Shown: one piece after another, positions 1 to 64,000 of the stretch
How positions within the stretch are numbered: position 1 is the stretch's first letter
How the letters are laid out: each line of letters opens with the position of its first letter
Sequence record: PV805632.1
Strand: one strand, 5' to 3'
Source of the DNA: a phage
DNA: 64,000 bases
Position numbers and translations under genes: made by a program
Notes under the pieces: generated by a model
The model's database searches: none
What the model was told of the DNA's origin: nothing
Seen by the model: the letters and a program-made list of their open reading frames with translations, nothing else

Positions 1-10
1 CGGAGAAGAA

Positions 11-271
11 ATGAATATTCATAACCTACGTTTGGTTGAAAGACTGTATGAAGAATACAACGACAACCGACAGCAATTGGCTAGTCTAAAAAAGTCCCCG
101 CATATGGTGAAAGTAACCTTCTGTGATACAGATTTGGGGGTACAAGCTCGTGCAAGCATAATCCCTAAATTACTAGCATTTTATCAAAAGAAAGTGGATG
201 ACTTAGAGAAACGCCTGAAGCATTTAGGAGTTGATCTATCTTTATTACCTGAAGAAGAGGAAGAAGAGTGA
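11..271 (+). CDS. hypothetical early protein (acidic EEEEEE C-terminus)
   Basis: 86-aa ORF in track; 4-nt overlap with next ORF; no recognisable motif. Confidence 0.4.
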   Translation: MNIHNLRLVERLYEEYNDNRQQLASLKKSPHMVKVTFCDTDLGVQARASIIPKLLAFYQKKVDDLEKRLKHLGVDLSLLPEEEEEE

Positions 272-453
272 AACTTACTCAGTCCCAAGCAATTTTCCTT
301 CGCATGGTTCAAGGTGGTTCTGCCACCAGCAACCGTAATAACAAAACCGCACAGTCTCTTAAGAAGCTAGGCTTAGTACAGTTCAATGCTGGTCTTGGGT
401 GGTCATTAACCCCTACCGGTGTACTTCAACTCAACGAGTTAAAAGGTAACTAA
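268..453 (+). CDS. hypothetical small protein
   Basis: 61-aa ORF with GTG start, tightly packed between neighbours; no motif. Confidence 0.3.
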   Translation: MKLTQSQAIFLRMVQGGSATSNRNNKTAQSLKKLGLVQFNAGLGWSLTPTGVLQLNELKGN

Positions 454-780
454 ATGAAAACTTTAATTGCTGTTGTTCTAGTAGCTCTATCAGTTCTGTC
501 ATTCGGTGCTCAAGCATCCAGTCGTGCAACCTTGTTGGAAGCTGCTGCTGATTACAAAGCCAATGAGGGTAACTTTTTGAACCAGGGTTACTTCATGGGC
601 ATGGTTACCATGGCAGCAGAGGCAGGGGATAACTGTGTACCTGATGGTATAAAGTTAGGTCTCCTTTTTGACAAAGTGGCTTCTATTATTCTGTATGACC
701 GAAAGGTTAATGCAGTAAAAAAACCATCAGACATGATTCTGTTAGCGATAGATACAGCGTATCCATGCGTTAAATCTTAA
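454..780 (+). CDS. putative secreted small protein
   Basis: 108 aa; N-terminus MKTLIAVVLVALSVLSFGAQA looks like a Sec signal peptide with AQA cleavage motif. Confidence 0.5.
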   Translation: MKTLIAVVLVALSVLSFGAQASSRATLLEAAADYKANEGNFLNQGYFMGMVTMAAEAGDNCVPDGIKLGLLFDKVASIILYDRKVNAVKKPSDMILLAIDTAYPCVKS

Positions 781-814
781 TTAGTAATTCCATTAACTTT
801 AGGAGAGTAAGTAA

Positions 815-1867
815 ATGGCGAGCATTGACTCCTTGACTGTATGTAATACACGTCAAGCCCGTAACTTTATTATCCGTGCCTTGCAAGCAGGTAACGTACC
901 GTTCCTGACTTCATCACCGGGTATGGGTAAGTCTGCAATTATTCGTTCTATTGCAGAAGAATTTGGTATGAAGCTGATTGACCATCGTCTGTCTACTTCT
1001 GCCCCGGAAGACTTATCTGGTCTACCATTCCGTAATGGTGACCGTGCAGAGTTTATTCCATTTGCTGACTTATTCCCTATCGAGGGTGACGAAGTACCAG
1101 AAGGCTATAATGGCTGGCTCCTGTTCCTTGATGAGTTCAACTCAGCTAAAAAAGAAGTAGTAGCTGCTGCATACAAACTGATTCTAGACCGTATGACCGG
1201 GCAGAAAAAACTTCACCCTAATGTGATGATTATCTGTGCCGGTAATAAAGCTACTGACCGTGCTATCGTTAACCCACTGGGTACTGCAATGCAGTCTCGC
1301 GTTGTCCACTTCGAAATGGAACTTAACTTCGACATTTTTGTTGAAGACGTAATGATTCCTCAAGAATGGGATGAGCGTCTGGTTGCATTCTTACATGCTA
1401 ACCCTGGTTATCTGCACGACTTCGACCCTGCCCATAAGAACAAAACATTCTGTTGTCCACGTACCTGGGACTTTGTTAACAAAGACCTCAAGAACCGACC
1501 AGAAGGTGCTTTGCCTGATGAAGATTCTATCTACTATGCAGGCCACGTTACTGCTGGTAAGGCTACAGAGTTTGTTCAGTTCACTCAGGTATACAATCGT
1601 ATGATTACGATTGATAAGGTAGTCAAAGACCCTTTGGGCTGTGCACTACCAGAGGATAATAACCTGTGCTGGGCTACCGTTAACCACCTGGCTAACAAGA
1701 CCACTGAAGATAACTTCGTTGATGTACTTAAGTACATTGAACGCTTTAAAACGTTCACCCATAAGATTCTGTACTTCCGTACAGCAGGCAAAGCATTACC
1801 AGAAATTCAGGCTACCCCTGAATGGCGTAAAGCTGCTGCCAATATATCTCGTTACATTCACGGATAA
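815..1867 (+). CDS. AAA+ ATPase, MoxR-like
   Basis: Walker A SPGMGKSA, Walker B LLFLDEFN, sensor-1 ICAGN; AGGAGAG RBS upstream of ATG. Confidence 0.8.
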   Translation: MASIDSLTVCNTRQARNFIIRALQAGNVPFLTSSPGMGKSAIIRSIAEEFGMKLIDHRLSTSAPEDLSGLPFRNGDRAEFIPFADLFPIEGDEVPEGYNGWLLFLDEFNSAKKEVVAAAYKLILDRMTGQKKLHPNVMIICAGNKATDRAIVNPLGTAMQSRVVHFEMELNFDIFVEDVMIPQEWDERLVAFLHANPGYLHDFDPAHKNKTFCCPRTWDFVNKDLKNRPEGALPDEDSIYYAGHVTAGKATEFVQFTQVYNRMITIDKVVKDPLGCALPEDNNLCWATVNHLANKTTEDNFVDVLKYIERFKTFTHKILYFRTAGKALPEIQATPEWRKAAANISRYIHG

Positions 1868-1874
1868 TCACAAC

Positions 1875-3050
1875 ATGAACCAGATACCTCAGCACACACT
1901 TAGTGATGAACAACTCATGCGTGAGTATGACCGTATTCAGGCGCAGGCATTTCTTGGACGCAGTGCAGCGTTTTTTGGTTCATTGCTGTGTAGTCTTAAG
2001 TTCTCATGGAAACGTGAGGGCTGTCCCACTGCATGTACCGATGGGATAGAACTCCATTTCAACCCAGACTTCTTTATCTGGATGTGCCCTGATGCAAGAG
2101 AAACGGTGCTAATGCACGAACTCTGGCATGTGGCATACCTACATGGCATCCGTTGTGGAAGCCGTGACCCAGAAGTCTGGAACCAGGCATGTGACCACTT
2201 CATTAACCTTCAGTTAGAGGAAGATGGTTACAAGTTCACTGGTATCGACGAAGGCATTTGCAAAGACCCTCAATATAAAGGATGGGTCGAAGAAGACATC
2301 TACGATGACCTGATGAAGAACCCTCAGAAAAGGCAGAAGCCGTCAGGGGGTGCTGGAGCAGGTCTTGCTGGCGACATGAAAGCTCCCTCTTCGGGGCAGT
2401 CCCAGGGTGCTGTTGTCAACAACGTAGTACGTGCAATGCAAAGCCAGAAGATGGCTGGTGGAATGATGCCCGGTAAAGGTGCTGGTCGTATGGAAGAGGT
2501 TATTACCCAATTCCTTAAACCAGTGGTTCCTTGGCAGGAAGTCCTGCTGAACTTCTTTACCGACATTGATGGTACACACTATACGTGGGCCAGACCTAAC
2601 CGTCGTTTCACTGACGTCTATCTACCTTCTCTGGAAGATGATGAAGGACGCTTACGACACTTAGCCTACTTTGAGGATGTATCTGGTTCTATTAGTAGTG
2701 CTGACTCTCTGCGTTTTAACTCAGAGGTTGCCTACGTTAAGAGCCAGTTCAATCCTAAGAAGATGACCCTAATTACCTTCGACGATATTATCCAAGAAGA
2801 AATAGACATCACTGAAGAAGATACTTTTGAAGAGATTAAGATTACTGGTCGTGGTGGTACAAACCTTGAACCAGTGCGTGAATGGATCATTAAGAATAAG
2901 CCAACCGCTGCAATCATATTCTCCGATATGTATGTTCGTCCTATGGAAGAATTGCCATTTGATATCCCTATCATCTGGTGTGTTCTGAATAATCCTAATG
3001 CTACCGTACCTTTTGGGGAGGTAGTTCATATCCCTAAAGGAATGAAATAA
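1875..3050 (+). CDS. VWA-domain protein (MIDAS motif) with HExxH-like motif, partner of the MoxR-like ATPase
   Basis: MIDAS-like DVSGSIS, HELWH motif; ATG at 1875 chosen because the track start at 1641 overlaps the upstream gene; ATPase-VWA pairing is a known arrangement. Confidence 0.65.
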   Translation: MNQIPQHTLSDEQLMREYDRIQAQAFLGRSAAFFGSLLCSLKFSWKREGCPTACTDGIELHFNPDFFIWMCPDARETVLMHELWHVAYLHGIRCGSRDPEVWNQACDHFINLQLEEDGYKFTGIDEGICKDPQYKGWVEEDIYDDLMKNPQKRQKPSGGAGAGLAGDMKAPSSGQSQGAVVNNVVRAMQSQKMAGGMMPGKGAGRMEEVITQFLKPVVPWQEVLLNFFTDIDGTHYTWARPNRRFTDVYLPSLEDDEGRLRHLAYFEDVSGSISSADSLRFNSEVAYVKSQFNPKKMTLITFDDIIQEEIDITEEDTFEEIKITGRGGTNLEPVREWIIKNKPTAAIIFSDMYVRPMEELPFDIPIIWCVLNNPNATVPFGEVVHIPKGMK

Positions 3051-3556
3051 TGATTGTTAATGGTAATTCTCTATACCGTTCATCTCAATTGCTGGATGTC
3101 CCAGACCGTAAGGTATCCGAGCATGGTGTAAGCTATGGATTAGGCGAAGCTGGTTATGATATTCGTATCAAACAAGACATTACCTTCTATCGCTTATTTG
3201 GGTTAATTCCAATGGTGAAAATCGTTGATGGAAAACAAGTATCACGCCATCTCGGTAAATTCGCATTGGCTTCAGCAATTGAGAAATTCAACATGTCTCC
3301 GTCCTGTGTAGCTATCGTTCACGATAAGTCCACATGGGCAAGACGTGCATTATCTGTGTTCAATACCGTAATAGAACCAGGATGGAAAGGGTATCTTACC
3401 CTCGAACTGGTCTATCATGGTCGTAAGAAACTGCATATCCCGGCTGGTGCTGGGATAGCTCAAGTATTATTTCATCTGGTTCAAGAGCCTGCTAATTACA
3501 ACGGCAAGTATCAGAACCAGGAGGACAAACCAGTAGCTGCAAGAAGCAGTAAATAA
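3050..3556 (+). CDS. dcd: dCTP deaminase (dUTPase-superfamily fold)
   Basis: 168 aa; start overlaps upstream stop (TAATG); sequence resembles dCTP deaminase family from memory. Confidence 0.7.
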   Translation: MIVNGNSLYRSSQLLDVPDRKVSEHGVSYGLGEAGYDIRIKQDITFYRLFGLIPMVKIVDGKQVSRHLGKFALASAIEKFNMSPSCVAIVHDKSTWARRALSVFNTVIEPGWKGYLTLELVYHGRKKLHIPAGAGIAQVLFHLVQEPANYNGKYQNQEDKPVAARSSK

Positions 3557-3565
3557 GGAAACAAC

Positions 3566-3766
3566 ATGTCAGTATTTCAAGTAACTCCTGTTGACAGTAC
3601 CCAACGTAAAACTATTGTTGCAACTAACGTAGTAGATGTAGATGAAACTCCGGCTGGTGCTGTAGTTCATCTGATTGATGGGCGAACTGTAACTGTAAAA
3701 GAAAGCTATCGTTCAGTACGTGGTTACGTCCGTAAAGCTTTAACTGCTGACTCTGACGCAGAGTAA
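3566..3766 (+). CDS. hypothetical protein
   Basis: 66-aa ORF with GGAAACAAC-ATG context; followed by palindromic terminator. Confidence 0.45.
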   Translation: MSVFQVTPVDSTQRKTIVATNVVDVDETPAGAVVHLIDGRTVTVKESYRSVRGYVRKALTADSDAE

Positions 3767-3776
3767 GTAGCTGCCT

Positions 3777-3803
3777 AAATAGCCCAGCATAGCTGGGCTA
3801 TTT
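3777..3803. terminator. palindromic hairpin terminator (9-bp GC-rich stem, 3-nt loop, AAA/TTT flanks)
   Basis: TAGCCCAGC-ATA-GCTGGGCTA at 3780-3800 flanked by AAA and TTT. Confidence 0.5.
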
Positions 3804-3839
3804 GTGAAGAAACTAACTCAACCCCACATAGGAACCATC

Positions 3840-4100
3840 ATGGAATCTTTAGCAGCAATTCTCGTTCTGTTATTTGCACTTGCTATATACCTTATCCCTA
3901 CTATTATTGCTTTTGCACGAGGCCATGCCTCTAAGTGGGGCATTGGTGTACTCAATATCGTATTAGGCTGGTCTTTAGTCTTCTGGGTAGTAGCACTGAT
4001 TTGGTCACTGTCTAATAAAGGACAGTCTCAGACTACAATCGTTAACGTTGGTAGTGGTAACCAGTACAACGTGTCTCAAACGAGCCAGTCTGATAAGTAA
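3840..4100 (+). CDS. small two-TM membrane protein, superinfection-immunity (Imm)-like
   Basis: IYLIPTIIAFARGH...LNIVLGWSLVFWVVALIWSL resembles the Imm_superinfect family motif as I recall it; AGGA RBS 7 nt before ATG 3840; the GTG at 3804 lies inside the terminator. Confidence 0.5.
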   Translation: MESLAAILVLLFALAIYLIPTIIAFARGHASKWGIGVLNIVLGWSLVFWVVALIWSLSNKGQSQTTIVNVGSGNQYNVSQTSQSDK

Positions 4101-4174
4101 CTAACTTAAGCATCATTGTATAGTGGTGCTTGTGGAAGTTGCTTCCAGCTCATTACTTATCCATCTCCTAATCC

Positions 4175-4201
4175 AAGCCCACCTAACCCGTGGGCTTTTT
4201 T
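4175..4201 (+). terminator. rho-independent terminator
   Basis: AGCCCAC-CTAACCC-GTGGGCT followed by TTTTTT. Confidence 0.6.
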
Positions 4202-4222
4202 AATTACAGGTAGTAAATACTA

Positions 4223-4666
4223 ATGCGTATCCCATTCCTAAGAAAAAGGGAACGAAATCCTGTTCTTTATAATAAAGGCATAGAGGATGAGTACGAACTC
4301 AACCGTAAAGCTCGTTCCTACGCAACAAAATTATTCATGGGGACTAGCAACCCTAATAGATTACTGGACTTTGTTTTCGAACAAGTCTTTATCATATACA
4401 GCTTAGCTATGTCTGCTGGTTCACAAGAAGTAAGTGATAAGGCAAGATATGCTCTCTGTATGCTCCGGAAAGAGTACGAAGCCATCCTGTATGAAGACTT
4501 GTACTCCTTTAAGAAAGAAACCGCTGTAGCGTGTTCTGTGGCTCTTACTGAAGGTATAGCAGTATTACAAGAACTGCCCCGTAGTGAGTTTAAACTGGTA
4601 TATGTCCAGGCCAGGAGAATTACAGAAAACCGTAGTGGTATTACCAACTATCTAAGGTCATTCTAA
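4223..4666 (+). CDS. hypothetical protein
   Basis: 147-aa ORF; stop overlaps thyX start (TAATG). Confidence 0.5.
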   Translation: MRIPFLRKRERNPVLYNKGIEDEYELNRKARSYATKLFMGTSNPNRLLDFVFEQVFIIYSLAMSAGSQEVSDKARYALCMLRKEYEAILYEDLYSFKKETAVACSVALTEGIAVLQELPRSEFKLVYVQARRITENRSGITNYLRSF

Positions 4667-5610
4667 TGATTAAGGCAACTGTCATTGCAGATTCCGTTCA
4701 TCATGTAACGGGTACTCGTATTACTACCTTTGAATTGGTTTATCCTCGATTCATTCACAGTGAGTTTATGACCCACCGTGTATTCAACCGCAATGCTTCA
4801 AGTAGTCGTGCTATCCCTACTTCTAAGTTTATTGAACAGGTTCGTAATGAACCAGTAATGCCAAGTCACTGGGGCAAGAACCAGAAAGGTATGCAGGCAT
4901 TTGAAGAATTGTCTGAAGACCAACGTAGTGATGCAACCTTTATCTGGGAACAGGCTGCATCCAGTGCTGCTACCTATGCAGAAATGCTACGTCGTGGACA
5001 AGTACATAAGCAGATTGTTAACCGCATTCTGGAACCATTCACACATATCCGTGTAGTGGTAACTTCAACTAGCTGGGCTAACTTCTACGGCTTACGTGAC
5101 CATGAGGATGCCCAACCAGAAATTCGTTTACTGGCTCAGGCCATGAAGAAAGCTCATGAAGAATCTGTTCCGCAAAAGCTCAAGAAAGGTGACTGGCATC
5201 TGCCTTATATTCGCAGGATTGATTGTATTAACGCTTACGATCATTGCAAATATCAACGAGTTACTTGTGATAAACCAAGTGATGAAGAAGTTTTAGGCTT
5301 ACTGCTTAAAGTCTCTGCTGCTCGTTGTGCTCGTGCCTCCTATAACAACTTTGAAGGCAAGCCATCTACTATTAGTGATGACCTTGCTCTCTTTGCTAAG
5401 TTGGTAGAGAAACAACCAATACATGCATCACCTACTGAGCATCAAGCTACCCCTATGGACTTCAGTACCAAGTTTGTTAACAACCAGAACCCATTAACCT
5501 GGGAACAAGGTGTTACCTCTATGGACCGTGAAGGTAAGCTGTATTCTGGTAACTTAATGGATTTCATCCAATTCCGTAAACTAATCCCCGGAGAAACAAT
5601 TACAGAATGA
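4666..5610 (+). CDS. thyX: FAD-dependent thymidylate synthase ThyX
   Basis: ThyX signature RHRVFNRNASSSR (RHRxxxxxxxSxR) at residues about 37-49; 314 aa. Confidence 0.85.
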   Translation: MIKATVIADSVHHVTGTRITTFELVYPRFIHSEFMTHRVFNRNASSSRAIPTSKFIEQVRNEPVMPSHWGKNQKGMQAFEELSEDQRSDATFIWEQAASSAATYAEMLRRGQVHKQIVNRILEPFTHIRVVVTSTSWANFYGLRDHEDAQPEIRLLAQAMKKAHEESVPQKLKKGDWHLPYIRRIDCINAYDHCKYQRVTCDKPSDEEVLGLLLKVSAARCARASYNNFEGKPSTISDDLALFAKLVEKQPIHASPTEHQATPMDFSTKFVNNQNPLTWEQGVTSMDREGKLYSGNLMDFIQFRKLIPGETITE

Positions 5611-5843
5611 AACGTCTAGCTATCCAAGCAACGATTATAAGTATCATCCTGGTTCTGGAATTTGTATTTGCACTGCATGGTGCACAGAGCCTGGAAGAGA
5701 TGTTTTTCGTAGTAGCCCGTTTCTCTGCGTGTGTTCTTGGTTTATGGTGTGTGTATTACTATGCACGCGACTATGTAGCTATCAAGGAACACGATGATGC
5801 TAAGGAACGTCTACGGCAATTCGTAGAAGAGAATCGTAAGTAA
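5607..5843 (+). CDS. small membrane protein
   Basis: 78 aa with two hydrophobic segments; 4-nt overlap with thyX. Confidence 0.45.
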   Translation: MKRLAIQATIISIILVLEFVFALHGAQSLEEMFFVVARFSACVLGLWCVYYYARDYVAIKEHDDAKERLRQFVEENRK

Positions 5844-5847
5844 ACCT

Positions 5848-5874
5848 AAGACCTCCTCCGGGAGGTCTTTTTTT
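5848..5874 (+). terminator. rho-independent terminator
   Basis: AAGACCTCC-TCCG-GGAGGTCTT followed by TTTTTTT. Confidence 0.65.
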
Positions 5875-5902
5875 GGTTTCAATTACTGTCCCAGGAGGAC
5901 TT

Positions 5903-6127
5903 ATGGCAAGTTGGTACGCAACTATGTTGGAGAAGGATTCCAATGGACTATACAGGGAATCCGTCGGTAGTTTTAAAAACATCTGTATAGATGGGCGTTT
6001 ACATGAAGGTAATGCAATGGATATTGCAGAAGAAGCCCTGTCTAAAGAGTCAGGTTATGCAGGGTTTAAGCTGGAAAAACTTAATAGAGCCTGGGATTAC
6101 AGAAATCCTTTTATTTATAAAAATTAA
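5903..6127 (+). CDS. hypothetical protein
   Basis: ATG 5903 preceded by AGGAGG (5894-5899); the track start at 5873 sits in the terminator T-run. Confidence 0.45.
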   Translation: MASWYATMLEKDSNGLYRESVGSFKNICIDGRLHEGNAMDIAEEALSKESGYAGFKLEKLNRAWDYRNPFIYKN

Positions 6128-6136
6128 GGAAACAGT

Positions 6137-6349
6137 ATGCCTGCTAAATACCGTATCAAAGACACTCCACTAATGTGTGAGGGTGAGAAGGGTGACATTG
6201 TATATGCCTGTATACAGGATGATTTCAATGCTGCTCTGATGTTAACCCAAATGACAAATACACTGCATGTATCAGTAACACTGGACCCTACCGGGGACTA
6301 TCCATGCTTCCCTATCCCTGCTCATAACCTGGAGCAAATCCGTGATTAA
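6137..6349 (+). CDS. hypothetical protein
   Basis: 70-aa ORF with AAGGAAACAGT-ATG context. Confidence 0.45.
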   Translation: MPAKYRIKDTPLMCEGEKGDIVYACIQDDFNAALMLTQMTNTLHVSVTLDPTGDYPCFPIPAHNLEQIRD

Positions 6350-6656
6350 TCCTGAAGTTATTCATAGTAAAACTGGTAAGGCTGTACCACTTAGTGATAT
6401 TGCAGTTACTGGTGATATTGCTGCTTGCCCAGCTAATATCGCCTCCCTATGTATGTGCATTGCTGCACTAGCAGAAGAACGTAAATTATGGCTGGAACCA
6501 AGCAAAGAAATGGTACTGGCTGGCATGTCTGAACTGAATGCACTTCTGAAAGAAATGTATGACGAGGATGGACAATTAGTTGAGCCAACTGATGATCAGA
6601 TTTCGGATGCTGTAGTATTCGTCCTTCAAGCAATGGCAGGTAAACGCAATGATTGA
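6342..6656 (+). CDS. hypothetical protein
   Basis: 104-aa ORF overlapping the upstream gene by 8 nt. Confidence 0.4.
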   Translation: MINPEVIHSKTGKAVPLSDIAVTGDIAACPANIASLCMCIAALAEERKLWLEPSKEMVLAGMSELNALLKEMYDEDGQLVEPTDDQISDAVVFVLQAMAGKRND

Positions 6657-6789
6657 AGTATTCATCTATTTCATGGCTCTACCCTACATACTTAATGAGT
6701 TATTGGGTACATACGGTACAGCCGTAGGCATTTCTGTAGTTGTATTCAGTCTTTTCCTATAAGCAACATTTAAACTGGAGAGTAAATAA

Positions 6790-9354
6790 ATGTTAGTCGC
6801 AGATACCAATCAATCAGCCACTTCAGCGACACTGGGTGGCAAAGAAGCAATCGCTTTTGCCATCTCAGATGACCCGGCATTCTTTCATGTATTAAGTACC
6901 TCCTTGTATAACAACCCTACTCTGGCAGTAGTCCGTGAGACTATCTGTAACAGTTGGGATGCTCATATTGAAGCAGGTAAGACTGATACTCCTATCCGTA
7001 TTACTATTGATACAGACAATTTTATTACCTTCCGTGACTTCGGTAATGGGATACCAGATGAACTCATTGGTTCCATTTACGGTGTCTATGGTGCATCTAC
7101 CAAGAAGTCCAACAGTAGTGTTACTGGTGGCTTTGGTCTGGGATGTAAATCCCCATTCGCTTATACAGATAGTTTCCAGGTTACTTCATGGAACCAGGGA
7201 AAGATGTCGGTATATAACGTAGCTAAGGCTGCAATTGAGAATGATGGTAAACCGGGTATTGTCCCTATTGTTACTGGTATTCCTACTGAAGAATCCGGTC
7301 TGGAAGTTAAATTCCAACTGGGTAAGCATGATGTAAATACCTTTGTACATTACATCACATCAATTGTATTTAACGGCGAGATTAAGGCTGAGCTTAATAT
7401 TCCTAAACTTGTTCGTGAAGAAACGGGTAATAGTATTCAGCAAGGTAACTACACTCTACTGAATACTCTAGGTATGTCATTTGAACCTGGTTCATATGAT
7501 ATGTCTGATAGATGGTATCAAGGCTATATGGGTAACAGCACCATCTTTGTTCGCTACGGTAACGTAATGTACCCAATAGTATCTAGTCCGGCTAGTGAAG
7601 AGGCTGTAGGTCTTATTCTCAACTTCATGAATATCATTGGAGCTGATAATTTAGTAGTTCAGGCTGCACCGGATACCTTAGCTATTGCCCCTAGTCGTGA
7701 AACTCTGTCTAACCAGAAGTTAACCGACGATGGTATTACTACTCTATGCGTAAATTTAGTAGATCGTATGGAGAAAGAAATTAAGGCTAAGATTCCTGAA
7801 GCTATTAAGCAGATTGAAGAATATGCCTCCAAATCTTCTACTCGCTACTGGGAATACCCATCTTTCATTCTTGCTGTTACAGATGAGATTGTTAGACGCT
7901 ATATGTCCTCTAGCTTGTGGGCTAAGCAACGTAAGCATCATATTAAGCACTGGCGTAATCTATCTAATAAGGCATTACTAGCTCGCCCTGAATATGCAGG
8001 TCTTAAAAGACTGTATGGTAAGGCTATGCGTGCTCTTAAGGATACCCGTGAAGATAGTACCAACCATTCTTTCCAGGATTTGGTATATCGTCATCTGCAC
8101 CTACCTCAGCTTGCTGCTTTAAAAGCTACAGGTATTAAGTGGTCTGGTTACATAATGAACCAAGGTAACTGTGTTGACTTAGTGAAGGGTAAACTTACTG
8201 ACTACTTTAAGATGGGTTATAACTCCCACCTAGGTATTGGTATTTTCACTACCAGGAACGTTGTAGTTACCCGACGTTTATCTGACTGTGCAGACTCTTT
8301 CTCATACTTCCCAGAGTACATCCAAGGTGACCTGGAGCGAACAGCTTTTGTTCACGTCGTTGGTCCTAAGAAAGGGGAAGCAGAGAAAGCTGTAGCTAAG
8401 TTCACTGCTATGGGTTATCGGGTTATTGACCTTACTCAATATAATGAGTGGGACAGGCCAACTAACTTCCGCAGGGAACAGGCTAAGATAGCTGCTGAGA
8501 AGCGGGCTAAGACAATAGCTGCCAATAAAACCAAAGCAGGTGGTAAAACTAATGCACTGGTTTCATTGAATGCAGTACTTGGTACTTCCCCTGTACGAGA
8601 TAAAAATGGAGATTTGGTATCTAAACCACACATTGACAAGGATTTTGCTGACCCAAGATTCCATGAGGAACCTAGATTCGTTGAGGTGGATCTGCCTAAG
8701 TACTACGTACCAGCCAGTCAGGTTGTTTCTGGTAGACCAGAAACTGCCAAGATTGGAACCATGTGGAAATGGTGGGAGTTGTCTGATGAGATGAAGGCAG
8801 AGACTGTTGTCTGTCGTAATCAAATCGAAGTTAACAAAGCCAAACGACGTGGTGCTATTCATATTGATGATGTTCGTTTTAACGAACTGATGTCCGTCAT
8901 TACCAGTAAAGGATTCAAGAAATATGCTACTGAACAGCGTATCGGTGTTCTTGAGTATCTTGATTTAAATGACAAAGAGTACTGTGAAATCCTCGACATT
9001 CTTGGACTAACATTCAAACCATTACAGAGTCTGGTTCTTAAACCAGAGTATGAATGGGCATGTAACTTCCTAAGAAATCATTCGAGTAACAAAGATAAAC
9101 TGGTTGAGAAGGGCCTCATTAAGTCAGTAGATGACTTGGAACCATATGTAAAGATGGTTAATCCTCGTATGCATAAGCATTTCGAAGTACTTAACGAGTA
9201 CAAAGGGTTATTTAGATATAGCTGGGCTAAAAATGACATCCTACAGACGCTAGACTTAGGTAGTTTAGTTAAACACCTCAAGAAGAATCCAGAGGATATC
9301 CCTGGGTTTAAGTCCCTCTACCGTAATCGTCTAAATAAACTGAAAGGTAAATAA
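6790..9354 (+). CDS. rIIA: rIIA-like protein (GHKL/HATPase-like N-terminal region)
   Basis: 854 aa; GHKL-type motifs NSWDAH, DFGNGIP, GGFGLG near N-terminus; GGAGAG RBS; adjacent to rIIB-like ORF. Confidence 0.7.
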   Translation: MLVADTNQSATSATLGGKEAIAFAISDDPAFFHVLSTSLYNNPTLAVVRETICNSWDAHIEAGKTDTPIRITIDTDNFITFRDFGNGIPDELIGSIYGVYGASTKKSNSSVTGGFGLGCKSPFAYTDSFQVTSWNQGKMSVYNVAKAAIENDGKPGIVPIVTGIPTEESGLEVKFQLGKHDVNTFVHYITSIVFNGEIKAELNIPKLVREETGNSIQQGNYTLLNTLGMSFEPGSYDMSDRWYQGYMGNSTIFVRYGNVMYPIVSSPASEEAVGLILNFMNIIGADNLVVQAAPDTLAIAPSRETLSNQKLTDDGITTLCVNLVDRMEKEIKAKIPEAIKQIEEYASKSSTRYWEYPSFILAVTDEIVRRYMSSSLWAKQRKHHIKHWRNLSNKALLARPEYAGLKRLYGKAMRALKDTREDSTNHSFQDLVYRHLHLPQLAALKATGIKWSGYIMNQGNCVDLVKGKLTDYFKMGYNSHLGIGIFTTRNVVVTRRLSDCADSFSYFPEYIQGDLERTAFVHVVGPKKGEAEKAVAKFTAMGYRVIDLTQYNEWDRPTNFRREQAKIAAEKRAKTIAANKTKAGGKTNALVSLNAVLGTSPVRDKNGDLVSKPHIDKDFADPRFHEEPRFVEVDLPKYYVPASQVVSGRPETAKIGTMWKWWELSDEMKAETVVCRNQIEVNKAKRRGAIHIDDVRFNELMSVITSKGFKKYATEQRIGVLEYLDLNDKEYCEILDILGLTFKPLQSLVLKPEYEWACNFLRNHSSNKDKLVEKGLIKSVDDLEPYVKMVNPRMHKHFEVLNEYKGLFRYSWAKNDILQTLDLGSLVKHLKKNPEDIPGFKSLYRNRLNKLKGK

Positions 9355-9358
9355 TCTG

Positions 9359-10462
9359 ATGAAAATCGAACTGATTTCTATCATCGCACTGGCAGTTGAC
9401 AGTCGAAACCTCACACTGTGGAAGCCTGATGGCTCCACGGTTGTATACCCTCAGAGCGACCCACGGGTTGCTCGTATTGTATCTGAAGCACAGACTAAAG
9501 GTCTGGGCACTACCCAGGATCAAATAGAAGTAAACATTGCACCAGAAGTAGAACTTCGTACTGAATACCTGGAAGCAGAGAAGAACACCAACGGATTCGT
9601 TCGTTTCTTTAAGGTAGCTAAAGCTAAACTCAAAGAGTTCTTCGAAGATGGTACAGGTGTTTCACCAGCCCGTACCGTTTCAGATATTAAGCTGGGTAAT
9701 CCTACTAAGACACTAGTGTCTAAAGCTATGGATACTTTTCTGGCTGTCCAGGCTAATGAACCAGAAGTAACGGTAGCAGATGGTTACTACGACAAACGTG
9801 ACAATCTGATGTGGGTTACCGGTTGGGATAAAGACCATAACCATCTTGCACTGGTTCGTTTTATTGACTACGTACTTTGTTGGAGTCATAAGCATACTGA
9901 TCATATTCTTGCACAGGAGTGGCCTATTGCAATTCGTGCAGTATCTGATGATGAAATGGGTGAGTTTGCTAAACAAGCCCAATACATCAAAGGTGTACAC
10001 ATTGTATTTACCAACCGTGGAGAAACACCACTGCCTTACGTGGAAGTAGCTAAAACCTCGAACCAGGATAAGCTGGCTGCTGCTTCAGAGAAACTGGCTG
10101 CATTAGGTGCTATCAGTACTGATGACACTAACTTCCATACTGATGTGAAGGAAGATGAAGTGGTTGTTGCTGTTACCAACAATGGGGTTATCCCTGGGGT
10201 TGAGAACCTGCAACGCCACCTGCGTCAGTCTGCCAAGCTGAAAGACTATAAGGGCTTTACTAAGTTCCTTGAGCGTCTGGCTCCGGTTATTAAAGACCGT
10301 CTGCACTCAGTGGAAGACCTGATGAAGTTCATGGAAACTGCTGAACTGCCTATCGCTGATGATGGCTCTATCCTGTTCCTGAAACGACTTAAGTTCAGAG
10401 GTGAAGAAATGGTAAGCGTGTATTCGTTGACTGTCACTCAGGCAACATTCGTCAGTGGGTAG
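9359..10462 (+). CDS. rIIB: rIIB-like protein, N-terminal segment (possibly a frameshifted single gene with 10543..11403)
   Basis: 367-aa ORF immediately after rIIA; the next frame is open from 10405 and the two ORFs together give about 680 aa; assignment by position and size only. Confidence 0.45.
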   Translation: MKIELISIIALAVDSRNLTLWKPDGSTVVYPQSDPRVARIVSEAQTKGLGTTQDQIEVNIAPEVELRTEYLEAEKNTNGFVRFFKVAKAKLKEFFEDGTGVSPARTVSDIKLGNPTKTLVSKAMDTFLAVQANEPEVTVADGYYDKRDNLMWVTGWDKDHNHLALVRFIDYVLCWSHKHTDHILAQEWPIAIRAVSDDEMGEFAKQAQYIKGVHIVFTNRGETPLPYVEVAKTSNQDKLAAASEKLAALGAISTDDTNFHTDVKEDEVVVAVTNNGVIPGVENLQRHLRQSAKLKDYKGFTKFLERLAPVIKDRLHSVEDLMKFMETAELPIADDGSILFLKRLKFRGEEMVSVYSLTVTQATFVSG

Positions 10463-10542
10463 GTTGTAAAGTACAGGTACGAGAAGACCTGGTAGACCCT
10501 GACCGTCGTCAGGACTGCTCTAATGGTCTGCACGTAGCATCT

Positions 10543-11403
10543 ATGAGCTATATCCGTACCTTCGGTGGTAACGTAACTATCCTTGGTAAAGTAGCACCAG
10601 AAGATGTATTTGCTGTTCCTGAGTACAACACTAATAAGATGCGTGTAGCTGCGTATCACATTATTGCTGAACTACCAGAAGAGGAACGTTGCAACGTTAA
10701 CAATGGTATCTATCTGTCTAATACAGAAGTGGGTAAGAAGTTACTTAATGATGCCATCGTTGGGAACCATAGTTCACCTACCACACTTGTTATGGTTGGT
10801 GGGCATCGTGGTACTAACCTCAAATACACCAATCTATCGTCTGGTTCTGTAGAACAATTCCGTACAGTTGCTAATAAAGAGGCACTGAATATGGAAGAGT
10901 CACTGAATGAAGCTGTAGCTGCTGAACCAGTGAAGGCTACTGACCTTAAACCTATTGTTAATAAGGCTCCTACCGTGAAAGAACAAATCCAGGAACTGAT
11001 TAAAGAGTTCCTTAACGCTGCTACTCCAGAAGATAAATTAGCTGCTGCTGATTTACTTGTGGAAATGCGAGGTAAGGCTCGTAAGCCATGGGCTGCTTTA
11101 GGTGTTGGTTCCGATGTGGTATCTAAGATTGCTGATGTACGTAGTACTCGCATTCCTGCACCAAAAGCGAAACCAGTGAAGAAAACTAAGGTTCACCGTT
11201 CGGCTACTGCTACTAAGGTAGCACCGTCTGGTAAACACGCTGATAATCTGCGTAGCATCCTGAATGATACGTCCTACTCTGACTATCAGAAAGGTCATGC
11301 TCTGCAAGACTATAAGCGTCATGCTAAGAAGTCATTCACTGCAATGGGTCTGACTGAAGAAGAAGCTAAGTTAGCTACCAAGCTGGTCAAGGCCGTTAAG
11401 TAA
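10543..11403 (+). CDS. rIIB-like protein, C-terminal segment (frame open upstream to 10405, no RBS at ATG 10543)
   Basis: 286-aa ORF; its frame continues 46 codons upstream and overlaps the end of 9359..10462. Confidence 0.4.
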   Translation: MSYIRTFGGNVTILGKVAPEDVFAVPEYNTNKMRVAAYHIIAELPEEERCNVNNGIYLSNTEVGKKLLNDAIVGNHSSPTTLVMVGGHRGTNLKYTNLSSGSVEQFRTVANKEALNMEESLNEAVAAEPVKATDLKPIVNKAPTVKEQIQELIKEFLNAATPEDKLAAADLLVEMRGKARKPWAALGVGSDVVSKIADVRSTRIPAPKAKPVKKTKVHRSATATKVAPSGKHADNLRSILNDTSYSDYQKGHALQDYKRHAKKSFTAMGLTEEEAKLATKLVKAVK

Positions 11404-11418
11404 TAGCCTGTTCAAATG

Positions 11419-11442
11419 CCCTCACTTATAATAAAGTGAGGG
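11419..11442 (+). promoter_or_regulatory. 9-bp stem-loop just after the rIIB-like stop (terminator-like, no U-tract)
   Basis: CCCTCACTT-ATAATA-AAGTGAGGG. Confidence 0.4.
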
Positions 11443-11465
11443 TAAATTTGAAGAGGAAATGTACT

Positions 11466-11861
11466 ATGAGTTCTGTATACAGAGTTAATCGCAAAGCAAC
11501 TGATGAAGACATCATTCGTATGAATGCTGTTGGTCTGTCCCTCGCAACTATCGCTAAGACGTTGGGGGTTCACCCCACTACGGTTACTTTGCGATTGCGT
11601 TCTTTAAACATTGAACCAGCCGACACACGTCGGACGTTCATGGAGAATGTACTCCGTCCATTACCAACCCATGTGGTAGATTGGCTATCAGAGCAAGTTG
11701 GTCCTGCTTATGAGATTCGTTCATATGTAAGGGACTTGATTCTGGAGGCATATAATAATCGCCACCTTAACCAAGAGAGTGAGCATGACAAGTTCATCCG
11801 TTTGTACGCTGGAAAACACACGGCAATGGTTTCTAAAAGCCGTACCAAATCCGACGAGTAA
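11466..11861 (+). CDS. small putative DNA-binding protein (helix-turn-helix-like)
   Basis: ATG 11466 with AAGAGG 9 nt upstream; segment GLSLATIAKTLGVHPTTV resembles an HTH. Confidence 0.45.
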   Translation: MSSVYRVNRKATDEDIIRMNAVGLSLATIAKTLGVHPTTVTLRLRSLNIEPADTRRTFMENVLRPLPTHVVDWLSEQVGPAYEIRSYVRDLILEAYNNRHLNQESEHDKFIRLYAGKHTAMVSKSRTKSDE

Positions 11862-11882
11862 GAATATTAGTACCCAGATTGG

Positions 11883-12239
11883 TTGCCATCTGGAAGAAGT
11901 AGAGGAAATGCTTCAGACCATTTATCCAATGGTAGTTACGATGCAGAACTACTACAACGTGCACAGGATGCCATTACAAATCTGGCAAACCATATGAAGC
12001 GTAAGGCCGATGCCTACCGTATTGACGTTAGTACTGACCTGCTGGATGCACTGGCAGACCAGATTGTTACAGCAACTGGCGTCGGTACTTTCCTTGGGAT
12101 GAATGTCCCCGGAGCATTGGCTGAGGTCAATCGCTCAAACTATTCCAAGTTCGAAGATGGGGAACCTATCTTCAACGAGAACAAGAAAGTCATGAAGGGG
12201 AAAGATTATACTCCCCCTGATTTAAAACCTTACATCTAA
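11883..12239 (+). CDS. putative MazG-like nucleotide pyrophosphohydrolase, C-terminal part (N-terminal motif lies in another frame, 11779..11997)
   Basis: TTG-start ORF; LLDALADQIV and EVNRSNYSKF resemble MazG-like helices; HLEEVEEML (EExxE-like) is in the overlapping frame. Confidence 0.35.
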   Translation: MPSGRSRGNASDHLSNGSYDAELLQRAQDAITNLANHMKRKADAYRIDVSTDLLDALADQIVTATGVGTFLGMNVPGALAEVNRSNYSKFEDGEPIFNENKKVMKGKDYTPPDLKPYI

Positions 12240-12259
12240 CCCTCTACGGAGGGTTTTTT
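12239..12259 (+). terminator. rho-independent terminator
   Basis: ACCCTC-TACG-GAGGGT followed by TTTTTT directly after the stop codon. Confidence 0.6.
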
Positions 12260-12272
12260 ACTGGAGATTTAA

Positions 12273-13583
12273 ATGTTTTCCAAACCTACCAAAGCCCCAT
12301 TGAACCAGGGGCAAGAAGCGGTTGCGAAGGAGTTCTTCGACTTCCTGCTCGACCCTAATGCCACAGAGTTCGGAATCAGTGGACCTGGAGGAACTGGTAA
12401 GACATTCCTGATGTCGCACCTCATTGATGACACTATGCCTGCATATATGGAAACCTGTTCTCTAATGGGAACCAAGCCTCTGTATAACGAAGTTGTCATG
12501 ACTGCGACCACGAACAAAGCTGCTGAAGTTCTGGCTCAAGCTACTGGGCGTCCAACGTCTACCTATCATTCCTTCCAGGGGCTGATTGTTAAGAATGACT
12601 TTAAAACCGGTGAGGCTACTGTCGTACCGTCTAAGTCATTCGCTATTAAGAAGAACAAAATCATCTTCGTAGACGAAGCATCCATGATTGACCGTCAATT
12701 ACTTAAGTATGCACGTGAAGGCACTCACCAGTGCAAACTGGTATTCGTAGGTGATGCTTCTCAGCTTCTGCCTGTTAAAGAGAGTAAATCTCCAGTGTAT
12801 GCTGGCAATATTCCAACACACTATCTGACTGAACAGATGCGTACCGATACACCAGAACTCAAAGCGTTGCATCAGCAATTGCGTGATACGGTGGAAGGTA
12901 AGACAGGCTTCCTGCCTATTAAATGTATTCCAGGCATTATTGACTGGGTACAGGGGGAAGAGATGGAGAAACTGGTTCTCAGTCACTTCACTCAACCCAC
13001 CAATAGCCGCATTGTTGCTTACACCAATGACCAGGTTATTAATTACAATAACTACATTCGTGAAGCTAACGGTTACGTGGGGGAATATTCCATCGGTGAG
13101 CAGCTAGTTTCTAACTCAGCCGTTCGCTTGGGCGTGGAAGACCGTCTGTCTATTGAGCAGGACGTAAAACTTATTGACCAGGATAGTAGTACTCGCATGA
13201 TTCAAGTCACGGGAGACCTGGAACTGGAAGTCCGTGATAGTACTCTAGACCTTGGTTATGGTGGTATTGTTAGTGAAGTACCAGTTCCTACCGACCCAGA
13301 CTACTTCAACCGTTTGGTTAAGTGGTTAGGTAAAGAGAAGAACTGGGAACCTTACTTCCGCCTTAAAGAAACCATTCCAGACCTGCGTGCTACTCATGCA
13401 TGTACTGTTCATAAATCACAAGGCTCTACTTACGACACAATCTTCATTGATGCAAATGACCTCTCAAGCTGTCGCCAACCTGATATGGTTGCCCGTCTGC
13501 TTTACGTCGCTGTGTCTCGTGCCCGTAAGCGAGTAGTGTTCTATGGCAATCTTGCCAGTAAGTATGGTGGTCTAACTTTCTAA
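12273..13583 (+). CDS. SF1 DNA helicase (Dda/RecD-like)
   Basis: Walker A GPGGTGKT, Walker B IIFVDEASM, C-terminal helicase-like motifs (TVHKSQGST, VAVSRAR). Confidence 0.8.
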   Translation: MFSKPTKAPLNQGQEAVAKEFFDFLLDPNATEFGISGPGGTGKTFLMSHLIDDTMPAYMETCSLMGTKPLYNEVVMTATTNKAAEVLAQATGRPTSTYHSFQGLIVKNDFKTGEATVVPSKSFAIKKNKIIFVDEASMIDRQLLKYAREGTHQCKLVFVGDASQLLPVKESKSPVYAGNIPTHYLTEQMRTDTPELKALHQQLRDTVEGKTGFLPIKCIPGIIDWVQGEEMEKLVLSHFTQPTNSRIVAYTNDQVINYNNYIREANGYVGEYSIGEQLVSNSAVRLGVEDRLSIEQDVKLIDQDSSTRMIQVTGDLELEVRDSTLDLGYGGIVSEVPVPTDPDYFNRLVKWLGKEKNWEPYFRLKETIPDLRATHACTVHKSQGSTYDTIFIDANDLSSCRQPDMVARLLYVAVSRARKRVVFYGNLASKYGGLTF

Positions 13584-13593
13584 GGGAGGGTAT

Positions 13594-14124
13594 ATGCCTC
13601 AGATTGGTTCAGCGACTATTGGTCAGGTTGCCAATAGTAGTGAGATAGTCAAACACCTGTTCTTAGCAGAGCTGGTTCGTCTTGATGGTGTGTTAAACGG
13701 CATTATTGATAAGAATGATCGTATCAATGGTGTAGATGTATCGGCTGGATTCCTTCACCAAGGGGAGTTCTATCAGCGTTCTAACGCTACCAGACCTCCA
13801 ACCTACGGTGAGCGATTAACACTTAATCCAGAACTTTGGCCTGCAATGGACAAGTATCTGAAAGCCTCCAGTCGTCTGATTATGGAAGTACACCTTGTGA
13901 ACCAGACTGTATATCGTCTGGTTCGTGGTTGTATGTCCTATCAGGATGTACGTGATGCTTTACCTGAATGTCTGGTAGCACAAGACCAAACTGGTCAGTA
14001 CAAAGGACTACCACGTACTCGTGAAGCAGCTTGGACTCTTGCTGGTGACGCTATGGCAATCAAACAGTATGAGAAGATTCTACCTTCTATTGAGTACTAT
14101 GCAGCTTCACATCTGATCTTCTAA
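13594..14124 (+). CDS. hypothetical protein
   Basis: 176-aa ORF between helicase and polymerase. Confidence 0.5.
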   Translation: MPQIGSATIGQVANSSEIVKHLFLAELVRLDGVLNGIIDKNDRINGVDVSAGFLHQGEFYQRSNATRPPTYGERLTLNPELWPAMDKYLKASSRLIMEVHLVNQTVYRLVRGCMSYQDVRDALPECLVAQDQTGQYKGLPRTREAAWTLAGDAMAIKQYEKILPSIEYYAASHLIF

Positions 14125-14133
14125 GGTAAAGCT

Positions 14134-16713
14134 ATGCGTTACATCACCTCTCAGGATACTGGCAAGTATCCTATTGCTATCCTCGGTCATCAAATCCGAA
14201 GGGAGGAGATGATTAAAACCTACCTGCTGCCTTATGACCTAAGCATGGAAGATTTCATCTTCCTTGAACTCCATTCTGCCCCCGGCAAGAAGAAAACTCC
14301 TGCAAGGGAGATTAAAGAGTTCATACAGCAGGAACTACAGCAAGTACTGGATGATGCAGAGACTCAGTACATTATCTGTACCGATTCTGACTACTTCAAA
14401 ATACTGACTAAAGAAGCTAAAGCAGAGGCTAACCTCGGCTATGTTTGTGATTCAGTATGGGGTAAGCAGAAGGTTATCTATACACCTAGCTACAGACAGG
14501 TCTTTTATGACCCACCTGTAGTGAAAGCCAAGATTGCTCAGGGAATGGATGCATTACTTAACCACATTCGCGGACAGTATGCTGAACCAGGGCAGGGAAT
14601 AATTGAGTTTGAAGCCTACCCAGATACACCCGAAAAGATTAAAGCCTGGTTGGACCAGTTGCTTGAGATGAATAAGCCTCTGGCTATAGACATCGAATCG
14701 TTCGGTTTAAAGCACTATAACGCAGGTATAGGAACGATTACGTTCTGTTGGAGTAAGACACAAGGCATAGCCTTTAATGTGGACTATGAGCCGATTAAGG
14801 GGGCTACTGAAGCTCCTTATGGGCGTATTAACAGGAACGATGTTGTTCGTAACCTGTTACGTGAGTTCTTCATTAAGTACACTCAACGGCAGATGTATCA
14901 CAACATTAGCTATGACGTGTACATACTTATCTATCAGTTATTCATGGATAACCTGATTGATACAGAAGGCTTACTACATGGCATGGAAATCATGCTGCGT
15001 AATTGGGACTGTACTAAGTTAATCACCTACCTGGCTACTAACAGTTGCGCCGGTAATCACCTTAGTCTGAAAGAACAGGCTCAGGAATATGCTGGTAACT
15101 ATGCTCAGGACGATATTAAAGACATACGTCTTATTCCTAATGAGCAACTGTTACGCTACAACCTCATTGATGGTTTATGTACGTGGTACACCTACGAGAA
15201 GCACTGGGATACTCTCATTGCTGATGACCAACTGGATGTTTACAACAACATCTTTAAACCAGCCTGTGAAGACATTATTCAGATGCAGTTAACCGGTATG
15301 CCCATGAACATGGAAACCGTTAACCAAGTGGCTGAAGAGATGGAAACTGACAGGAACCAGGCTTTGAAAACTATTCGTGAATCTAAGCTCATGAAGAATT
15401 TCACCCTGATGCTGCGTCAGGAATGGGTAGATGATAAGAATGCTAAGCTTAAGAAGAAGCAGGTAACACTGGCTGATTGTGACATTGAGTTTAATCCTAA
15501 CTCCGGTCCTCAATTACAGAAGCTGTTATTTGATTATATTGGCTTACCGGTTCTTGGTCTTACTAAGAGCAAGCAACCTGCTACTGACGGTGACACTATT
15601 AAAGCACTGCGTACACATACGCAGAGTGAAGATGTTAAGGAACTGCTCAATGCACTTATCGACTATAAACTTGTGGATAAGATTATCACTAGTTTTATAC
15701 CAGCTTTCAGGAATGCCCAACCGGGGCCGGATGGCTGGCACTATCTGTTCGGAAACCTCAATCTGGGAGGCACAGTCTCCGGCAGGTTATCGGCTTCAGA
15801 GCCAAATCTACAAACAATTCCATCCGGCTCTAAATATGCCAAGAAGATTAAGAAATGCTTCGAAGCCCCTCCTGGCTGGATATTTTGCGGTTTGGACTTC
15901 GCCTCGCTGGAAGACAGAATATCTGCATTGACTACTAAAGATCCTCAGAAACTTAAGGTGTATACCGATGGTTACGATGGTCATAGTCTTCGTGCGTATG
16001 CTTACTTTGGCGAGCAGATGCCAGATATAGTAGACACAGTTGAGTCAATCAATTCTATTCAGACGAAGTACAAGCACTTGCGCAGCGATTCTAAAGCCCC
16101 AACATTCTTGCTTACCTATGGTGGCACGTATATGGGCTTGATGAAAAACTGTGGCTTCTCAGAAGAGAAAGCTAAAACAACAGAGAAGCGTTATCACGAT
16201 CTCTATGTAGTTAGTGATGCGTGGGTTCAGGCTAAGCTAGACGAAGCTGCCAAGACTGGCTATGTTACTGCTGCATTTGGTTTGAGAGTGCGTACTCCTT
16301 TACTGGCTCAGGTATTACGTGGGACATGTAAGACTCCATATGAAGCAGAAGCTGAAGGTAGAACTGCTGGTAATGCTTTAGGGCAAAGCTGGTGTCTACT
16401 TAATAACCGTGCTGGTTCAGAGTTTATGCGTAAAGTCAGAGCCAGTGAGTTCAGGTTAGATATACGTCCTAGTATTCATATTCATGATGCTCAGTACTTC
16501 ATGATTCGTGACAACATGGATACTTTGCAGTACACGAACAAGCATTTGGTTGAGGCTGTTAACTGGCAAGACCATCCTGATATTGCTCATCCAGAAGTTG
16601 GTTTGGGTGGGGAACTATCCTTGTTCTACCCAACGTGGGCTAACGAGATTGAGATTCCAAATCACGCTACCCCGGAAGAAGTTCATCAAATAATTCAAAA
16701 GGCATTCGCATGA
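14134..16713 (+). CDS. DNA polymerase, family A, with 3'-5' exonuclease domain
   Basis: 859 aa; exo motif DIESFG, YHNISYDVY; motif-B-like KAPTFLLTYGG; motif-C-like HIHDAQYF. Confidence 0.85.
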   Translation: MRYITSQDTGKYPIAILGHQIRREEMIKTYLLPYDLSMEDFIFLELHSAPGKKKTPAREIKEFIQQELQQVLDDAETQYIICTDSDYFKILTKEAKAEANLGYVCDSVWGKQKVIYTPSYRQVFYDPPVVKAKIAQGMDALLNHIRGQYAEPGQGIIEFEAYPDTPEKIKAWLDQLLEMNKPLAIDIESFGLKHYNAGIGTITFCWSKTQGIAFNVDYEPIKGATEAPYGRINRNDVVRNLLREFFIKYTQRQMYHNISYDVYILIYQLFMDNLIDTEGLLHGMEIMLRNWDCTKLITYLATNSCAGNHLSLKEQAQEYAGNYAQDDIKDIRLIPNEQLLRYNLIDGLCTWYTYEKHWDTLIADDQLDVYNNIFKPACEDIIQMQLTGMPMNMETVNQVAEEMETDRNQALKTIRESKLMKNFTLMLRQEWVDDKNAKLKKKQVTLADCDIEFNPNSGPQLQKLLFDYIGLPVLGLTKSKQPATDGDTIKALRTHTQSEDVKELLNALIDYKLVDKIITSFIPAFRNAQPGPDGWHYLFGNLNLGGTVSGRLSASEPNLQTIPSGSKYAKKIKKCFEAPPGWIFCGLDFASLEDRISALTTKDPQKLKVYTDGYDGHSLRAYAYFGEQMPDIVDTVESINSIQTKYKHLRSDSKAPTFLLTYGGTYMGLMKNCGFSEEKAKTTEKRYHDLYVVSDAWVQAKLDEAAKTGYVTAAFGLRVRTPLLAQVLRGTCKTPYEAEAEGRTAGNALGQSWCLLNNRAGSEFMRKVRASEFRLDIRPSIHIHDAQYFMIRDNMDTLQYTNKHLVEAVNWQDHPDIAHPEVGLGGELSLFYPTWANEIEIPNHATPEEVHQIIQKAFA

Positions 16714-17015
16714 CTAAAAGTACTAAAGAAACCGTCGTCAAAAAATATCATTGGATGGTGGCAGCACAGGTAATCTTCCAGCTTCCTAAAGCCGATGATG
16801 GTTCCCTGCTTACCATGAACACAATGCTGCTCACTGACGAACCTCATGTGACTTATAAAGATTTGGCCCGTGTCAATCACTCCCTGAAAATTAGTCTGGA
16901 CCAGCGTTTCGACACCTCAGTTGACCTGAAAGATATTGTTTATCTGTCTCTTAGCAACCTGGGTCTGATGTCTGAACCAGAGTTCCAGGCAAACATGATT
17001 CCCAAGGGGGAATAA
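16710..17015 (+). CDS. hypothetical protein
   Basis: 101-aa ORF, 4-nt overlap with polymerase. Confidence 0.45.
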   Translation: MTKSTKETVVKKYHWMVAAQVIFQLPKADDGSLLTMNTMLLTDEPHVTYKDLARVNHSLKISLDQRFDTSVDLKDIVYLSLSNLGLMSEPEFQANMIPKGE

Positions 17016-17299
17016 TGACTAAGCTCTCCGGTGGTCTTAATAACTACTATGTAGTTTCAATTAAGAATCCCCAACGGAAAGAGCAAGAGCCATATCAAGC
17101 AGAGTGTGAGGATATTATCCAAGCACTGGGCATGACCTTCGATGAAGGTTGTGCCTTTAAAGCTCTATGGCGAAATGCTGCTGCCCGTATGGGTAATGGT
17201 AAACCTGGCAACTCTTCAGTGTACGACTCAGAGAAGATTGTGCATTATGCCAATCGAATATTGAAAAAGGCTTACAATGAAAGTAACCAACAATCATGA
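17015..17299 (+). CDS. hypothetical protein
   Basis: 94-aa ORF, overlaps the upstream stop. Confidence 0.45.
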   Translation: MTKLSGGLNNYYVVSIKNPQRKEQEPYQAECEDIIQALGMTFDEGCAFKALWRNAAARMGNGKPGNSSVYDSEKIVHYANRILKKAYNESNQQS

Positions 17300-18257
17300 T
17301 GTCTCACTGGCTCTGGCTGTATGGCTATTACATGATGAGTATGATTATGTAGACAATCCCAAGTACCTGTCTGCTACTACATTGCTTAAGCCCATTAAGC
17401 AAATCGTCATGAAGCATCGTGTAGATTTTAGTGACCAGTCCATTGATGTTATGGATTTTGTTTCCACATCAATGGGTACTGGCTTACATGATTCTATCGA
17501 GAAAGCCTGGAAGCTAGGCCATAAGACTGCATTGAAGAAGCTAGGTTATCCTCAGCGAGTAATTGATGCAGTAGTCATTAACCCAACCAAAGAAGACTTT
17601 GCTGCTAACCCTGACCTTATCCCAATCTACATTGAACAGCGTGGAACCAAGCAGGTTAAGGGATGGACTATTGGTGGTAAATTCGACATCGTAACAGAAG
17701 GTCTGTTGCAAGACTTCAAGTCTACCTCAACCTATTCCTGGGTTGCTGGTTCCCGTGATGATGAACACAAGATGCAAGGCAGCTTGTACCGTTGGATTCA
17801 CAACGACATCATTACTGAGGATGTCATTCGTATTAACTACATCTTCACCGACTTCATGAAACACATGGCTAACAGCAATCCGAACTATCCTGCTAATCGT
17901 ATTATGCATAAGGATATACCATTGCTATCTGTCGAGAAGACTGAGCGTTGGGTGGAAGAGAAGATTCACTTAATCGAAAAGTACTGGGATGCACCTGAAG
18001 AGGAAATCCCTGAATGTACTGACGAGGAGTTGTGGCGAACAGAGCCACAGTTCAAATACTTCTCTGATGCTTCTAAGGTAGATGTACCTGGGGCCAGAAG
18101 TACCAAAAACTTTGGCGATATGGCATCTGCCCGTATCTTCATGGCTGAAAAAGGTGGCAAGGGTGCTATCAAGGTTGTGGAGGGGCAGGTTAAACGCTGT
18201 TTATATTGCCCTGTCGCATCCATTTGCAAACAAAGAGAGAGATATTTTCCATCATGA
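17277..18257 (+). CDS. PD-(D/E)XK-family nuclease with C-terminal Cys cluster (Cas4/RecB-like exonuclease)
   Basis: GKFDIV ... LQDFKSTS (D...D/E-x-K-like) and C-terminal CLYCPVASIC (CX2CX5C). Confidence 0.5.
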   Translation: MKVTNNHDVSLALAVWLLHDEYDYVDNPKYLSATTLLKPIKQIVMKHRVDFSDQSIDVMDFVSTSMGTGLHDSIEKAWKLGHKTALKKLGYPQRVIDAVVINPTKEDFAANPDLIPIYIEQRGTKQVKGWTIGGKFDIVTEGLLQDFKSTSTYSWVAGSRDDEHKMQGSLYRWIHNDIITEDVIRINYIFTDFMKHMANSNPNYPANRIMHKDIPLLSVEKTERWVEEKIHLIEKYWDAPEEEIPECTDEELWRTEPQFKYFSDASKVDVPGARSTKNFGDMASARIFMAEKGGKGAIKVVEGQVKRCLYCPVASICKQRERYFPS

Positions 18258-20407
18258 GCATTGACCTTACCGGAGTAGTGCATCATCCAGCGATTGAAGA
18301 AATCGTAGATGTGCTCTGCAATAAAACCCAGAATAACGACCGGGGATTCTTCCGTGTCGAAGTAGCCTACTTCTTGGCTAAAATGGCATCCTGCATGGGT
18401 GCAACCATCGTAACTAAAGACCGTGGTGACCTGCCGGTAAACATCTACGCTATGGCGTTGGCTACATCTGGTTTCGGTAAAGGTCACTCGGTAAATATCA
18501 TTGAAGACGGGTTCATGACTGGCTTCCGTAAACGTTTTATGGAAGACACCATGCCCGTCATTGCAAATGACCGTTTATGGAAGATTGCTAACGAACGTGC
18601 TGCTCGTCAGGGTACGGACCAGAATGATGAGTTCGATAAAGTTGAGGCAGAGTATAAGCGTGCTGGGGCATTCCCATTCACATTCGACTCTGGTACAGCA
18701 CCTGCTGTAAAACAGCTTCGTCACAAGCTGCTTATGGCTGGTTGTGGTGCTATTAACTTACAAATTGATGAGATTGGTTCCAACCTCATTGCCAACGTTG
18801 AAGTTCTTAACCTGTTCCTTGAGTTGTATGACCAGGGGAAAGTAAAACAGAAGTTAACCAAGAACACTGCTGAAAGTATTCGTGGTGAAGAACTGGATGG
18901 TAAAACTCCTGCTAACCTGCTGCTGTTCGGTACTCCGAGTAAGCTGCTGGATGGTGGTCAGACCGAAGACCAGTTCTATGACTTCCTCGATACAGGGTAT
19001 GCACGTCGTTGTCTATTTGCCATTGGGCACTTAGATAAACGAGCACATGCAACGATGACTCCGGAAGAAATCTACCATAACCTGATTAAGCAGGATAACG
19101 TTCAGTCTCTTGGTAAGTGGGCCAACCACTTCCATAGTCTGGCTGACCCAAACCTGTTTGGCTTTAAGATGATTGTGGAAGATGCAGTGGGTATTGCTCT
19201 GATTGCTTACAAAATTGATTGTGAGAAACAAGCAGAGGCTATGGCTGACCACGAAGAAATTCGTAAGGCTGAAATCTCCCATCGTTACTTCAAGGCTCTT
19301 AAACTGGCAGGTGCATTGGCGTTTGTTGACCAGAGTTCATTCATTGAGATGTCTCACCTTAAACAAGCAATCCTGCTCGTAGAAGAATCTGGGGCAGCAT
19401 TCCAGGGTATTCTCAATCGTGAGAAAGCCTATGTGAAGCTGGCTAAGTACATTGCCTCCGTAGGTAAAGAGGTTACTCATGCTGACTTGCTGGAGTCGTT
19501 ACCATTCTATAAGAGTGGTAATGCAGCTCGTAATGAGATGATGACTCTTGCTACAGCATGGGGTTACAAACAGCACATCATTATTAAGAAGACCTTCAAT
19601 GAAGGTATTGAGTTCTTCCGTGGGGAGACTCTGAAAGAGACTGACACCAATGAGATGATAGTGGCATATAGTGATAGCTTTGCTTATGACTATGTTGGTG
19701 AACGTGTACCGTTTGACCAGCTACATGTATTAACCCAAGCTCCCGGTATGCACTGGGTAAACCATCACATGAAGAATGGGCATCGTTCTGAAGAGAACGT
19801 TATTCCAGGATTTAACATGATTGTTATTGACTGTGATGGTGGAGTACCACTGCATACGTGCCATGAACTGATGAAGGAATATAAGTTCATGACCTATACC
19901 ACTAAGCGTCATACCGATGAAGAGAACCGTTTCCGTTTGATTATTCCAATGAACTATGAGTTACACCTCGACACTGAGGAATACAAAGAGTTCATGAATA
20001 ACGTTATGGCTTGGCTACCATTCGAAACGGATGAGTCTGCTAACCAACGAGCTAAGAAGTGGATGTCCTGTGAGACTGGTTCCTATCATTACAACCTTGA
20101 TGCGAATCTGTTGGATGTACGTGACTTTATTCCTCGTACCAGTAAGAACGAGCAGTTCCAGAACCAGATGAAGGAAGTTCAGTCGTTGGATAATCTGGAG
20201 CGTTGGTTCGCTGGTCGTATTGCCTCCGGTAATCGTAATAATCAAATGATTAAATACGCACTGGCATTAGTAGACAGTGGTTGGGACTTTGCTCAGGTAC
20301 AGCAAGCCGTCTACTCATTCAATAAGAAACTGGCTAATCCATTACCAGATGATGAATTGAATTCAACCGTAATGGTCACCGTGGCTAAACGCTTCGCTGG
20401 CAAGTAA
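18254..20407 (+). CDS. putative DNA primase / replication protein
   Basis: about 717 aa from ATG 18254 (ATGA overlap with upstream stop, AGAGAGAG RBS); assigned by size and position, no motif confirmed. Confidence 0.45.
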   Translation: MSIDLTGVVHHPAIEEIVDVLCNKTQNNDRGFFRVEVAYFLAKMASCMGATIVTKDRGDLPVNIYAMALATSGFGKGHSVNIIEDGFMTGFRKRFMEDTMPVIANDRLWKIANERAARQGTDQNDEFDKVEAEYKRAGAFPFTFDSGTAPAVKQLRHKLLMAGCGAINLQIDEIGSNLIANVEVLNLFLELYDQGKVKQKLTKNTAESIRGEELDGKTPANLLLFGTPSKLLDGGQTEDQFYDFLDTGYARRCLFAIGHLDKRAHATMTPEEIYHNLIKQDNVQSLGKWANHFHSLADPNLFGFKMIVEDAVGIALIAYKIDCEKQAEAMADHEEIRKAEISHRYFKALKLAGALAFVDQSSFIEMSHLKQAILLVEESGAAFQGILNREKAYVKLAKYIASVGKEVTHADLLESLPFYKSGNAARNEMMTLATAWGYKQHIIIKKTFNEGIEFFRGETLKETDTNEMIVAYSDSFAYDYVGERVPFDQLHVLTQAPGMHWVNHHMKNGHRSEENVIPGFNMIVIDCDGGVPLHTCHELMKEYKFMTYTTKRHTDEENRFRLIIPMNYELHLDTEEYKEFMNNVMAWLPFETDESANQRAKKWMSCETGSYHYNLDANLLDVRDFIPRTSKNEQFQNQMKEVQSLDNLERWFAGRIASGNRNNQMIKYALALVDSGWDFAQVQQAVYSFNKKLANPLPDDELNSTVMVTVAKRFAGK

Positions 20408-20463
20408 GTAAACAGGAGTCTTTCTTTGGTTTGAAGGACTCCTAAACTAAACGAGGAAAAATA

Positions 20464-21216
20464 ATGTCCGAAGAAATCTCCAATGATATGAACACTCAGC
20501 TAATTCTGATTGCAGGATTCTCAGCGAGTGGTAAATCAGCATCATTGCGTAATATCCGGAACCAGGATCGCTGGTTGTATCTGAATACGGAAGCAGGTAA
20601 GCGTCTACCTTTCCGTAATAAGTTCAACACCTACAACATTGAAGACCCATATCAGATTTGGGAAGCATTTGATGTTGCATCTCCGGGTGGTGAAATGGCA
20701 GACGATGTTGATGGTATCATTATCGACTCTGCTACCTTCATGATGGACATGCTGGAATCCCAGTATGTATTGCCATCTGCTAATACCCAGAAAGCCTGGG
20801 GAGACTTTGCACAGTTCTTTAAAATACTGCTGCAACAAAAAGTCGTTAAGTTTGGTAAGCCAGTAATCATTACTGCTCATGCCAAAGATGAACTCGATGA
20901 AGCTGCTGGTGTGATGAAAACATTCATCCCAGTTAAGGGTTCACTGAAGAACAATGGCCTTGAGGCTTACTTCTCTACAGTGGTTTACGCAGAACGCGTA
21001 GACATTAAAGAGCTGGAGAAGTATGGCAACAAGATGCTTGATATTACGGAAGAAGAACGTGACTTAGGCTATAAGCACGTATTCCAGACACGTCCAACCA
21101 AGAAGTCTGTTGGTAAACGACTTCGCTCACCAATGGGTATGTTTGATAAGTCGCAGACTTATATTGATAATGATGCCCAAAAACTCTTAGACCATCTGGC
21201 TGAATACTACGCTTAA
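20464..21216 (+). CDS. P-loop NTPase (small phage ATPase, possibly recombination/replication-associated)
   Basis: Walker A GFSASGKS, Walker B-like GIIIDSAT; 250 aa. Confidence 0.5.
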   Translation: MSEEISNDMNTQLILIAGFSASGKSASLRNIRNQDRWLYLNTEAGKRLPFRNKFNTYNIEDPYQIWEAFDVASPGGEMADDVDGIIIDSATFMMDMLESQYVLPSANTQKAWGDFAQFFKILLQQKVVKFGKPVIITAHAKDELDEAAGVMKTFIPVKGSLKNNGLEAYFSTVVYAERVDIKELEKYGNKMLDITEEERDLGYKHVFQTRPTKKSVGKRLRSPMGMFDKSQTYIDNDAQKLLDHLAEYYA

Positions 21217-21256
21217 GCGTTTGCCTGGTTGTTAATCACTTATTAGGAAAAATATT

Positions 21257-22060
21257 ATGTCACTGTTCGGTAACTTGAAAGAAAAGACCAAAAACGTTGA
21301 AGCTGCAAAAGACACTCTTGGTGGTGGTGGCTTCGGTGTGAAAGAATCTGATATCTACACCGGTACTGTAAAAGTAGCTTACGTAGGTAAAGCTGATTCT
21401 GGTGCAGACTGGATGCAATTAATCATCGAAAACCTGAAAGGTTCTGACGGCAATAATGCTGGTGAGTTCCGTGCTCAGGTGTACTTTACTTCTGGTAATG
21501 CTAAAGGCAATAAGCCAACTTACGAGAAGAATGGTAAAGAATACTTCCTGCCTGGTTACACTGTCATTAATGACATGATGCTTATGGCTACTGGTTGTGA
21601 ACTGCCGGATGCAGACTTTGAAGAGAAGATTGTTAAAGTCTATGACTTCGATCTGAAAGCTGAAACCAACAAGTCTGTCATGGTTCCAGTTGACCTGGTT
21701 GGTCAGACTGTTACCTTCGCTCTGGAAAAGGTTCTGGAAGCTAAACAGGTTAAAGGTGACAACGGTTACGTTGACTCCGGTGAAACTCGTGAAGTAAACG
21801 AGATTCAGAAAGTGTTTCACCCGGAACTGCTGGTCACAGTCGTCGAGGCTCAGGAAGCAGAGAAGGCTGAGAAAGAACTGACTCCAGAACTGGCTGTATT
21901 CTATGGAGCATGGCTGGAAAAGAACAAAGGTAAAACCCGTGATAAGACCAAGGGTTCTGCTGGTGGCAATGGTAAAGGTGGATTGCCTCCTAAACCAGGT
22001 GCAGGTGCTGGCACTGGTACTACTCCAGCTGGTGGTAAATCTCTATTCGGTAAGCGTTAA
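21257..22060 (+). CDS. putative single-stranded DNA-binding protein (N4 SSB-like by position), Gly-rich C-terminus
   Basis: 267 aa; downstream of primase and ATPase; Gly/Pro-rich tail; positional call only. Confidence 0.4.
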   Translation: MSLFGNLKEKTKNVEAAKDTLGGGGFGVKESDIYTGTVKVAYVGKADSGADWMQLIIENLKGSDGNNAGEFRAQVYFTSGNAKGNKPTYEKNGKEYFLPGYTVINDMMLMATGCELPDADFEEKIVKVYDFDLKAETNKSVMVPVDLVGQTVTFALEKVLEAKQVKGDNGYVDSGETREVNEIQKVFHPELLVTVVEAQEAEKAEKELTPELAVFYGAWLEKNKGKTRDKTKGSAGGNGKGGLPPKPGAGAGTGTTPAGGKSLFGKR

Positions 22061-22614
22061 TGAAAATCCCAATTGTCGGCGCAGATATTAGCCTCCGCAA
22101 TTGGGGATTAGCTCGTGGGATGCTGGACATTGAGTCCGGCGTCTTCGAGCAGGTCGAACTTAAACTGGTTCAAACTGAAGTTGACCATAACAAACAAGTT
22201 CGAACCAACTCCAAAGATATACAAGCTGCCCATGATTTGTTTCTTGGTTGTGAAGAATGGTTACGGTCTGCTAAAGCAGTATTTGTAGAAGTACCAGTAG
22301 GCTCTCAGTCTGCTAATGGTATGAAGTCCTATGGTGTATGCGTAGGATTAATCGGTGCATTCCGTGCATTGGGTTGCCCAATCTTTGAAGTATCCCCAAT
22401 TGAAAACAAACTTGCACTGGTCGGTGATAAAACTGCATCCAAAGACACGATGATTCGTGCTGCTCATGCCATCTATCCTGAAGCCAACTGGCTCACGGAT
22501 AGTAAAGGTAAACTTCTGAATAAGAATGAGCACTTAGCTGATGCAATCGGTGCAATCCACGCTGGGGTAAATCTTCCAGCTTTCCAGAATCTCATTAAAT
22601 TAATAAAGGCATAA
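22060..22614 (+). CDS. RuvC-like Holliday junction resolvase
   Basis: N-terminal IVGADIS (catalytic Asp context), FVEVPVG, C-terminal HLADAIGAIHAG resembling the RuvC ADAxxxA/H motif. Confidence 0.55.
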   Translation: MKIPIVGADISLRNWGLARGMLDIESGVFEQVELKLVQTEVDHNKQVRTNSKDIQAAHDLFLGCEEWLRSAKAVFVEVPVGSQSANGMKSYGVCVGLIGAFRALGCPIFEVSPIENKLALVGDKTASKDTMIRAAHAIYPEANWLTDSKGKLLNKNEHLADAIGAIHAGVNLPAFQNLIKLIKA

Positions 22615-22615
22615 T

Positions 22616-23065
22616 ATGCAAATCGTTCTGAACCAGTCTGAAGTTGAAGCTGCTATTGAAGCTTATGTAAATGAGCAAGTTAATCTTGCCGGGGACATTA
22701 ATATCCTGGTGAATGCAGATGGTACTGCCACTATCGGTATTAATGAAGAGGCCGGTCATAGTGATGACACTCCCCCCGTGGTAGAGAAGAAGACTCGTCG
22801 TTCTCGTAAGAATCCACAAGAAGCCAAACACCGTCCGGTAGAACCGGAACCGGTTGTTGAGGATGAAGCTGAAGAAGAGGTAAAGGAAGAAGAAATCCAG
22901 ACCTCTACTGGTGGTGTGAACGGGAGTTCTACGCCGGAACCTGAAGAAGTAGTAGCTGAACCAGAAGCACAAGAAGAAGTTGTGCAGGAGGAAGTTAAGG
23001 CAGAAGAACCAGCAGAGAAACCTGCTGCGAAGCCTTCACTGTTCGCTGGCCTAAAACGTAGTTAA
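22616..23065 (+). CDS. acidic hypothetical protein
   Basis: 149-aa ORF rich in E/V/P low-complexity sequence. Confidence 0.45.
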   Translation: MQIVLNQSEVEAAIEAYVNEQVNLAGDINILVNADGTATIGINEEAGHSDDTPPVVEKKTRRSRKNPQEAKHRPVEPEPVVEDEAEEEVKEEEIQTSTGGVNGSSTPEPEEVVAEPEAQEEVVQEEVKAEEPAEKPAAKPSLFAGLKRS

Positions 23066-23296
23066 TCTGGTAGGTGGCTCAGAAGCTGCTGCTAGGTGTG
23101 GTAGTGTTTATAGTCCTGATGCTACTACTGGTCAGGATTATAGACGTGTCGGCTCCATACATAGCTTTTATCATCACTGTCATTATCCTGTGGAAATGCA
23201 GTGGTAAACACGGTGGTGACAAGCCGCCAGAATAACAACAACCGAACCAGTGGATTGGAATACTCTCCCCAGTCCATTGGTTCAACCGAGGCTAAT

Positions 23297-23467
23297 ATGA
23301 ACAAATTTACTATTCACTGGCTCAATGGAATAGTTAGTTCTTTCATGGGTGGGGAACCTGTTGAAGGAAACAAAGCATTCCACATTGATTCAGAAGGCTG
23401 CAAAATCTTAGTACCATACGCTTGGTATAAGAATGGTGAAGTTGAAGCATTGAAAAAGAGCAGTTAA
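23297..23467 (+). CDS. hypothetical small protein
   Basis: ATG 23297 with GAGG 8 nt upstream; the longer track ORF from 23201 lacks an RBS. Confidence 0.4.
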   Translation: MNKFTIHWLNGIVSSFMGGEPVEGNKAFHIDSEGCKILVPYAWYKNGEVEALKKSS

Positions 23468-24525
23468 TATCGTGAAGGGTTCTGTCAGAATCCTTTGAGA
23501 TAGGAACTCCTATCATAACCTTTCTTAACTTAATCTTTGCCGTATGGCACTGACGCTAGGGGTGGCCCCCCATCCGTCAGACAGACTATTTTAAGAATAG
23601 GTTATCTCAGAAAATGTAAAGCAACATTCGGGTTAATCAATGGCCTCTTCTATAGGGGCCATTTCTGAATCTTAGGCTATATCCCAAAGGTTAGTATCTT
23701 TGGGATAAGGCTTCAGATCCCTTATCAAACTAACTGCTCAATGTTGAGTATATTAACTAACCAAGCCCAGTAAGGGGGCGGGAGTTTAATGCCGGTAAGC
23801 ATAAGCCTATCCGTCTACGACATCGAACTGTTAGATCTTACGTGCAACATAGGGTAATGGGAGGATTCGTCCCCTCCCACCTATTATGAACCAATTCGAA
23901 GTAGCACTGATTGATTAGCTGTGGAAGGTAGGCCGATGTCCACAAGCATGGCCCAGAATCAGTGCTACCCCTAATTGGAAGAATTAAGACGGGTCTGGTG
24001 AAGTAGATGGGGTTCGATTCCCTCCGGTGGAGTAATCCACTAGCGTGCTTGGTGCACGAATAAGACTTAGTACTGGTGGTTCGATTCCATCCCCCGTTAC
24101 CCGAAGTCGCCAGGTACTTATGGCAAACAACGAGGTAGTAACGAACTAGTCATTCGTCAAACGCCTCACCTAATTATGAGTCAGCAAGAACGCCTTCACC
24201 TAAACTTAAACAAAAAAGCTTAACGCAATAATTATGTAGGGGTATGTAAGGATTGCGAAGAAGGAGCCAGTTAGAGCCTGGTATGACTCACCTATTTAGC
24301 AGTAACATAGTCCTGATTGCATAGCACTCTAAAGACAACACTGGTAAGACAGTCCAGTGGCTGCTAATGTATAGTTATTCCCCTCGACGGGAATTTCGCT
24401 AGTGAAGGTAACACTTAAAAATCCAAACCTACGTCTTACTACTATCGGGCTATCAACCCACGGTCGCTTAACCCACTGGTGGTAGCAGTTTGACGGCCTG
24501 CCTCGTTGACTGCGTTAAAGTCACT
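23468..24525. other. ORF-free, highly structured non-coding region (candidate ncRNA / degenerate tRNA-like / origin region)
   Basis: no ORF of 60 aa or more on either strand; many perfect inverted repeats; two GGTTCGATTCC motifs; see findings. Confidence 0.5.
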
Positions 24526-24562
24526 AAGTCCCTCGGAGCCGTCACTCTGGGGGACTTTTTTA
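24526..24562 (+). terminator. strong rho-independent terminator
   Basis: about 12-bp stem AAGTCCCTCGGAG / CTCTGGGGGACTT followed by TTTTTT. Confidence 0.65.
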
Positions 24563-24590
24563 TTTGAGAACTACTTATGAGACGTTTTAT

Positions 24591-24743
24591 ATGATTGACC
24601 TAATCTTAACCCCGTATGCCTATGAGGTAACGGATAACCGAGGACGTAAGTCTTTGGTGTTTGCAGGTAGCGTAGCCTATAACAACGCAGTCATGTTTAA
24701 ATACAAACTTAAACCACTCTATGAGGCTAACAATGGAATTTGA
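24591..24743 (+). CDS. hypothetical small protein (50 aa)
   Basis: hand-translated ATG..TGA ORF; overlaps next small ORF (ATGGAATTTGA). Confidence 0.3.
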   Translation: MIDLILTPYAYEVTDNRGRKSLVFAGSVAYNNAVMFKYKLKPLYEANNGI

Positions 24744-24870
24744 TGATTTAGATTTTGAAGCTATTGAAAAGGCGAACCAGGAGAAGCTGGAACAGGCTAA
24801 TCGTGAAGCTGAAGAGCTAGAAAACGCTAAAGGTAACAACGATTGCACGAGTGGTGGTTGCACCATTTAA
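24733..24870 (+). CDS. hypothetical small acidic peptide with Cys-containing C-terminus (45 aa)
   Basis: hand-translated MEFDDLDFEAIEKANQEKLEQANREAEELENAKGNNDCTSGGCTI. Confidence 0.3.
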   Translation: MEFDDLDFEAIEKANQEKLEQANREAEELENAKGNNDCTSGGCTI

Positions 24871-24947
24871 CAAACAAGTGTAAGGTAGTTTTTACCGAAA
24901 GGTACTGAACTACTTACGTAGTGAGGCTGTAATAGCCAAAACAAAGA

Positions 24948-24969
24948 AAGCCCCTCATTTGAGGGGCTT
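24948..24969. terminator. bidirectional hairpin terminator between plus- and minus-strand blocks
   Basis: AAGCCCCTCA-TT-TGAGGGGCTT with T-rich flanks on both strands. Confidence 0.6.
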
Positions 24970-24975
24970 TCTTAT

Positions 24976-25578
24976 TTATACAGGATTTACTGTTTGAAAT
25001 ACCCTGACAGATACCTTAGTGAGTGTAATAGTTTGTCCACTAACGTTATGCATACCTAATTGTATGCCATTGACCATAAATGGGTCAGTGCTGCCCATGG
25101 TATATGTTGCAAGGTTTACTTCCTCGTTGCTTATATCATTACCCTGGAATTTAGAACTAAAAGCAGAACCCCTTATAGTTGTTCCATTGGGTCGTCTTGT
25201 TTGTGTTCTCCACTCTCTAACTGTCCCATCATCCCCGGCAATACTACCAGTAATCCGTACTACGAAAATTACTTGTGTATTGCCTTCTCTAGCAGGGAAG
25301 AGTAGATTGTTATCTAATATAGTAGTACCAGCAGTTCCTGCCGGATCCTTAGTTAAGCCTTCCAAACTAAAATAATTGAACCAGCTTGTATCAGTGATTG
25401 TCTGGCTTCCAGCCCAATCCCATATATCTAATAAAAAAGGATTTGGCAATTCTTTTGCCAAATCCTCGTCCGTTTTGGATGCAAGTATGCTTTTCCCCTT
25501 GTCTCCGATAAGGGTCATTCCACCCATAACCAAAGGCATTGCATCAAAACCCTGATCGTATTTGTCTTTAATGGTCAT
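24976..25578 (-). CDS. hypothetical protein
   Basis: about 200 aa from the internal Met (MTIKDKYDQ); the first Met of the track ORF lies inside the upstream terminator hairpin. Confidence 0.45.
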   Translation of the reverse strand: MTIKDKYDQGFDAMPLVMGGMTLIGDKGKSILASKTDEDLAKELPNPFLLDIWDWAGSQTITDTSWFNYFSLEGLTKDPAGTAGTTILDNNLLFPAREGNTQVIFVVRITGSIAGDDGTVREWRTQTRRPNGTTIRGSAFSSKFQGNDISNEEVNLATYTMGSTDPFMVNGIQLGMHNVSGQTITLTKVSVRVFQTVNPV

Positions 25579-25605
25579 AAAGTCCCCGTAGATAATAATA
25601 AAAAG

Positions 25606-25630
25606 AAAGCCCACACTACTGGTGGGCTTT
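25606..25630 (-). terminator. rho-independent terminator downstream of the giant ORF
   Basis: AAAGCCCAC-7 nt loop-GTGGGCTTT; on the minus strand followed by a T-rich tract. Confidence 0.55.
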
Positions 25631-25636
25631 ATTTTA

Positions 25637-28600
25637 TCAATTTACAAGGTTTATCCAAGGGTTCAGGTTGTGAGCACGAAGACCCTGACCAAAGCCCCAT
25701 GAGTAATCCAGACTACCCTTAGCAGCAATACTAAAGATGTTGTCCTGAATAGGTAAGCCAACATTACCAAACATGGTAGGAGTTGGAGCCAACATCGCCA
25801 TTGCTGCATGTACTGGGTTGTTACGAATCATGGACACTGCAACCTTAGCTGAACGAATCTTAAAGTTGTAGAACCACATCAAACCAACGCTTTCCATATA
25901 CCCACGGAAGCGACCAGGCAGACGGTCATAGTTAATGAACTCTTCGGTTACACGTCCCAGTGCTTCTTCACGAGTCTTACCTTTACGCTGGGTCAATTCA
26001 TCATAGATGATTGCTTTAGCGATAAAGTCAGAGTACTCAACCGTCTTCTGGATACCCTGGAACAGAGCAGTATCCTTAGTGATAAGTGCATAACGACCAG
26101 CAGCACGTACAGACTTAGGTAACTTATCCGCCAGCTTTTCCATGTATTCGTGAAGTTTACCTTCAGTAATCAGGATGTCATCACGACCAATACCAGCATC
26201 TGCAATTGAAGAGAACTCACCAGCTTCTATCAGAGGCCAGATACTCATACGCTTATGGCTATCAGTAATGGACTGAATCTCAGCCTTAAGTTTACGAATC
26301 TGGTTCGGGTTAGTAGCTGCACGTAATTCTGCTTCTGCATCTACCTGACGTAAACGAGATTTAAGGTATTGGTTAATCTCAGCAGTCTTCCGTGGAATGC
26401 TCTTAGCAATGCTCTTAACCGGTACACCACGAGCAACCATCTGGTAAAGGTTAGCCAAAAAGTTAACAACAGGTACGACTACTGACTTAACTACAATCAG
26501 AGTCTTAGCATCTTTAACTAAATTTTGAACCAGGTTCTCACCACCCATTAAGTACTTATAGGCACGGTTACCGGCTAAACCCAGAATAGCTTTTTTAAAA
26601 GTATTAAGCGTTTCCGGGGACCAACGAGAATTACCAGACCAAGCATCACCAATCGAAGCTGCACGATAGCCAAGTGCATCATTCAGCATGTCACGACGTA
26701 CCCACAGTTCACCCTCACCAAACAGTTTTTCTGCTTTCCGTCGAGTTTCACTGTTCATCAGCTTAAGAGCATCAGCAGTTACTGGGTCCAGTTTAGAACC
26801 AAAAAGGTTCACGTACTGGGACTTATTAGCAGCAGACATCTTAATGTCTTCCTTGTACATGCTATACAGGTTCTCAATCAGCATATCGTTGAAACGCTGA
26901 GCCTTAGCTTCTTCCACCTGACGACCACGCCATACACCAATTGCACGGGCAAGATGATTTTCACCTTCAATATGCTTCAGCATATTAGGGTTAATTGATT
27001 CCTCATAAGCAACCACATCACCTTTAGCATTATATACGGGCAATAGTGGTTCATTACCACGTTCACCACGAGCTAGTGCTTTAGCGATACGGTCTACAGA
27101 AGGCTTGTCAGTAATACGACCAGCTACCATGGAACCCATCGTAAAGCCTGTACCGAGGTCTACACCACCAGCAGTATTACGAACGTTCTGTAGAATACCT
27201 TGTGAGAACGGAGCCTGTGCCTGTACTGGGGCAAAGTAGTAGCTACGTGCCAGACCTCGGTTAGCAGAGCTACCTTGATAAGTACTCAGACGTACATAGG
27301 ACTTCTCTATCAAATCACCAAACTGGCTATCTTCAGCAACAACCAGACTAACACCCTGTTTAGTCTCACTAGGGATATACCCTTTGTACTGGTTCAGGGT
27401 TGCACGCATATTAGATTTGGCTTTAGCCATTTCATCTTTACGCTGCCCAACCAGGTAAGAAGTAGCAAAGTCCATTCCCTCAACTTCTGTCTGAGCCAGT
27501 GAAGATAACATCTCACGGTCGGACTTGTTCATTGCTTCCAGTGCATACAGGGTAATAAGTTTATCCAGTTGAGCTACATCTACAATAGAGCGAGTAGTCT
27601 TACGTTCACCTAACATACGAGAGATTGCAGTAGCATTCCGCAGCAAGTTTTTACCGACTGTGCCATTAATCATGTACTGAGCCAGTTGCTTAGATTTACG
27701 GTTAATCAGAGGCCAGTTACGACCAGCTTGTTTCTGCAAATCTGCTTCCAGCTTATTCACTTCACGGTCAACAATCTTCTGGTCAGATAGCAGGTCACGG
27801 ATTTCAGCCAGAGACATGGTGTCACGCAGGACAGCTAAGTCAGTTTTACCCATACCAGTGTACATTGCTTTCCACTCATCCTTAGTCAGCTTACGGCTGA
27901 ACTTAGATGCGATAGTGGTAGGCAGGTGTTCACGGAACTGCTGACGGTCAGCCTGCACCTGTGCACGAACTGCTTTAATCAAATCGTATACAGAAGCATT
28001 ACTCTTAGTACGACCGGTTAAGTCATTAACCAGGTCATGGAAAGGTTGCCATACTTTACCCTGGTTCATTGCAACCATAACGCCTTCAGCTACGTTTGCA
28101 CCATTCTTCTCTGTAGCAATAGCAGCCATTAGTTGTGCAGCATGAGCAGCACCCTTAACCAATGGATTTTTGGTATTGGCTGCAACTTCACGAGCACTTT
28201 CTAAAACACGGGTAGACAGTACATCAATAGAGTCCACCAAATACTGGTTAGCACGGTCAATAGCATTACCACTAGGAGTAGCAACGGAATCATAGAATGA
28301 CTGTGCATTAAGGCTAGTCTGCATGATTGTTTGAGCCAGTGCATCCATACCTTCCTGTACGTTGGTAGCTTTAGTGTCACCTGCTACACGAGCATTCAGG
28401 CTTGCCATTGCAGCAGTACCAATGTTAGTCAGCATTGCATCGACGGTATTCCCAGATTTCTTATCTGCTTTCATAACAGGAATGTTAGCCAGTACATTAC
28501 GTACCTCTTCACTTACCATTGCCAGACCAACAAAGGTAGGCAGTATTGAAGAACGACCCTGCGCATCAAACTCAATATTGTTAGCACCCATGATGGTATC

Positions 28601-31600
28601 GAACTTCTGCTGTGCATAGTAACGGTCAGCAGGGTTAGTACTATCTGGGTCAGTCATGAATGATTCAACAGTCAGGTTCTTAGTAACGTGTGCATAGTAT
28701 TCCTGTGCACGAGAAAGAGCAGCCGGACTAATAGCAGCTTCAGTAGCGAGTGCAGCAACAATGTTAGTAAAGAGACGCTGCTCCTGCATATTCATAGTGA
28801 AGCCATGAGCCTGAACATCACGGGTTACTTTAGTTGCGTGCTTTTTCGCATCAGAGAACTTACCTTCACGGATTACTTGCTGTACTGGTTCTGAACCAAT
28901 GTAGTTAGTAATCAGCTTATCAAATGTCTGTCCTAACTCTTCCAGACGGGTATTGTCACCATATGCTTTGTTATGGAACAAGGTAGTATCTTTGGCTACA
29001 GCAGCCGTAGGAGCCTGTCCACGCATAACTACTGAAGAGTTAAACAGTAAGCCAGAGAACATATCATCTGCATTAGCAGGTGCTTTCTTGCGACCAAATA
29101 CCAGACGTTTGATTGCTTCATATACTGACTGAACCATGGCTTTCAGTGCAGTGGTCTTCTTCTGCTTACTAATTAATTCACGGTTAGTTAAGCCCCAAGC
29201 CATGTACTCATTCAGTGCAGCAGCTTTAGCCATTGCTGGTTCAATAAAGCCGTTAGACAAGTGACCATTAATGGTATTAAGTGCATCAGCATATGCTTCA
29301 CGTACTGCCGGAGATTCATCCATAACATCCAGATTACGGAACTGGTTCATCAAGTCTTCAATATTCTGGACTGCTTCATTAGGAGTACCCTCATAGTGAG
29401 CCAGTACAGATTCAAAAGTAGAAGCATGTACTAATTCATGAACCAGAGTCTCTAGGGAAGGGGTAACTAAGTAGATGGTTTTATCATCAAAGTTAGTCCA
29501 GCCATACGCATTACCAGCTTCGGCAGCTTCAATATCTTCCGGTGCTGGACGAGTAATGTTCTTCTCAATAGCATAGGCATCCAGTTGAGCAGGAGTACCG
29601 TAAACAACTTTGTAGTCTTTAGCAGCAAGGGATTTCTGTATCTCTTTCAATACTGCTTGCTGTTCTGGAGACATCTCTTTAGCCAGCTTGGTAATAGCAG
29701 TATTAGACAATAGACGTACACCAGACTTAAGTACACGACCAACTTGTTCCATTGCTGGCACTTCTTTAACAGGTGCTTCTTTAGTAGGTACTTCTTTCAC
29801 TGGATCTGCTTTAGCAGCACGTACTGCATCACGACGCTTATTTAATTCAGCATCAAACAGTTCGTTCAGCTTAGCTACTTGCTGGTCTACAGTCAGTCCC
29901 TCAAGAGAAATTTTACCGTTGTTCACATAAGGAGCACCTACAGCAGCCATCTGGTCAACAGTGGTCTGTACCTGGTTCATTACTTTGTGGCGAATATCCA
30001 CACTTAAAGCAATGTTACGCAGGTTACGCTCAATAAGGTTAACACCTGAATTCTTAATCATATCAATCTTATACTGCCTGTCTCCCTCAACGCGACTGAT
30101 ATGAGAAAGCTGTTCAAAATCTAAAGCGGAACGGGCAATGTCATCAATTGTCTTATCTGACAACTTATCAAAGTCTACATTCTTCAAGAACTCAGAGAAG
30201 GATTCATATACAGCCTTGATAGGATTCCCCTGCCAGGAAGTGTATACAGCCTCGTTTGCTTTACGACTTGCATCAGTGATGTCACTAATACCAATGTTCA
30301 TACCATCAAAGATTTTCAGGGTATTCTTCGGAGCACCTTTCATAGTAGAAAGGGTCTGCATCATCATGCCATCACCAGTACCGATGGTCATAAATGGAAT
30401 ACCTGCAACACCTGCTTGTGAAGGAGCATAGATGCTCATTGGCACACGCATACGGTCATCTAAGTTGGTAGCCAGTACTTGGTTAGCAACGTCAGTACTC
30501 TCACTGCCAGCAAGGTAGAAAGTCTGTGAGCCAGTCTCAATCATTGGAGCCAATGGAGATAATGATTCCTGGATTTCATTCAGTTCTTTCTGTGTTAAGA
30601 AATCACCCTTCTTCCAGGTTGGGTCTTTTTCTTTTTCTGCTAGCTTAGCCTGTACTGCTTGCTGGAACATATCCTGCAATACCAGAGACTGAATCTGAGT
30701 AGCCTTCTGCAAGTTCTCAGTAGAGTACATCAGACCTTCACCAACAGTATTACGGATACCGGTACGCATTGGCTCAACGAACAAATGGAGCATGTTCTCT
30801 TGTAAGTTCTTCAGAGCATTACCGGATACGGTAAATTTCTGAGGGTCTAACTTACCAGTCAGAGCACCATCTACTTCCTTAATAAATAACTTACCTTTGC
30901 GCTTAGCTGGAATTTTACCAGTCAGTGCTTCCATAGAAGTAAGGAAGGTATCCAGCATAGCCTGAGCATCTGCCTCAGACGCAGCCTCTTTACCAAACAT
31001 TGCCATAGCCGGGGAAATGCTGGGGTCAGCAGCACGTGCTTGCAGAACGTCGCTGAAACGTTCGTAGATGGTGTCAGTAATTGCACCGACTATATTACCA
31101 GCAATACCACGTGCACCAGCACCATAGATGGTAATGGTCAGGGGGTTTTTAGCGATGCCACGTTTCAGGTCCAGAGTACCATCTTCATTCAGGTTAAAGT
31201 CTTTAATGAACAGGTCCATTAACTTCTGGAGATGATTTATCTGGTTTATAACTGGAACGTTGTTACGGTAAGTAGTACGTAACGCATTCAGTGCTTGTTG
31301 CAGACCATTGGTAGATGCTTCATACAAGTCAACATTATCGTCGATAGAACAATGTTCGTTCATCGTTTTACCAGCACGACCGAAGAACAAACCACCTTTG
31401 GCAGTATTCTTAATCCAGTCTGGGGTGAACTTACCACCAGTCATTAATACCATTGCGTTGATTGGGCCGTTGGTTACACCATCAGCTTCAACGTACAGAG
31501 GGGTAGTAAAATTAGCACGGTCATCACTGTTCAGGTAACGGGCATATTCCATCAGGGCCATGAGAGCTACGAAGGATTTGTTATCACCCAGAGAGGTTTT

Positions 31601-34600
31601 CAGAATATCTACTGCATCAGTAGGTAAATAACCAGACTTATCAAACTCAACCATCATATCAACAGCAGGTTTCAAATTACCTTCCAGAGCTTTGGTCAGA
31701 TTTTCAGACATAGCTTCACGGGACATTTTATGTACCTTGATGCCCAATGCCTGAGCCAGACCTAACTGGAAGTCAGAGAATGCTTGGCTGTTTTCATTAC
31801 TCAAGTCGATAGTGGAGAAGGTTGGCAGAATTGCTTCACGAACCAGTTTACTGGATTGTGGGTTATTCTTACCAAGCATCTGCATACGACCTACACGGGT
31901 CATGTTGTAACCGTAGTGAATGGGGGTATCCAAACCATTCTCTTGTTCTTTTAGCTGATTAATTAAACCGAACAAAGAATCATATGCCATAGATACCGAT
32001 AAGTTCTTACCTTCCAGAGATTTGGCAGTGTTTTCATTCAGCAAATCAGGATTAAGAGAACCAGCACCCATCAGTTCCAGAATGCCGTCTCGGCCTAATG
32101 CTTCATAGAAGTTAACCATCGGCATGTGTACACGGAACTCCGTAGCCTGTTCAGCTTTCAAAGCAGCTTTCTGTTCCGGGGTATTCCTAACAGCAGGGTT
32201 ACGTAACTGAGTTTGAGCCACGGAAGGAATGTCATCACCGAAGTACGTTTTCTCTTCCGGATTTACCAGCACAGCTTCCTCAATTGCTGTAGGGAAATTA
32301 TTAATAGGGTCTTTATCTGCCAACTTATTAATAGTGTACAAACCAATAGTCTTATTAGAATCCGGGTCAATCTCAGACACATCCAGCATAGTCTCAGTAA
32401 CTGCACCCATCTCGATGAGGGAAGACAGAATCTCTGTAGCCATTGCCACTGGAATACCCTTGGTATAACCCAGTGGTGCATTAGGGTTACGGTTTAAACC
32501 CCAGTAGGATTCAATCTTTTGAGCCAGTGAGTTAGTAGCCTCAATCAGAGTCTGGGCATTCTCGAACTCAGCCAGAATACTTTCTGGTAACAGAGATGCA
32601 TCTACACCAGTAATAGCAGCCACGTCTTTCATATCTTTAATGGCAGCATTCTGTGTAGCAGTCAGTCGCCATTGCAGACCAGCAAGTACAGCAGTCTCTA
32701 ACAACTGGTCATTGAACTTAAAGGTATCTCCATCTTTCTCTACGATGTTAAGTAACTTACCACCTACCCAACGGTTAGCCTCAGTACCTTCTGCAAAACG
32801 TTTACCAACATTTTTATTAGCAAGGAACTTAGCCAGTCGTTCAGACAGAGTAGCCTTCAGAGTTTCCCCAAAGTCCATCAAGTCTTGATAGCGTTCTAAC
32901 ACATCACCTGCGAGAACGTTATTTTCTTTTTGAGTGAACGCTTCAAAGCGAGCAGCAGAAGACAGTGCTTGCTTGATATCAGCCAAAGGAGATTCAGAAC
33001 CAATGGTACGGGACTTAGGTTCTTCCGGTAGGGTAAATGCCTTCAGGAACTGGTTCGGTGTCTTCTCATTGTTATAGACAGGGAACACTGCTTCCATTCC
33101 AGAAAGGGGTTTGCCACCCACTGTATAATCTGCTTTCAGCTGAGCCAGTGATACTTCATCCTTCTCCACGTTGTTAGTGTTACGACCAGTGGTATCTACA
33201 CCAACCAGAATCTGTGCATTATTGGCTTCAACGAAAGACTGAACAGTATTGAATTGTTCAGCAGTCAGCTTCTGATTATCAAACAGTTGCAGAGATACAA
33301 ATGGTTGTTCACTGCCTTTATAGAAGGTAGAGCGAATAGCACCTGTATCCAGGGACATATCACGATACCCATCATGCCCAAATACGTCGGACAGGCTGAT
33401 ATGGTCGCCATTAGAACCAACCACAGTACCATCAGCAAACAGCCATGGACTCTCCCTACGATCACCATACTTATTAAGAGTTTCCTGTGAAATAGTATTT
33501 TCTTTCACATAGGCATCTCTTTCAGATTCAGTAGGTTGCTCGATGGTATCCTCATTAGTGGGGGTAGCATCATCTACAACCGGGCTAGTCTTTTCAGACT
33601 TAGGTACTTTCTCTTCCTGTACAGGTGTAACTTCTGGCTGGGAGAATGTATTACGTACATAGTTCATAAAATCATTACGTGCTTGAGAAGGAGAAGACCA
33701 TACTTCCCGTGTGCTACGTAAACTAAAGATTCGACCTTCAGGAGTCATTACGTAAGGTACATTTGTTTTACCGTACTTAAATGAAGTGAGTACATCTGAC
33801 TTACCAGTAACAGTGCTTTCCCCTGGAATGACAATAGTCTTACCACCAGTAGAGGGAACAGCACGAACACCCTCAATATCCTTACCAAGAGAAATATACT
33901 CTTTACCGTTGTAATCAAAGTACTGACCTATCTGCATATAGGTAGCTTGTTGCTTACCAGTAAACTCAGCAGTTTTCATCTCCGGGCCGTTAGGTACAGA
34001 CGTACTTTCAGACTTAGGCTTAGATACTTTCTCTGGTTCTGACTTAGACTCTACAGTGTTAGGAGCAGTTTTATTGTTTACCACTGGTTTAGCTTTAGAC
34101 TGTACAGTAGTAGTGTCCTCTTGCACTGGTGCAGGGGTTTCATCAACCTGATTCACTGGTTCATTAGTCTGTTGGGACTGAGTGGCATTAAGACCACCTT
34201 GACGGAACTCTTTAACTACCTGGGCAGCTGGCTTGTTCAGACGTGAATCCAACGAGGTAACTTTCACATGAGAAACATTAAGCTCCGGGTAAGCCGTAGC
34301 AAGTGCGTTAGCAATATCAGCTACGGTCTTAGCTTCCAGCGCTACTTGCTGGGCAAACTTAACAGACTTGGTATCATAAGGATTAACACCGAGGCCAGTA
34401 CGACTACGTACCCATTCACGCGTAGGCGTGAGAGCCTGATAATGAACAGACTTATTCTTATCCGCATTCCCCGAAATCAGATGCTCATTCAACGCTCCGA
34501 CCTTATTCTGCATGTGCTGGGCGAACTTCATAAAATCGCTCAGATAAGCGGAGGCCAAATCGAAGTTACCAGAGTTATACGCAGAACGAATGCGTTTCGC

Positions 34601-36898
34601 ATGTTGCAACGCAGAGTACTGTCCTTCATTAGAACGAGACTCGTCGGTTTTAATCTGTTTACTAACGATGTCTTGACGACGTAAGCCCAGTTCTTCTGCT
34701 TTAGCATCATACTCACGTGCACCCTGTAACAGAGCAGCAGCTGATTGCAGGGCAGCACGTTGACGATTATTCAGTGTAATCTTACCCTCACTCGCATGCT
34801 TCAGAACCATGTTCACTGAATCTGCATCCAGTACTTCTGGAGACACATCAGCAGCCATAGCAATGTTGTTTGCTTGGGCTTGGTTAGCTTCTTCAGTAGC
34901 TTTCAGCTTACCTGCTTCAGCCTGTTCCTGAATCATAGAATGGATGGCACGGAATGCACGAAGTACTTTAGGGGTATTCTGTATGTTAGCCATCAGACCG
35001 GAGAACTGGTCTACGATTGCAGCAGCAGGGGAACCTTGTTCCAGATTAGCCAGTGCACCTGGGTCACGGTTAATGAAGCTATCCATAGACATGATGTTGT
35101 CATACATCTGGATTGCAGCTTCCATTTGAACGTTAGGGTCTTCAGCAGTATTAACCAGGTCAGCCATCTTCTGAATAGCTTCCACACGGTTAGTGGAACC
35201 AGAAACAGCTTCGCGGATTACTGGGTTAGCTTGCTCCAATTCTACTGGGTCAAACTTCATTGCCTGAGTTAAATCAGCAGCATACTGGGTAGCAGCAGCC
35301 TTCTCTTCTGGAGTGATATCCATTGCATCTACTGCTTCCTGTACAGTTGCTTGTGCTTGCTCTGCCTGAGCAGCAGCTTCCTGTGCAGCAGCATTAACCG
35401 TAGCATCAGCTACAGGGGATGCTTGTTCATTACGCTTAGCAACTTCTTCACCACGTTGAACCAGGATGTTAGTAAGAGGAGATGCAGCTTTTGCTAATGT
35501 TTTACCAACCAGAGAAGCACCAGCCAGAGTAGTACGAAGAGCAGGGCCAGCAGCAGCACCGGCAGCTTTAACAGTTGCACCAGGAGCTTGAGCAACCCCA
35601 GCACTACCGAAGCCATAAAGTGCACCAAGACCAGCTTGCTCACCAACCCCTTTGAGAGTATCTCGGGATGCATCAACATTTTCCTTGATTGCACGGTTCT
35701 GGGCATACTGACCAAAGCCTGACTGAATACCTTCTTCAACTGTTTCACGTAGCATATTGGAACCAGCACCAGCCAGTGAACCTACCTTAAGTGGGTTAAG
35801 TTCAAAGCGAGATACCAGTGGACCGGTAGCAGCAGCAACTGGAGCAGTTAAGCCAGCAGCAAGGATACCTGTTTCAGATGCAGTCTGACGACGTGCTTCA
35901 TCAGGAGATAAACCATCGGCAATATGTTGTTGGTAAACAGGAGACTTACTTGCCAGTTCTGGATGGGACATCTTCATGATTTCAGAAGCAGTCTGTTGGT
36001 ATGCACCACCAGCTTCCATAGCACCGATTGCAATAGCAGGTGCAGCAACACGACCAGTAGACAATGCAACCTGTGCAGGACGTGAACCCAACCCAGCAGC
36101 TAAGGTAATACCCTTAACAGCTTTATCACCACCTACCATTACTTTACCGAGTGCAGATACACCACGGATAAGTGGACCACCGGTAAAGAGGGAACCAACA
36201 CCTTCACTCAGTCCATCTGAGGCAGCCATACCATTATCAAGTGTGTTAGCAACAGAGTCGAAAGCGTCACGACCAATACGAGACAGGGAGGCAACCAAAT
36301 CGCTCTCCCCGTTTTTGATATCCTGTTCATAGAGTTTCTGGTTCTTTTGGGCAGAAATCTGGTTCTGATTCTGAACAACTTTACGGGTAGCATTCAGTGC
36401 ATCAGACTGTAGATTGTGTACACCTTCATTCAACCAATCCATCCCGGAAGCAATGGTTGCCCCGGCATTATCATTGACCAGACCTGCGCCAAGAGCAGCA
36501 ATGCCCCCAAGGGTATTAGCAACACCAAGACCAACACCAGAAAGAGTATCGCCAAATGCTTCTGCGTTAGTACGCTGTTTAGATAAGTCCTGACGTACAG
36601 CATCCGCAGCATTAGCTCGGCTATTAAGAATCTGTAAACCTTGCTCATTACCGTACTTATTAATGATTTCTAATGGGGAGGCTTGAGTGAAATCTGCCTG
36701 AAGTGAACCTGGTTCGAATGCACCGATTCCAAGATTACCTACTCGTCCAGTCTGGAGATTGTAAGCATTCTCTGGGGTTAATTGGAAAGGGTTTTGCCCT
36801 TGTGCAGCTTGCTTCTGAGAGGTTGCAGTAGAGACATCGACTTGCTTAGCATTAGTGATGCTGTCTGCGAAACCTGCCAGACGGTCAAATGTTGACAT
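25637..36898 (-). CDS. giant virion protein consistent with the N4-type virion-encapsidated RNA polymerase (vRNAP)
   Basis: continuous 11.3-kb ORF (3759 aa from the TTG in the track; 3753 aa from ATG 36898 with AGGAAA RBS); size and position in the late operon match the N4 vRNAP; catalytic motifs not verified. Confidence 0.7.
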   Translation of the reverse strand: MSTFDRLAGFADSITNAKQVDVSTATSQKQAAQGQNPFQLTPENAYNLQTGRVGNLGIGAFEPGSLQADFTQASPLEIINKYGNEQGLQILNSRANAADAVRQDLSKQRTNAEAFGDTLSGVGLGVANTLGGIAALGAGLVNDNAGATIASGMDWLNEGVHNLQSDALNATRKVVQNQNQISAQKNQKLYEQDIKNGESDLVASLSRIGRDAFDSVANTLDNGMAASDGLSEGVGSLFTGGPLIRGVSALGKVMVGGDKAVKGITLAAGLGSRPAQVALSTGRVAAPAIAIGAMEAGGAYQQTASEIMKMSHPELASKSPVYQQHIADGLSPDEARRQTASETGILAAGLTAPVAAATGPLVSRFELNPLKVGSLAGAGSNMLRETVEEGIQSGFGQYAQNRAIKENVDASRDTLKGVGEQAGLGALYGFGSAGVAQAPGATVKAAGAAAGPALRTTLAGASLVGKTLAKAASPLTNILVQRGEEVAKRNEQASPVADATVNAAAQEAAAQAEQAQATVQEAVDAMDITPEEKAAATQYAADLTQAMKFDPVELEQANPVIREAVSGSTNRVEAIQKMADLVNTAEDPNVQMEAAIQMYDNIMSMDSFINRDPGALANLEQGSPAAAIVDQFSGLMANIQNTPKVLRAFRAIHSMIQEQAEAGKLKATEEANQAQANNIAMAADVSPEVLDADSVNMVLKHASEGKITLNNRQRAALQSAAALLQGAREYDAKAEELGLRRQDIVSKQIKTDESRSNEGQYSALQHAKRIRSAYNSGNFDLASAYLSDFMKFAQHMQNKVGALNEHLISGNADKNKSVHYQALTPTREWVRSRTGLGVNPYDTKSVKFAQQVALEAKTVADIANALATAYPELNVSHVKVTSLDSRLNKPAAQVVKEFRQGGLNATQSQQTNEPVNQVDETPAPVQEDTTTVQSKAKPVVNNKTAPNTVESKSEPEKVSKPKSESTSVPNGPEMKTAEFTGKQQATYMQIGQYFDYNGKEYISLGKDIEGVRAVPSTGGKTIVIPGESTVTGKSDVLTSFKYGKTNVPYVMTPEGRIFSLRSTREVWSSPSQARNDFMNYVRNTFSQPEVTPVQEEKVPKSEKTSPVVDDATPTNEDTIEQPTESERDAYVKENTISQETLNKYGDRRESPWLFADGTVVGSNGDHISLSDVFGHDGYRDMSLDTGAIRSTFYKGSEQPFVSLQLFDNQKLTAEQFNTVQSFVEANNAQILVGVDTTGRNTNNVEKDEVSLAQLKADYTVGGKPLSGMEAVFPVYNNEKTPNQFLKAFTLPEEPKSRTIGSESPLADIKQALSSAARFEAFTQKENNVLAGDVLERYQDLMDFGETLKATLSERLAKFLANKNVGKRFAEGTEANRWVGGKLLNIVEKDGDTFKFNDQLLETAVLAGLQWRLTATQNAAIKDMKDVAAITGVDASLLPESILAEFENAQTLIEATNSLAQKIESYWGLNRNPNAPLGYTKGIPVAMATEILSSLIEMGAVTETMLDVSEIDPDSNKTIGLYTINKLADKDPINNFPTAIEEAVLVNPEEKTYFGDDIPSVAQTQLRNPAVRNTPEQKAALKAEQATEFRVHMPMVNFYEALGRDGILELMGAGSLNPDLLNENTAKSLEGKNLSVSMAYDSLFGLINQLKEQENGLDTPIHYGYNMTRVGRMQMLGKNNPQSSKLVREAILPTFSTIDLSNENSQAFSDFQLGLAQALGIKVHKMSREAMSENLTKALEGNLKPAVDMMVEFDKSGYLPTDAVDILKTSLGDNKSFVALMALMEYARYLNSDDRANFTTPLYVEADGVTNGPINAMVLMTGGKFTPDWIKNTAKGGLFFGRAGKTMNEHCSIDDNVDLYEASTNGLQQALNALRTTYRNNVPVINQINHLQKLMDLFIKDFNLNEDGTLDLKRGIAKNPLTITIYGAGARGIAGNIVGAITDTIYERFSDVLQARAADPSISPAMAMFGKEAASEADAQAMLDTFLTSMEALTGKIPAKRKGKLFIKEVDGALTGKLDPQKFTVSGNALKNLQENMLHLFVEPMRTGIRNTVGEGLMYSTENLQKATQIQSLVLQDMFQQAVQAKLAEKEKDPTWKKGDFLTQKELNEIQESLSPLAPMIETGSQTFYLAGSESTDVANQVLATNLDDRMRVPMSIYAPSQAGVAGIPFMTIGTGDGMMMQTLSTMKGAPKNTLKIFDGMNIGISDITDASRKANEAVYTSWQGNPIKAVYESFSEFLKNVDFDKLSDKTIDDIARSALDFEQLSHISRVEGDRQYKIDMIKNSGVNLIERNLRNIALSVDIRHKVMNQVQTTVDQMAAVGAPYVNNGKISLEGLTVDQQVAKLNELFDAELNKRRDAVRAAKADPVKEVPTKEAPVKEVPAMEQVGRVLKSGVRLLSNTAITKLAKEMSPEQQAVLKEIQKSLAAKDYKVVYGTPAQLDAYAIEKNITRPAPEDIEAAEAGNAYGWTNFDDKTIYLVTPSLETLVHELVHASTFESVLAHYEGTPNEAVQNIEDLMNQFRNLDVMDESPAVREAYADALNTINGHLSNGFIEPAMAKAAALNEYMAWGLTNRELISKQKKTTALKAMVQSVYEAIKRLVFGRKKAPANADDMFSGLLFNSSVVMRGQAPTAAVAKDTTLFHNKAYGDNTRLEELGQTFDKLITNYIGSEPVQQVIREGKFSDAKKHATKVTRDVQAHGFTMNMQEQRLFTNIVAALATEAAISPAALSRAQEYYAHVTKNLTVESFMTDPDSTNPADRYYAQQKFDTIMGANNIEFDAQGRSSILPTFVGLAMVSEEVRNVLANIPVMKADKKSGNTVDAMLTNIGTAAMASLNARVAGDTKATNVQEGMDALAQTIMQTSLNAQSFYDSVATPSGNAIDRANQYLVDSIDVLSTRVLESAREVAANTKNPLVKGAAHAAQLMAAIATEKNGANVAEGVMVAMNQGKVWQPFHDLVNDLTGRTKSNASVYDLIKAVRAQVQADRQQFREHLPTTIASKFSRKLTKDEWKAMYTGMGKTDLAVLRDTMSLAEIRDLLSDQKIVDREVNKLEADLQKQAGRNWPLINRKSKQLAQYMINGTVGKNLLRNATAISRMLGERKTTRSIVDVAQLDKLITLYALEAMNKSDREMLSSLAQTEVEGMDFATSYLVGQRKDEMAKAKSNMRATLNQYKGYIPSETKQGVSLVVAEDSQFGDLIEKSYVRLSTYQGSSANRGLARSYYFAPVQAQAPFSQGILQNVRNTAGGVDLGTGFTMGSMVAGRITDKPSVDRIAKALARGERGNEPLLPVYNAKGDVVAYEESINPNMLKHIEGENHLARAIGVWRGRQVEEAKAQRFNDMLIENLYSMYKEDIKMSAANKSQYVNLFGSKLDPVTADALKLMNSETRRKAEKLFGEGELWVRRDMLNDALGYRAASIGDAWSGNSRWSPETLNTFKKAILGLAGNRAYKYLMGGENLVQNLVKDAKTLIVVKSVVVPVVNFLANLYQMVARGVPVKSIAKSIPRKTAEINQYLKSRLRQVDAEAELRAATNPNQIRKLKAEIQSITDSHKRMSIWPLIEAGEFSSIADAGIGRDDILITEGKLHEYMEKLADKLPKSVRAAGRYALITKDTALFQGIQKTVEYSDFIAKAIIYDELTQRKGKTREEALGRVTEEFINYDRLPGRFRGYMESVGLMWFYNFKIRSAKVAVSMIRNNPVHAAMAMLAPTPTMFGNVGLPIQDNIFSIAAKGSLDYSWGFGQGLRAHNLNPWINLVN

Positions 36899-36965
36899 AG
36901 CATGTTTCCTGTTCAAACTTATATCGTATATAGGTAACCTACTCTACAGTAAGCCAGTGTAAGAA

Positions 36966-36985
36966 AAAAGCCCCGTAGGGCTTTT
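36966..36985. terminator. hairpin terminator between the 648-aa virion gene and the giant ORF
   Basis: AAAAGCCC-CGTA-GGGCTTTT (8-bp stem). Confidence 0.5.
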
Positions 36986-37001
36986 ATTAGTATGAAGTAT
37001 T

Positions 37002-38948
37002 TTAAGGCATTTTCACATACCCAGGTATGCCTTGGGCTTGGCGTATATACCGTATAGCACGCTCCTGGTTTTCTTTCTCAGCCTCCCGATCTACAGAAGC
37101 CTGTGATCGAAAATTACGTGGAGCCAGGTTTTGAGGGTCAGCCTGAACTTGGCCCTGGGCATTTTTAAGCATTTCAGCAGCTCTACGTACTTGTTCCTGT
37201 CGTGCAGGTAACAGTGCAGTAAGTCCAGTCTGCCCAGTAGCAATCTTATTCTGAGTATTTGTCAGTGCAGCTACAGCAGCATCATATGCAGTCTGTGCTG
37301 CCTGAATATTCTGCATAGCCTGAGCACGACCAAGGTTACGTACACTTGCTTCAAGGGGTTCACCACGTTTTAGCCCCTCAATCATTTGGTCTACCTGACG
37401 GTCATTAAGTCGCAAGCCATTACCGGCTTCTGGGGTTTGTCCTATGGTTAGATAATCAATAAGACGTCCTGTATTACTTTCCGGTACGTTAGTCATTGCA
37501 CGTTGAACAACAACACCTGCCATAGCCGGGGATACATTAGCACGCTGAGCAATATCATTGATACGAGCCACAACCCATTGTTTATCTGCCCCCTTAAAGT
37601 CACCCTCTAGTAATCTGTTAGCAACTTCCCCAACAGTAGAAGTGTCATTTAAGGCAGGTAAATAATCGGGGGCAATACTTCCAGCATTGTCCTCCATAGA
37701 ACGAGTACCAATCATACCGGTAGCCAGAGTAGATACTGCCTGATTGCCCTGAGCCATAGCAAGTGGGTCAGCCCCTACTTCAGCTTGAGCAATAACAGGT
37801 TTCATCTCTTCCCATGTCTTATCCTTATAAGCACCTGGAGTAGCGTTAGGCAGAGCAGCCCAGGTATCTTTAAGGTTACCGTTCTTACGAGCCTCGAAGA
37901 TAGCCCTACCAATCTTATCCTGGTTCTCAGGAGAAAGAGGCTGGCTTTGCCAATCTGAACCAAGAACTTTGGGAGCGAAGTCTAGCAGAGTAGCTTGGTT
38001 AATCTGGAATGCACCAACAGGAGAAGCACCCTGCTTCGTCTTCATACTATCCTGGTGTTTAATTACATCACCAATACTCATTTGAGTAATAGGGGTAGAT
38101 GTACCAGCAAACTGGTAAGTAACATCATAAGGGGAACCCTGACGAGTACCAGCAGTGCCTGGTGCAGACGTAGCACCAACATTGTTACCGTAAACACCTG
38201 GATATGCTCGTGCAAGCATTTCCTGCAAACGTGCCTGTGCAACCGGAGACAGATTCTTACTATAGGATTCTGCCAGAATACGGGCATCGTCAGCATTCTC
38301 AGCACCTCTAGTAATCAGTGCCATTACACCCGTAGCAGCCTGACTATCAGCATCATTACGTTGAGCAACACCCAAATCAAAACGGTTCTGTGCCTGATTA
38401 ATAGCCTGACCACTTTGGCCTTGAAGACGGCTCAGCATGTCCAATTGCTGGTCAGCAGGGAGTGCAGACAATGCATCGCGGGTCTGACTTAATGCAGCAT
38501 TAATACGGTTCTGGTCTCCAGACTGATAAGCCTCAGACAGTAAACGAATAGCTGGGGAAGCATTATCTAATGCAGAGTTAGTATCTTGTAACCGTCCAAG
38601 GTTATAAGAATTGTAGTCATTGGTTCCCTGCTGACCTTGTTGAGTCAGCAATGTACCTGCTCGCTCATCCAGGTTTTGGAGGGTACGCTGGTTTATCAAT
38701 GAACGGTCAACCCCCTGAAATAATGCACCAGATGCCAAAGCATTACGGTACTCAGTAGGGTCTTGGTACTGCATAGCATTCATCATGACGGCATTGCCAG
38801 CCTCCTGCTTGGCAGCGTTCTGGAAATTACCCAGTGCATCACTTAAGCCGGAGGTGGCGTTACCAATCATGCTACCAAATGTGCGAATGCTGTCACCAAC
38901 TCCGGAGAAGTTAGGTGCATCAACATTTCTCCACGTTATCTGAGCCAT
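37002..38948 (-). CDS. virion-associated protein (Q/A/N-rich)
   Basis: 648-aa ORF immediately upstream of the giant ORF; positional call. Confidence 0.45.
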   Translation of the reverse strand: MAQITWRNVDAPNFSGVGDSIRTFGSMIGNATSGLSDALGNFQNAAKQEAGNAVMMNAMQYQDPTEYRNALASGALFQGVDRSLINQRTLQNLDERAGTLLTQQGQQGTNDYNSYNLGRLQDTNSALDNASPAIRLLSEAYQSGDQNRINAALSQTRDALSALPADQQLDMLSRLQGQSGQAINQAQNRFDLGVAQRNDADSQAATGVMALITRGAENADDARILAESYSKNLSPVAQARLQEMLARAYPGVYGNNVGATSAPGTAGTRQGSPYDVTYQFAGTSTPITQMSIGDVIKHQDSMKTKQGASPVGAFQINQATLLDFAPKVLGSDWQSQPLSPENQDKIGRAIFEARKNGNLKDTWAALPNATPGAYKDKTWEEMKPVIAQAEVGADPLAMAQGNQAVSTLATGMIGTRSMEDNAGSIAPDYLPALNDTSTVGEVANRLLEGDFKGADKQWVVARINDIAQRANVSPAMAGVVVQRAMTNVPESNTGRLIDYLTIGQTPEAGNGLRLNDRQVDQMIEGLKRGEPLEASVRNLGRAQAMQNIQAAQTAYDAAVAALTNTQNKIATGQTGLTALLPARQEQVRRAAEMLKNAQGQVQADPQNLAPRNFRSQASVDREAEKENQERAIRYIRQAQGIPGYVKMP

Positions 38949-38960
38949 GATGGTTTCCTA

Positions 38961-39443
38961 TTAACGGGTTAGTTTATTAGCTGCAATGTAAGCGTCAGCC
39001 GAAGACTGGTCACGGTTCTCTGCTGTAGCACGACTACGAGCACGGTCTTCCAGTGCAGTGTTATAAGACTTAATCTGATTATTCAGGTTAGTGTTAGTAA
39101 CGCTCTTAGCAAAGTTCAACTGGTTTTTGGCTAACTTGTTAGCCTGGAAACCGCCATAGATATTGGCTAAGGAACCAAGTGCATCCAGACCTAGTTGGAA
39201 GGTAGGAATGTTCATGCCCAATTGGTCAGTCAAGCCTGAATCGTTACCAGAACCAAACAAAGAACTATCCAAACTACCATTTAAAAAATCCATGCCAACT
39301 GTTTGTCCGGGCCGATAATTCATTGCCGGAGTACTAAAGTTTTGCTTCTGGTTGTTACCAGATAACCAGGACAAAGCCCCTGGCTGAAGGGTTTGGTTGC
39401 CTGTTAAGAATGACAAATCCATGGGGATTCTCCTGTTAAACAA
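38961..39443 (-). CDS. hypothetical virion protein
   Basis: 160-aa ORF in the structural operon. Confidence 0.45.
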   Translation of the reverse strand: MFNRRIPMDLSFLTGNQTLQPGALSWLSGNNQKQNFSTPAMNYRPGQTVGMDFLNGSLDSSLFGSGNDSGLTDQLGMNIPTFQLGLDALGSLANIYGGFQANKLAKNQLNFAKSVTNTNLNNQIKSYNTALEDRARSRATAENRDQSSADAYIAANKLTR

Positions 39444-41571
39444 GGTCTGTATTAAGAGTCATATCAGAGTAGCTGCCAATCATGTTTAAAGACATGTCAG
39501 CTATATCCGAACCAGTCATAAGAGTACGTGAGAGGAAAGAATCCAACGACTCCATTGACACAAATTGCATAGGGTCAATTACACCCTGCCCAGCAGTACC
39601 AAACATTTCTTCATACTGCTTATTGATTGCCATCATATCAGTATTGTACTGCTGCATTACATTCTCTGCTTTCTGAATAGTAGCAGCCGTAGATGCATTA
39701 ATATACTGGCTAATACCATTACCTACTGAACTGGTAAGCTGCATAATGTTCTGAGCATTCATCATTTCACCGGCTAAGGTAGATAAGGATGTACCAGTAG
39801 ACATAGCAGTACCAACGTTCATAGCCACCATTGAAGCAATAGCAGCAATGATAAAACCTAGCTTATCACCAAACAGAGAAGTGGATACTTTAGTGACAAT
39901 AGATATCATAATCATTGCAGCAATGGCGTTTGCTACAGCACCTACTATTACAGCAGCTAATCCAACAAAACCTAGCGATGCACCAACTGCACCATAAGCC
40001 CCAAGAATACCTGCACCACCAGCACTACCAGCACCCATAGTAAATACGGATATAACGACAGCAACTACAACAACCACAATCTTAAAGGCAGAGGACTGAT
40101 ACCACTTTTTCTTAACCTTTTTATATGAGTTCATTACTAAGTAAGAGCAGGCAGTAGATAACTGAGTGCTACGAACTAGTGACATTGAACGATAGATGTT
40201 GGTGTGCAGGGGAATAATGAATCCACTCTCTTCTGCATCACCCATTGCTTCAGCAACATCAATATTTACTGACTTATTTTTATATACCTTGTTGCTATGA
40301 TGAAGGCCCAATACCCTAAGTTTACGGTAGGTATTATTACCATCCTGCCAAAGCAACTCATATTCTTGCATAGTATAAAACGTAGGGGTAACTTCCAGCT
40401 TTTTGCTAGCACCAGCACGCATGTTCTTACGGGTAAGGGTTATATCCCCTGCATATCTGGCTCGAAGTTGTCCTTGTTTAGCACCAGCCCATGCTTCACC
40501 GGAATGGGTAGTTTCAAATACGTAGTTCCAACTAATAGTCATATCATACTTATAATGCTTACTACTATGCACCCTAAACTCCCGCTTAGGTATAACAGGG
40601 TATTCTGGCAGAGGTGGAGGTGTTCCAACAATTTGACCTTCCTGCCTGTTCCACCATTCCTCATATGCATCAACTGCATCATTTGCTGCCTGATAACCTG
40701 CAATCACTGCTTCCAGTGTAGGGTAGGTTGGATCAGGTGGAAATGCTTCAGTAGCCATCTGAAAGAAACGGTAGATGTATTCCTTAGCAGTATCTTCTGG
40801 AGTATTAAGAGATACACCGAATGTGCCATAGATGTATTGAATATCGCCTATGTCATCATTCTTCTTAAGCTCAGTCACTACTTTATCTAGCTTACCACCA
40901 GTAGCTTTATAGAGTGCCTTCTTACAGTGGGGGTAGATTGTGTCATTCTCTACCCATTGCTTATCATTCCTGATTGGAATAAATGGATAGAATCGGTTAT
41001 CAGTAGCCTCAGTTTCAAACAGTGAATCGAGTGTAGCGTTACCTGAGTTCTTCTTATAGATAAGCATCTTAGGTGTACCAACAGCAGTCATCTCAGTGTC
41101 AGTACGAGTAGTCTGGGATGAGTACTTACGAACCAGTGTCTCTGTGGTCGTGGTGATTGTATCTGTGCGAGTAACACCACCACCTAAATTAACTACATTA
41201 GTGGTTACAGTAGTACTGGATTGAACCTCACCGAACTTTCTATGAGTCATTACCCTATCAGATACAACTACAGTTACATCATCAGGCTTCTCAGTGAATC
41301 CTCTACGGTAAACCTTAACGTAAGAGTTCCAGTTATCCACACTTGGTACAGTAACAGTACTGTCTTCATATGGTCTACCATCAGAGTAAACAGAATGAAT
41401 CTGTATAGTCTTAGTAAGATTGGTTGTGTTAGCCGTCGTATTACTTGAGATGGTAGTCCATAACAGAGTAGACGGTAAGTCATTTTCGCTGTTATAGACA
41501 GTAGTCGGACCTACTACCGGTGGATTGGTAGCCGGGGACTTATAGAACGTGTAATCAGCATAGAGATACAA
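39436..41571 (-). CDS. virion structural protein, C-terminal part (likely one gene with 41514..42086)
   Basis: 711-aa ORF with TTG start and no RBS; its frame is open upstream to 41643 and overlaps the preceding ORF. Confidence 0.5.
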   Translation of the reverse strand: MYLYADYTFYKSPATNPPVVGPTTVYNSENDLPSTLLWTTISSNTTANTTNLTKTIQIHSVYSDGRPYEDSTVTVPSVDNWNSYVKVYRRGFTEKPDDVTVVVSDRVMTHRKFGEVQSSTTVTTNVVNLGGGVTRTDTITTTTETLVRKYSSQTTRTDTEMTAVGTPKMLIYKKNSGNATLDSLFETEATDNRFYPFIPIRNDKQWVENDTIYPHCKKALYKATGGKLDKVVTELKKNDDIGDIQYIYGTFGVSLNTPEDTAKEYIYRFFQMATEAFPPDPTYPTLEAVIAGYQAANDAVDAYEEWWNRQEGQIVGTPPPLPEYPVIPKREFRVHSSKHYKYDMTISWNYVFETTHSGEAWAGAKQGQLRARYAGDITLTRKNMRAGASKKLEVTPTFYTMQEYELLWQDGNNTYRKLRVLGLHHSNKVYKNKSVNIDVAEAMGDAEESGFIIPLHTNIYRSMSLVRSTQLSTACSYLVMNSYKKVKKKWYQSSAFKIVVVVVAVVISVFTMGAGSAGGAGILGAYGAVGASLGFVGLAAVIVGAVANAIAAMIMISIVTKVSTSLFGDKLGFIIAAIASMVAMNVGTAMSTGTSLSTLAGEMMNAQNIMQLTSSVGNGISQYINASTAATIQKAENVMQQYNTDMMAINKQYEEMFGTAGQGVIDPMQFVSMESLDSFLSRTLMTGSDIADMSLNMIGSYSDMTLNTDLV

Positions 41572-42086
41572 AGCACCTGGTTCAAAGTTAGTAGGTGTGA
41601 ATGTAATGGGGGAACTCCATCTAAGGAGGTCATAGTGATTACATTAGTATCTTCATCAATGTCTATGTCGAATCGTTCCATGATTCGACTTGGGGCATTC
41701 TCATAAAGATACTGATCACACCATTGCTCAAAGTCAGCAAAGCCAATCTCTGCTGCCTGAACATAGACAGATTCTCCAGCAGGTGGGGTAATTTGATCCT
41801 CTATAACAGTAGGGTCAATCTTAGCCAGTACACCTAACGAAGAACCTGCCATACCAACTTCTGAATCATAGTGATTCTTACTCCAGCTAGAAAACAGTCG
41901 CATACGTATACCAGGCCCCTTCAGATAACTATCAGAGATAGTGTCTGCCATAGTGAATCCTGTATCAGCAACAATCTTACCGATGACTACAGTCTTCATA
42001 TAGTTTGGACGCTTGTGTATATCCCCTGCCATGTTATAGACAGAGGATGCTACGTATACTTTGGTCTTACTACTGAATAAGCCCAT
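41514..42086 (-). CDS. virion structural protein, N-terminal part (possible frameshift at GGGGG 41607-41611)
   Basis: 190-aa ORF overlapping the 711-aa ORF by 58 nt in another frame. Confidence 0.45.
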   Translation of the reverse strand: MGLFSSKTKVYVASSVYNMAGDIHKRPNYMKTVVIGKIVADTGFTMADTISDSYLKGPGIRMRLFSSWSKNHYDSEVGMAGSSLGVLAKIDPTVIEDQITPPAGESVYVQAAEIGFADFEQWCDQYLYENAPSRIMERFDIDIDEDTNVITMTSLDGVPPLHSHLLTLNQVLCISMLITRSISPRLPIHR

Positions 42087-42087
42087 A

Positions 42088-42930
42088 TTAATTCAGCCCG
42101 TTGTTAATCTTCAGCTTGGACAAAATGGTATCAATACTTGCGTTGGTGAAACCATTAGGTGGGTTCAAGCCTTCATCAATAGTCTTCTGTGTAATCCATG
42201 CATCAGTAAACAGCTTAGATGCTTTAACTTCTGCATCACGTTGGTAAGAAGTAATCTGTTGAGAGTACAACTCTTTCTGCTTACCTACGGAACCCCTAAC
42301 GGCTGCACCGTCTGTACGAGTATCCAATGTCTGTGCACGTTGTGCCTCAGTCTGCTCAGTAATCAGTTTAAGCTGTTGAGGTAACATCTGGTTAGCATTA
42401 AACAATGCAGCACAGTATGTTTCAGACTCAGTAGCAATCTTCATCTTAGTGAGGGCATATTCACTTTTAGCAGACAGTGCCTGAATCTTAGCCAGCACAT
42501 ACTGAGCTTTAGAAGTAGCCAATGTAACACGAGCAGTAACAGCCTGAATCTGTGCCATAGCAGCAGCCCAGTATGCTTGGTCACGACCAAGTAAGAACTG
42601 AACAGCATTACTCATGCATGATTCCATCATGGCAATATAGGCTTTGGTATATTCACCACCAGTAATACGGTTAGCTTTAAACTCAGCTTTAAGATGGTTG
42701 TGTGCAGATTCCATTAAAGCATCAAACGTACCGCTACCACCCACTTCACGGGTAGTAAGTGATTCATTAGTTACTTTAGTAATAGCATCAAAGATTGGGG
42801 AATCATCTCCACCAGGGATATCCCATTCAGGACCAGACATATCAATGTCAGGGAGGGTAAAGTCATCACCCTTTGTTAACTCTTCTAGGAGTCGGTTAGC
42901 TTCTACCTCAGCAGAACAAGACATAATCAT
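42088..42930 (-). CDS. hypothetical virion protein
   Basis: 280-aa ORF in the structural operon. Confidence 0.45.
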
Positions 42931-43000
42931 TCCTCTTGGTTCAAAAAGAAACGGCCCACGGAGTTACCCCAGTGAGCCGTGTTGAACTGTAGCTTATACG

Positions 43001-43642
43001 TTAATCGTTCAGGCTACCAGCAGCAATCTGTGCTTGAGCCAGTTGAGCCAATTCTGCTTCAGTCAGCGGAGGCAATACTTCAATGGAGAACTCACGTGCT
43101 TCTGTTGCACGGATATCCGGTAAGCCATTCTTACCTTTACGAGTCGTAATGTTGATGAACTTACGCTCTTTAAGGAACTCGTAGATACAGTACGGAATAT
43201 GATAACCATTGTCGGTGACTTCACCGAACGGAACAAACTTACGTACAGTACCCATATATTCGTTAGCTACGGTGATAATCTCACCCGGCAGGTCTTTCTT
43301 CTTAGGATCAAGGTTCTGGATACGTACACGAATCAGTCGAGTCTGCTCTGCACGAATCTTCTGACCCAGAGTCATCTTCTTAACACCAGCTTCCTGTTTT
43401 TCACCCAAAGGGTTAACAGCAGCTTCTTTTACTTCTGGTTCATCTTTTGCTTGTGCAGCTTCAATCTTCTCACGGAGTTTCTCAACGGAGATGTTGTTAG
43501 AGAACTTAATATTCATCAACGTTGCACGTTGCTTAAGAACCTCAAGTTCGCTAGGCATTGCAATATCGTTAACGGTATCTTCGTTGCCCTGTACGTCCAG
43601 TTCTACGCCAGTGGTCGGTTTATCGTTAATGCTCATGTTCAT
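43001..43642 (-). CDS. hypothetical virion protein
   Basis: 213-aa ORF downstream of the capsid gene. Confidence 0.45.
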   Translation of the reverse strand: MNMSINDKPTTGVELDVQGNEDTVNDIAMPSELEVLKQRATLMNIKFSNNISVEKLREKIEAAQAKDEPEVKEAAVNPLGEKQEAGVKKMTLGQKIRAEQTRLIRVRIQNLDPKKKDLPGEIITVANEYMGTVRKFVPFGEVTDNGYHIPYCIYEFLKERKFINITTRKGKNGLPDIRATEAREFSIEVLPPLTEAELAQLAQAQIAAGSLND

Positions 43643-43672
43643 ATTTCCTGTGGTTCAACTAGTTTTATTAAG

Positions 43673-43692
43673 AGGGGGACACTAGTCCCCCT
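43673..43692. terminator. hairpin downstream of the capsid gene (attenuator/terminator-like)
   Basis: AGGGGGAC-ACTA-GTCCCCCT (8-bp stem). Confidence 0.4.
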
Positions 43693-43709
43693 TATTTTAT
43701 TTAGGACTA

Positions 43710-44912
43710 TTACAGAGGAGCAACAGTCTTAATCAGAGCCAGACGTTCCGGACGTTTAACCAGGATACCGTAGTACCACTTGATGGAGCTGAAGCCAGTC
43801 TCACCATACGGGTCATTACGGTCAGCAGTTTCTCGACCAGGCATCTTAGTCATGATGGAGAACTTAACAGACTTACCATCAGTCTGGAAGCCAATGGTAG
43901 AGAAGGAGTCATCACCAACTACCAGCATCGGGAATACGTCGTAGTGTTCTTGACCACTAACCATAGAAGAACGGTAACCTGGGTTAGTAGAGACTTGAGC
44001 ACCAGCACCTGCCCAATGCAGCATCTCAGGAACCTGGATAATACGGAACTTGTCGATACAACCAATCTCACCATTCATCAGAGTACCAGCATCAGCATAG
44101 TGCTGAACCTCGATGAATGCTTTATTACCGAACAGATCTTTCATCGCTTTCAGTTCTGGAACCAGTTCAGAACCAACGTACATTACACGAGTACCACCAA
44201 GTACTTTGGTATCGGTAAGTTTAGAGCCAGTGATGATAGTAGTCTGAGTCGGAGTACGGTTCTCAGTAAGAATCTGGTCAAGACGCATCAGGTTCTTATA
44301 AGAAACTACAGACGGGGTAGCACCTTCACCAGTGATGGTAGCATCGGAGGTAGCAGCACCTGCATACAGTACAGTACCAGCAGCAGCCAACAGGTCTTTC
44401 TGGAGAACAGCTTCAGTCAGCTGTACAGCACCGTTCATCAGTTCGCGAGACAGGTGTTCTTTCAGTTGGTCATCAGAATCAAAGTCCAGGGACTCTTGAG
44501 TAAATTCGTAGAAGAAACCAAACTTATGAATGGAACCTTCACGAGACAGACGGGTAAAGCCTACACGGTTAACACGACCACCGTTCTCTGTCAGCAGAGG
44601 CAGTTTAGAGGTGATGTTACCAACGTCTCGGGAAGAACCATACAGGTTACCGTTAACGATGGTAGCACCATTAGCATCAATACCCTGGTCGTTGATGTTC
44701 TTATCGTCAAGCAGTGGAACGTACTCATACACCTTAACAGTCTTACCATAGTTCTTCGGCATGTTAATGGTGTTAGCCAGTGGCATGAAGTACTGGTCTT
44801 TACGGGACTGAATAATAGCTTTCTTCAGCCAGTAATAGGTATTCATCTGGTCGGAACCAGCACCATCAATGCTAGATTTCTGGCCGTCAATTGGGGCGTT
44901 ATAGTTTAACAT
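43710..44912 (-). CDS. putative major capsid protein
   Basis: 400 aa, between scaffold-like gene and terminator hairpin; size and position match the N4-type major capsid protein; not motif-verified. Confidence 0.6.
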
Positions 44913-44928
44913 ATCATCTTATTCCTGT

Positions 44929-46161
44929 TTAAAGACTACCCGGTACTGGGAGTTTAGCGAAATCTTCATCACTCATGGCGAGTGGGTTTACAATAGGTGT
45001 TGCTTTACGTGTAGCAGCCCGATTAAGGGAAGCTGCTTTAGCTTGCTCACTGTTAGCCAGAGTCTGCTTAGGTTGTGCTACTCGCACTACCGGCTGAACC
45101 ACTGGTTTAACTGCTTGTACCGGTTCTGGCTTAGCTACTCGGTTAAATGCCCCCTGCTGTGCAAGGAGGTTACCGACGTGGTTATAAGCCTGAATGAACG
45201 GAGTACCTACCGGAATCTGGCCTAACATCTGAAGACGGTTCACTTCGTTTGCAATGGTGTCATAAATACCATTCTCACGTTGTTCGTGAATAGTCTGGAG
45301 TAGGCCACGATTCTGGTAAAGAGCTTCTTTACTGGCAGCATCCCATGTCGAGCCGATAACACCTAATGTAGCTTGTCCTTCTTGAGTAGACTTTAAGTCG
45401 TCAATTTCGGTTGCAAAATCTGCTTCGGTGTCGGTAACACGGTGATTGCCACCCTGGTAGTTAATTTCCTCATCTGGGTTAAAGTCCAGAGGATCTGTAC
45501 CAGAGTCTTTGAGCAACTTCTTAATGGCTTCTGGATTCTTTTTATCCAGGTCAATCAGGAAGGAAAGTTTATCCTCATCCATTAAACCGTTGTTCTGTAA
45601 CATCAGCATTACCTTACGGTAAGGCTTCAGTTCTTGCATCTTACGAGTATAGTTAGCACCCATCTGCATCAGGCTAATGGCCTCCTCCGGTGAACGGGGA
45701 GTAATCACTTTGCCGTTAGCTTTAAAAGGAGCCATCAACTTCTCGTAACCTTCCTTATAGTTGAAGTCAGCAGGCAGACCTTCAGACTGTTTGCCTTCTT
45801 CTTTCTGTTCCTGGCCTAGTTCAGTAGTAGAAGGTTCAGCTTTAGTAATCGGCTCACCGTTACTATCAACTTCTGTGTCAACAACTTTATCAACAACTTT
45901 ATCATCAACTTTATCAGAAGTTAAAGAATTTGCTGAATCTTCTTCATCAGGTTCGGCTTCAGGGGGGGTTTCTTCGGTTGGTAGGTCTTCAACAGCAGGA
46001 GTGTCAACTTCTTCTTCAGGAGTCTGTACGCCGTTGGTTTCTGGGTTGTTCTGAGTGGAAGTATCTTCCTCAGCAATAATTGCTGGGGCTTCCATATTCA
46101 GAATCTCATCATCCGACATTGCGAGAATGTCGGAAGCTGTGGTTGCAGCTTCCGTAGTCAT
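44929..46161 (-). CDS. putative scaffolding protein (acidic, low-complexity N-terminus)
   Basis: 410-aa ORF directly upstream of the capsid gene; E/D/T-rich. Confidence 0.4.
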   Translation of the reverse strand: MTTEAATTASDILAMSDDEILNMEAPAIIAEEDTSTQNNPETNGVQTPEEEVDTPAVEDLPTEETPPEAEPDEEDSANSLTSDKVDDKVVDKVVDTEVDSNGEPITKAEPSTTELGQEQKEEGKQSEGLPADFNYKEGYEKLMAPFKANGKVITPRSPEEAISLMQMGANYTRKMQELKPYRKVMLMLQNNGLMDEDKLSFLIDLDKKNPEAIKKLLKDSGTDPLDFNPDEEINYQGGNHRVTDTEADFATEIDDLKSTQEGQATLGVIGSTWDAASKEALYQNRGLLQTIHEQRENGIYDTIANEVNRLQMLGQIPVGTPFIQAYNHVGNLLAQQGAFNRVAKPEPVQAVKPVVQPVVRVAQPKQTLANSEQAKAASLNRAATRKATPIVNPLAMSDEDFAKLPVPGSL

Positions 46162-46180
46162 AGGAAATATCTCCGGTTAA

Positions 46181-46525
46181 TTATTCGTCTTCAGGTTCAG
46201 CACGAACTGCGTCGAGTTCTTCTTCTACCTGTAGAATAACGTCAGCTTCGTTTTCGCCCATACGAATGGCAAGATCAAGCCAACGACGTAAGTGACCAGC
46301 AGCTTGAGCCATGTTCAATGCATCTGCACGGTTATTAGGTTCAAGCAGTGGGTCACCAGACTCTTGCACGTAACGTGCACAATCTTCCGTACAGAACTGG
46401 CGAAGAATTACTTTACGGAACAGTGGATTCTCCAGAAGTTTACGTACATCTTCTGCATGTGCAACTGCACCTTTAGCAGCTTCCAGTCGATGTTCCAGTC
46501 CAGCGATTGTTGATTCTTTACTCAT
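46181..46525 (-). CDS. hypothetical protein
   Basis: 114-aa ORF between portal and scaffold-like genes. Confidence 0.45.
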   Translation of the reverse strand: MSKESTIAGLEHRLEAAKGAVAHAEDVRKLLENPLFRKVILRQFCTEDCARYVQESGDPLLEPNNRADALNMAQAAGHLRRWLDLAIRMGENEADVILQVEEELDAVRAEPEDE

Positions 46526-46538
46526 GTGAAGGTCTGCC

Positions 46539-48809
46539 TTACAGGTTCATGCCAAGAGCCGATGCTGGGTCTTGGCTAGGGTCATAGTATTGGGAACTAA
46601 GTGAATAAGCTGGGTCTTGCTGAGCAGCTAAATCCCGTTCTGGTATAGAGTTCACGTTAGTCAAAGTATTATATCCAACAGCTGCAGATATGTTGGGGGT
46701 AGTTTCCCCTTCTTTAATAGGTGTTGTCAATGCCTTAGTTATCTGAAGGTTCTGGTTTCCTTGGGATTGTGCTTTTTGTTTTTCCATATCACGAGCATGT
46801 TTAGTACCAGATTCCTGTTCCAGATAATCCAGGTCTTTAAGGTCACCACTGGAAGCAGCCTCTTTAGCCTTAGCCATATTGAGTGCAATCTTACTTTGTA
46901 ACTCTTCATTCTCAAGCTGTGCTTTCTGAATTGCCAATTGCTTAAGCTGTTCTTCCATAGGGTCTGGCTGTGGTTGCCAGGTACGTAACTCATGAGCCAG
47001 GTCGGGCATACGTTTAAGTTCTGCAATCTTAGCTACGAGAGATAACGTAATAGTTTGGTCAACCGTATTACCCAATGTTTGAACCATGAAGCTCAAGTCC
47101 TGGGATTTCTGGTTATCAATTTCAGCAGTGTTGATATCAACCTCAATATCGAAGTTACCTTTAAGGTCTTCACGGTTAATCTCTACATACTGCTCGTTAG
47201 TAATACGTACTACTTCTTTCTCAGATAAGAACACAGCATTCATTGCACAAATCTTAGTACCAATGTCTGCCATGCCCTTAGCTAATCGGCGAAGGATTGC
47301 CATCTCACGTTTGGATGCTGCATCAAGTGCACCACGAATACCGGCAGCCACTTCCCCGTATGCTGAACCAGTTACACCACCAGAGAATGCTTTAACACCA
47401 GTTAATGATTCAGCTTCCTGGTTTTGCATCTGGGTCATTATTATTGCCGACTGAGGTAACTCAGGGAACTTATGTTCCATAATGGCCTGACTAGGATTAC
47501 CCTGCATTGGGTTGTATTCGTAGTCTTGCCCATCGTCATATCGACGACGGTTTAGTGTATCCAACATCCCTTTAGGATAACCACGTTGACCGTTTGCACT
47601 TCGACCTAACAGGTCAATCATCCCACGCATAGTTGCACCAAGAATTGCTTGGTTATCCCCTAACAGTTCAGCATCAGCTTCACCGAAGAGTTCGCGTTTA
47701 CGGGGCATGTAAGGAACAACTACTAAAGGTAATTTACCGTCAGGGAATGGGTTCCTCTCCATACGAATAAGAGTAGAACCAATCCAGGTAGCAACAATAG
47801 GTTCCAGAGAACCATCATCATTGATGTCGTAAAATCCCCAGTATTCGTAGGCAACAACTTTCTTACGAAGTGCATCCTTAAACTGAAAGTCACTTGGAGT
47901 CTTACTTTCATGGTCTGGGTCGGTCATAGGGCTAGAACTTTCCCAGTCAATCTTATCTAAATTGTGATAACGATCTTTGTTCTTCATGAGGTCTGCTTTG
48001 CATGTCTCAAAGGAGATAACTGCATACAGAGCCTTATCCAAATCACCGTTACAGCTTGGGTCAATAACTACGTTATTAGGGTTAAGCATTTCAACGGTAG
48101 GTCTGTTAACTAGTGCCTTCTCTACTTCTACTTCAGTAACTCCAGTCTGGATTGCATAGGTAGCTTCCCCAGTTTCATTAAAGTAGTTAACAGCTTCCTT
48201 AATATCTTCCGGCATTGTCTCATCGTACTCACGAGGATTCTCTGCCTGAAGCTGTAAAGCCTGTTGAAGAACATCTGCTTGTTCCTGGTTCTCGATTGGA
48301 TATAACTGGAAGACTGGTGTTTCTGTTTTAATCTTAACAGTCTTACGTTCCCAACCAATACGAGCAATACCAGTACCGTCATCTACAACACTGTGTACGT
48401 AATCATCCACCAGTTTTACTTTATTAAGCTGGGTACGAAATTGGTAGTTAAGAACTAATTCATTCTGTCGTGCAGCTAACTCATCCTCAAAAGTAACCGG
48501 AGTTACTTTAAAGAGCTTATTAGATGAGAGGAATGGCTCAGACAATGGAGCATATCGCCACTCTGCCTGACGGCGAACCAGTCTGGGTTGGACTTGTGAG
48601 CGTCCCTTAACCTTTGGGGGTTTAGCCTTACCTTTAACTTCCATCAGGTCATTCCACTCACGAATCTGAGCCATAATTGCATCGTGAGCAGGTTTAGCCG
48701 ATTCCAAATCACCCTTCAGTAATTGGATACTTGGTTCCTTCTTCCAGTCCGTTAGCTTCTCTGATTGAGCTGGGTCTGGTAAAGGCTTAAAAGTGTCTTG
48801 GTGTTCCAT
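46539..48809 (-). CDS. putative portal protein
   Basis: 756 aa; size and position (upstream of scaffold/capsid) match the N4-type portal; not motif-verified. Confidence 0.6.
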
Positions 48810-48817
48810 AGTTAATC

Positions 48818-49345
48818 CTATTCAAAAAGTTTACGGTCAGCCTGAATTTGTTTACCCAACTCAATTAGTTGGTTGTCACGGAGTCTAACAGTTGCCCGGA
48901 GTTCTTCAACCAAACGTCTGCCTTCTTCAAGACTGTTGTCGAGTCTGGCTGCATGGCTTGCAAGACTTCTGCACTCAAGGGTTCCGGCTTCGGCTTGACG
49001 TTTATATACCGATGCTCGTCTTTCAGACTGTTGCATCCGGCTGTCGTAATCACTGCTAACGCGAGCAAGCTCGCTTGCGTAATTACTCTCAGCCGTCTGC
49101 AACCTAGAGGTGAGTATCCCGACTTCATAACTATGGTTTCTTTGGAGAGCATTGTATTTGTCCTGTATTTTTTGTGTTGCCTTCAGGTCTTCGGCTTTTT
49201 GGGCATCCCACTTCTTTTGAACAGTAGACTGTCCATTGGAATTGCCCCAAAAGTAAATGGTGGCCCCGAGGACCACCACCAGAAGATAAGGCCAACCTTT
49301 AGAGATTAGCATCTTCATTACATGCCTCCAGTGGTACATTACCAA
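48818..49345 (-). CDS. i-spanin (Rz-like): N-terminal TM helix plus periplasmic coiled coil
   Basis: TM segment [16 protein letters not shown], charged helical remainder; a later Met (49318 or 49312) may be the true start. Confidence 0.55.
48865..49128 (-). CDS. o-spanin (Rz1-like lipoprotein) embedded in another frame of the i-spanin gene
   Basis: signal peptide plus lipobox LAVITTAGC, Pro-rich mature part; fully embedded in 48818..49345. Confidence 0.5.
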   Translation of the reverse strand: MKSGYSPLGCRRLRVITQASLLALAVITTAGCNSLKDEHRYINVKPKPEPLSAEVLQAMQPDSTTVLKKADVWLKNSGQLLDSVTTN

Positions 49346-49934
49346 TTCGGTTAGCTACCCAACCATACGTAAAGTCTGGCATGTTCAATGAGGTGTAGTG
49401 GTTCAGTTGTTTAGCATCGAGTAACTTAATCATTACCTTACATGCTGCAACTTTGCCTCGTTTTTTCTGTAATGCTTTATATGCATTAACAGTACCTGCA
49501 CCGACTTTACCATCAACTTGTATTTTAGGGTAGTCTTTGCCATCACGGGACATTTCATTAAGAGATTGCTGCAACCACTTGGCTGGTCTGGTTACACCAG
49601 TGTTAACACCAGCATCAACCAGTTTGTGTGTTACAGCAGGAGATATATCAGCGAAGGCTACGAAGTTAGGCTTAATAACGTAGTCATCAATGTATATCTC
49701 AGCAGCCATCTCTTTAGATAAACCCTTCATGGAACCATCCCAACCATACTCAGTAGCCAGAACTTCTTTATGAGACTTAGCTACTGATTGGGTAATACCA
49801 TGATTAGTTTCCCCACCCGGGTCACGAGGATTGTTTACGTACCCTCCTTCCATATAGAACACTGCCCCCAGAATAGCAGCGATAACTCCTCCCACTGCAC
49901 CCCCTTTTGCAGCAAGTTTCTGTTTAGCTTTCAT
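49299..49934 (-). CDS. endolysin: GH108 N-acetylmuramidase with C-terminal peptidoglycan-binding domain, possible SAR N-terminus
   Basis: YMEGGYVNNPRDPGGETNHGIT matches the GH108 catalytic motif; Gly/Ala-rich hydrophobic N-terminus GGAVGGVIAAILGAVF. Confidence 0.8.
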   Translation of the reverse strand: MKAKQKLAAKGGAVGGVIAAILGAVFYMEGGYVNNPRDPGGETNHGITQSVAKSHKEVLATEYGWDGSMKGLSKEMAAEIYIDDYVIKPNFVAFADISPAVTHKLVDAGVNTGVTRPAKWLQQSLNEMSRDGKDYPKIQVDGKVGAGTVNAYKALQKKRGKVAACKVMIKLLDAKQLNHYTSLNMPDFTYGWVANRIGNVPLEACNEDANL

Positions 49935-50184
49935 GAGAATCTTCCTTTGGATGGAATCGTATTAGTCTGCCTACAATATTTAAGGCAAACAGTGCGATTG
50001 TAATACTGGAACCATGGGGAATATATTCAAGGATGTGACGTGGTAGTCCCGTCAACATTGGTTGGATAATATCTACTGTAGAAAACAGAATTAATCCAAA
50101 TGCACTAATCTGAACAGATGCCCACTTCCAGGACTTCTTCCAGTTAGGAACTAGCCCTATTTTTCTTTTTAGCTTGTGAACCAT
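49924..50184 (-). CDS. putative holin (two TM helices; possibly a pinholin if the endolysin is SAR-type)
   Basis: start taken at internal Met MVHKLKRK; two hydrophobic segments; directly upstream of endolysin. Confidence 0.45.
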   Translation of the reverse strand: MVHKLKRKIGLVPNWKKSWKWASVQISAFGLILFSTVDIIQPMLTGLPRHILEYIPHGSSITIALFALNIVGRLIRFHPKEDSHES

Positions 50185-50501
50185 GCGAATATCTCCCGTC
50201 TTGCAGCAGCCAATACACCAATAATTGCACCTGCACCAGCCCACACCCACTTACCAAAAATTCCAGCACCTGCAACCTTATGTTTAATGGTGATGAACTC
50301 TTCGATGGTAGGTTCAGACTTAGTGATGCTCTCCTCTACCCGTCTAAGTCGGGTACTAAGATCACCCATAGACTCGCTTAGCTTTTTAATAGACTCATCC
50401 ATTTTCTCCCTTTCCCTCGATTCACGAGTTTGGTTTTCGAAAATGTTTCTCAGTCTCTCTTCGAGTCGGGCTAGAGTTACGTTATCTGGTTCATTTCCCA
50501 T
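50169..50501 (-). CDS. membrane-anchored coiled-coil protein (lysis-associated?)
   Basis: 110 aa, charged helical N-terminus and C-terminal TM AGAGIFGKWVWAGAGAIIGVLAA. Confidence 0.4.
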   Translation of the reverse strand: MGNEPDNVTLARLEERLRNIFENQTRESREREKMDESIKKLSESMGDLSTRLRRVEESITKSEPTIEEFITIKHKVAGAGIFGKWVWAGAGAIIGVLAAARREIFAWFTS

Positions 50502-50577
50502 AGGGATTTTCTCAGGTTAGTTAAGTCGTAATTGACTGAAACAGTCTACATAAAGGTTTGATTGGGGTACAACAAAA

Positions 50578-50598
50578 AAGCCCCTCCCTCATGGGCTT
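50578..50598 (-). terminator. rho-independent terminator (second of a tandem pair)
   Basis: minus strand AAGCCC-9 nt loop-GGGCTT followed by TTTTTTGTT. Confidence 0.55.
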
Positions 50599-50631
50599 CG
50601 AAGATTAAATACTTTTTCTGATGATAAAAAT

Positions 50632-50649
50632 AACCCCGCCGAAGCGGGG
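50632..50649 (-). terminator. hairpin terminator CCCCGC-TTCG-GCGGGG (18-nt element also present at 53258-53275)
   Basis: minus strand hairpin followed by TTATTTTTAT; exact 18-nt repeat of the element upstream of the gene. Confidence 0.55.
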
Positions 50650-50677
50650 CATAATTTTAGTTAACTGCTATGCCAGA

Positions 50678-53233
50678 TTAGCCCACATTACCAATAGTCA
50701 TGCTGTACTCAAGAGTAAATAACTGACTAGAAGCAGACGTGTTATATAATCCTACATAACCAGATGTAGCTACAGTAGTAGAGAATGCAGACGTAGTTGC
50801 CGTGCCATCATCTGACTCTACGGTAAAGGTATGAGCACCAGTAGAGGCGGAAGTATATTCCCATACTTTAAAGCCTTTATCTTCACGAGTAGTATCACCA
50901 AATACTACCCAGTCAGTTGGGTTAGTATTGTTGAACGTACCGATGCACATATTACCTGCAGCATTCACACCGACTAACACACCAACATTAGTAAGTGGGT
51001 TATAGTTAAGTGCAATATAGGTGTTTTTCTTAAGACCTTTCGGTACAGCCAGATAACCTACAGATGCAGCATTATAAAGGTGAGAGTCTGCGGTTTTACT
51101 GAACTGAGTACCAGACAAAACTTCACCAAATACACCATAGTCATTGGCGTTAGACTGCTTCATTACTGGAGCAGGGCGGGTCATGTTAGGTTCTTTGCTA
51201 AGACGAACCATCGGCAGCTTAACCCCATCCGTTTTGTAAGAACCAAACTTCAGCATAGGGAAGTAAGCATCAGTAGGACTACCATCAATGATATAACGGA
51301 TAAAGTTCAAACCTTTACGTAATCGCCCCATATAGGTAGTAAGGGTTTTGCCACCCCCAAAGTAACTCATGGCAGTCTTGCCATTAAGCACGGTACGGTA
51401 GGCATTAATTTGAGTATTACGCTCTTGGTATTCACCGGACTCAATCAATGCTTTGCCCGCAGGAGACTCAACACGGATGTTGTGCTGTTGCCCAACAACG
51501 GCAGCATTAGTCCATGGTTCTAGAAGGGATACAGTCATACCTTCTTCTTCACACCATACCATTGTGGTCATGGTTACATTTTCATTAGTTACACACTTAG
51601 ACAGAAAACGGAATACGTTCAGAGCAGGAGCACCAGATACAGGTACATACTGTGGTGCATAGTGAGTACCGGAAGGATACCCTACACAATCCCAATAGTT
51701 TTCTACAGCAGCCTGAGTGATCATATCCCCCGGTCTAACACGACGACAGTACTTATTACCAAGGGTCTGCATATACATCGCATTACCCATAGCCATTTGT
51801 CCAAGTTCTTGTGGGTGAGTAGTATCCCAGGTTCCATCCTTCTTAACATAGTAGTAGTACCCAGTTTGCTCATTGCGGCTACTTGCACTAGTCAGATTTG
51901 GTCCCAAGTTAAAATACTCAACACCTAGTTTATCTGCCATGTACTTCTTAGTACTAAGCTCAAATGCCATACGTACTGAGTCATTATCGTTGACTGTTAC
52001 AATACCAACAGCACAACCGTAGCCCCATGCTTTACGAACAAACTTGTCAATCTGGTCACGGTAGGTAGCGATACTAGCACTACTGTCATTCCAACCCATT
52101 GCAAGGATACATACACGAGGAGCTTCTGCACCATAGCGTGTGTTACCGAAGAACCCACGGTCGAAGTTACGATAGCCCCAACCGTCGGATAACTTCTTAC
52201 CAGATACGGAACAGTTAGCTGATTGGTAAATAGTTTCACCACTACGACGAGACTGTGTGAGCAACAAGCCATTCATCCAGTGTTCAGTCCATGAGTGGGA
52301 ACCTCCAGATAAAGAATGATTGTATGTACTTGGGGCATCTAAGTCACCATCTGAGTTAGTTGGCGGAGAACTCCAGTCCTGTTTACCCCATGCACCATCA
52401 GTAATGGAATCGCCAATGATACCGATACGACAAAATGTCTGGTCACGGAATGCACAGTATATTTCGTCATTAACGGTTTTATTGTTACCATTCATTGAAG
52501 CAGCAATGTCAAACGTATGGTCCTTTGCATACCACTGGTTTTTAACAATAAGTTTGCCTTCCCCAACAAACTTACGGACATCATCATCGGGGAGTAAGTT
52601 ACAACGAATGGTAACACCCTTAGGGATAAAGATTTTACCGGGGAAAGCATAAGCAGCTGCACGGTTATCCGTAGTAGTATTAACAACAATACCAGGAACA
52701 TCATATACGGAAGTAGAACCAACAGGAGGAATTAGACCACTGTTTAATTCTTGTCGTATTAATTCATCATTAGCAATAACCCATGCAGTGGGAGAAATAC
52801 CACCTGCACTAAACGGAGTAGAGTTAAGTGGTACGCTCTTGGGTAACCCACCAGCCCAGCGATACTGCGTGCCATTATGAGTAAGCAACTCATTCTTGGT
52901 CTGTATAACTGAGCCAGAAGTAAACGTATCCGGTAAAGTTACATATTCTTTGCGAGTAACAGCTAATGCACCTAAGTCCACGCTACCAGCAGAGTGAACT
53001 AATACACCAGCAGGGCTAAGGCTTATAGCAGTAACACCTGAACCAATGTTAGCAGGTAAGGAATAAGCACGTTGTGTAGCTTTGTCATAGATGACTTTGT
53101 AACCAGTAAGCAGAGCACCCACTGAGAAGTAAACAACCTCAGATTGTTTAACCCCAAAGTGACGTGCTATTGCTTGTTTATTGGTTAGGATTCCTGTTGA
53201 ACCCTTACCGCCTTGTGAGAACATTTCGTTCAT
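50678..53233 (-). CDS. tailspike protein with SGNH/GDSL esterase domain (probable O-antigen/capsule deacetylase)
   Basis: all four SGNH blocks in order: GDSIT, SLSGGSHSW, AMGWNDS, TWDTTHP; 851 aa; in G7C-like N4 phages an SGNH tailspike deacetylates O-antigen (from memory). Confidence 0.75.
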   Translation of the reverse strand: MNEMFSQGGKGSTGILTNKQAIARHFGVKQSEVVYFSVGALLTGYKVIYDKATQRAYSLPANIGSGVTAISLSPAGVLVHSAGSVDLGALAVTRKEYVTLPDTFTSGSVIQTKNELLTHNGTQYRWAGGLPKSVPLNSTPFSAGGISPTAWVIANDELIRQELNSGLIPPVGSTSVYDVPGIVVNTTTDNRAAAYAFPGKIFIPKGVTIRCNLLPDDDVRKFVGEGKLIVKNQWYAKDHTFDIAASMNGNNKTVNDEIYCAFRDQTFCRIGIIGDSITDGAWGKQDWSSPPTNSDGDLDAPSTYNHSLSGGSHSWTEHWMNGLLLTQSRRSGETIYQSANCSVSGKKLSDGWGYRNFDRGFFGNTRYGAEAPRVCILAMGWNDSSASIATYRDQIDKFVRKAWGYGCAVGIVTVNDNDSVRMAFELSTKKYMADKLGVEYFNLGPNLTSASSRNEQTGYYYYVKKDGTWDTTHPQELGQMAMGNAMYMQTLGNKYCRRVRPGDMITQAAVENYWDCVGYPSGTHYAPQYVPVSGAPALNVFRFLSKCVTNENVTMTTMVWCEEEGMTVSLLEPWTNAAVVGQQHNIRVESPAGKALIESGEYQERNTQINAYRTVLNGKTAMSYFGGGKTLTTYMGRLRKGLNFIRYIIDGSPTDAYFPMLKFGSYKTDGVKLPMVRLSKEPNMTRPAPVMKQSNANDYGVFGEVLSGTQFSKTADSHLYNAASVGYLAVPKGLKKNTYIALNYNPLTNVGVLVGVNAAGNMCIGTFNNTNPTDWVVFGDTTREDKGFKVWEYTSASTGAHTFTVESDDGTATTSAFSTTVATSGYVGLYNTSASSQLFTLEYSMTIGNVG

Positions 53234-53257
53234 ATAAACCTCTTTGTTTTTCTAAGA

Positions 53258-53275
53258 AACCCCGCCGAAGCGGGG
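53258..53275 (-). terminator. hairpin CCCCGC-TTCG-GCGGGG between the two tail fibre/spike genes
   Basis: identical to the 18-nt element at 50632-50649; followed on the minus strand by TTTCTT and an AAAGAGG RBS. Confidence 0.5.
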
Positions 53276-53280
53276 GTATT

Positions 53281-56200
53281 CTACCTGATAATGAACTTAC
53301 CGAGGCTAATATCATTTATCAAAGTTGCTACTATGTTTGCCAGTTGGGTGGTTGTTAACGTGTTCACATCACCACCACGCAACTGTCCGGCGTTGGTGAA
53401 CGGGAACTGCTGAGGCTGAGCGCTATTGTAGAACTGGTTACCCTCTTCATACCGAGAAGACGGCGTAGAAGTGTAAAGGATTCCTTTAGTAGTCGCAGGA
53501 ACAGAACAATTCACGATGTTTACATGACCAGCGATGCCAACGCACTCGATAGGGCGATCAACAGTACCAAACGGTTGAACACCAACCAGGCGATGCACGT
53601 TCAAGCTCTGAGCTGCCTGCGCGTACAGATAAGAACTAGGCTGCCCGTTAACACCTCTGATGTTCCAGTTATCCACTTCAATATGACGGGCATTATGAAT
53701 CTGACAGATTGCTTGACCGTCTGCATCAGGAAATGCGCCAACAATACGCACGTTCTTCATAGTGATGTCGGAAGTAGCTGTTGCGTTCAACCCGCAGTTA
53801 ATCATAACAGCTTTAGACCCAGATTGTGTGCAGTGGATTGTTAACCCATCGAATTCAATATCACCTAGATTTACCGTGTGAGAGGATCCATCCTTACGCA
53901 AAAAGAATACAGCCCAATCTGTGTGACCTGTTATTAAGATATTACTAAATCGCAGGCGTGTGCAGACTACCGGATAATATCGACAGAGGATTGGCTGTGA
54001 ACAATTCTTGATTGTGATGTTGTCATACGTGACATCACTGGAACCCTCAATCGCAATACCCGCATTACATGCTTCAATGTAAGCACCGGTCACACTTCCG
54101 TTGGTGAAGTTTGCGCGGATGCCATGCGATTCACAGTTCTTAATTGTTACGTTGCTAATGTTGACGCGAGTAATTGCAGTACCATTACCGCCGCCAACAC
54201 CAGTAACCAAATCGTCAGACTGAAGACGCAAACCGTTACCGCCGGATCCATTAATACTAATATCATGAATCATCACATTAAGCGTGCGACCGGGACGTGT
54301 TGAAGTCATAAACACAGAAGATGCCCATGTGTCTCTAGTACGGATATGATGTATATGTGCTTCTGTTGCGTTCCCAACAATAATCGCCATACCCTGACGG
54401 TTGCTGCCGTCCGGCTGTTGGATTTGTCCACGCCCACAATCGTGAGAATACAGGTTGTTTGCAAGCGTCCATCTACCATAATCCATTGTTACGTTGCTAT
54501 TCCATGCCCCCTGCAATTCACACCCTGAAAGCTCAAGCGTACCAGCAGATTGCATAGCCAACCCAACGCCAGGGTCAAATGACGCATCCTGTCGGTAGAA
54601 ATCAAAAAGGAAGTTACCGACAATGCGGATGTCATAAGGGGTATAGTCATATTCATTGTTTGTATCATTCCATGTTCTCGGTGAACGCAGCCAGAACTGA
54701 CGCGAATCTACCGTCACTTTCGGTAATAGCGGTTTGAGGTGAATATCCCCCTGGATGGTGAATATACCCTCAACTGTAACCGGTGAATAGCCAATGTAAA
54801 TATTACCTGCCTTTGGTAGTAGGCGCGAAAGCTGCGCATCGTTCTGCGCAATCTTCCAGCCAGTGATCACTTCGTTGAAGAACGAAGCCGGATATAGCTC
54901 GTGAGCGCCGTTAATGACGGTCTGGTCGAAACTGGTGACTGTCACAGATGACGTAAGCGCGGAACCCAACATCATCAGATTGCCACTCACCCTGACAAAC
55001 AGTACTCCTGACGGAATAACATCACCGACAGACAACGAACGGTTATTTTCTGTTGGGAAGCACGAACCACCGTAAAAACCTGATGGTATGTTGGTGGTAA
55101 AACTATTGTATTCTACCCAGGCGTTTGCCGATACTCCGCCAGTATTTATCGGCGTAGAGTTAGCCCCCACTGTTTTTGGTAAGGTTCCACCCCAGGCGTA
55201 GCACTGACCAGCAGCAACATGCCATACGACATCTAATTTGCTAGTAACTGTTGCACCCTCCTCAAAACTACCATCAACAAGCGTTAAGCCAGCCTCTGCA
55301 AGACTACGACGCCATAGTTCTCTGGTATTTCGCTGTTGGTAGGAATCCAGCAGAGTAACAGTAATATTTCCGGGGGAATAAGTTAACTGCCCATTGGAGA
55401 CAGCGTTGATGTAAACATTAGTAGGTAGAGTGGGTAACCCATAAATGTGTTGTGTAACTACATCATAAATTACCTTCTTACCATTAAGTACCTGAGTAGT
55501 ATCCGTACTAAGGATTACTTCAGAATCTTTTACGTTAGCTGCACGAGCCACTTCCTGAATAGTGTGGTCTGTTATTTCAAGTACCTTAGCTTCACCGCCC
55601 AACTGAACAATAAGACGGTCATTGGTTGCCAATGGTTCAGTAAGAAGGATTCGGTTATTGTCTGAGTCAATCGTATAGGAGTTATTAGTTAACCCTTTAT
55701 GGAAACGTAAACCATTCTTGTATACAGCAGGTACAGACTGGAAAGTGAAAGGAATATCAATTACCTGCTCCCCACCAACAGCAGCACCATGATTGTACAA
55801 CCAGTTAATAGTTACCCAGTCGGATACGTTAGGGTTATCCGGTGTAGCAGGAACACCTGTACGCATAACAACAACAAAGTCACCCTGCTCCAGTGGAGTA
55901 GTAAACTTAATCTCAAAAGCTACTGGGTCATACTCAAAATCGTAACCCTCAGTCTGCCAATCACCATTAACAATCATAAATGGTGCACCAGCCGTCTCAT
56001 CTGGGATACGAATGGTAGTCTCACCACCATTAGCTGAACCAGAGTTATAAACCCAAGGGATATACCCACCACCATTGGTGGACTCACCACCACTTCCACC
56101 AGTACCGGAAGTAGCTACCTTAACCCATGAACCAGTTGCAGTAGTATCATCTGGTAGGATACCGGTACGATCACCATCTACGTACAAATAGTCAGTAACC

Positions 56201-56481
56201 TGACGGTCACCTGCACGGGAGAATCCGTAGATACGGGCATACTTAGCATCAGCAGTAAGAGCCTTAAGTTCAGCCTCAGATTGTACGCCAATAACCATTC
56301 CATATTGATTCAGAAAATCATACAGGAGTTTCAGGTTACCCAAATTACAATACACAGTTCGGACTACGTGGTAAGCATTACCAAGTAGTGCGTCTACCAT
56401 TGGGTCGTTGGATTTATTCTGGCAGTAAGGATTGGACCAATCCTGATTTGCATCGAAGGGGGTATGTGCGTTCATCGCCAT
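53281..56481 (-). CDS. tail fibre/spike protein with right-handed beta-helix (pectin-lyase-like) repeats
   Basis: 1066 aa; G/N/T/S-rich repeats (NISNVTIKNCESHGIRANFTNGS, DNITIKNCSQPI); upstream of the SGNH spike. Confidence 0.65.
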   Translation of the reverse strand: MAMNAHTPFDANQDWSNPYCQNKSNDPMVDALLGNAYHVVRTVYCNLGNLKLLYDFLNQYGMVIGVQSEAELKALTADAKYARIYGFSRAGDRQVTDYLYVDGDRTGILPDDTTATGSWVKVATSGTGGSGGESTNGGGYIPWVYNSGSANGGETTIRIPDETAGAPFMIVNGDWQTEGYDFEYDPVAFEIKFTTPLEQGDFVVVMRTGVPATPDNPNVSDWVTINWLYNHGAAVGGEQVIDIPFTFQSVPAVYKNGLRFHKGLTNNSYTIDSDNNRILLTEPLATNDRLIVQLGGEAKVLEITDHTIQEVARAANVKDSEVILSTDTTQVLNGKKVIYDVVTQHIYGLPTLPTNVYINAVSNGQLTYSPGNITVTLLDSYQQRNTRELWRRSLAEAGLTLVDGSFEEGATVTSKLDVVWHVAAGQCYAWGGTLPKTVGANSTPINTGGVSANAWVEYNSFTTNIPSGFYGGSCFPTENNRSLSVGDVIPSGVLFVRVSGNLMMLGSALTSSVTVTSFDQTVINGAHELYPASFFNEVITGWKIAQNDAQLSRLLPKAGNIYIGYSPVTVEGIFTIQGDIHLKPLLPKVTVDSRQFWLRSPRTWNDTNNEYDYTPYDIRIVGNFLFDFYRQDASFDPGVGLAMQSAGTLELSGCELQGAWNSNVTMDYGRWTLANNLYSHDCGRGQIQQPDGSNRQGMAIIVGNATEAHIHHIRTRDTWASSVFMTSTRPGRTLNVMIHDISINGSGGNGLRLQSDDLVTGVGGGNGTAITRVNISNVTIKNCESHGIRANFTNGSVTGAYIEACNAGIAIEGSSDVTYDNITIKNCSQPILCRYYPVVCTRLRFSNILITGHTDWAVFFLRKDGSSHTVNLGDIEFDGLTIHCTQSGSKAVMINCGLNATATSDITMKNVRIVGAFPDADGQAICQIHNARHIEVDNWNIRGVNGQPSSYLYAQAAQSLNVHRLVGVQPFGTVDRPIECVGIAGHVNIVNCSVPATTKGILYTSTPSSRYEEGNQFYNSAQPQQFPFTNAGQLRGGDVNTLTTTQLANIVATLINDISLGKFIIR

Positions 56482-57182
56482 CCTCGTTGTTCAAATTTAG
56501 TTTCGGTAATTGAAATACTTCCATTAGCCAGGTCGTAATCAACAACCTCACCACAGATGCTTTCATACGTTTGCAGATACTCTGCTGCTTTAGCGTTAGC
56601 TTCAGGAGTATTCAAACCAGTGTGGTAACGATAACCCACCCAGTTATGAAGTGCCGTCATTAGCGTATCAGTTAAATCAACTTCCTGTTCTTCATCACCC
56701 GTAAGAACTGGGTGCTTAGCTTGATACGTTACGTTAAGTGCCTCGAAGTGTCGAGGTCGCATACACTGAATAGTATCAGGCCGTGGGGTGAAAATAGCAT
56801 GAGGGTCTGAATCGTCGTTCAGTCTACGTCGATTCCCCGAGTTATCAAACACATTTAAGATTTTAATAACATCATCCTGGAAAGGTTTCATGAACCCATC
56901 CATGATGTACGGATATTGAACCTCAAGAGTAGGCTTAGTAAATTTGGAGTAAGCATATTTGGATTGAAGAGGGTAATCAGTACGCCCTTCCTTCATCTCC
57001 ACAATGCAGCTATTTGTCTTAAGAGGGAAACGACTATGCAGTCGTACCAGTCCTTCATTAATAGCAGCCAGTATCTCCGGCTTACTATCTGGTTCAATAT
57101 CTAGTCTGTCATCCGTGACTGCACCAGTACCTTTTAAGGTACTTAGTGCTAAGCCTCGGTATACTTCCGATAATTTCTGCAT
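56472..57182 (-). CDS. hypothetical virion/tail protein
   Basis: 236-aa ORF between terminase and tail fibre gene. Confidence 0.45.
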   Translation of the reverse strand: MQKLSEVYRGLALSTLKGTGAVTDDRLDIEPDSKPEILAAINEGLVRLHSRFPLKTNSCIVEMKEGRTDYPLQSKYAYSKFTKPTLEVQYPYIMDGFMKPFQDDVIKILNVFDNSGNRRRLNDDSDPHAIFTPRPDTIQCMRPRHFEALNVTYQAKHPVLTGDEEQEVDLTDTLMTALHNWVGYRYHTGLNTPEANAKAAEYLQTYESICGEVVDYDLANGSISITETKFEQRGWR

Positions 57183-57188
57183 GGTTCC

Positions 57189-58799
57189 TCACACAATGTA
57201 TGAACGTAGTGGGTTAACACTATCTTCTTCTTCCTCATCCCACATTGGGTCACCCTTGTTATCCACCAAAGTCATACCTGCTTGTGGTTTCCAAGGATTG
57301 AGATAACCCAGCATGGAGATAGTATCAATACAGTCATCCTTACCTTTAATTCCATTAATGGTAGCTAGTTTAATCTGGCCCATGAACAGACCCATAATAG
57401 TTGTATCTCTCAACTCTTCCGGGAAGTACATCTTACCAGCTTTGAACCATGGAACTACCAGGTTGAAACGTGACAGTTTAGAGGTTACAGGACGGATGCC
57501 TGGCTTACCACCCTCAGAGGATGCAAAGTTAAAGAAGACATTACGGTTAATCATTTCTTTCTGAAGGAGTGAAATGAATCCACCCTGCTGTCCTGTAATT
57601 TCAACACCAACGTTTTGTGGTTGGTATTCCTGAACCAGACGGAACAAGTCGTCGAAGTTCTTATCCATAAGCTGACGATTAGCCACACCATCAACCCAGA
57701 ACCAATCTCCATTAGAACTGTAAGCCCAAACTGATATGACACTATAGTCACTAGTCTGTTTCTCCGAAGTAGCAAAGTCAGTTGTAATGTAATAGTTATA
57801 GCAAGACTTCATCCTTAACAATTGCTGCCTGCTATACCATTTAATCTCACTATCCTGAACAAGACGTTCATCTTCAGAACTAATACGAAGCATAAGTTCC
57901 TGGTAGAAGCCAGCCAACTTACCAGTCTTAACTGCCATGTCGTATTGGGCTTTAATGTAGTCATACGAGAAACGGTCATCCCATGCACCTTGAAACTCTT
58001 CTCTACTACAAGGGAACTTCTCACACACAGGCCATACGTTGACATCCCATGCACCGGACTCTACTGCTTCAATGATAATGTCTTCCTTATTAAAGGGAGT
58101 ACCATTGAAAATTACTTTACGACGTGTTGGGTCAAGAGCATGGTTCACACCTTTATAGACAGTATCCTTAATAGCTTCCATGCTTGTCTTAGAGTTAGCA
58201 TCACCATCACTAATCAAGTCATCCAGTACACATAGTGTCGGACGTTTACCGTATATCTTCGTACCACGAAGACCAGTCTTGGCACCAAACAGTTTAACCC
58301 CTAGGCGATGACCTTCTGCATTACGAAACTCTAACAGGTTATCTGTAAAAATAGCTTCGGGTATCCACTGCTGAAGGAACTCACTATTCTTGTATCGGAA
58401 CTCAATGTTCTTACGTGCAGACTTAGCACCGTTATCCATTGAGTCAGATACGTAAATCATTCCTTCTACTTTACCAAGACTTGGTAAATGCCCAAACACT
58501 GCCAAGAACAAAGTAAAGTATTCCATGAACACAGCAGTCTTACCTGCACCACGGAAACACAGGTTAACTACATACTGATTCGGGGTAATCATCTTATCCA
58601 ACATCTTCAGGTGAACTGGGGGTGTTTTGTTGGATTCACCCTCTTTACCATTAACCAACTTAATAAAGTTGGCAAAGGTAAGAGCAAACTGACTAGGAAC
58701 ATAGTTAGATGAATTAAGGTGGGAGTAATCCACCTGGTCTAGCCATTCATCTAGTTCCTGTTTAATTAACTCAGACATCTGTAATGTCCTCATCTGCAC
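57189..58799 (-). CDS. terL: terminase large subunit
   Basis: Walker A GAGKTAVFM, Walker B-like LCVLDDLISD, C-terminal nuclease-like region; 536 aa. Confidence 0.85.
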   Translation of the reverse strand: MQMRTLQMSELIKQELDEWLDQVDYSHLNSSNYVPSQFALTFANFIKLVNGKEGESNKTPPVHLKMLDKMITPNQYVVNLCFRGAGKTAVFMEYFTLFLAVFGHLPSLGKVEGMIYVSDSMDNGAKSARKNIEFRYKNSEFLQQWIPEAIFTDNLLEFRNAEGHRLGVKLFGAKTGLRGTKIYGKRPTLCVLDDLISDGDANSKTSMEAIKDTVYKGVNHALDPTRRKVIFNGTPFNKEDIIIEAVESGAWDVNVWPVCEKFPCSREEFQGAWDDRFSYDYIKAQYDMAVKTGKLAGFYQELMLRISSEDERLVQDSEIKWYSRQQLLRMKSCYNYYITTDFATSEKQTSDYSVISVWAYSSNGDWFWVDGVANRQLMDKNFDDLFRLVQEYQPQNVGVEITGQQGGFISLLQKEMINRNVFFNFASSEGGKPGIRPVTSKLSRFNLVVPWFKAGKMYFPEELRDTTIMGLFMGQIKLATINGIKGKDDCIDTISMLGYLNPWKPQAGMTLVDNKGDPMWDEEEEDSVNPLRSYIV

Positions 58800-59460
58800 G
58801 TACTAGTTTAGAACCAGCAATCTCTTTAGTAGGTACACCACTATTGATTGCATTAATTTGCTGTTCAGCCAATGCAGCAAGCGTTGCCTTGAGGTCAGTC
58901 AACCCAGAGTTTTCTCTTAAGTCCAGATTGATATTCGTTACCTGATCTTTCGGTTTAGCTAAGTGGGTAAGGATAGAGTTAGCTGCATCACATCTTACCT
59001 TCTCACTTACCGCTGTAGTCATCAGTTCAACCTGAACATTGATTGCCTTCTGATAGTTGTCTTGGTTCACAATCCACACCGGAACCAAACTTTGTTCCAT
59101 GATGAGGTTAACTAACTTACCTCTGTGATAAGCAGATACGTAAGCACTAATATCTTTCTCACTGGTTCCTCGAGCTACAAGTTCTGCTTGTCGGTTAGGG
59201 AATGTTTTGAAGTAGGCTTCCTTATTTGAATAGCCCATGTGTTTGTAAGTCACATACTGAACTGCATTCATGTAGTCCTGTGTCTTAAACTTACCCTCCT
59301 TCATAACACCAGAGTAAGAGATGAAGTTTTCACGGAATGCTTCAGCAACCAGTTGGTCTTGGGTTATGTTGTTAATCGTGTCTACCAACTCCTGGCTTAC
59401 ACTGTTCTTGAAGTTAGCAGGTAAGGCATTAATGATCTGCTGCTTAGTTAGCTCTCTCAT
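58771..59460 (-). CDS. hypothetical protein upstream of terL (possible small terminase subunit)
   Basis: 229-aa ORF overlapping the terL start; positional guess only. Confidence 0.35.
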   Translation of the reverse strand: MRELTKQQIINALPANFKNSVSQELVDTINNITQDQLVAEAFRENFISYSGVMKEGKFKTQDYMNAVQYVTYKHMGYSNKEAYFKTFPNRQAELVARGTSEKDISAYVSAYHRGKLVNLIMEQSLVPVWIVNQDNYQKAINVQVELMTTAVSEKVRCDAANSILTHLAKPKDQVTNINLDLRENSGLTDLKATLAALAEQQINAINSGVPTKEIAGSKLVRADEDITDV

Positions 59461-59631
59461 ACTTATCTCTCTACAAAGTTATGTCTATTATCGAAGATTC
59501 TTTTCTTGGGGTGGGATACCCCTTGAAGAAACTCTAACACACAGTTACACTTTAGTCATGATATAGAAAAAGTTCATGATACTAAATAGTATGTAATGTT
59601 CCGATGACCCTATCCCCAAAAGGAGTAACCT

Positions 59632-59922
59632 TTGAGAATCTATATGAGAGTCATCGACTCTAAAGACGAATACTCAGAGATAGACCATACCAAAGCTGGC
59701 TTTATGGCTGGTGACATAATCCTTACCCATGACGAAGATACATTCCATGAGTTATCTGGAATGATGCTATTAGAGAACCGTCCTGGTATTACCATCTTAG
59801 AACCGCAAGAAACTTACTCTTTAGAAAAGTCTATTCCATCTCTTGTGTTCTTCACAAAATTACCTCATAGTGTCCCCATCAAACGAAGCAAAGATAGCGT
59901 TCGGATGACGGTGATGATGTGA
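59632..59922 (+). CDS. small early protein, member 1 of a tandem paralog family
   Basis: TTG start with AAGGAG 7 nt upstream; shares the motif DEDTFHELSGMMLLEN...ILEP with the next three ORFs. Confidence 0.4.
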   Translation: MRIYMRVIDSKDEYSEIDHTKAGFMAGDIILTHDEDTFHELSGMMLLENRPGITILEPQETYSLEKSIPSLVFFTKLPHSVPIKRSKDSVRMTVMM

Positions 59923-60071
59923 TTAGTCATACCGCCTAGTAGACAGTGGCGGTACTCGTAAAGAGTTAATAACTTCTACAGTCAGGGTTCCCCGGCTCCT
60001 TTCCTACTCCGTAGGTCTAACGGTACATAAGTACCTAGGGGGGTGAACTGACCCGTGATTGAAAACGGTAA

Positions 60072-60108
60072 GGGGTAGGGTCGAGAGGCTCTACCCCATT
60101 TCTTTTTC
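60072..60108 (+). terminator. rho-independent terminator-like hairpin
   Basis: GGGGTAG...CTACCCC stem followed by ATTTCTTTTTCT. Confidence 0.45.
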
Positions 60109-60123
60109 TGGAGGCATGCAATT

Positions 60124-60522
60124 ATGAGCATCTACGCTTTTGATATTGATATTACTGGAGTACTCCGTAAACAGGAACCCTATTACCTTGGGGAACCAGA
60201 AGTAGTAAGTAAGTTCACTGCCCCGTCACAATCAGTATTCTTACCAGATTGCGAAGAGTCCCATGAAGTAATTGGTTCTCTTTTTTTATCCAACCTTCAA
60301 CTTAACACTGTGATATTGTCTGAACCAAGGGTGTATGACCTTACCTATTATGATGGGTTTAACGAGTTCTTCCCCGGCATACGCTTCTATAAGATAGATG
60401 GTTGGGAATTGATAGCTGACCATAACGTCTTTAATAAAACACTTTCCATTTACTTCAGACCTATTCCTAAAGGAAGGAAAATCAATCATGAAATTCATAA
60501 TGACTATCCCCAGTTTTGCTGA
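60124..60522 (+). CDS. small early protein, paralog family member 2
   Basis: motif CEESHEVIGSLFLSN...VILSEP. Confidence 0.45.
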   Translation: MSIYAFDIDITGVLRKQEPYYLGEPEVVSKFTAPSQSVFLPDCEESHEVIGSLFLSNLQLNTVILSEPRVYDLTYYDGFNEFFPGIRFYKIDGWELIADHNVFNKTLSIYFRPIPKGRKINHEIHNDYPQFC

Positions 60523-60802
60523 AAATGAATCCATGTACACAACTGACTTCACTTTAGAAGAGGTCATGAACAGCAACCCTCATCAAGTAATCCTGGTTCC
60601 TACTTTAGAGGATTATCACGAAGTAAGGGGTCAGTTATTCTTAGCAGGCAATGACCGTAAGGTTGTATGCATTATCCCACCTTCTGTCTATACCAACTAT
60701 AACGCTAATGACCCCATACCGTACATGCTGGTATCCGATGAATACCAATGGGGGAGTCGTTACGAGAATGGTGAATATCATTACTACTATGTAAGGAAGT
60801 AG
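60488..60802 (+). CDS. small early protein, paralog family member 3
   Basis: motif LEDYHEVRGQLFLAGN...CIIPPSVY aligns with member 2. Confidence 0.45.
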   Translation: MKFIMTIPSFAENESMYTTDFTLEEVMNSNPHQVILVPTLEDYHEVRGQLFLAGNDRKVVCIIPPSVYTNYNANDPIPYMLVSDEYQWGSRYENGEYHYYYVRK

Positions 60803-60805
60803 GGT

Positions 60806-61102
60806 ATGCACCTGTACTGCCTGATTAGCTATGCCACTACCTGTTATCTATCCCCGTATACAATGGATAATATCCTGGCAGGTAAGGGGAGTGTTGCCAC
60901 CATCCTATATGAACCAAGTGAAGAAGCAGAAGTATTCCTGGGTACTTGCTTAATACTGGGGCAACCTATCCAGTTCATTAAGATAGTGGATTCTGTGGAA
61001 ATACCGGAGCACACCTGTGTGTACATACTGTCTGATAAAGAACCTATGGTAGCTACTACTCTTACAGGTAGACTCATTACCCGAAAGCTCCCTCCTATTT
61101 AA
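60806..61102 (+). CDS. small early protein, paralog family member 4 (more diverged)
   Basis: motif SEEAEVFLGTCLILGQ. Confidence 0.4.
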   Translation: MHLYCLISYATTCYLSPYTMDNILAGKGSVATILYEPSEEAEVFLGTCLILGQPIQFIKIVDSVEIPEHTCVYILSDKEPMVATTLTGRLITRKLPPI

Positions 61103-61128
61103 CTGCTTATAAGTGAGATAGCTATAAT
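61099..61128 (+). promoter_or_regulatory. candidate sigma70-type promoter
   Basis: TTAACT (61099-61104), 18-bp spacer, TATAAT (61123-61128); by-eye match only. Confidence 0.3.
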
Positions 61129-61206
61129 ATTTTTGCATGTCAAAAATGTGATAGTTATGTATGGCTACAGTGGTGTGGCTAGGGCTACACCCTTACACGT
61201 TAACTA

Positions 61207-61220
61207 CCCCCCCCCCCCCC
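61207..61220. repeat. homopolymeric poly-C tract (14 nt)
   Basis: CCCCCCCCCCCCCC read directly from the sequence. Confidence 0.9.
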
Positions 61221-61326
61221 GGTATGTTGACTCATGGGTGTACTACCCTACCCCACCTTACACGTTACACGTTGCTCCGCAACTTATGGACATGTCGTCC
61301 TATCATCAACTATTGGAGCTATCATC

Positions 61327-61650
61327 ATGACTACTACCGCTACTGTACGTATGACCGCAGGAACTCTGCTGGGTACTGTTAACTCTGCTGCTACTACTGT
61401 TGCAGATTCATTCGGTGCTGCTACTAAAGCAGTTGGTATGCTTAATTCTTACGTAGCTACTATGGCAAAGAAACAAGCCATTCGTACTAAATTAGAAATG
61501 CATACTTTCGAAAACAAATTAGCTGAAGAAACAGCTATGAACGAGACTATGCGTAAGAAAAGTATCGAAGAATTCTGCAAAGATCCAGAAAACGCTCGTA
61601 TCTACAACGCAGAATATTCAAGAATAATTGACATCCTGTCTAAAGACTAA
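61327..61650 (+). CDS. hypothetical protein
   Basis: ATG 61327 with GGAG 8 nt upstream; the longer track ORFs run through the poly-C tract. Confidence 0.45.
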   Translation: MTTTATVRMTAGTLLGTVNSAATTVADSFGAATKAVGMLNSYVATMAKKQAIRTKLEMHTFENKLAEETAMNETMRKKSIEEFCKDPENARIYNAEYSRIIDILSKD

Positions 61651-61653
61651 ATC

Positions 61654-61680
61654 AATAGGAGGCTCTTCGAGCCTCCTATT
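61654..61680. promoter_or_regulatory. perfect 12-bp stem / 3-nt loop hairpin (terminator or hairpin-type promoter)
   Basis: AATAGGAGGCTC-TTC-GAGCCTCCTATT immediately after a stop codon; no U-tract. Confidence 0.5.
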
Positions 61681-61740
61681 AAGGGCATTAGATAGATAGA
61701 TAGTCAGTTCTGTATAAAAAGATAGGAGAGATACCTACTA

Positions 61741-61886
61741 TGAGCAAACTAAAAAACGCATTCATGCTGATTGTCAGTGTCCTTGCACTTGTTGCTATGG
61801 TTTCCGTATACATTGGAAAACCTCTGGTAAACACTGACTATGGTCATGGTCAGAAAGTAAAATCCATCCTGCTAATGGATAAGTAA
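61741..61886 (+). CDS. hypothetical small membrane protein (48 aa)
   Basis: hand-translated; single hydrophobic helix FMLIVSVLALVAMVSVYI. Confidence 0.3.
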
Positions 61887-62070
61887 AATGTCCCTGAATC
61901 TAAATCACCGTAAGAATCTCTGGATATCTTACATACCCTAAAAGACAACGACGCTCCGCGTCTTATGGATGATGTAAATGCATCCACTAATCATTGAAAT
62001 TTTATCCTTTTGTTTGGGTGTTCTCACCGACGAGTTCACCCGTAAATCACATAAATCTGGAGAGTACAAA

Positions 62071-62454
62071 ATGTCTATTCAAAAATTCACTTTCGGTCAA
62101 TCTAACGCTGCTGCTACTTCTACTGCTAAAACTGATAAACCAAAAGCTCAGTTCTGGCTGAACATTGGTTATGTAGCTAATGAAGGCTCTGATGATGAGA
62201 AATTCATCTCGCTGCCTACTGGTATTCCACTGGATACTCAGGAACCACTGCCAACTAACAGCAGCAATGCTGACTTCCGTGCTATGCGTTGTGCACAGAA
62301 CGATTTGTTAGAACAGTTAATCGAATATGCTCAGAACCTGAAACCAGGTGAAGAAGGCATCATTAACCTGCAAGTTCAACTTCGTCGTGTGAAAGCAGAG
62401 GCTGCTGACATCCCAGCAGACGAGAATAAATATGCTCGTAAACTGACTTTCTAA
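62071..62454 (+). CDS. hypothetical protein
   Basis: ATG 62071 with GGAGAG RBS; the track start at 61978 lacks an RBS. Confidence 0.45.
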
Positions 62455-62463
62455 TCAACCACT

Positions 62464-62492
62464 GGACTCCCTTCGGGGAGTCTTTTATTTTT
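62464..62492 (+). terminator. rho-independent terminator
   Basis: GGACTCCC-TTCG-GGGAGTC followed by TTTTATTTTT. Confidence 0.65.
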
Positions 62493-62597
62493 AACTCAGC
62501 GATAAACTAAGTTTAACTTTTAGGGGCTTTTCGACGAAGAGTCACTAAAACTTAAACGTAAACAGAAGCAGATAACTTAGAGTAAGGAGTAATCAAG

Positions 62598-62897
62598 ATG
62601 CGTACACTATGTAACCGTTATAATCCAACCGGACTGATTAACATCATGGCCTTATATGGTAGCAAAATGACTTATGGTGCTCGTTGGCAAGTGTCTGTAG
62701 AAGACAAGAATGGCAAATGTCATGACCACTACTTCGTAGCTAAGCCTACTCGTAAACAAATCCGTAAACTTCACAAAGTACGTAAGCATTACTTACTAAG
62801 TAAATGCTACGAATGTGGCAAAAGGATAGAACTAGGTAAAGAATTTACTTTTGATGATCTCAACTATGCTCACAATAACTGCTTAGGAACTAAATAA
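62598..62897 (+). CDS. hypothetical protein with Cys/His cluster (possible zinc ribbon)
   Basis: CHDH ... CYECGK ... HNNC. Confidence 0.4.
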   Translation: MRTLCNRYNPTGLINIMALYGSKMTYGARWQVSVEDKNGKCHDHYFVAKPTRKQIRKLHKVRKHYLLSKCYECGKRIELGKEFTFDDLNYAHNNCLGTK

Positions 62898-62898
62898 A

Positions 62899-63303
62899 AT
62901 GACTACTCATAAAATTGTAAAAAGCTGGACTACTGAAGCTGGTTTATCTGCTGTAATCCTGCTAGTAAATGATGGTTCTCACCATTGTGGTTACGTAGCA
63001 TTGCCTGCTGATTTAGCAGACAAAGACTTTATTAATTATGATCCAGAAGAATCCATTTCTGTTCATGGTGGTGTTACCTATCAAGATGCACTTCCTCAAT
63101 TAGAGGATAAAATCGCTATCGGTTTTGATTGTGCTCATCACGGTGACCTCATGAAATGCCCTGAGAAGTACAAAGGTACTCCTCTGGAAGGACTGCGCAT
63201 GTATTCAGAAGGTGTATGGCGAGATGAGCAATATTGCACCAATGAGTGTGAGTCTATGGCTAAACAACTAATGGCAATGTTGCCTAAACAACTAGAAGGA
63301 TAA
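62899..63303 (+). CDS. hypothetical protein with His-rich motifs (possible metal-binding)
   Basis: GSHHCGY ... CAHHGD. Confidence 0.4.
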   Translation: MTTHKIVKSWTTEAGLSAVILLVNDGSHHCGYVALPADLADKDFINYDPEESISVHGGVTYQDALPQLEDKIAIGFDCAHHGDLMKCPEKYKGTPLEGLRMYSEGVWRDEQYCTNECESMAKQLMAMLPKQLEG

Positions 63304-63307
63304 TGCT

Positions 63308-63460
63308 ATGAAGCTACTAGCAGAGATTCTGTGTATTTTATTAATGATACTGCTGGTAGCTGCATTTCCGTGGCTATTAGCCGTAGGCATTATTATTGGT
63401 ATGCTCGTAGCCGGAGCGAGTGATGCTCGTGGCAGAGATGAGCCAGGTGGAGATGTGTAA
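63308..63460 (+). CDS. small hydrophobic membrane peptide (50 aa)
   Basis: hand-translated MKLLAEILCILLMILLVAAFPWLLAVGIIIGMLVAGASDARGRDEPGGDV. Confidence 0.35.
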   Translation: MKLLAEILCILLMILLVAAFPWLLAVGIIIGMLVAGASDARGRDEPGGDV

Positions 63461-63658
63461 ACACTGCCAGAAGAGTATGTACGGGGGAACCAGTGATATT
63501 CACTAACATTGAGGATGCCATTGAAGAATGTATCTTCCGTAGATATCACACTGGAGTACAGAAACGACACTATGGTGTTGTGCAACTCAATGGCTATCAA
63601 ATGGCTGTAAGAATTGTACGTAACAATAAACCTTTTAACTTTATGTGGAGTACTAAAC

Positions 63659-63787
63659 ATGCGTAAGTCATTAATCATGGGAACCAAAGCTGACGTACAA
63701 AAGATGAAAGAGCGTCTGGCTGCTAAGCAACAGGCATCTGAACCAGTACGTAAGATTGTTACCTTCAATCATCCGTGCATCAAATAG
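63659..63787 (+). CDS. hypothetical small protein (42 aa)
   Basis: hand-translated ORF ending just before a strong terminator. Confidence 0.3.
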   Translation: MRKSLIMGTKADVQKMKERLAAKQQASEPVRKIVTFNHPCIK

Positions 63788-63789
63788 TA

Positions 63790-63821
63790 AGGAGTCCTCC
63801 AATAGGAGGCTCCTATTTTTT
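63790..63821 (+). terminator. rho-independent terminator
   Basis: AGGAGTCCTCC-AATA-GGAGGCTCCT (1-nt bulge) followed by TTTTTTATTTTT. Confidence 0.65.
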
Positions 63822-64000
63822 ATTTTTGAATAGTTAGATATGTATTTAAATAGGAGAAAGAACCTTGAATGAAATAGTATGCATACTTCCACACTTAGCT
63901 AAAGTAGCTGATAGGAATATACGGATACATTTACCCTTCCCATTAAGTAACCCATTCACTCGTAATGAAAGAACCACAGTAGAGGATATAGAGGTAGCTT

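Follow-up and report, generated by a model that had tools for sequence, protein, structure and literature searches.

The minus-strand region 50501..48818 of the analysed DNA (sequence record PV805632.1; its entire 64,000 nucleotides are referred to as the window) is the ordinary five-gene lysis module of an N4-family coliphage that is almost identical to phage G7C. Five tightly overlapping genes were found where an initial annotation had placed them. Comparison with the N4-like coliphage vB_EcoP_G7C (Gamaleyavirus; HQ259105) revealed 97.5% nucleotide identity over the entire 2.1-kb query, and the gene order of the 64-kb window is collinear with that of G7C. The same genes, gp63-gp62-gp61-gp60/gp60', are present in G7C with the same order and overlaps and a few amino-acid differences, and all five, including the embedded one, are annotated in its GenBank record. 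The minus-strand order first proposed, i.e. a membrane-anchored coiled-coil protein, a two-TM holin, a GH108 muramidase and a spanin pair, agrees with the experimental dissection of N4 lysis and with the GenBank annotation of G7C, Bas96 and Mimir124, which share the gene order, the GH108 muramidase and the embedded spanin pair. The suggested comparison with annotated N4-like lysis genes matched the five genes in order and type, and another 10 Schitoviridae, from six host genera, have the cassette in the same order beside their portal gene. The cassette is therefore already known, being annotated in G7C and having characterised orthologues in N4. With high confidence, the region can be regarded as a multigene lysis cassette expressed late by an N4-family, G7C-like podophage of E. 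coli, and the cassette would operate by the N4-type mechanism.

The N4 cassette has an orthologous architecture with 55-80% protein identity. Identities to N4 gp63, gp62, gp61 and gp60 are 60, 55, 71 and 58%, respectively; for the mature o-spanin and N4 gp60a the value is 80%. From this orthology with tested N4 genes we infer every functional step in the present phage. The gp61-type endolysin would be exported via Sec and tethered in an inactive form to the inner membrane by a weakly hydrophobic signal-anchor-release (SAR) helix, while the gp63-type protein would build up in the inner membrane and open small holes at a set time, which would dissipate the membrane potential. The SAR helix would then leave the membrane, allowing the GH108 muramidase to refold and to degrade peptidoglycan all round the cell. 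The gp62-type two-TM protein would serve as an accessory holin-like regulator and, as the last step, the i-spanin and the outer-membrane o-spanin would disrupt the outer membrane after loss of the wall. The same logic of a small-hole holin, depolarisation and release of a tethered endolysin is employed by S21/R21 of phage 21, with which there is no sequence relationship. The functional evidence stems from one preprint on N4 (10.1101/2025.11.12.688109, Awuah et al., bioRxiv), whose proteins are 55-71% identical to those encoded here. Control of lysis timing may differ in the present phage because lysis inhibition is reportedly absent in G7C and present in N4.

Transmembrane (TM) segments and lipoprotein signals were called by hydropathy and a PROSITE-type pattern, respectively, and AF2 models were generated from single sequences, so that their TM parts are of low confidence. 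Related loci were collected with a conserved 24-nt DNA pattern, which yielded 35 useful loci; the i-spanin used by itself as a query led only to near-identical phages, and a GH108 alignment led mostly to non-N4 phages.

The first gene of the cassette (50169..50501, minus strand) encodes the 110-residue orthologue of N4 gp63. Hydropathy analysis identified a single hydrophobic stretch (residues 76-108), and the AF2 model contains helices at residues 10-61 (pLDDT >90), 66-78 and 83-109. A long cytoplasmic helix is followed by the 'Receiver' motif (PTIEEFITIKHKV), which is conserved, and by a C-terminal TM helix rich in Gly. It aligns without gaps to all 110 residues of N4 gp63 (60% identity); the two proteins share an identical Receiver motif with T65 and T71, and the stretch PTIEEFITIKHKV.GAG.FGKWVWAGAG equals that of N4 except for conservative changes. 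The N-terminal ~55 residues are divergent, and the alternative start Met17 of N4 gp63 is replaced by Leu17. The protein thus fits the N4 gp63 type, which is defined by a length of ~110 residues, a variable N-terminal helix, the Receiver, the Gly-rich C-terminal TM helix and the first place in the cassette. Across 13 Schitoviridae, positions P64, K73, K75, G78, A79, G80, G83 and W87 are invariant. The timing of N4 lysis is set by gp63 acting as a pinholin, whose small lethal holes let out SAR endolysins but not soluble ones (10.1101/2025.11.12.688109). N4 gp63 complements the S21 pinholin and not lambda S105 (10.1101/2025.11.12.688109), and can be deleted only if compensating mutations in the SAR domain are acquired (10.1101/2025.11.12.688109). 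The orthologue described here is probably a tail-anchored pinholin and the lysis trigger. Its description as a membrane-anchored coiled-coil protein was appropriate as to the helical structure and the C-terminal membrane helix, and the N4 gp63 data refine its role to that of the probable trigger.

Database searches assigned the 110-residue protein to phrog_5211, a family of unknown function; in Pfam, PHROG and NCBIfam no curated family of known function was matched, the remaining hits were coiled-coil noise, and no holin family was matched in Pfam or NCBIfam. Membership in the S21 pinholin family does not hold, since a single C-terminal TM helix is found instead of two and a holin-family match is missing. 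S21 has two TM helices, one of which is itself a SAR domain, whereas the gp63 type combines one C-terminal TM helix with a long cytoplasmic helix; the protein may work like a pinholin yet stand outside the S21 family. A relationship to XhlA-like 'hemolysin' proteins was also dismissed, as phrog_1193 was matched with an E-value of 0.001 only and Pfam XhlA matched neither the window protein nor any of the 13 homologues. A weak match to DUF1515 was observed for four of the 13 homologues (best E-value 0.0011). Homologues in F22, ST4, phi G17, Moonfish, Moo19, HN03, Fifi287, Holyagarpour and PB119 carry the name 'tail length tape-measure protein', which would make the protein a virion component. 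This reading is extremely improbable for a protein of 110 residues that has a C-terminal TM helix, is located in a lysis cassette, lacks any tail-family match and has a lethal membrane pinholin as its N4 orthologue. The product name seems to have spread from record to record as an artefact of the coiled coil.

The second gene (49924..50184, minus strand) encodes the 86-residue orthologue of N4 gp62. The presence of TM segments in the holin candidate was confirmed, as two hydrophobic segments were detected (residues 21-48 and 54-79). The protein matched PF25612 (DUF7940; E-value 6e-15, 56 bits against a cutoff of 27) and the PHROG family phrog_1356, labelled 'holin' (E-value 1.3e-29). The conserved start of this type is ATG 50184, preceded by a GGGAG Shine-Dalgarno sequence, while the mechanically called open reading frame (49924..50250) begins with GTG and comprises 108 residues. 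This longer form was rejected because the 22-codon upstream extension is closed by stop codons in five of 14 relatives and GGGAG is conserved before ATG 50184; for N4, a 109-residue form of gp62 is mentioned (10.1101/2025.11.12.688109).

The initial designation as a two-TM holin was correct about the two TM segments, but the holin label follows a database habit and experiments in N4 make gp62 dispensable. N4 gp62 is described as a non-essential lysis regulator with late, triggerable holin activity (10.1101/2025.11.12.688109), which kills cells after addition of CCCP and releases lambda R late (10.1101/2025.11.12.688109). These activities could also be taken to mean that the two-TM protein is the true holin and the 110-residue protein an accessory antiholin or timing factor, in agreement with the class-II-like two-TM topology, the phrog_1356 label and the name holin in most GenBank records. 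Moreover, G7C reportedly shows no lysis inhibition, so the roles might differ from those in N4. Such an exchange of roles is nevertheless unlikely: N4 lysis is unchanged without gp62, whereas loss of gp63 demands the compensating SAR-domain mutations; prompt complementation of S21 is achieved by gp63 and not by gp62; the TM and Receiver regions of the gp63 type are far more conserved than gp62; and in Delftia phage RG-2014 a gp63 homologue is present while gp62 was not detected. By orthology, the gp62-type protein is best viewed as a predicted accessory holin-like lysis regulator.

The third gene (49299..49934, minus strand) encodes the 211-residue orthologue of N4 gp61. Matches above the Pfam cutoffs were obtained for GH108 (PF05838; E-value 1.1e-19, 71.1 bits against 21.2) and PG_binding_3 (PF09374; 32 bits against 24.6), and a PHROG endolysin family was matched as well. 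The E29-G-G-Y and DPGGETNHG sequences correspond to the family motif EGGY...DPGG.T.HG, which is invariant in 10 homologues, and the protein is a predicted GH108 N-acetylmuramidase. Residues 8-27 (AAKGGAVGGVIAAILGAVFY) contain 11 Gly or Ala among 20 positions, the maximal Kyte-Doolittle hydropathy over 19 residues is 1.79, four lysines (K2, K4, K6 and K10) precede or flank the helix, and the catalytic-motif Glu29 (EGGY) follows directly after it. The protein thereby has the sequence features of a SAR endolysin, namely a weakly hydrophobic Gly/Ala-rich N-terminal TM helix with a basic flank, and this type of N-terminus is kept across Schitoviridae. N4 gp61 is a SAR endolysin for which tethering to the membrane and release, without a holin or upon depolarisation, have been shown; it complements R21, lyses cells slowly on its own and causes rapid lysis when altered by G12E (10.1101/2025.11.12.688109). 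A glycine (G15) is found here at the counterpart of G12. The N4 gp61 enzyme, whose muramidase activity towards peptidoglycan has been demonstrated, goes back to Stojkovic and Rothman-Denes 2007, as cited in 10.1101/2025.11.12.688109. R21 is a T4-lysozyme-type enzyme, unlike the GH108 orthologue. The earlier proposal of a GH108 muramidase with a Gly/Ala-rich N-terminus that is possibly a SAR endolysin was thus strengthened by the Pfam matches, the residue composition and the N4 data, and membrane tethering followed by release is predicted for the protein.

Many GH108 proteins do not have SAR domains, and this is the one general point in favour of a soluble cytoplasmic muramidase that would need a large-hole holin, with its N-terminal stretch being either a cleaved signal peptide or devoid of a role. 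In addition, the PDB relatives 6v3z (Sen1395) and 6v40, which are Salmonella type 10 secretion muramidase relatives, are bacterial proteins and not phage endolysins. They match the catalytic and peptidoglycan-binding domains (E-values 3e-27 and 4e-20) from about residue 20-24 of the gp61 orthologue onwards and leave the SAR-type helix uncovered. A soluble enzyme is nonetheless very unlikely given the SAR-like composition, the lysine flank and the directly adjoining catalytic motif, a feature conserved across Schitoviridae; furthermore, N4 gp61 pairs with a pinholin, lyses slowly when alone and triggers rapid lysis after charge insertions into the helix.

The spanin pair completes the cassette. 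The i-spanin, orthologous to N4 gp60, is encoded at 48818..49318 (minus strand, 166 residues); the mechanically called frame begins at TTG 49345, and the likely start is ATG 49318, which has GGAGG 7 nt upstream. It matched the Rz-like spanin family phrog_6197 (E-value 3e-77), and in Pfam only a sub-threshold match to DUF2514 was obtained. An N-terminal TM helix (residues 1-23) is followed by a periplasmic domain with two long helices (residues 32-110 and 116-165; AF2 pLDDT mostly 78-92). The o-spanin gene (48865..49128, minus strand, 87 residues), orthologous to N4 gp60a, lies wholly inside it in the +1 frame. Its signal peptide ends at the lipobox TAGC with Cys32, which leaves a mature protein of 56 residues, as in N4, and the +2 residue is Asn and not Asp, in line with sorting to the outer membrane. 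The signal peptide is longer than that of N4 (32 versus 16 residues). A lipoprotein signal for 48865..49128 and an i-spanin with an entirely embedded TAGC lipoprotein had been predicted; both were borne out by the PROSITE-type lipobox, by its presence in all 16 loci examined and by the suppressed synonymous variation described below. The Shine-Dalgarno sequence of the o-spanin gene is weak, and the start may be 49128 or ATG 49152 (95 residues). Bas96 annotates the o-spanin with the same extent, and the mature protein is identical (100%) to that of G7C. The 123-residue embedded gene of G7C, which begins at an upstream ATG, was not adopted, as the extension is closed by a stop codon in the window and in Bas96 and the maximum here is 95 residues; this stop supports the short 87-residue form used by Bas96.

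The weak Shine-Dalgarno sequence and the lack of a matching model in Pfam, PHROG and NCBIfam could suggest that 48865..49128 is a chance open frame, in which case the i-spanin alone would be made and disruption of the outer membrane would need another factor. A +1 open run of at least the observed 105 codons was also obtained in 3.7% of permutations of the i-spanin codon order. Such a reading has hardly any probability, as the lipobox Cys and the mature sequence are kept in all 16 phages and conservation is higher in the mature o-spanin than in the i-spanin. All 16 of the 16 Schitoviridae loci examined keep the +1 frame with its lipobox and mature sequence, the mature length being 56 residues in 12 of them, although i-spanin identity is as low as 37% among these phages. 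In comparison with N4, the mature o-spanin (80%) exceeds its host i-spanin gene (58%). At i-spanin codons with identical amino acids, synonymous differences from N4 amount to 19% in the overlap and 61% outside (Fisher p 7e-5), which stands against a chance frame, and both overlapping frames are under purifying selection. Only two open reading frames with a PROSITE-type lipobox were found in the six frames of the 64-kb window, the second being a 67-residue ORF that lies within the virion RNA polymerase gene in another reading frame. N4 gp60/gp60a complement lambda Rz/Rz1 (10.1101/2025.11.12.688109). A chance origin of the embedded lipobox frame is excluded. The pair resembles Rz/Rz1 in the N-terminal TM helix and two periplasmic helices of the i-spanin and in the o-spanin lipoprotein being wholly embedded in the +1 frame, but belongs to another sequence family. 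In 14 of the 16 family members the mature o-spanin contains no Cys beyond the lipidated one; without a second Cys, an Rz1-type intermolecular disulfide cannot form.

The cassette shares its strand with the tail-fibre and portal genes that flank it, and a gap of 8 nt separates it from the portal gene. A terminator scan identified an intrinsic terminator at 50633..50650 (minus strand; GCCCCGCTTCGGCGGGGT then TATTTTT), which follows the tail-fibre gene gp63.1 and delimits the cassette on its upstream side. G7C lists the same palindrome as a repeat_region, and the records of phages SPSP and Pokken place a terminator ahead of their gp63 homologue. With this strong terminator in front of it, the cassette is more likely to stand at the head of a transcription unit than in the middle of one. 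Its reported position inside the structural operon therefore holds for the neighbouring genes and the strand, but probably not for a place within a continuous unit. Between that terminator and gp63, a sigma-70 scan of the minus strand detected no promoter; inspection by eye noted TTGTAC-18-TAGACT upstream of gp63, which matches at 8/12 positions only.

A second terminator-like element was found inside the i-spanin codons for the TM helix. The hairpin (49256..49280, minus strand) consists of an 11-bp stem and a 3-nt loop, followed by the U-rich tail UUUACUUUU, and is positioned 18 nt past the stop codon of the endolysin gene. Its minimum free energy is -25.6 kcal/mol (z -4.0), and it is more stable than all of 500 synonymous recodings. 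In an alignment of six Enquatrovirinae sequences, 98.5% of the cells are paired and compensatory double changes occur in four of the 11 pairs. A 'terminator' is annotated at the hairpin in the SP5M and SPSP records. Homology of the hairpin could not be demonstrated beyond Enquatrovirinae. Roughly half of the lineages further away lack a hairpin, and hairpins in Kaypoctavirus and Achromobacter phages are 1-5 nt out of register. A search of the literature on transcript maps of N4-like coliphages found nothing bearing on the hairpin, and a covarying terminator-like hairpin at this site may be a new observation. A function as an intrinsic terminator or attenuator, or as a stabiliser of RNA 3' ends, is proposed tentatively and is somewhat unlikely on present evidence. 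The plasmid experiments with N4 genes would miss the hairpin because they employed lambda Q-modified, terminator-resistant transcription. If functional, the hairpin would divide the cassette between two transcripts, one for the pinholin, the regulator and the endolysin and a read-through one for the spanins and the portal protein, and would set the ratio of wall-degrading products to outer-membrane-disrupting and structural products, possibly in dependence on i-spanin translation. In that case an RNA structure and the amino-acid sequence of the membrane helix would have evolved together, a small example of mutual constraint.

As a discovery, the lysis cassette carries little weight, and its practical value lies in annotation. 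The embedded o-spanin is missing from many N4-like records, the gp63-type pinholin is widely mislabelled as 'hypothetical' or as a 'tail length tape-measure protein', and it is the dispensable gp62 type that is named 'holin'. For the biology of the family, G7C-type phages provide a natural comparison for the question of what signals lysis inhibition in N4, because they carry a Receiver motif identical to that of N4 yet reportedly do not show lysis inhibition.

The lysis cassette proposed in the initial annotation is correctly placed on the minus strand, where five genes with short overlaps occupy 50501..48818; only the start codons differ. The first gene (50169..50501) encodes a 110-aa protein orthologous to gp63 of phage N4 and is followed by the genes of an 86-aa gp62-type protein (49924..50184; 16-nt overlap with the 110-aa gene), a 211-aa gp61-type muramidase (49299..49934; 11-nt overlap with the 86-aa gene) and a 166-aa gp60-type i-spanin (48818..49318; 20-nt overlap with the muramidase gene). 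An 87-aa embedded ORF (48865..49128), the o-spanin, lies entirely within the i-spanin gene in the +1 frame. The 86-aa and 166-aa proteins were assigned to ATG 50184 and ATG 49318 and not to the GTG 50250 and TTG 49345 of the mechanical ORFs; the 22-codon upstream extension from GTG 50250 is shut in 5 of 14 relatives and was rejected. The cassette had been described as lying inside the structural operon, and its neighbors are indeed the tail-fibre gene gp63.1 (50678..53233) upstream, which carries domains specific to Escherichia phage vB_EcoP_G7C, and the portal gene (PF23899; 46539..48809, minus strand), which starts 8 nt past the end of the 166-aa gene. However, a strong minus-strand terminator (50650..50633), with annotated equivalents in phages SPSP and Pokken, separates the tail-fibre gene from the gp63-type gene. 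A promoter scan revealed no convincing promoter for the cassette. A 16-nt palindrome, CCCCGCTTCGGCGGGG, occurs once on each side of gp63.1 (50634..50649 and 53260..53275); both copies are a repeat_region in the G7C annotation, and terminator scoring picks out the former on either strand.

The presence of this cassette is already known, because the near-identical phage G7C (HQ259105; Schitoviridae, Enquatrovirinae, Gamaleyavirus) has been annotated and the N4 orthologues have been characterized. The 2.1-kb region matches 161 phage records and is 97.5% identical to G7C over its full length. Collinearity with G7C extends over the entire window, at about 95-97% identity and in circularly permuted order: positions 262..61650 correspond to G7C 9307..72225, followed by a wrap to G7C 7..3290, and the terminal repeat occurs only once. 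The G7C HNH homing-endonuclease genes gp24.1, gp41.1, gp47.1 and gp2.1 are absent from the window, which has two inserts of its own, at 24972..25598 (a 212-aa ORF, phrog_17779, unknown function) and at 62779..63295. The G7C record lists gp63 as hypothetical, gp62 as putative holin, gp61 as N-acetylmuramidase, and gp60 with the embedded gp60' as putative Rz/Rz1 spanins. These entries, the Bas96 o-spanin with exactly the extent proposed initially, and the embedded o-spanin marked by hand in Mimir124 all agree with the proposed cassette. The gene order beside the portal gene is also found in ten more distant Schitoviridae, and the proteins belong to N4 families (GH108, the gp60/gp60a spanin family, DUF7940 and the gp63 family).

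The muramidase is 71% identical to N4 gp61, the founding enzyme of GH108. Its reading as a GH108 enzyme with an SAR-type (signal-anchor-release) N-terminus is supported by GH108 and PG_binding_3 matches exceeding Pfam cutoffs, a single N-terminal hydrophobic stretch (residues 6-34, hydropathy) and the EGGY catalytic motif (E29) immediately after the SAR-type helix. Rapid-lysis mutations of N4 gp61 cluster in this helix, including G12E (preprint 10.1101/2025.11.12.688109), and the G12 position corresponds to G15 here.

Hydropathy also supports the two-TM topology of the 86-aa protein, which matches DUF7940 (hydrophobic stretches 21-48 and 54-79). The 110-aa protein has a single C-terminal hydrophobic stretch (residues 76-108), and its single-sequence AlphaFold model comprises a confident helix 10-61, then helices 66-78 and 83-109. 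The two-TM protein had been named the holin and the coiled-coil protein left without a role, but N4 experiments point the opposite way. Rapid-lysis mutations cluster in the conserved 'Receiver' region of N4 gp63, e.g. T65I and T71A, and N4 gp62 has some holin-like activity (preprint 10.1101/2025.11.12.688109, Ramsey laboratory). T65, T71 and the entire motif PTIEEFITIKHKV are shared with N4 gp63; overall identity to N4 is 60% for gp63 and 55% for gp62. Conservation across the family points in the same direction as these experiments: gp63 hardly varies in its TM and Receiver half, whereas gp62 is much less conserved, with no homologue detectable in Delftia phage RG-2014. The lysis-cassette interpretation is supported overall, with the roles of these two proteins refined. 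The gp63 type is not a member of the phage 21 S21 pinholin family, since it has one C-terminal TM helix and no sequence match to S21; an XhlA-type link prompted by a weak PHROG hit was unsupported on checking.

The pinholin-type gene is itself interrupted by a mosaic junction, which affects its 5' half (~50340..50501) and the region upstream. Compared with Mimir124-type Gamaleyaviruses, the first ~170 nt of the gene are 40-60% identical and the remaining cassette ~93-95%, and in many records similarity starts at query position 350-365 (~window 50336-50351). From this break, the N-terminal cytoplasmic helix of the pinholin appears to travel with the variable tail-fibre module. Lysis inhibition is reportedly absent in G7C (cf. 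preprint 10.1101/2025.11.12.688109), although the 110-aa protein and N4 gp63 hardly differ in the Receiver motif and TM helix; differences lie in the N-terminal ~60 residues, including Leu17 in place of the N4 alternative start Met17, and A60T adjoining the Receiver region. GenBank records of relatives often name the 110-aa homologues 'tail length tape-measure protein', which looks like a propagated coiled-coil artefact, and a 'RIIA/RIIB lysis inhibitor' label on the cassette region of Klebsiella phage record OY979416 suggests shifted feature coordinates.

The i-spanin is 58% identical to N4 gp60, with an N-terminal hydrophobic stretch (residues 1-23, hydropathy) and, in a single-sequence AlphaFold model, the two long helices (32-110 and 116-165) of Rz-type i-spanins. 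The embedded arrangement resembles that of lambda. As proposed, the embedded ORF encodes a predicted lipoprotein: a PROSITE-type pattern ends at Cys32 (lipobox TAGC, Asn at +2), leaving a mature protein of 56 aa. The ORF has no match in Pfam, PHROGs or NCBIfam. The length of the open +1 run alone is not striking, since 3.7% of codon-order permutations of the i-spanin gene attain its 105 codons. Only two lipobox-signal ORFs exist in six frames of the 64-kb window, the second (33268..33468, minus strand, 67 aa, MVIVGRVHGCLLMVLWLVLMATISAC..., +1 frame of the 3759-aa virion RNA polymerase gene) being taken as chance background of the scan. Sixteen Schitoviridae loci were compared, from phages of Escherichia, Shigella, Klebsiella, Achromobacter, Burkholderia, Erwinia, Stenotrophomonas, Pseudomonas, Xanthomonas, Alcaligenes and Delftia. 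All 16 contain a +1-frame ORF with signal peptide and lipobox Cys inside the i-spanin gene, 12 of them yield a mature protein of exactly 56 aa, and the conserved blocks are NVKPK..PL, LQAMQP.ST and one of 17 residues. The mature lipoprotein is conserved more strongly than its host gene (80% versus 58% identity to N4; 46% versus 37% to the Alcaligenes phage). Among i-spanin codons with unchanged amino acid, synonymous differences amount to 19% inside and 61% outside the overlap versus N4 (p 7e-5), and 17% and 57% versus Axy11 (p 2e-4). Purifying selection acts on both frames. The lipidated Cys is the sole cysteine of the mature o-spanin in 14 of 16 members (loci L001-L023), so that an intermolecular disulfide of the kind known for lambda Rz1 is impossible there. 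The motif (E/Q)C..LASHAA provides most of the 16 i-spanins with a Cys, which is missing at that position in Holyagarpour, QDWS595 and RG-2014.

Within the i-spanin TM-helix codons (LVVVLGATI), 18 nt past the endolysin stop, lies a minus-strand hairpin (49280..49256; 11-bp stem, 3-nt loop) followed by the U-rich UUUACUUUU. Its MFE is -25.6 kcal/mol (z -4.0), and none of 500 synonymous recodings of the encoded peptide reaches its stability. In N4, Moo19 and two metagenomic relatives, a hairpin built from other stem sequences occupies exactly this register; pairing holds in 98.5% of cells, with compensatory double changes in 4 of 11 pairs (six sequences, a small related sample), compared with 42-61% in controls shifted by 1-3 columns. 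Hairpins are a few nucleotides out of register in Klebsiella and Achromobacter relatives and missing from roughly half of the lineages at greater distance. In the SP5M and SPSP records this site bears an automatically assigned 'terminator' feature, and a literature search on N4-like coliphages found no transcript mapping testing it. That this candidate is an attenuator between the holin-endolysin and spanin-portal parts of the unit is conceivable, though rather doubtful.

From the N4 results, the shared T65, T71 and PTIEEFITIKHKV, the corresponding G15 and the position of E29 directly after the SAR-type helix, we infer by orthology a pinholin/SAR-muramidase/spanin sequence in this phage. The muramidase would start membrane-tethered and inactive, the 110-aa tail-anchored pinholin would depolarize the membrane, the muramidase would then be released and activated, and the spanin pair would act last to disrupt the outer membrane, following the same logic as the pinholin, SAR-endolysin and two-component spanin of phage 21.

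Follow-up and report, generated by a model that had tools for sequence, protein, structure and literature searches.

A G7C-type two-spike host-recognition module and its paired terminator-type hairpins in a coliphage genome

The region described here lies in a 64,000-nucleotide stretch of phage DNA (PV805632.1; hereafter the window). As judged by sequence comparison, the phage is a close variant of coliphage G7C (Gamaleyavirus, Schitoviridae), and the region encodes its host-recognition module. We hold with good confidence that the whole is explained by a G7C-type two-spike module accompanied by ordinary intrinsic-terminator-type stem-loops, whose identity in sequence is specific to this lineage. 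The present analysis supplies the data on protein identity, fold and motifs, on the distribution of hairpins and on homology breakpoints; the enzymology and spike architecture are taken from the literature.

Results

Over positions 50400-56700, the window is 97.5% identical in nucleotides to Escherichia phage vB_EcoP_G7C (HQ259105). The two open reading frames proposed in the initial annotation were confirmed on the minus strand, and by their G7C matches 53281..56481 (1066 aa) is gp66 and 50678..53233 (851 aa) is gp63.1; the parallel drawn there with G7C-like N4 phages was apt, the window itself being a G7C variant. From the ORF list and the G7C annotation, the gene order is gp67-gp66-gp63.1-gp63, as in G7C. 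The 30-kDa virion (adaptor) protein gp67 (56472..57182, minus strand) is encoded directly upstream and overlaps the gp66 start. Downstream of the two spikes, the conserved genes begin with gp63, the N4 gp63 homologue (50169..50501, minus strand), after which come those for holin, endolysin and spanin. Judged by the annotation of these neighbors, no recombinase, integrase, transposase or nuclease gene adjoins the module.

The virion-anchored tailspike gp66 shares 97.2% amino acid identity with G7C gp66, from which it differs by one 1-aa indel and a substitution cluster at aa 77-137; the G7C protein is annotated two codons shorter at its start. Residues 1-475 match PDB 9d80_D, residues 17-378 match 9d83 Gp49, and Pfam Tail_spike_N was found at aa 403-457. 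The protein has the layout of the anchoring member of a dual spike, with an N-terminal virion anchor, a T4 gp10-like docking region and then a receptor-binding domain, and its role as virion anchor has been documented (PMC6872550). The genus-conserved part, which comprises the anchor and the gp63.1-docking region, extends to about aa 375-400. Beta-helix-type repeats had been read from the translation, and this was borne out by an AF2 model of the C-terminus, a right-handed beta-helix (pLDDT 87.4) with Foldseek matches to HK620 and CBA120 tailspikes and to polygalacturonases. Judging from the model, the right-handed beta-helix occupies the C-terminal ~600 aa, an exchangeable receptor-binding domain. 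The exchangeable cassette (53277..55278, minus strand) is 80-82% identical in nucleotides to tailspike genes of Ackermannviridae MK-13 and fGh-Ecl02 (local blastn), and at the protein level most of its homologues (~69% identical) are tailspikes of E. coli prophages that bear a P22-type head-binding domain.

The initial annotation had read gp63.1 as an esterase tailspike, and this is supported by 98.2% identity (15 substitutions, none within the SGNH motifs) to G7C gp63.1, a crystallised and biochemically proven deacetylase of the O-antigen (Prokhorov 2017, as cited in PMC10743462, PMC6872550). The SGNH alpha/beta/alpha fold, on which that reading had been made to depend, is predicted by a full-length match (residues 1-851) to PDB 4QNL at 1944 bits, and Pfam PF00657 Lipase_GDSL was detected at aa 270-485 (window about 51779-52426) with 26.6 bits against a cutoff of 23.6. 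A complete SGNH motif set had also been claimed. Block I with the nucleophilic serine (GDSIT, aa 274-278), block III with the oxyanion Asn (GWND, aa 380) and block V with Asp and His (DTTH, aa 470) are present and identical in G7C gp63.1, whereas block II amounts to a candidate glycine in SVSGKK (aa 342-347), read from the sequence. Further Pfam families on the protein are G7C_C, G7C_GBD, Gp63_3rd_G7C and Tail_spike_N. As expected for the short spike of a G7C-type pair, the docking N-terminus is conserved (first 100-120 aa, window about 52872-53233) and the gene lies immediately downstream of gp66; residues 1-166 match CBA120 TSP1 and B2 Gp48.

In this context, the 4QNL match, the Pfam families and the motifs support the prediction that gp63.1 of the window is an esterase which deacetylates O-antigen and docks on gp66. 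The gp63.1-gp66 complex on the virion has been described (PMC6872550), as have the spike architecture and the deacetylase activity (PMC6872550, PMC10743462, PMC11654681). In the proposed mechanism, the gp66 N-terminus would fix the spike to the virion and its beta-helix domain would bind the receptor; the conserved gp63.1 N-terminus would dock on gp66, and the SGNH (Ser-Asp-His) domain would deacetylate the host O-antigen, a step required for infection.

The exact 18-mer AACCCCGCCGAAGCGGGG, reported earlier on both sides of the esterase gene, was confirmed at exactly two sites, 53258-53275 (copy 1) and 50632-50649 (copy 2), with no further copies in the window at up to 3 mismatches; two matches arose in 0/100 shuffles. 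The repeat is confined to 18 nt, the likeness of the flanks being no greater than that of shuffled sequence (p about 0.9), and of the ~11 perfect GC-rich hairpins found across the 64 kb, no other two have the same sequence. Read on the gene strand (minus), the 18-mer is CCCCGC-TTCG-GCGGGG+TT, which folds into six G-C pairs with a UUCG loop. With the flanks counted in, the folding energy is about -14 to -16 kcal/mol, and copy 2 has z = -3.8. Copy 1 stands 5 nt past the gp66 stop and 24 nt ahead of the gp63.1 ATG, and it forms the 5' border of the conserved gp63.1 leader, whose ribosome-binding stretch TTTCTTAGAAAAACAAAGAGGTTTAT occupies 53234..53257 (minus strand); copy 2 stands 28 nt past the gp63.1 stop.

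Downstream of both hairpins a T-run occurs on the gene strand only, namely UUAUUUUUAU after copy 2 (T at 7/8) and UUUCUUAG after copy 1 (T at 5/8, interrupted). With their stable stems and gene-strand T-runs, both are terminator-like and oriented with the genes, as had been proposed. We infer that both 18-mers are ordinary intrinsic-terminator-type stem-loops of the late transcript, each of which would comprise a 6-bp all-GC stem, a C(UUCG)G tetraloop and a U-rich run. Since the U-tract of copy 1 is interrupted, this copy is probably a leaky terminator, and since in addition no promoter lies between it and the gp63.1 ribosome-binding site (RBS), it would have to be read through; it probably acts as an attenuator or stabilises the 3' end after gp66. 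The spike operon would be closed by copy 2 and the terminator that follows, before the lysis genes begin.

That second terminator had been placed at 50578-50598 (minus strand; GAAGCCC...GGGCUUU and a U-run). The site exists and its T-run is conserved across the genus, but as a fold it is weak (7-bp stem, 9-nt loop, T6, z = 0.13). Its 3' arm and T-run (GGGGCTTTTTTGTTGTA) form a genus-conserved boundary of the variable region, and homology with PhAPEC7, ST4 and E20 restarts at 50578-50584. Between this site and copy 2 lies a trailer flank (50591..50631) that carries, on the opposite (plus) strand, the decayed 3' end of a bacterial-type SSB gene (ATGGGCTTCGAAGATTAA..., compared with ...MDFDDSIPF and stop in phage Skate). 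The flank is 78-90% identical in nucleotides to >100 siphophages, and longer pseudogenised SSB C-termini were found by tblastn in PhAPEC7 (E = 3e-6) and ST4 (E = 1e-3). Moreover, in Skate-, DS8- and Jersey-like siphophages the tailspike/SSB terminator is homologous to copy 2, and phage Skate has an annotated terminator at this site. By its sequence, the SSB-gene fossil points to a siphophage donor, and copy 2 would have arrived with a trailer that stems from the tailspike/SSB junction of a siphophage.

Among relatives, the leader sequence AGAAAAACAA[A/T]GAGG is near-invariant in Gamaleyavirus, Kuttervirus, Aglimvirinae, Phapecoctavirus and Ithacavirus, and an equivalent of copy 1 by position, a hairpin of -11 to -18 kcal/mol lying 5-9 nt before the conserved leader, was present in 19/20 phages. 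At least eight different stems occupy this position; stem pair 5 is G-C, U-A or A-U with every change compensated, and the loops are variable. Among relatives, the pairing is thus conserved and the stem sequence is not. The identical pair of copies occurs only in G7C and the window among ~12 lineages, all other Gamaleyaviruses having differing hairpins at the two positions. The stem variants CCCCGC and CCCCTC were both found at both positions, in different phages, and stem variants of the leader and trailer positions also occur in siphophage trailers.

The exact 18-mer was further found in at least 120 unrelated viral contigs (IMG/VR), with a T-run after nearly all, and by this distribution it is a generic terminator hairpin. 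An occurrence at many unrelated sites genome-wide had been named in advance as evidence against a special role, and this came half true, the element being generic across unrelated contigs but present, in this genome, at the spike module only. Copy 1 and copy 2 fall into separate shared blocks, namely the leader (hairpin-RBS-N-terminus, shared by five phage groups) and the trailer, respectively.

Discussion

The identical 18-mers would be a lineage-specific coincidence of G7C or would result from conversion, the set of favoured stems being very small, and identical copies would be no required feature of a cassette mechanism. In this reading, copy 1 would be the first element of a leader block composed of hairpin, RBS and N-terminal 100 aa. 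We infer the origin of the identity from distribution; a non-random one (conversion or recombination within the hairpin) is plausible because this is the only identical pair among ~11 hairpins and none arose by shuffle. On the sequence evidence, the compensatory stems, the generic 18-mer, the distinct provenance of leader and trailer and the SSB fossil argue against a sequence-specific mechanism.

The initial annotation had proposed that the hairpins mark cassette boundaries. In a spread sample of 59 non-G7C matches, 38 extend to the gp66/gp63.1 intergenic region, where all end at window 53253-53280; 27 of the 38 end at 53275-53280, and 0/38 run on into gp66. The proposal holds insofar as homology blocks with relatives end at the upstream hairpin or the stop codon, but the stem sequence is unconserved, the copies differ in affiliation, transfers pass copy 2 and the inner ends have no hairpin. 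The transferred DNA carries the SSB fossil to about 50591 and, in AV101, a gp63 fragment to 50391, and the genus boundaries downstream of copy 2 are at 50578-50584 or 50339. The inner joints of the exchangeable segments lie in coding linkers without a hairpin, at about aa 375-400 of gp66 and about aa 100-120 of gp63.1. For a dedicated recombination site (attC-like or homing), neither a conserved site sequence, given at least eight stems at one position, nor a unit with both ends at a hairpin, given these inner joints and the transfers beyond copy 2, was found in this comparison. In the preferred reading, the hairpins sit at module boundaries because each closes a gene that undergoes diversifying exchange in its 3' half.

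An alternative which we regard as possible, albeit unlikely, is that the hairpins are terminators and recombination hotspots as well. Receptor-binding cassettes would then preferentially be exchanged with one joint at the hairpin, either through the microhomology that its near-identical 16-18 nt offer at tailspike gene ends in many phage families or through stalled branch migration or replication. A hotspot would also give the clustering of block ends from dozens of phages at 53275-53280, and HSPs end exactly at 53275 in PhAPEC7, ST4, St11Ph5, EC1-UPM, PGN829.1 and AV101 and exactly at 50649 in Bas96 and AV101. Furthermore, the extra DNA of four relatives (St11Ph5, EC1-UPM, PGN829.1, U1G) is always on the gp66 side of the hairpin, never in the hairpin-RBS gap, and the stem variants common to leader, trailer and siphophage trailers hint at exchange between positions. 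However, selection alone gives the same pattern: the hairpin lies 4-10 nt from the stop of a gene with a variable 3' half, and therefore a viable joint can fall nowhere else. The opposite joints are at hairpin-less domain linkers inside genes, downstream transfers continue past the hairpin, and 16-18 nt is short for homologous recombination.

The idea of a hairpin role in spike exchange is already in print. The g63.1/g66 stem-loop was described as bounding g66 exchanges (Kulikov 2012; Babenko 2019 preprint, 10.1101/542787), and it has been called a terminator and possible recombination hotspot (Babenko 2019, 10.1101/542787; Pas 2023, PMC10408124). The "motif three" of Pas 2023 (PMC10408124) is a ~20-nt non-coding element downstream of Gamaleya-, Kutter- and Justusliebigvirus RBP genes, presented as a predicted terminator and proposed recombination hotspot; from its position and its description in that source, it would be equivalent to the hairpin of the window. 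In the text of PMC10408124 and 10.1101/542787 consulted here, the compensatory stem variation, the generic exact 18-mer and the trailer SSB fossil are absent.

A broader version is distinctly unlikely in our estimate, namely that tailspike-closing stem-loops form a small convergent family, CCCC[G/T/A]C-loop-G[C/A/T]GGGG, which serves as portable crossover points across podo-, myo- and siphophages, and that the G7C leader hairpin was thereby converted to the siphophage trailer type, hence the identical copies.

The 18-mers could also be direct-repeat footprints (a target-site duplication or attachment-site halves) of gene 63.1 inserted as a unit into an N4-like backbone. Exact direct repeats do flank a gene absent from N4, they were entered as repeat_region by the depositors, and AV101 has a gp63.1-type gene with both hairpins. 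Nevertheless, we find such an insertion highly improbable: it is disfavoured by the differing hairpins at the two positions in all other Gamaleyaviruses and by the separate affiliations, copy 1 lying in a leader common to Ackermannviridae, Phapecoctavirus and Ithacavirus and copy 2 in a siphophage-derived trailer. Beyond the 18 nt the flanks are dissimilar, the annotation has neither an integrase nor a transposase in the vicinity, and the repeat itself is a palindromic terminator present in unrelated phages.

Even harder to credit is one suggestion of Babenko et al. (10.1101/542787), namely that spike cassettes are mobilised by a sequence-specific homing endonuclease or a site-specific recombinase for which the hairpin is the recognition site. 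The homology boundaries coincide with the hairpin, and Gamaleyaviruses have homing-type insertions elsewhere (e.g., the HNH endonuclease annotated in PGN829.1), but compensatory changes among the stem variants keep pairing over sequence, the 18-mer is common as a plain terminator in unrelated phages, and no nuclease gene is annotated beside the module. The variable stem with its pairing kept disfavours this reading.

In N4, which this phage resembles, DNA hairpins serve as early promoters (those of the virion RNA polymerase, located at the early left end, have loops of 3 nt), but we give a negligible chance to single-stranded DNA hairpin promoters for this polymerase, as the present hairpins lie in the late structural region at gene 3' ends with gene-strand T-runs downstream, are unlike the N4 promoters in loop size and location, and recur in phages without the polymerase.

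The preferred reading thus remains a G7C-type module with terminator-type stem-loops. This two-tailspike module, with an O-antigen deacetylase spike docked on a beta-helix spike, is well studied and already known; it is a textbook case of a podophage crossing the O-antigen barrier with a deacetylating rather than depolymerising spike, as well as of branched receptor-binding complexes, and its recurrence in a variant with 97.5% identity brings nothing new. The key question, raised in print, is whether terminator hairpins promote the swapping of receptor-binding domains across families or sit where selection puts joints, which bears on host-range evolution and on the engineering of phage specificity. 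The small additions made here, namely compensatory stem variation, the generic 18-mer, distinct leader and trailer provenance and the SSB fossil, sharpen that question.

Comparison with related phages

With G7C (HQ259105; PDB 4QNL), the window shares genes, order, strand and intergenic sequences; both hairpins and the 176-nt gp63.1/gp63 spacer are identical, and synteny and annotation match, both hairpin copies being annotated as repeat_region in HQ259105. Elsewhere, it differs by aligning in 4 pieces with ~1.75 kb less DNA.

The branched spikes of Ackermannviridae (CBA120 TSP1-4; Kuttervirus, Agtrevirus) are related at several levels. The gp63.1 N-terminus matches TSP1, TSP3 and TSP4 of CBA120 (4OJ5, 5W6F, 5W6H), the hairpin-RBS-N-terminus leader has ~77-80% DNA identity in SFP10, SS9, A221 and AV101, and the gp66 C-terminal cassette is common to MK-13 and fGh-Ecl02. 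Unlike the window, these phages carry four spikes in a myovirus baseplate context, and most of their inter-spike spacers have another repeated hairpin element, ACTAAATACCCCATATTGGCAAATCCTCTATGGGGTAT.

In Skate-, DS8-, Buchanan- and Jersey-like siphophages, the tailspike stop is immediately followed by an identical or one-base-variant hairpin and ~40 nt of shared flank, and their tailspikes have a Tail_spike_N domain, as gp63.1 does. However, in those phages an intact SSB gene has its functional 3' end in this flank, whereas the flank in the window is a non-coding remnant, and their receptor-binding domains are unrelated to the gp63.1 esterase. Finally, the esterase tailspikes of Shigella phages Moo19 and B2 (PDB 9d80-9d84) belong to other genera and have other C-terminal domains, B2 gp49 being a 410-aa anchor only, but their N-termini match those of gp66 (9d80_D, 9d83 Gp49) and gp63.1 (9d84 Gp48), and esterase activity and a G7C-like topology have been reported for them.

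Results

The spike module is the known host-recognition module of Escherichia phage vB_EcoP_G7C (Gamaleyavirus, Schitoviridae) in a close variant; the observation is real, was well read in the initial annotation and is already established. Positions 50400-56700 matched G7C over their full length at 97.5% identity, in agreement with the mention of G7C in that annotation, and genome alignment showed the remainder of the window to be G7C-like as well. Both ORFs previously noted were found on the minus strand, namely gp66 (53281..56481, 1066 aa), the anchored spike, and gp63.1 (50678..53233, 851 aa). Moreover, the G7C GenBank record carries two 16-nt repeat_region features that coincide exactly with the two hairpins discussed below. 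Elsewhere in the genome, window 260-23898 aligned with G7C 9308-34701 in four pieces and was ~1.75 kb shorter, so that G7C insertions in the replication-gene region are absent from the window phage; when the collinear alignment was extrapolated, the window would overrun the end of the linear G7C record, and a permuted or circular assembly is therefore likely.

The reading of gp63.1 as an SGNH esterase tailspike was borne out by 98.2% identity to G7C gp63.1, by the motifs GDSIT (274), GWND (380) and DTTH (470), which are the same in both proteins, by an end-to-end match to the crystal structure 4QNL, and by Pfam matches to families built on the G7C protein itself and to Lipase_GDSL. According to two papers citing Prokhorov et al. 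2017 (PMC6872550, PMC10743462), the G7C enzyme gp63.1 removes acetyl groups from the O-antigen of E. coli 4s and leaves the backbone uncut, an activity essential for infection; G7C gp66 is anchored through its own N-terminus, and gp63.1 attaches to gp66 residues 138-294, having no direct virion contact. Counterparts of gp63.1 aa 160-851 were further detected in the 152-kb phage SKA64 and the 39-kb podophages Penshu1 and Pisces (53-55% identity), as well as in the 44-kb phages Snoke, Schulenburg, Shashou and Sciku and in an Aeromonas phage (35-37%). The SGNH spike module itself is distributed over several phage types.

The N-terminal 475 residues of gp66 matched the solved Schitoviridae spike anchors 9d80_D and 9d83. 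Its C-terminal 596 aa gave no PDB sequence match at E up to 10 and, in Pfam, sub-threshold pectate-lyase-like hints only; homologues were mainly E. coli prophage tailspikes with a P22-type head-binding domain (~69% identity), some of them annotated as right-handed parallel beta-helix proteins. An AlphaFold2 model of this part, built on a 23-sequence alignment (mean pLDDT 87.4), was made up nearly throughout of beta-strand rungs, and its best PDB structural matches were the HK620 and CBA120 tailspikes, polygalacturonases and phi29 gp12, confirming the earlier remark on beta-helix-type repeats. When compared against G7C gp66, substitutions were concentrated at aa 77-89 and at aa 125-137, two patches that also include a 1-aa indel and lie within the otherwise conserved anchor (aa 77-137, window about 56070-56250), and their clustering suggests a small mosaic patch.

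The 18-mer AACCCCGCCGAAGCGGGG, which had been described on either side of the esterase gene, was indeed present as exact copies at 53258-53275 (copy 1, at the gp66|gp63.1 junction) and 50632-50649 (copy 2, past gp63.1). Within the 64-kb window there was no third copy with three mismatches allowed, and none of 100 dinucleotide shuffles gave two matches. On the gene strand it reads CCCCGC-TTCG-GCGGGG-TT, with UUCG looping out of an all-GC 6-bp stem; the gp66 stop is 5 nt upstream of copy 1 and the gp63.1 ATG 24 nt downstream of it, and copy 2 lies 28 nt past the gp63.1 stop. The 100-nt flanks of the two copies resembled each other no more than shuffled sequence, so that the repeat is 18 nt only and a larger duplicated unit was ruled out. 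Both copies fold stably and have a T-rich run 3' on the gene strand only, UUAUUUUUAU after copy 2 and the interrupted UUUCUUAG after copy 1. Since no promoter was found in the 24 nt between copy 1 and the gp63.1 start, copy 1 must be read through. Among ~11 perfect GC-rich hairpins in the window, only these two have a stem sequence in common, each of the others being distinct; those at 24947-24970 and 25606-25630 carry T-runs on both strands, as bidirectional terminators do, and presumably lie at strand-switch points of the genome. The Rfam scan of 50000-57000 returned no match at E up to 1.

The exact 18-mer also occurred in at least 120 IMG/VR viral contigs, once per contig, and nearly every copy, read in terminator orientation, had a T-run after it; homology of these contigs to the window was limited to a single 77-nt stretch in one contig. 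It is therefore a generic, convergently favoured intrinsic-terminator hairpin. The outcome that the initial annotation gave as refuting its proposal, a generic terminator, thus applies in part: the element is generic in the virosphere but not in this genome, with two sites only.

To compare exchange boundaries, spike loci of 12 other Gamaleyaviruses and three Ackermannviridae were aligned to window 46000-60000. A conserved left arm ended at 50339, 50578-50584 or 50649, depending on the phage, followed by a variable segment (gp63.1 C-terminus), a conserved island between 52872-52932 and 53253-53275 (the opening 100-120 codons of gp63.1, its RBS and the hairpin), a second variable segment (gp66 C-terminus), and a conserved right arm from 55349-55499, equivalent to gp66 up to about aa 375. 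Used as a database-wide query, the island retrieved 272 phage records. Among 59 non-G7C matches taken from these as a spread sample, 38 reached the intergenic region; all 38 ended within 53253-53280, 27 of them at 53275-53280, and none extended into gp66. Likewise, the gp66 C-terminal cassette (53277-55278) matched tailspike genes of two Ackermannviridae, MK-13 and fGh-Ecl02, at 80-82% identity, the homology starting at the gp66 stop codon, just past the hairpin, and the 180-440 nt of extra DNA found after gp66 in some relatives was always on the gp66 side of the hairpin. The coincidence of breakpoints with the 18-nt element is thus real at the gp66|gp63.1 junction. For each exchangeable segment, the inner joint falls in a coding linker, where no hairpin is present, and on the downstream side transferred DNA extends past copy 2.

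Twenty phages belonging to Gamaleyavirus, Kuttervirus, Aglimvirinae, Phapecoctavirus and Ithacavirus, five taxa in all, were folded individually at the gp66|gp63.1 junction; 19 of them gave a stem-loop of -11 to -18 kcal/mol, located 5-9 nt before the nearly invariant leader sequence AGAAAAACAA[A/T]GAGG. Folding was done per sequence, with a registered 16-nt 6/4/6 alignment, because in a MAFFT alignment of 17 leader regions the hairpins were out of register with the conserved leader. At least eight different stems were identified, CCCCTC-TTCG-GAGGGG being the commonest and the G7C version less common. In the 6/4/6 class, a geometry-chosen subset with weak statistics, the fifth pair was G-C, U-A or A-U, compensated in every case, with variable loops; hence pairing, not sequence, would be under selection. 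Identical hairpins at both positions were restricted to G7C and the window, those of Bas96, PhAPEC7, AV101, EC1-UPM and UE-S5a differing between positions. A search for phages combining the gp66 3' end with the CCCCGC trailer hairpin (that of copy 2) recovered only Ackermannviridae, with a spacer of their own.

Copy 1 is the first element of a leader block (hairpin, RBS and N-terminal docking domain) common to Ackermannviridae and others. Copy 2 with ~40 nt of flank (50591-50649, to 50667 in some matches) matched, at 78-90% identity, a terminator present in more than 100 ~45-kb siphophages, among them Skate, DS8, Sa179lw and Jersey-like phages, where it is placed between convergent tailspike and SSB genes, the flank being the SSB 3' end (...MDFDDSIPF*) on the opposite strand. 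Downstream of gp63.1, at 50591-50631 on the plus strand and thus opposite to the gp63.1 coding strand, a pseudogenised fragment of a bacterial-type SSB gene was recognized, from its 3' end (...GGNEPTMDFDDSIPF*), with the decayed remnant ATGGGCTTCGAAGATTAA at 50591-50608; in PhAPEC7 (locus 3184-3318) and ST4 (locus 3224-3301) more of the SSB C-terminus is retained, likewise pseudogenised and interrupted by in-frame stops (tblastn E = 3e-6 and 1e-3, respectively). Furthermore, gp63.1 and the siphophage tailspikes next to SSB have the Tail_spike_N domain in common.

In AV101 (Agtrevirus-like, Ackermannviridae), the 5' region of Gamaleyavirus gp63 and its upstream spacer survive as remnants at two separate places (locus 4992-5250 and 9916-10101), each downstream of a tailspike gene, one of G7C type (93.5% to window 50391-50649) and the other of EC1-UPM/UE-S5a type (85%). 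They imply two podophage-to-myophage transfers running past the terminator into gp63, and are not mentioned in the AV101 paper.

Discussion

The best explanation is that the two hairpins are terminator stem-loops of the ordinary kind, ending two genes with frequently exchanged 3' halves. Since the junction hairpin lies a few bases from the stop of a gene with selected 3' cargo, selection alone would place joints there. The main alternative is that the hairpin acts in the exchange, as the initial annotation proposed by treating it as a cassette boundary. This hypothesis had already been published. Babenko et al. (bioRxiv 10.1101/542787) place the left limit of g66 exchanges at a stem-loop that resembles a terminator and separates genes 63.1 and 66, previously identified by Kulikov et al. 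2012, and consider it a possible meganuclease site or a structure that may halt Holliday-junction migration. Pas et al. (Virol J 2023, PMC10408124) describe a 20-nt non-coding motif on the downstream side of RBP genes in Gamaleya-, Kutter- and Justusliebigvirus, predicted to be a terminator and proposed as a recombination hotspot, whose presence was uncorrelated with the number of recombination events. As a description, the boundary stands, homology ending at the gp66|gp63.1 hairpin; as a mechanism it is opposed by the variety of stems, the conservation of pairing rather than sequence in the 6/4/6 class, the restriction of matching hairpins to G7C and the window, the different shared blocks to which the copies belong, the hairpin-free inner joints and the transfers past copy 2. 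A contribution as microhomology or as a structure-dependent crossover point, inseparable from selection by sequence comparison, seems unlikely, at perhaps one chance in four or five. Selection on pairing, as judged from these alignments, would be as expected of an RNA terminator and speaks against a site for a sequence-specific nuclease or recombinase; a homing site was rejected on the same variability of stems and compensated pairs. Readings as N4 vRNAP hairpin promoters or as a target-site duplication were also rejected.

The two copies, belonging to different shared blocks, appear to be of distinct provenance, and the SSB fossil points to a siphophage donor of the ancestral spike cassette. 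In the simplest reading, the 3' half of a gp63.1-type gene would once have been gained from a Skate/Jersey-type siphophage, bounded by one joint inside the common N-terminal domain and by a second past the terminator, within the SSB gene. The junction to the resident genome would lie in the second terminator (50578-50598), GGGGCTTTTTTGTTGTA being the first genus-conserved sequence. Mention of the SSB fossil was not found in the literature examined; it is one of two small additions made here, the other being the separate origins of the two hairpins.

In the Phapecoctaviruses tuntematon (locus 270-578) and ZCKP1 (264-572), a 102-aa truncated 'tailspike' corresponds to the gp63.1-type N-terminus alone, with the same hairpin and leader in front, and ZCKP1 and Gamaleyavirus U1G (5180-5428) also have in common ~100 nt of the spacer that precedes the hairpin. 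In Ackermannviridae, a repeated inter-spike element, ACTAAATACCCCATATTGGCAAATCCTCTATGGGGTAT, forms an imperfect hairpin upstream of several tailspike genes (fGh-Ecl02 locus 4918-4996, 7100-7177 and 10175-10220; MK-13 4927-5003; AV101 about 9799-9840), paralleling the Gamaleyavirus leader hairpin. Finally, gp66 of phi G17 (locus 1149-2285) is reduced to a 378-aa anchor lacking the receptor-binding domain and is directly followed by hairpin, leader and a gp63.1-type gene, a layout resembling that of gp49/gp48 in Shigella phage B2.

What the first reader, a model, noticed from the sequence alone, without database searches (positions are those of the whole stretch)
59632..61102. Tandem array of four diverged paralogous small early genes
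Four consecutive plus-strand ORFs (96, 132, 104, 98 aa) share an alignable core: DEDTFHELSGMMLLEN..ILEP / CEESHEVIGSLFLSN..VILSEP / LEDYHEVRGQLFLAGN..CIIPP / SEEAEVFLGTCLILGQ. Members 2 and 3 are clearly related; 1 and 4 are more diverged. Tandem diversifying duplication of small early genes is typical of host-takeover or anti-defence loci. No function can be read from the sequence.
Basis: seen in the sequence. Interest (0 to 1): 0.5.

Follow-up and report, generated by a model that had tools for sequence, protein, structure and literature searches.

The report
Paralogous small-gene array, N4-like phage end
Four neighbouring small genes of a G7C/N4-like coliphage are real, distantly related copies of one uncharacterised protein fold found only in N4-like phages, but they lie at the last-injected end of the genome and are probably not 'early' genes.

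Summary
The window is a permuted assembly of a G7C-like N4-type coliphage. The four ORFs are G7C gp70, gp71, gp71.1 and gp71.2.

Sequence evidence:
- O2-O3 are related beyond shuffles (z=9); O1-O3 is marginal; O4 matches nothing pairwise.
- Families present in relatives but missing here (C5, C6) bridge all four.
- Leave-one-family-out profile comparison gives P about 1e-8 for O1, O2 and O3, and 3e-4 for O4 (z=7.3 against column shuffles).

Structure evidence:
- AlphaFold models of O3 (pLDDT 87) and O4 (pLDDT 81) have the same order of elements.

The array is dynamic: relatives carry 5-6 members, and this phage and G7C carry 4 after a deletion that fused gene 4 to the end of the last gene.

The 'early' reading is not supported. 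The genes lie next to the right terminal repeat. The N4-type hairpin promoters lie downstream, in front of the gp1 and gp2 homologues. A sigma-70-like promoter conserved across genera precedes O1.

Between O1 and O2 lies a structured element with covariation, ending in a terminator and conserved across two subfamilies.

Function is untested. The most likely role is accessory host-binding or counter-defence proteins.

The parts
59523..59551 (+). Candidate sigma-70-type promoter for O1: TTGAAG, 17 nt, TACACT
   Evidence: Both hexamers are invariant in 15 Gamaleyavirus-like loci while the spacer between them varies. The same layout occurs at the same place in N4 (TTGCAG-17-TAGACT), Klebsiella phage JZBo1 (TTGAAG-17-TAGACT) and Achromobacter phage JWDelta (TTGATA-17-TAGACT). 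It scores 8/12, below the 9/12 threshold of the generic scan. Its function is inferred.
59632..59922 (+). O1, 96 aa; orthologue of G7C gp70 and N4 gp70 (phrog_7213); family member 1
   Evidence: The TTG start with AAGGAG 5-7 nt upstream is conserved in all relatives; the annotated ATG at 59644 has no ribosome-binding site at a usable distance. Family against the rest: P 2e-8, z 20.9.
59931..59953 (+). Hairpin P1 just after the O1 stop codon (ACCGCC, 11 nt, GGCGGT)
   Evidence: All 6 pairs are kept in 9 sequences. N4 has CCCGCC...GGCGGG at the same place.
59966..60108 (+). Conserved structured spacer element: 5' UUAAUAAC-CUACAG, a three-way junction with two 5-bp hairpins (60003-60015, 60021-60034), an unpaired CUCCUU, a small hairpin, and an intrinsic terminator (60072-60097) followed by a U-run
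   Evidence: Nucleotide identity of about 95-100% among Gamaleyaviruses, although the flanking genes diverge. 98.2% of cells paired; 7 pairs with compensatory change against 2.3 in shuffles (0/500). A covariance model built from Gamaleyavirus-like spacers only (seven Gamaleyavirus loci plus the divergent contig L011) finds the equivalent spacer in JWDelta, JZBo1, N4 and contig L013 (E about 1e-8 to 1e-5). Terminator scan. No Rfam or tRNA match.
60124..60522 (+). O2, 132 aa; orthologue of G7C gp71 and N4 gp71 (phrog_9160); family member 2; first gene of a tight O2-O3-O4 operon
   Evidence: GGAGG lies 9 nt upstream of the ATG. Family against the rest: P 6e-8, z 21. The O3 and O4 models both match the BFVD model of the 121-aa OLB145 protein, inferred from its length to be of the N4 gp71 type.
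60488..60802 (+). O3, 104 aa; G7C gp71.1 (phrog_11661); family member 3; overlaps the end of O2 by 35 nt
   Evidence: AlphaFold2 gives pLDDT 87.2 and pTM 0.80, with the order b-b-a-b-a-b-b-b-b-b. Family against the rest: P 4e-8.
60806..61102 (+). O4, 98 aa; G7C gp71.2 (phrog_12099); family member 4; a chimera of residues 1-92 of the 'gene 4' type plus 6 codons from the end of the last array gene
   Evidence: AlphaFold2 gives pLDDT 80.8 with the same order of elements as O3. Foldseek retrieves the independent model of the O3 orthologue (TM 0.61-0.64) and the C5, C6 and gp71-type proteins. Family against the rest: P 3e-4, z 7.3.
61076..61091 (+). Deletion joint that removed the distal array genes (C5, C6 and C8 types) present in most relatives
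   Evidence: Window sequence up to about 61082 matches gene 4 of relatives. From about 61076-61091 onward it matches the 3' end of their last array gene, 0.6-1.3 kb further on. The microhomology is AT(T/C)ACCC. Among 59 GenBank matches only G7C is colinear in one piece.
61271..61283 (+). N4-type virion-RNA-polymerase promoter hairpin (GTTGC TCC GCAAC, then TTATGGA) in front of the gp1 homologue (61327-61650)
   Evidence: 5-bp stem. On the template strand the loop is GGA (-11G, -10G), -8 is G and +1 is C, matching the determinants listed in PMC4496689. The downstream gene carries PF26891 Phage_N4_Gp1 in relatives. It lies inside the terminal repeat, which starts at about 61180 by the G7C annotation.
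61950..61962 (+). Second N4-type early promoter hairpin (GACGC TCC GCGTC, then TTATGGATG) in front of the gp2 homologue (62071-62454)
   Evidence: From memory, the layout matches N4 promoter P2 (GAAGC GGA GCTTC on the template strand, then ..TTGGATG). The downstream gene carries PF26984 Phage_N4_Gp2 in relatives.
58771..59460 (-). gp69 homologue (phrog_2109; weak match to terminase small subunit), the conserved divergent neighbour used as a rate control
   Evidence: 97-100% amino-acid identity among the Gamaleyavirus loci; dN/dS 0.03.

Best explanation
The four ORFs are real genes: G7C gp70, gp71, gp71.1 and gp71.2. They are ancient tandem paralogues of one small (about 100 aa), acidic, cytoplasmic alpha/beta domain. 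The conserved core is a strand, then an acidic loop, then a helix containing an invariant Gly, then a strand.

The family is confined to N4-like phages (Schitoviridae). It forms the accessory module between the packaging genes and the right terminal repeat. It has no strictly conserved polar residues, so the proteins most likely act by binding rather than catalysis.

My best guess is that each paralogue binds a different host protein, or a protein of a competing phage. That would make them counter-defence or host-modulation factors. The set changes by recombination between the similar 3' ends of the genes.

Likely expression:
- The genes are not transcribed by the virion polymerase at the start of infection.
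- O1 is read from a conserved sigma-70-type promoter.
- O2-O4 form a tight operon behind a conserved structured leader that ends in an intrinsic terminator, so their level probably depends on read-through.

What is shown: gene reality, homology, shared predicted fold, restriction to Schitoviridae, fast evolution, copy-number change with a mapped joint, right-end position, absence of an N4-type early promoter, and conservation of the promoter-like motif and of the structured spacer.

What is inferred: time of expression, read-through control, a binding function, and the target.
For: Identity and position:
- 97% nucleotide identity to G7C; the ORFs are gp70-gp71.2, next to 'contains terminal repeat'.
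- The gp1 and gp2 homologues follow the array.

Homology:
-.
- PHROG cross-hits through phrog_16338 (the C6 family) and phrog_12606 (the C5 family).

Fold:
- The O3 and O4 models have the same topology.
- Both retrieve the same set of small proteins of Gamaleyavirus, an Enquatrovirus (OLB145), Klebsiella phage KP8, Achromobacter phages and Pseudomonas phage Zuri, and essentially nothing else.

Restriction: only 16 true representatives among 1.84 billion cluster representatives.

No enzyme signature:
- A single invariant Gly.
- No Pfam, NCBIfam or PDB sequence match.

Fast evolution under constraint: dN 0.10-0.32 against 0.007 for gp69; dN/dS 0.16-0.28.

Copy-number dynamics. Family members also occur in the right-end arrays of JZBo1 (4) and JWDelta (2-4).

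Acidic proteins: pI 4.7-5.5.

Not early:
-.
- In the N4-like phage LUZ7 the right-end ORFan cluster is covered by middle-stage transcripts (PMC9163698).

Promoter motif.

Leader and terminator.
Against: - No experiment or annotated relative bears on function. Counter-defence is an argument from pattern only: fast evolution, accessory location and variable copy number.
- dN/dS is below 1, so there is no direct sign of positive selection.
- The O1 and O2 types are kept from N4 to Achromobacter phages. That fits a conserved phage-internal role at least as well as an arms race.
- O4 is linked by sequence only at P 3e-4 (probability 38%).
- The alignment behind the O4 model contained 11 O1-O3 family sequences out of 43, which could bias its fold towards theirs. 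Against that, the BFVD models it matches were made independently.
- The promoter candidate is weak (8/12) and unverified.
- The terminator may simply end the O1 transcript, with O2-O4 read from an unrecognised promoter.
Confidence: 0.45

Rival explanations
1. One reading: the four are early genes, transcribed by the injected virion RNA polymerase together with the neighbouring early genes, and they act in immediate host takeover.
For: They have the same orientation as the gp1 and gp2 early genes and lie directly upstream of them in this assembly. A 5-bp-stem hairpin with a TCC loop lies between O1 and O2 at 60003-60015. It is one of only three such hairpins in the 64 kb, all on the plus strand and within 2 kb of each other.
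Against: - In the packaged DNA the array lies at the right end, upstream of the right terminal repeat.
- N4 injects the left end first, and its hairpin promoters are confined there (PMC4496689).
- The hairpin at 60003-60015 has A at -8 and T at +1 on the template strand, where G and C are required.
- Its loop changes to CTA, CCA or TACT in relatives while the stem covaries. That is the behaviour of a structural hairpin, not of a promoter read through its loop bases.
- An intrinsic terminator follows it before O2.
- No such hairpin precedes O1.
Confidence: 0.1
2. The family serves the phage's own DNA metabolism at the genome end, for example replication of the termini, formation of the terminal repeat or control of packaging, rather than interaction with the host.
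For: - The array lies between the terminase genes and the terminal repeat in every genome examined.
- The O1 and O2 types and the spacer element are conserved across two subfamilies.
- For LUZ7 the authors suggest that the middle-stage right-end cluster may relate to replication (PMC9163698).
Against: - Copy number ranges from 1 to 6 among close relatives, and whole members are lost without loss of viability.
- The rate of amino-acid change is far above that of the adjacent packaging gene.
- No nucleic-acid-binding or nuclease signature was found, and the proteins are acidic.
- No family member was found by sequence in Pseudomonas DEV or Erwinia S6, which share the same genome ends and packaging genes.
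Confidence: 0.2
3. O4, or the whole resemblance, is chance or compositional similarity between unrelated small ORFs.
For: O4 has no pairwise signal against O1-O3. Its best single family link (C4-C5) is P 8.5e-4 among 45 comparisons. Its hhalign probability against the rest is only 38%.
Against: - O4 scores z=7.3 against column-shuffled controls, with 0 of 40 reaching the observed score, and the alignment spans nearly the full length in the common register.
- Its secondary-structure order is the same as that of O3.
- Its model hits independent models of the O3 orthologue and of the C5, C6, gp71-type and KP8 proteins.
- For O1-O3 the statistics are strong (P about 1e-8).
Confidence: 0.07

Closest known systems
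Coliphage N4 gp70 and gp71 (YP_950548, YP_950549), uncharacterised right-end proteins
   Same: They are orthologues of O1 and O2. They occupy the same position after gp69, with the same spacer of about 200 nt ending in a terminator, and the same core motif.
   Different: N4 has only these two members, plus a 42-aa gp72. The window has four and most Gamaleyaviruses have five or six. I found no function reported for them in the papers searched.
Right-end ORFan cluster of Pseudomonas phage LUZ7 (gp87-gp115)
   Same: It is a block of small genes of unknown function directly upstream of the right terminal repeat of an N4-like phage. It lies on the same strand as the early and middle genes and differs between related phages (PMC3715699). 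It is transcribed at the middle stage (PMC9163698).
   Different: I did not test LUZ7 itself for sequence relationship. The related phage DEV has no family member by profile search. Only Pseudomonas phage Zuri proteins match, weakly and by fold. No paralogy has been described for the LUZ7 cluster.
Fast-evolving accessory or counter-defence gene clusters of virulent phages (for example the accessory regions of Silas et al., bioRxiv 10.1101/2023.04.06.535777)
   Same: Small, fast-evolving, uncharacterised genes in a hypervariable region bounded by conserved genes, with changes in gene content between close relatives.
   Different: No member of this family has been tested, and that preprint does not mention N4-like phages. 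Here the region is filled mainly by paralogues of one fold rather than by unrelated genes.
Terminator-containing leader RNAs (riboswitch-type or attenuator leaders; the HK022 put antitermination RNA), as an analogue for the spacer element
   Same: A structured domain immediately upstream of an intrinsic terminator and of the first gene of an operon, with covariation.
   Different: There is no match to any Rfam family. No ligand, alternative pairing or antitermination activity is known. It could equally be a separate small RNA or the 3' end of the O1 message.

Membership tests
One homologous superfamily comprising O1-O4 | Profile-profile similarity above shuffled and unrelated controls, in a common register | tested here: met
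   O1, O2 and O3 families P 2e-8 to 6e-8; O4 family P 3e-4, z 7.3, with 0 of 40 shuffles reaching the observed score. Unrelated controls gave P>=0.07. The common register has one invariant Gly. O4 is the weakest member.
One homologous superfamily comprising O1-O4 | Same three-dimensional fold | tested here: met
   Tested for O3 and O4 only. Their models have the same order of elements. Each retrieves the other's family and the C5, C6 and gp71-type proteins in BFVD. O1 and O2 were not modelled here. The O2 type is represented by the OLB145 121-aa hit, whose identity as an N4 gp71-type protein is inferred from its length. All of this rests on predicted, not solved, structures.
N4-type early genes (transcribed by the virion RNA polymerase) | Location in the left-end region that is injected first | tested here: not met
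   The ORFs are G7C gp70-gp71.2, upstream of the right terminal repeat. The rule for N4 comes from PMC4496689.
N4-type early genes (transcribed by the virion RNA polymerase) | Upstream hairpin promoter: 5-7 bp stem, 3-nt loop, with -11 purine, -10G, -8G and +1C on the template strand | tested here: not met
   There is no such hairpin upstream of O1. The hairpin at 60003-60015 fails at -8 and +1, and its loop is not conserved. Two hairpins that meet all determinants lie at 61271 and 61950, downstream of the array.
N4-type early genes (transcribed by the virion RNA polymerase) | Rifampicin-resistant transcription in the first minutes of infection | not testable with these tools
   This needs a time course of RNA from infected cells.
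Phage anti-defence (counter-defence) proteins | Demonstrated inhibition of a host defence system, or homology to a protein with that activity | not testable with these tools
   There is no annotated relative: all six PHROGs are 'unknown function', and there is no Pfam, NCBIfam or PDB match. No anti-defence library was available to search.
RecA-like / SF2 helicase domain | Significant structural match and conserved helicase motifs | tested here: not met
Intrinsic (factor-independent) terminator, for 60072-60107 | G+C-rich hairpin directly followed by a U-run on the transcribed strand | tested here: met
   11-bp stem with 7 G-C pairs and a 4-nt loop, followed by ATTTCTTTTT. Four stem pairs show compensatory change in the divergent contig L011. 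Equivalent terminators occur in N4, JZBo1 and JWDelta; the JWDelta one is annotated in its GenBank record.
Any described RNA family (Rfam 15), for the spacer element | Covariance-model match | tested here: not met
   No match at E<=1 in 59000-64000 on either strand. No tRNA or tmRNA.

The most novel reading that the evidence does not exclude
The right-end module could be a regulated counter-defence cassette specific to N4-like phages. In that reading, the proteins are a family with a fold not yet seen in solved structures, and its paralogues each neutralise a different host immunity protein. Their dosage would be set by a previously undescribed cis-acting structured RNA (the Y-shaped domain with an unpaired CUCCUU, followed by the terminator) that gates read-through from the host-polymerase-driven O1 transcript into the O2-O4 operon.
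Probability: 0.15. Interest if true: 0.7.

Novelty: new member of a known kind. Interest (0 to 1): 0.4.

Why it matters
The result joins six PHROG families of 'unknown function' (7213, 9160, 11661, 12099, 16338, 12606), together with N4 gp70 and gp71, into one superfamily. That superfamily is specific to Schitoviridae and has a confidently predicted fold with no close solved relative.

It also shows that the right end of these genomes is a recombining array of paralogues. This gives a defined, small set of candidates for genetic tests of host range or counter-defence in N4-like phages, several of which are used as therapeutic candidates. The candidates are gp70 to gp71.2 and the extra members in relatives.

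The result corrects a tempting misreading: that these are early genes because they adjoin gp1 and gp2 in permuted assemblies.

The conserved structured spacer and the conserved sigma-70-type promoter are testable regulatory elements in a phage group whose middle and late transcription signals are poorly defined.

Tried and rejected
- Pfam, NCBIfam, PDB sequence search and Rfam gave nothing.
- The word-indexed protein search with the superfamily alignment listed only the best 120 hits. These were almost all O3 and O1 orthologues, so it added little.
- The exhaustive profile search found 17 representatives. One of them (P0141, 941 aa) is a low-complexity false positive.
- I considered that the TCC-loop hairpin at 60003-60015 was a third early promoter. 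I rejected this on the -8 and +1 determinants and on the non-conserved loop.
- I considered that the conserved 5' motif of the spacer (TTAATAAC..CTACAG) was a recurring middle promoter. It occurs once in the window, and near-matches are at chance level: 11 found against 8.8 expected.
- An exact-motif scan of viral contigs for the spacer (CCCGTGATNGAAAACGGT) returned only the known Gamaleyavirus contigs and two unrelated chance matches.
- The C8 family, interleaved in relatives' arrays, is not a member of the superfamily: P>=0.1 against all families, and it carries an HExxH motif.
- Literature searches for N4 gp70-72, for G7C, for small RNAs in N4-like phages and for Gamaleyavirus counter-defence found no functional data. 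One search was too broad to be useful.
- The supplementary tables of transcription start sites for LUZ7 were not available.
O1 and O2 were not modelled because only two prediction jobs were allowed.
Full report
WHAT THE WINDOW IS

The 2-kb region is 97% identical to Escherichia phage vB_EcoP_G7C, a Gamaleyavirus in the family Schitoviridae, that is, an N4-like podophage. It is 84-89% identical to more than 50 other Gamaleyaviruses.

In the G7C record the four ORFs are gp70, gp71, gp71.1 and gp71.2, all 'hypothetical'. They lie after the leftward genes gp68 (terminase) and gp69, and directly before a feature labelled 'contains terminal repeat'. By offset, that repeat starts at about window position 61180.

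Downstream of the array the window continues into homologues of N4 gp1 (61327-61650) and gp2 (62071-62454). In a relative these carry PF26891 and PF26984. The window is therefore an assembly that runs from the right end of the genome, through the terminal repeat, into the left end.

THE OBSERVATION

All four ORFs exist as described. Three lines show they are genes:
- Each has a ribosome-binding site.
- dN/dS is 0.16-0.28 over 13-14 relatives.
- O3 and O4 give confident AlphaFold models.

AAGGAG lies 5-7 nt upstream of the TTG in every relative, despite indels in between.

IS THE SIMILARITY MORE THAN CHANCE?

Single sequences, local alignment, 2000 shuffles:
- O2-O3: z=9.0, p<5e-4.
- O1-O3: z=3.9, p=0.0055.
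- O1-O2: z=1.6, though aligned in the same register.
- O4: no signal against any of the others.

PHROG profiles already hinted at links. O1 and O3 both hit phrog_16338, and O2 and O3 hit each other's families weakly.

The decisive evidence came from relatives. I took 16 distinct loci and clustered all plus-strand ORFs between gp69 and the terminal repeat. Most Gamaleyaviruses carry two further families in the array that the window lacks: C5 (phrog_12606) and C6 (phrog_16338).

Family-against-family hhalign:
- C0(O1)-C6: P 1e-6.
- C3(O3)-C6: P 1.5e-6.
- C2(O2)-C3: P 1e-5.
- C0-C5: P 9e-5.
- C4(O4)-C5: P 8.5e-4.
- Four unrelated neighbouring families: never below P 0.07.

A joint alignment of 36 sequences from seven families, including N4 gp70 and gp71 and an Achromobacter-phage member, places all of them in one register. 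It has a single invariant Gly and the consensus LxPxxExxHExxGxxLLxN...LxP, and the proteins are colinear from the N-terminal strand to the C-terminal strand.

Leave-one-family-out hhalign, compared with 40 column-shuffled versions of each family:

| Family | Score | Null mean +- sd | P |
|---|---|---|---|
| O1 | 48.4 | 10.2 +- 1.8 | 2e-8 |
| O2 | 46.8 | 10.8 +- 1.7 | 6e-8 |
| O3 | 46.0 | 10.7 +- 2.0 | 4e-8 |
| O4 | 26.5 | 10.6 +- 2.2 (largest 16.8) | 3e-4 |

O4 is the weakest.

STRUCTURE

AlphaFold2 on O3, with 43 family and paralogue sequences, gave pLDDT 87.2 and pTM 0.80. The order of elements is b1 b2 a1 b3 a2 b4 b5 b6 b7 b8. The conserved motif corresponds to b3, the loop after it, a2 and b4.

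O4 gave pLDDT 80.8 and pTM 0.72, with the same order of elements. One caveat applies: 11 of the 43 rows in its alignment were O1-O3 family sequences.

Foldseek against BFVD, a library of independently predicted viral structures, was informative. The O3 model matched, at E<=1e-3, only small uncharacterised proteins of N4-like phages:
- its own orthologue in EC1-UPM;
- C6-type proteins of PhAPEC7 and PhAPEC5;
- the 121-aa OLB145 protein, which I take to be of the N4 gp71 type from its length;
- several different proteins of Klebsiella phage KP8 (four within the listed hits, three of them at E<=1e-3);
- proteins of Achromobacter phages.
Weaker matches (E about 0.01-0.7) included the C5-type protein of IME11 and four proteins of Pseudomonas phage Zuri.

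The O4 model retrieved largely the same set. This included the EC1-UPM O3 orthologue (E 3e-3, TM 0.61-0.64), OLB145, IME11 (C5 type) and PhAPEC5 (C6 type). This supports O4 as a member of the family.

DISTRIBUTION

An exhaustive HMMER search of 1.84 billion cluster representatives, using a profile of O1-O4, found 17 proteins at E<=1e-3. One of them is a low-complexity artefact. The family is therefore very narrow.

Profile scanning of right-end regions found:
- 2 members in N4;
- 4 in Klebsiella phage JZBo1;
- 2 clear and 2 marginal in Achromobacter phage JWDelta;
- 2 or more in Achromobacter phage Axy10;
- none in Pseudomonas DEV or Erwinia S6.

The layout is the same in N4, JZBo1, JWDelta and the Gamaleyaviruses: gp69, then an O1-type gene, then a spacer of 200-250 nt with a terminator, then further members, then the terminal repeat.

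DYNAMICS

Among the Gamaleyavirus loci gp69 is 97-100% identical at the protein level. O1, O2, O3 and O4 are 74-98%, 78-96%, 73-95% and 51-99% identical. Median dN is 0.10-0.32 against 0.007 for gp69, and dN/dS is 0.16-0.28 against 0.03. This is relaxed constraint and fast change, but not dN/dS above 1.

Counting family members only, close relatives carry 5-6, the window and G7C carry 4, and one divergent contig (L011) carries 1 plus a pseudogene remnant.

The window's O4 is a chimera. Up to about 61082 it matches gene 4 of relatives. From about 61076-61091 onward it matches the last codons of their final array gene, 0.6-1.3 kb further on, joined at the microhomology AT(T/C)ACCC. G7C has a closely similar joint, read in another frame because of a 1-nt indel. 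Of 59 GenBank matches only G7C is colinear in a single piece.

The paralogues are old: 10-25% identical, with the O1 and O2 types already distinct in N4.

ARE THEY EARLY GENES?

I scanned the whole window on both strands for perfect 5-7 bp stems with pyrimidine-rich 3-nt loops. Three have a TCC loop, and all three lie on the plus strand between 60003 and 61962.

Two of them, at 61271-61283 and 61950-61962, are followed by TTATGGA. On the template strand they read stem-GGA-stem with G at -8 and C at +1. These are the determinants listed for the N4 virion polymerase (PMC4496689). They sit in front of the gp1 and gp2 homologues.

The third, at 60003-60015 between O1 and O2, has A at -8 and T at +1. 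Its loop changes to CTA, CCA or TACT in relatives while the stem covaries. It is followed by an intrinsic terminator before O2.

The same review states that the hairpin promoters are confined to the left end, which is injected first. In LUZ7, an N4-like Pseudomonas phage, the cluster of small ORFans next to the right terminal repeat is covered by middle-stage transcripts (PMC9163698; PMC3715699).

Upstream of O1 there is a motif TTGAAG-17 nt-TACACT. Its hexamers are invariant and its spacer varies among 15 loci. The same layout recurs at the same position in N4, JZBo1 and JWDelta. This points to host sigma-70 polymerase, which in N4 carries out late transcription. This is an inference, since the motif scores only 8/12.

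I conclude that 'early' is unlikely, at about 0.1.

THE SPACER BETWEEN O1 AND O2

This stretch of about 200 nt is 95-100% identical among Gamaleyaviruses, although the genes on either side diverge. It contains:
- a hairpin just after the O1 stop codon;
- the conserved sequence UUAAUAAC..CUACAG;
- a three-way junction with two 5-bp hairpins;
- an unpaired CUCCUU;
- a small hairpin;
- an intrinsic terminator with a U-run ending 16 nt before the O2 start codon.

Support for the structure:
- RNAalifold predicts 60 pairs, 8 of them with compensatory changes.
- For the 43 pairs that I specified, 98.2% of cells pair. Seven pairs show changes on both sides, against 2.3 in shuffles (0/500). Slid controls pair at 36-46%.
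- A covariance model built only from Gamaleyavirus-like spacers finds full-length matches in exactly the equivalent spacer of JWDelta (33 bits), JZBo1 (31 bits) and N4 (24 bits), and in an IMG/VR contig (34 bits). The E-values are rough, from about 6e-9 to 1.5e-5.
- Rfam and ARAGORN find nothing.
- The 5' motif is unique in the window.

I cannot tell whether this is a leader that controls read-through into O2-O4, a separate small RNA, or the 3' end of the O1 message.

FUNCTION

Nothing annotated is related to these proteins. They are acidic (pI 4.7-5.5) and I saw no obvious membrane-spanning segment by eye. They share only structural residues: hydrophobic strands, a Pro, an acidic helix cap and one Gly. 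His-Glu is present in five of the seven families but absent from O4 and C5. That argues against a common catalytic site.

Taken together with the fast evolution and the gain and loss of members, I favour binding proteins directed at host or competitor targets (about 0.35-0.4). A phage-internal role at the genome end is the main rival (about 0.2), and is more plausible for the widely conserved O1 and O2 types.

VERDICT

In terms of novelty this is a new member of a known kind, namely a fast-evolving accessory gene array of a phage. It is notable for a fold family not seen in solved structures and for a conserved structured spacer.

Noticed in passing
window 59931-60108 (+), between O1 and O2: A highly conserved structured element with compensatory base changes: a hairpin, a three-way junction, an unpaired CUCCUU, and an intrinsic terminator 16 nt before the O2 start codon. 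A covariance model built from Gamaleyavirus-like spacers finds it in the same spacer of N4, Klebsiella phage JZBo1 and Achromobacter phage JWDelta. It matches no Rfam family.
   Followed up: partly
window 61271-61283 and 61950-61962 (+): Two hairpins that meet the promoter determinants of the N4 virion RNA polymerase, each followed by TTATGGA, in front of the gp1 and gp2 homologues. They show that the window runs from the right end of the genome, through the terminal repeat, into the left-end early region.
   Followed up: partly
window 59523-59551 (+): A sigma-70-like promoter candidate (TTGAAG-17-TACACT) upstream of O1. Its hexamers are invariant and its spacer varies. The same layout is present in N4, JZBo1 and JWDelta. 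Just upstream lies a conserved T-rich stretch followed by a hairpin (about 59501-59523, GGGGTGGGATACCCC), whose loop varies between genera.
   Followed up: partly
window 61207-61220 (+), inside the terminal repeat: A run of 14 C, flanked by copies of CTTACACGTTA, close to the predicted left end of the genome and upstream of the first early promoter. Its role is unknown, and it is a likely source of length errors in assemblies.
   Followed up: no
window 61118-61158: An 18-nt imperfect inverted repeat (ATAGCTATAATATTTTTG / CAAAAATGTGATAGTTAT) between the end of the array and the start of the terminal repeat. It overlaps the best sigma-70-like match in the region (TTAACT-18-TATAAT, 61099-61128). 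The array-end sequence CCTCCTATTTAACTGCTTATAAGTGA is shared by all relatives and is read in two different frames as the C-terminus of the last gene.
   Followed up: partly
relatives' arrays, e.g. L003, L006, L008, L009, L011, L023 and L026 (cluster C8; in the gp69-anchored sub-region of L003 used, positions 2058-2372): An unrelated 104-aa protein with an HExxH motif (TLIHEVNHF; phrog_1365, unknown function) is interleaved among the paralogues in many relatives. It is absent from the window.
   Followed up: partly
L043 (GenBank CP043865.1, Enterococcus faecium chromosome, 2698803-2711123): The fetched 12.3-kb stretch carries the same genes in the same order as the matching stretch of Gamaleyavirus PGN829.1 (L044), from the tail-fibre-like gene through the terminase, the array, gp1 and gp2 into the early region, and it lies inside a 2.76-Mb Enterococcus chromosome assembly. 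It is most likely assembly contamination rather than a prophage.
   Followed up: partly
L011 (IMG/VR contig 3300024308_000028), region after the spacer element: The O3-like gene behind the spacer (MLVQLVCRSDK...VILFT**) is interrupted by stop codons. This divergent relative keeps O1 and the structured spacer but has lost the rest of the array.
   Followed up: no
L026 (OY979416.1, Klebsiella phage vB_Kpl_K57alpha1.2): The deposited annotation over this region (DNA polymerase, exonuclease, primase; all flagged as pseudogenes) does not fit the sequence, which is the gp69-array region. The feature table appears to be shifted relative to the sequence.
   Followed up: no
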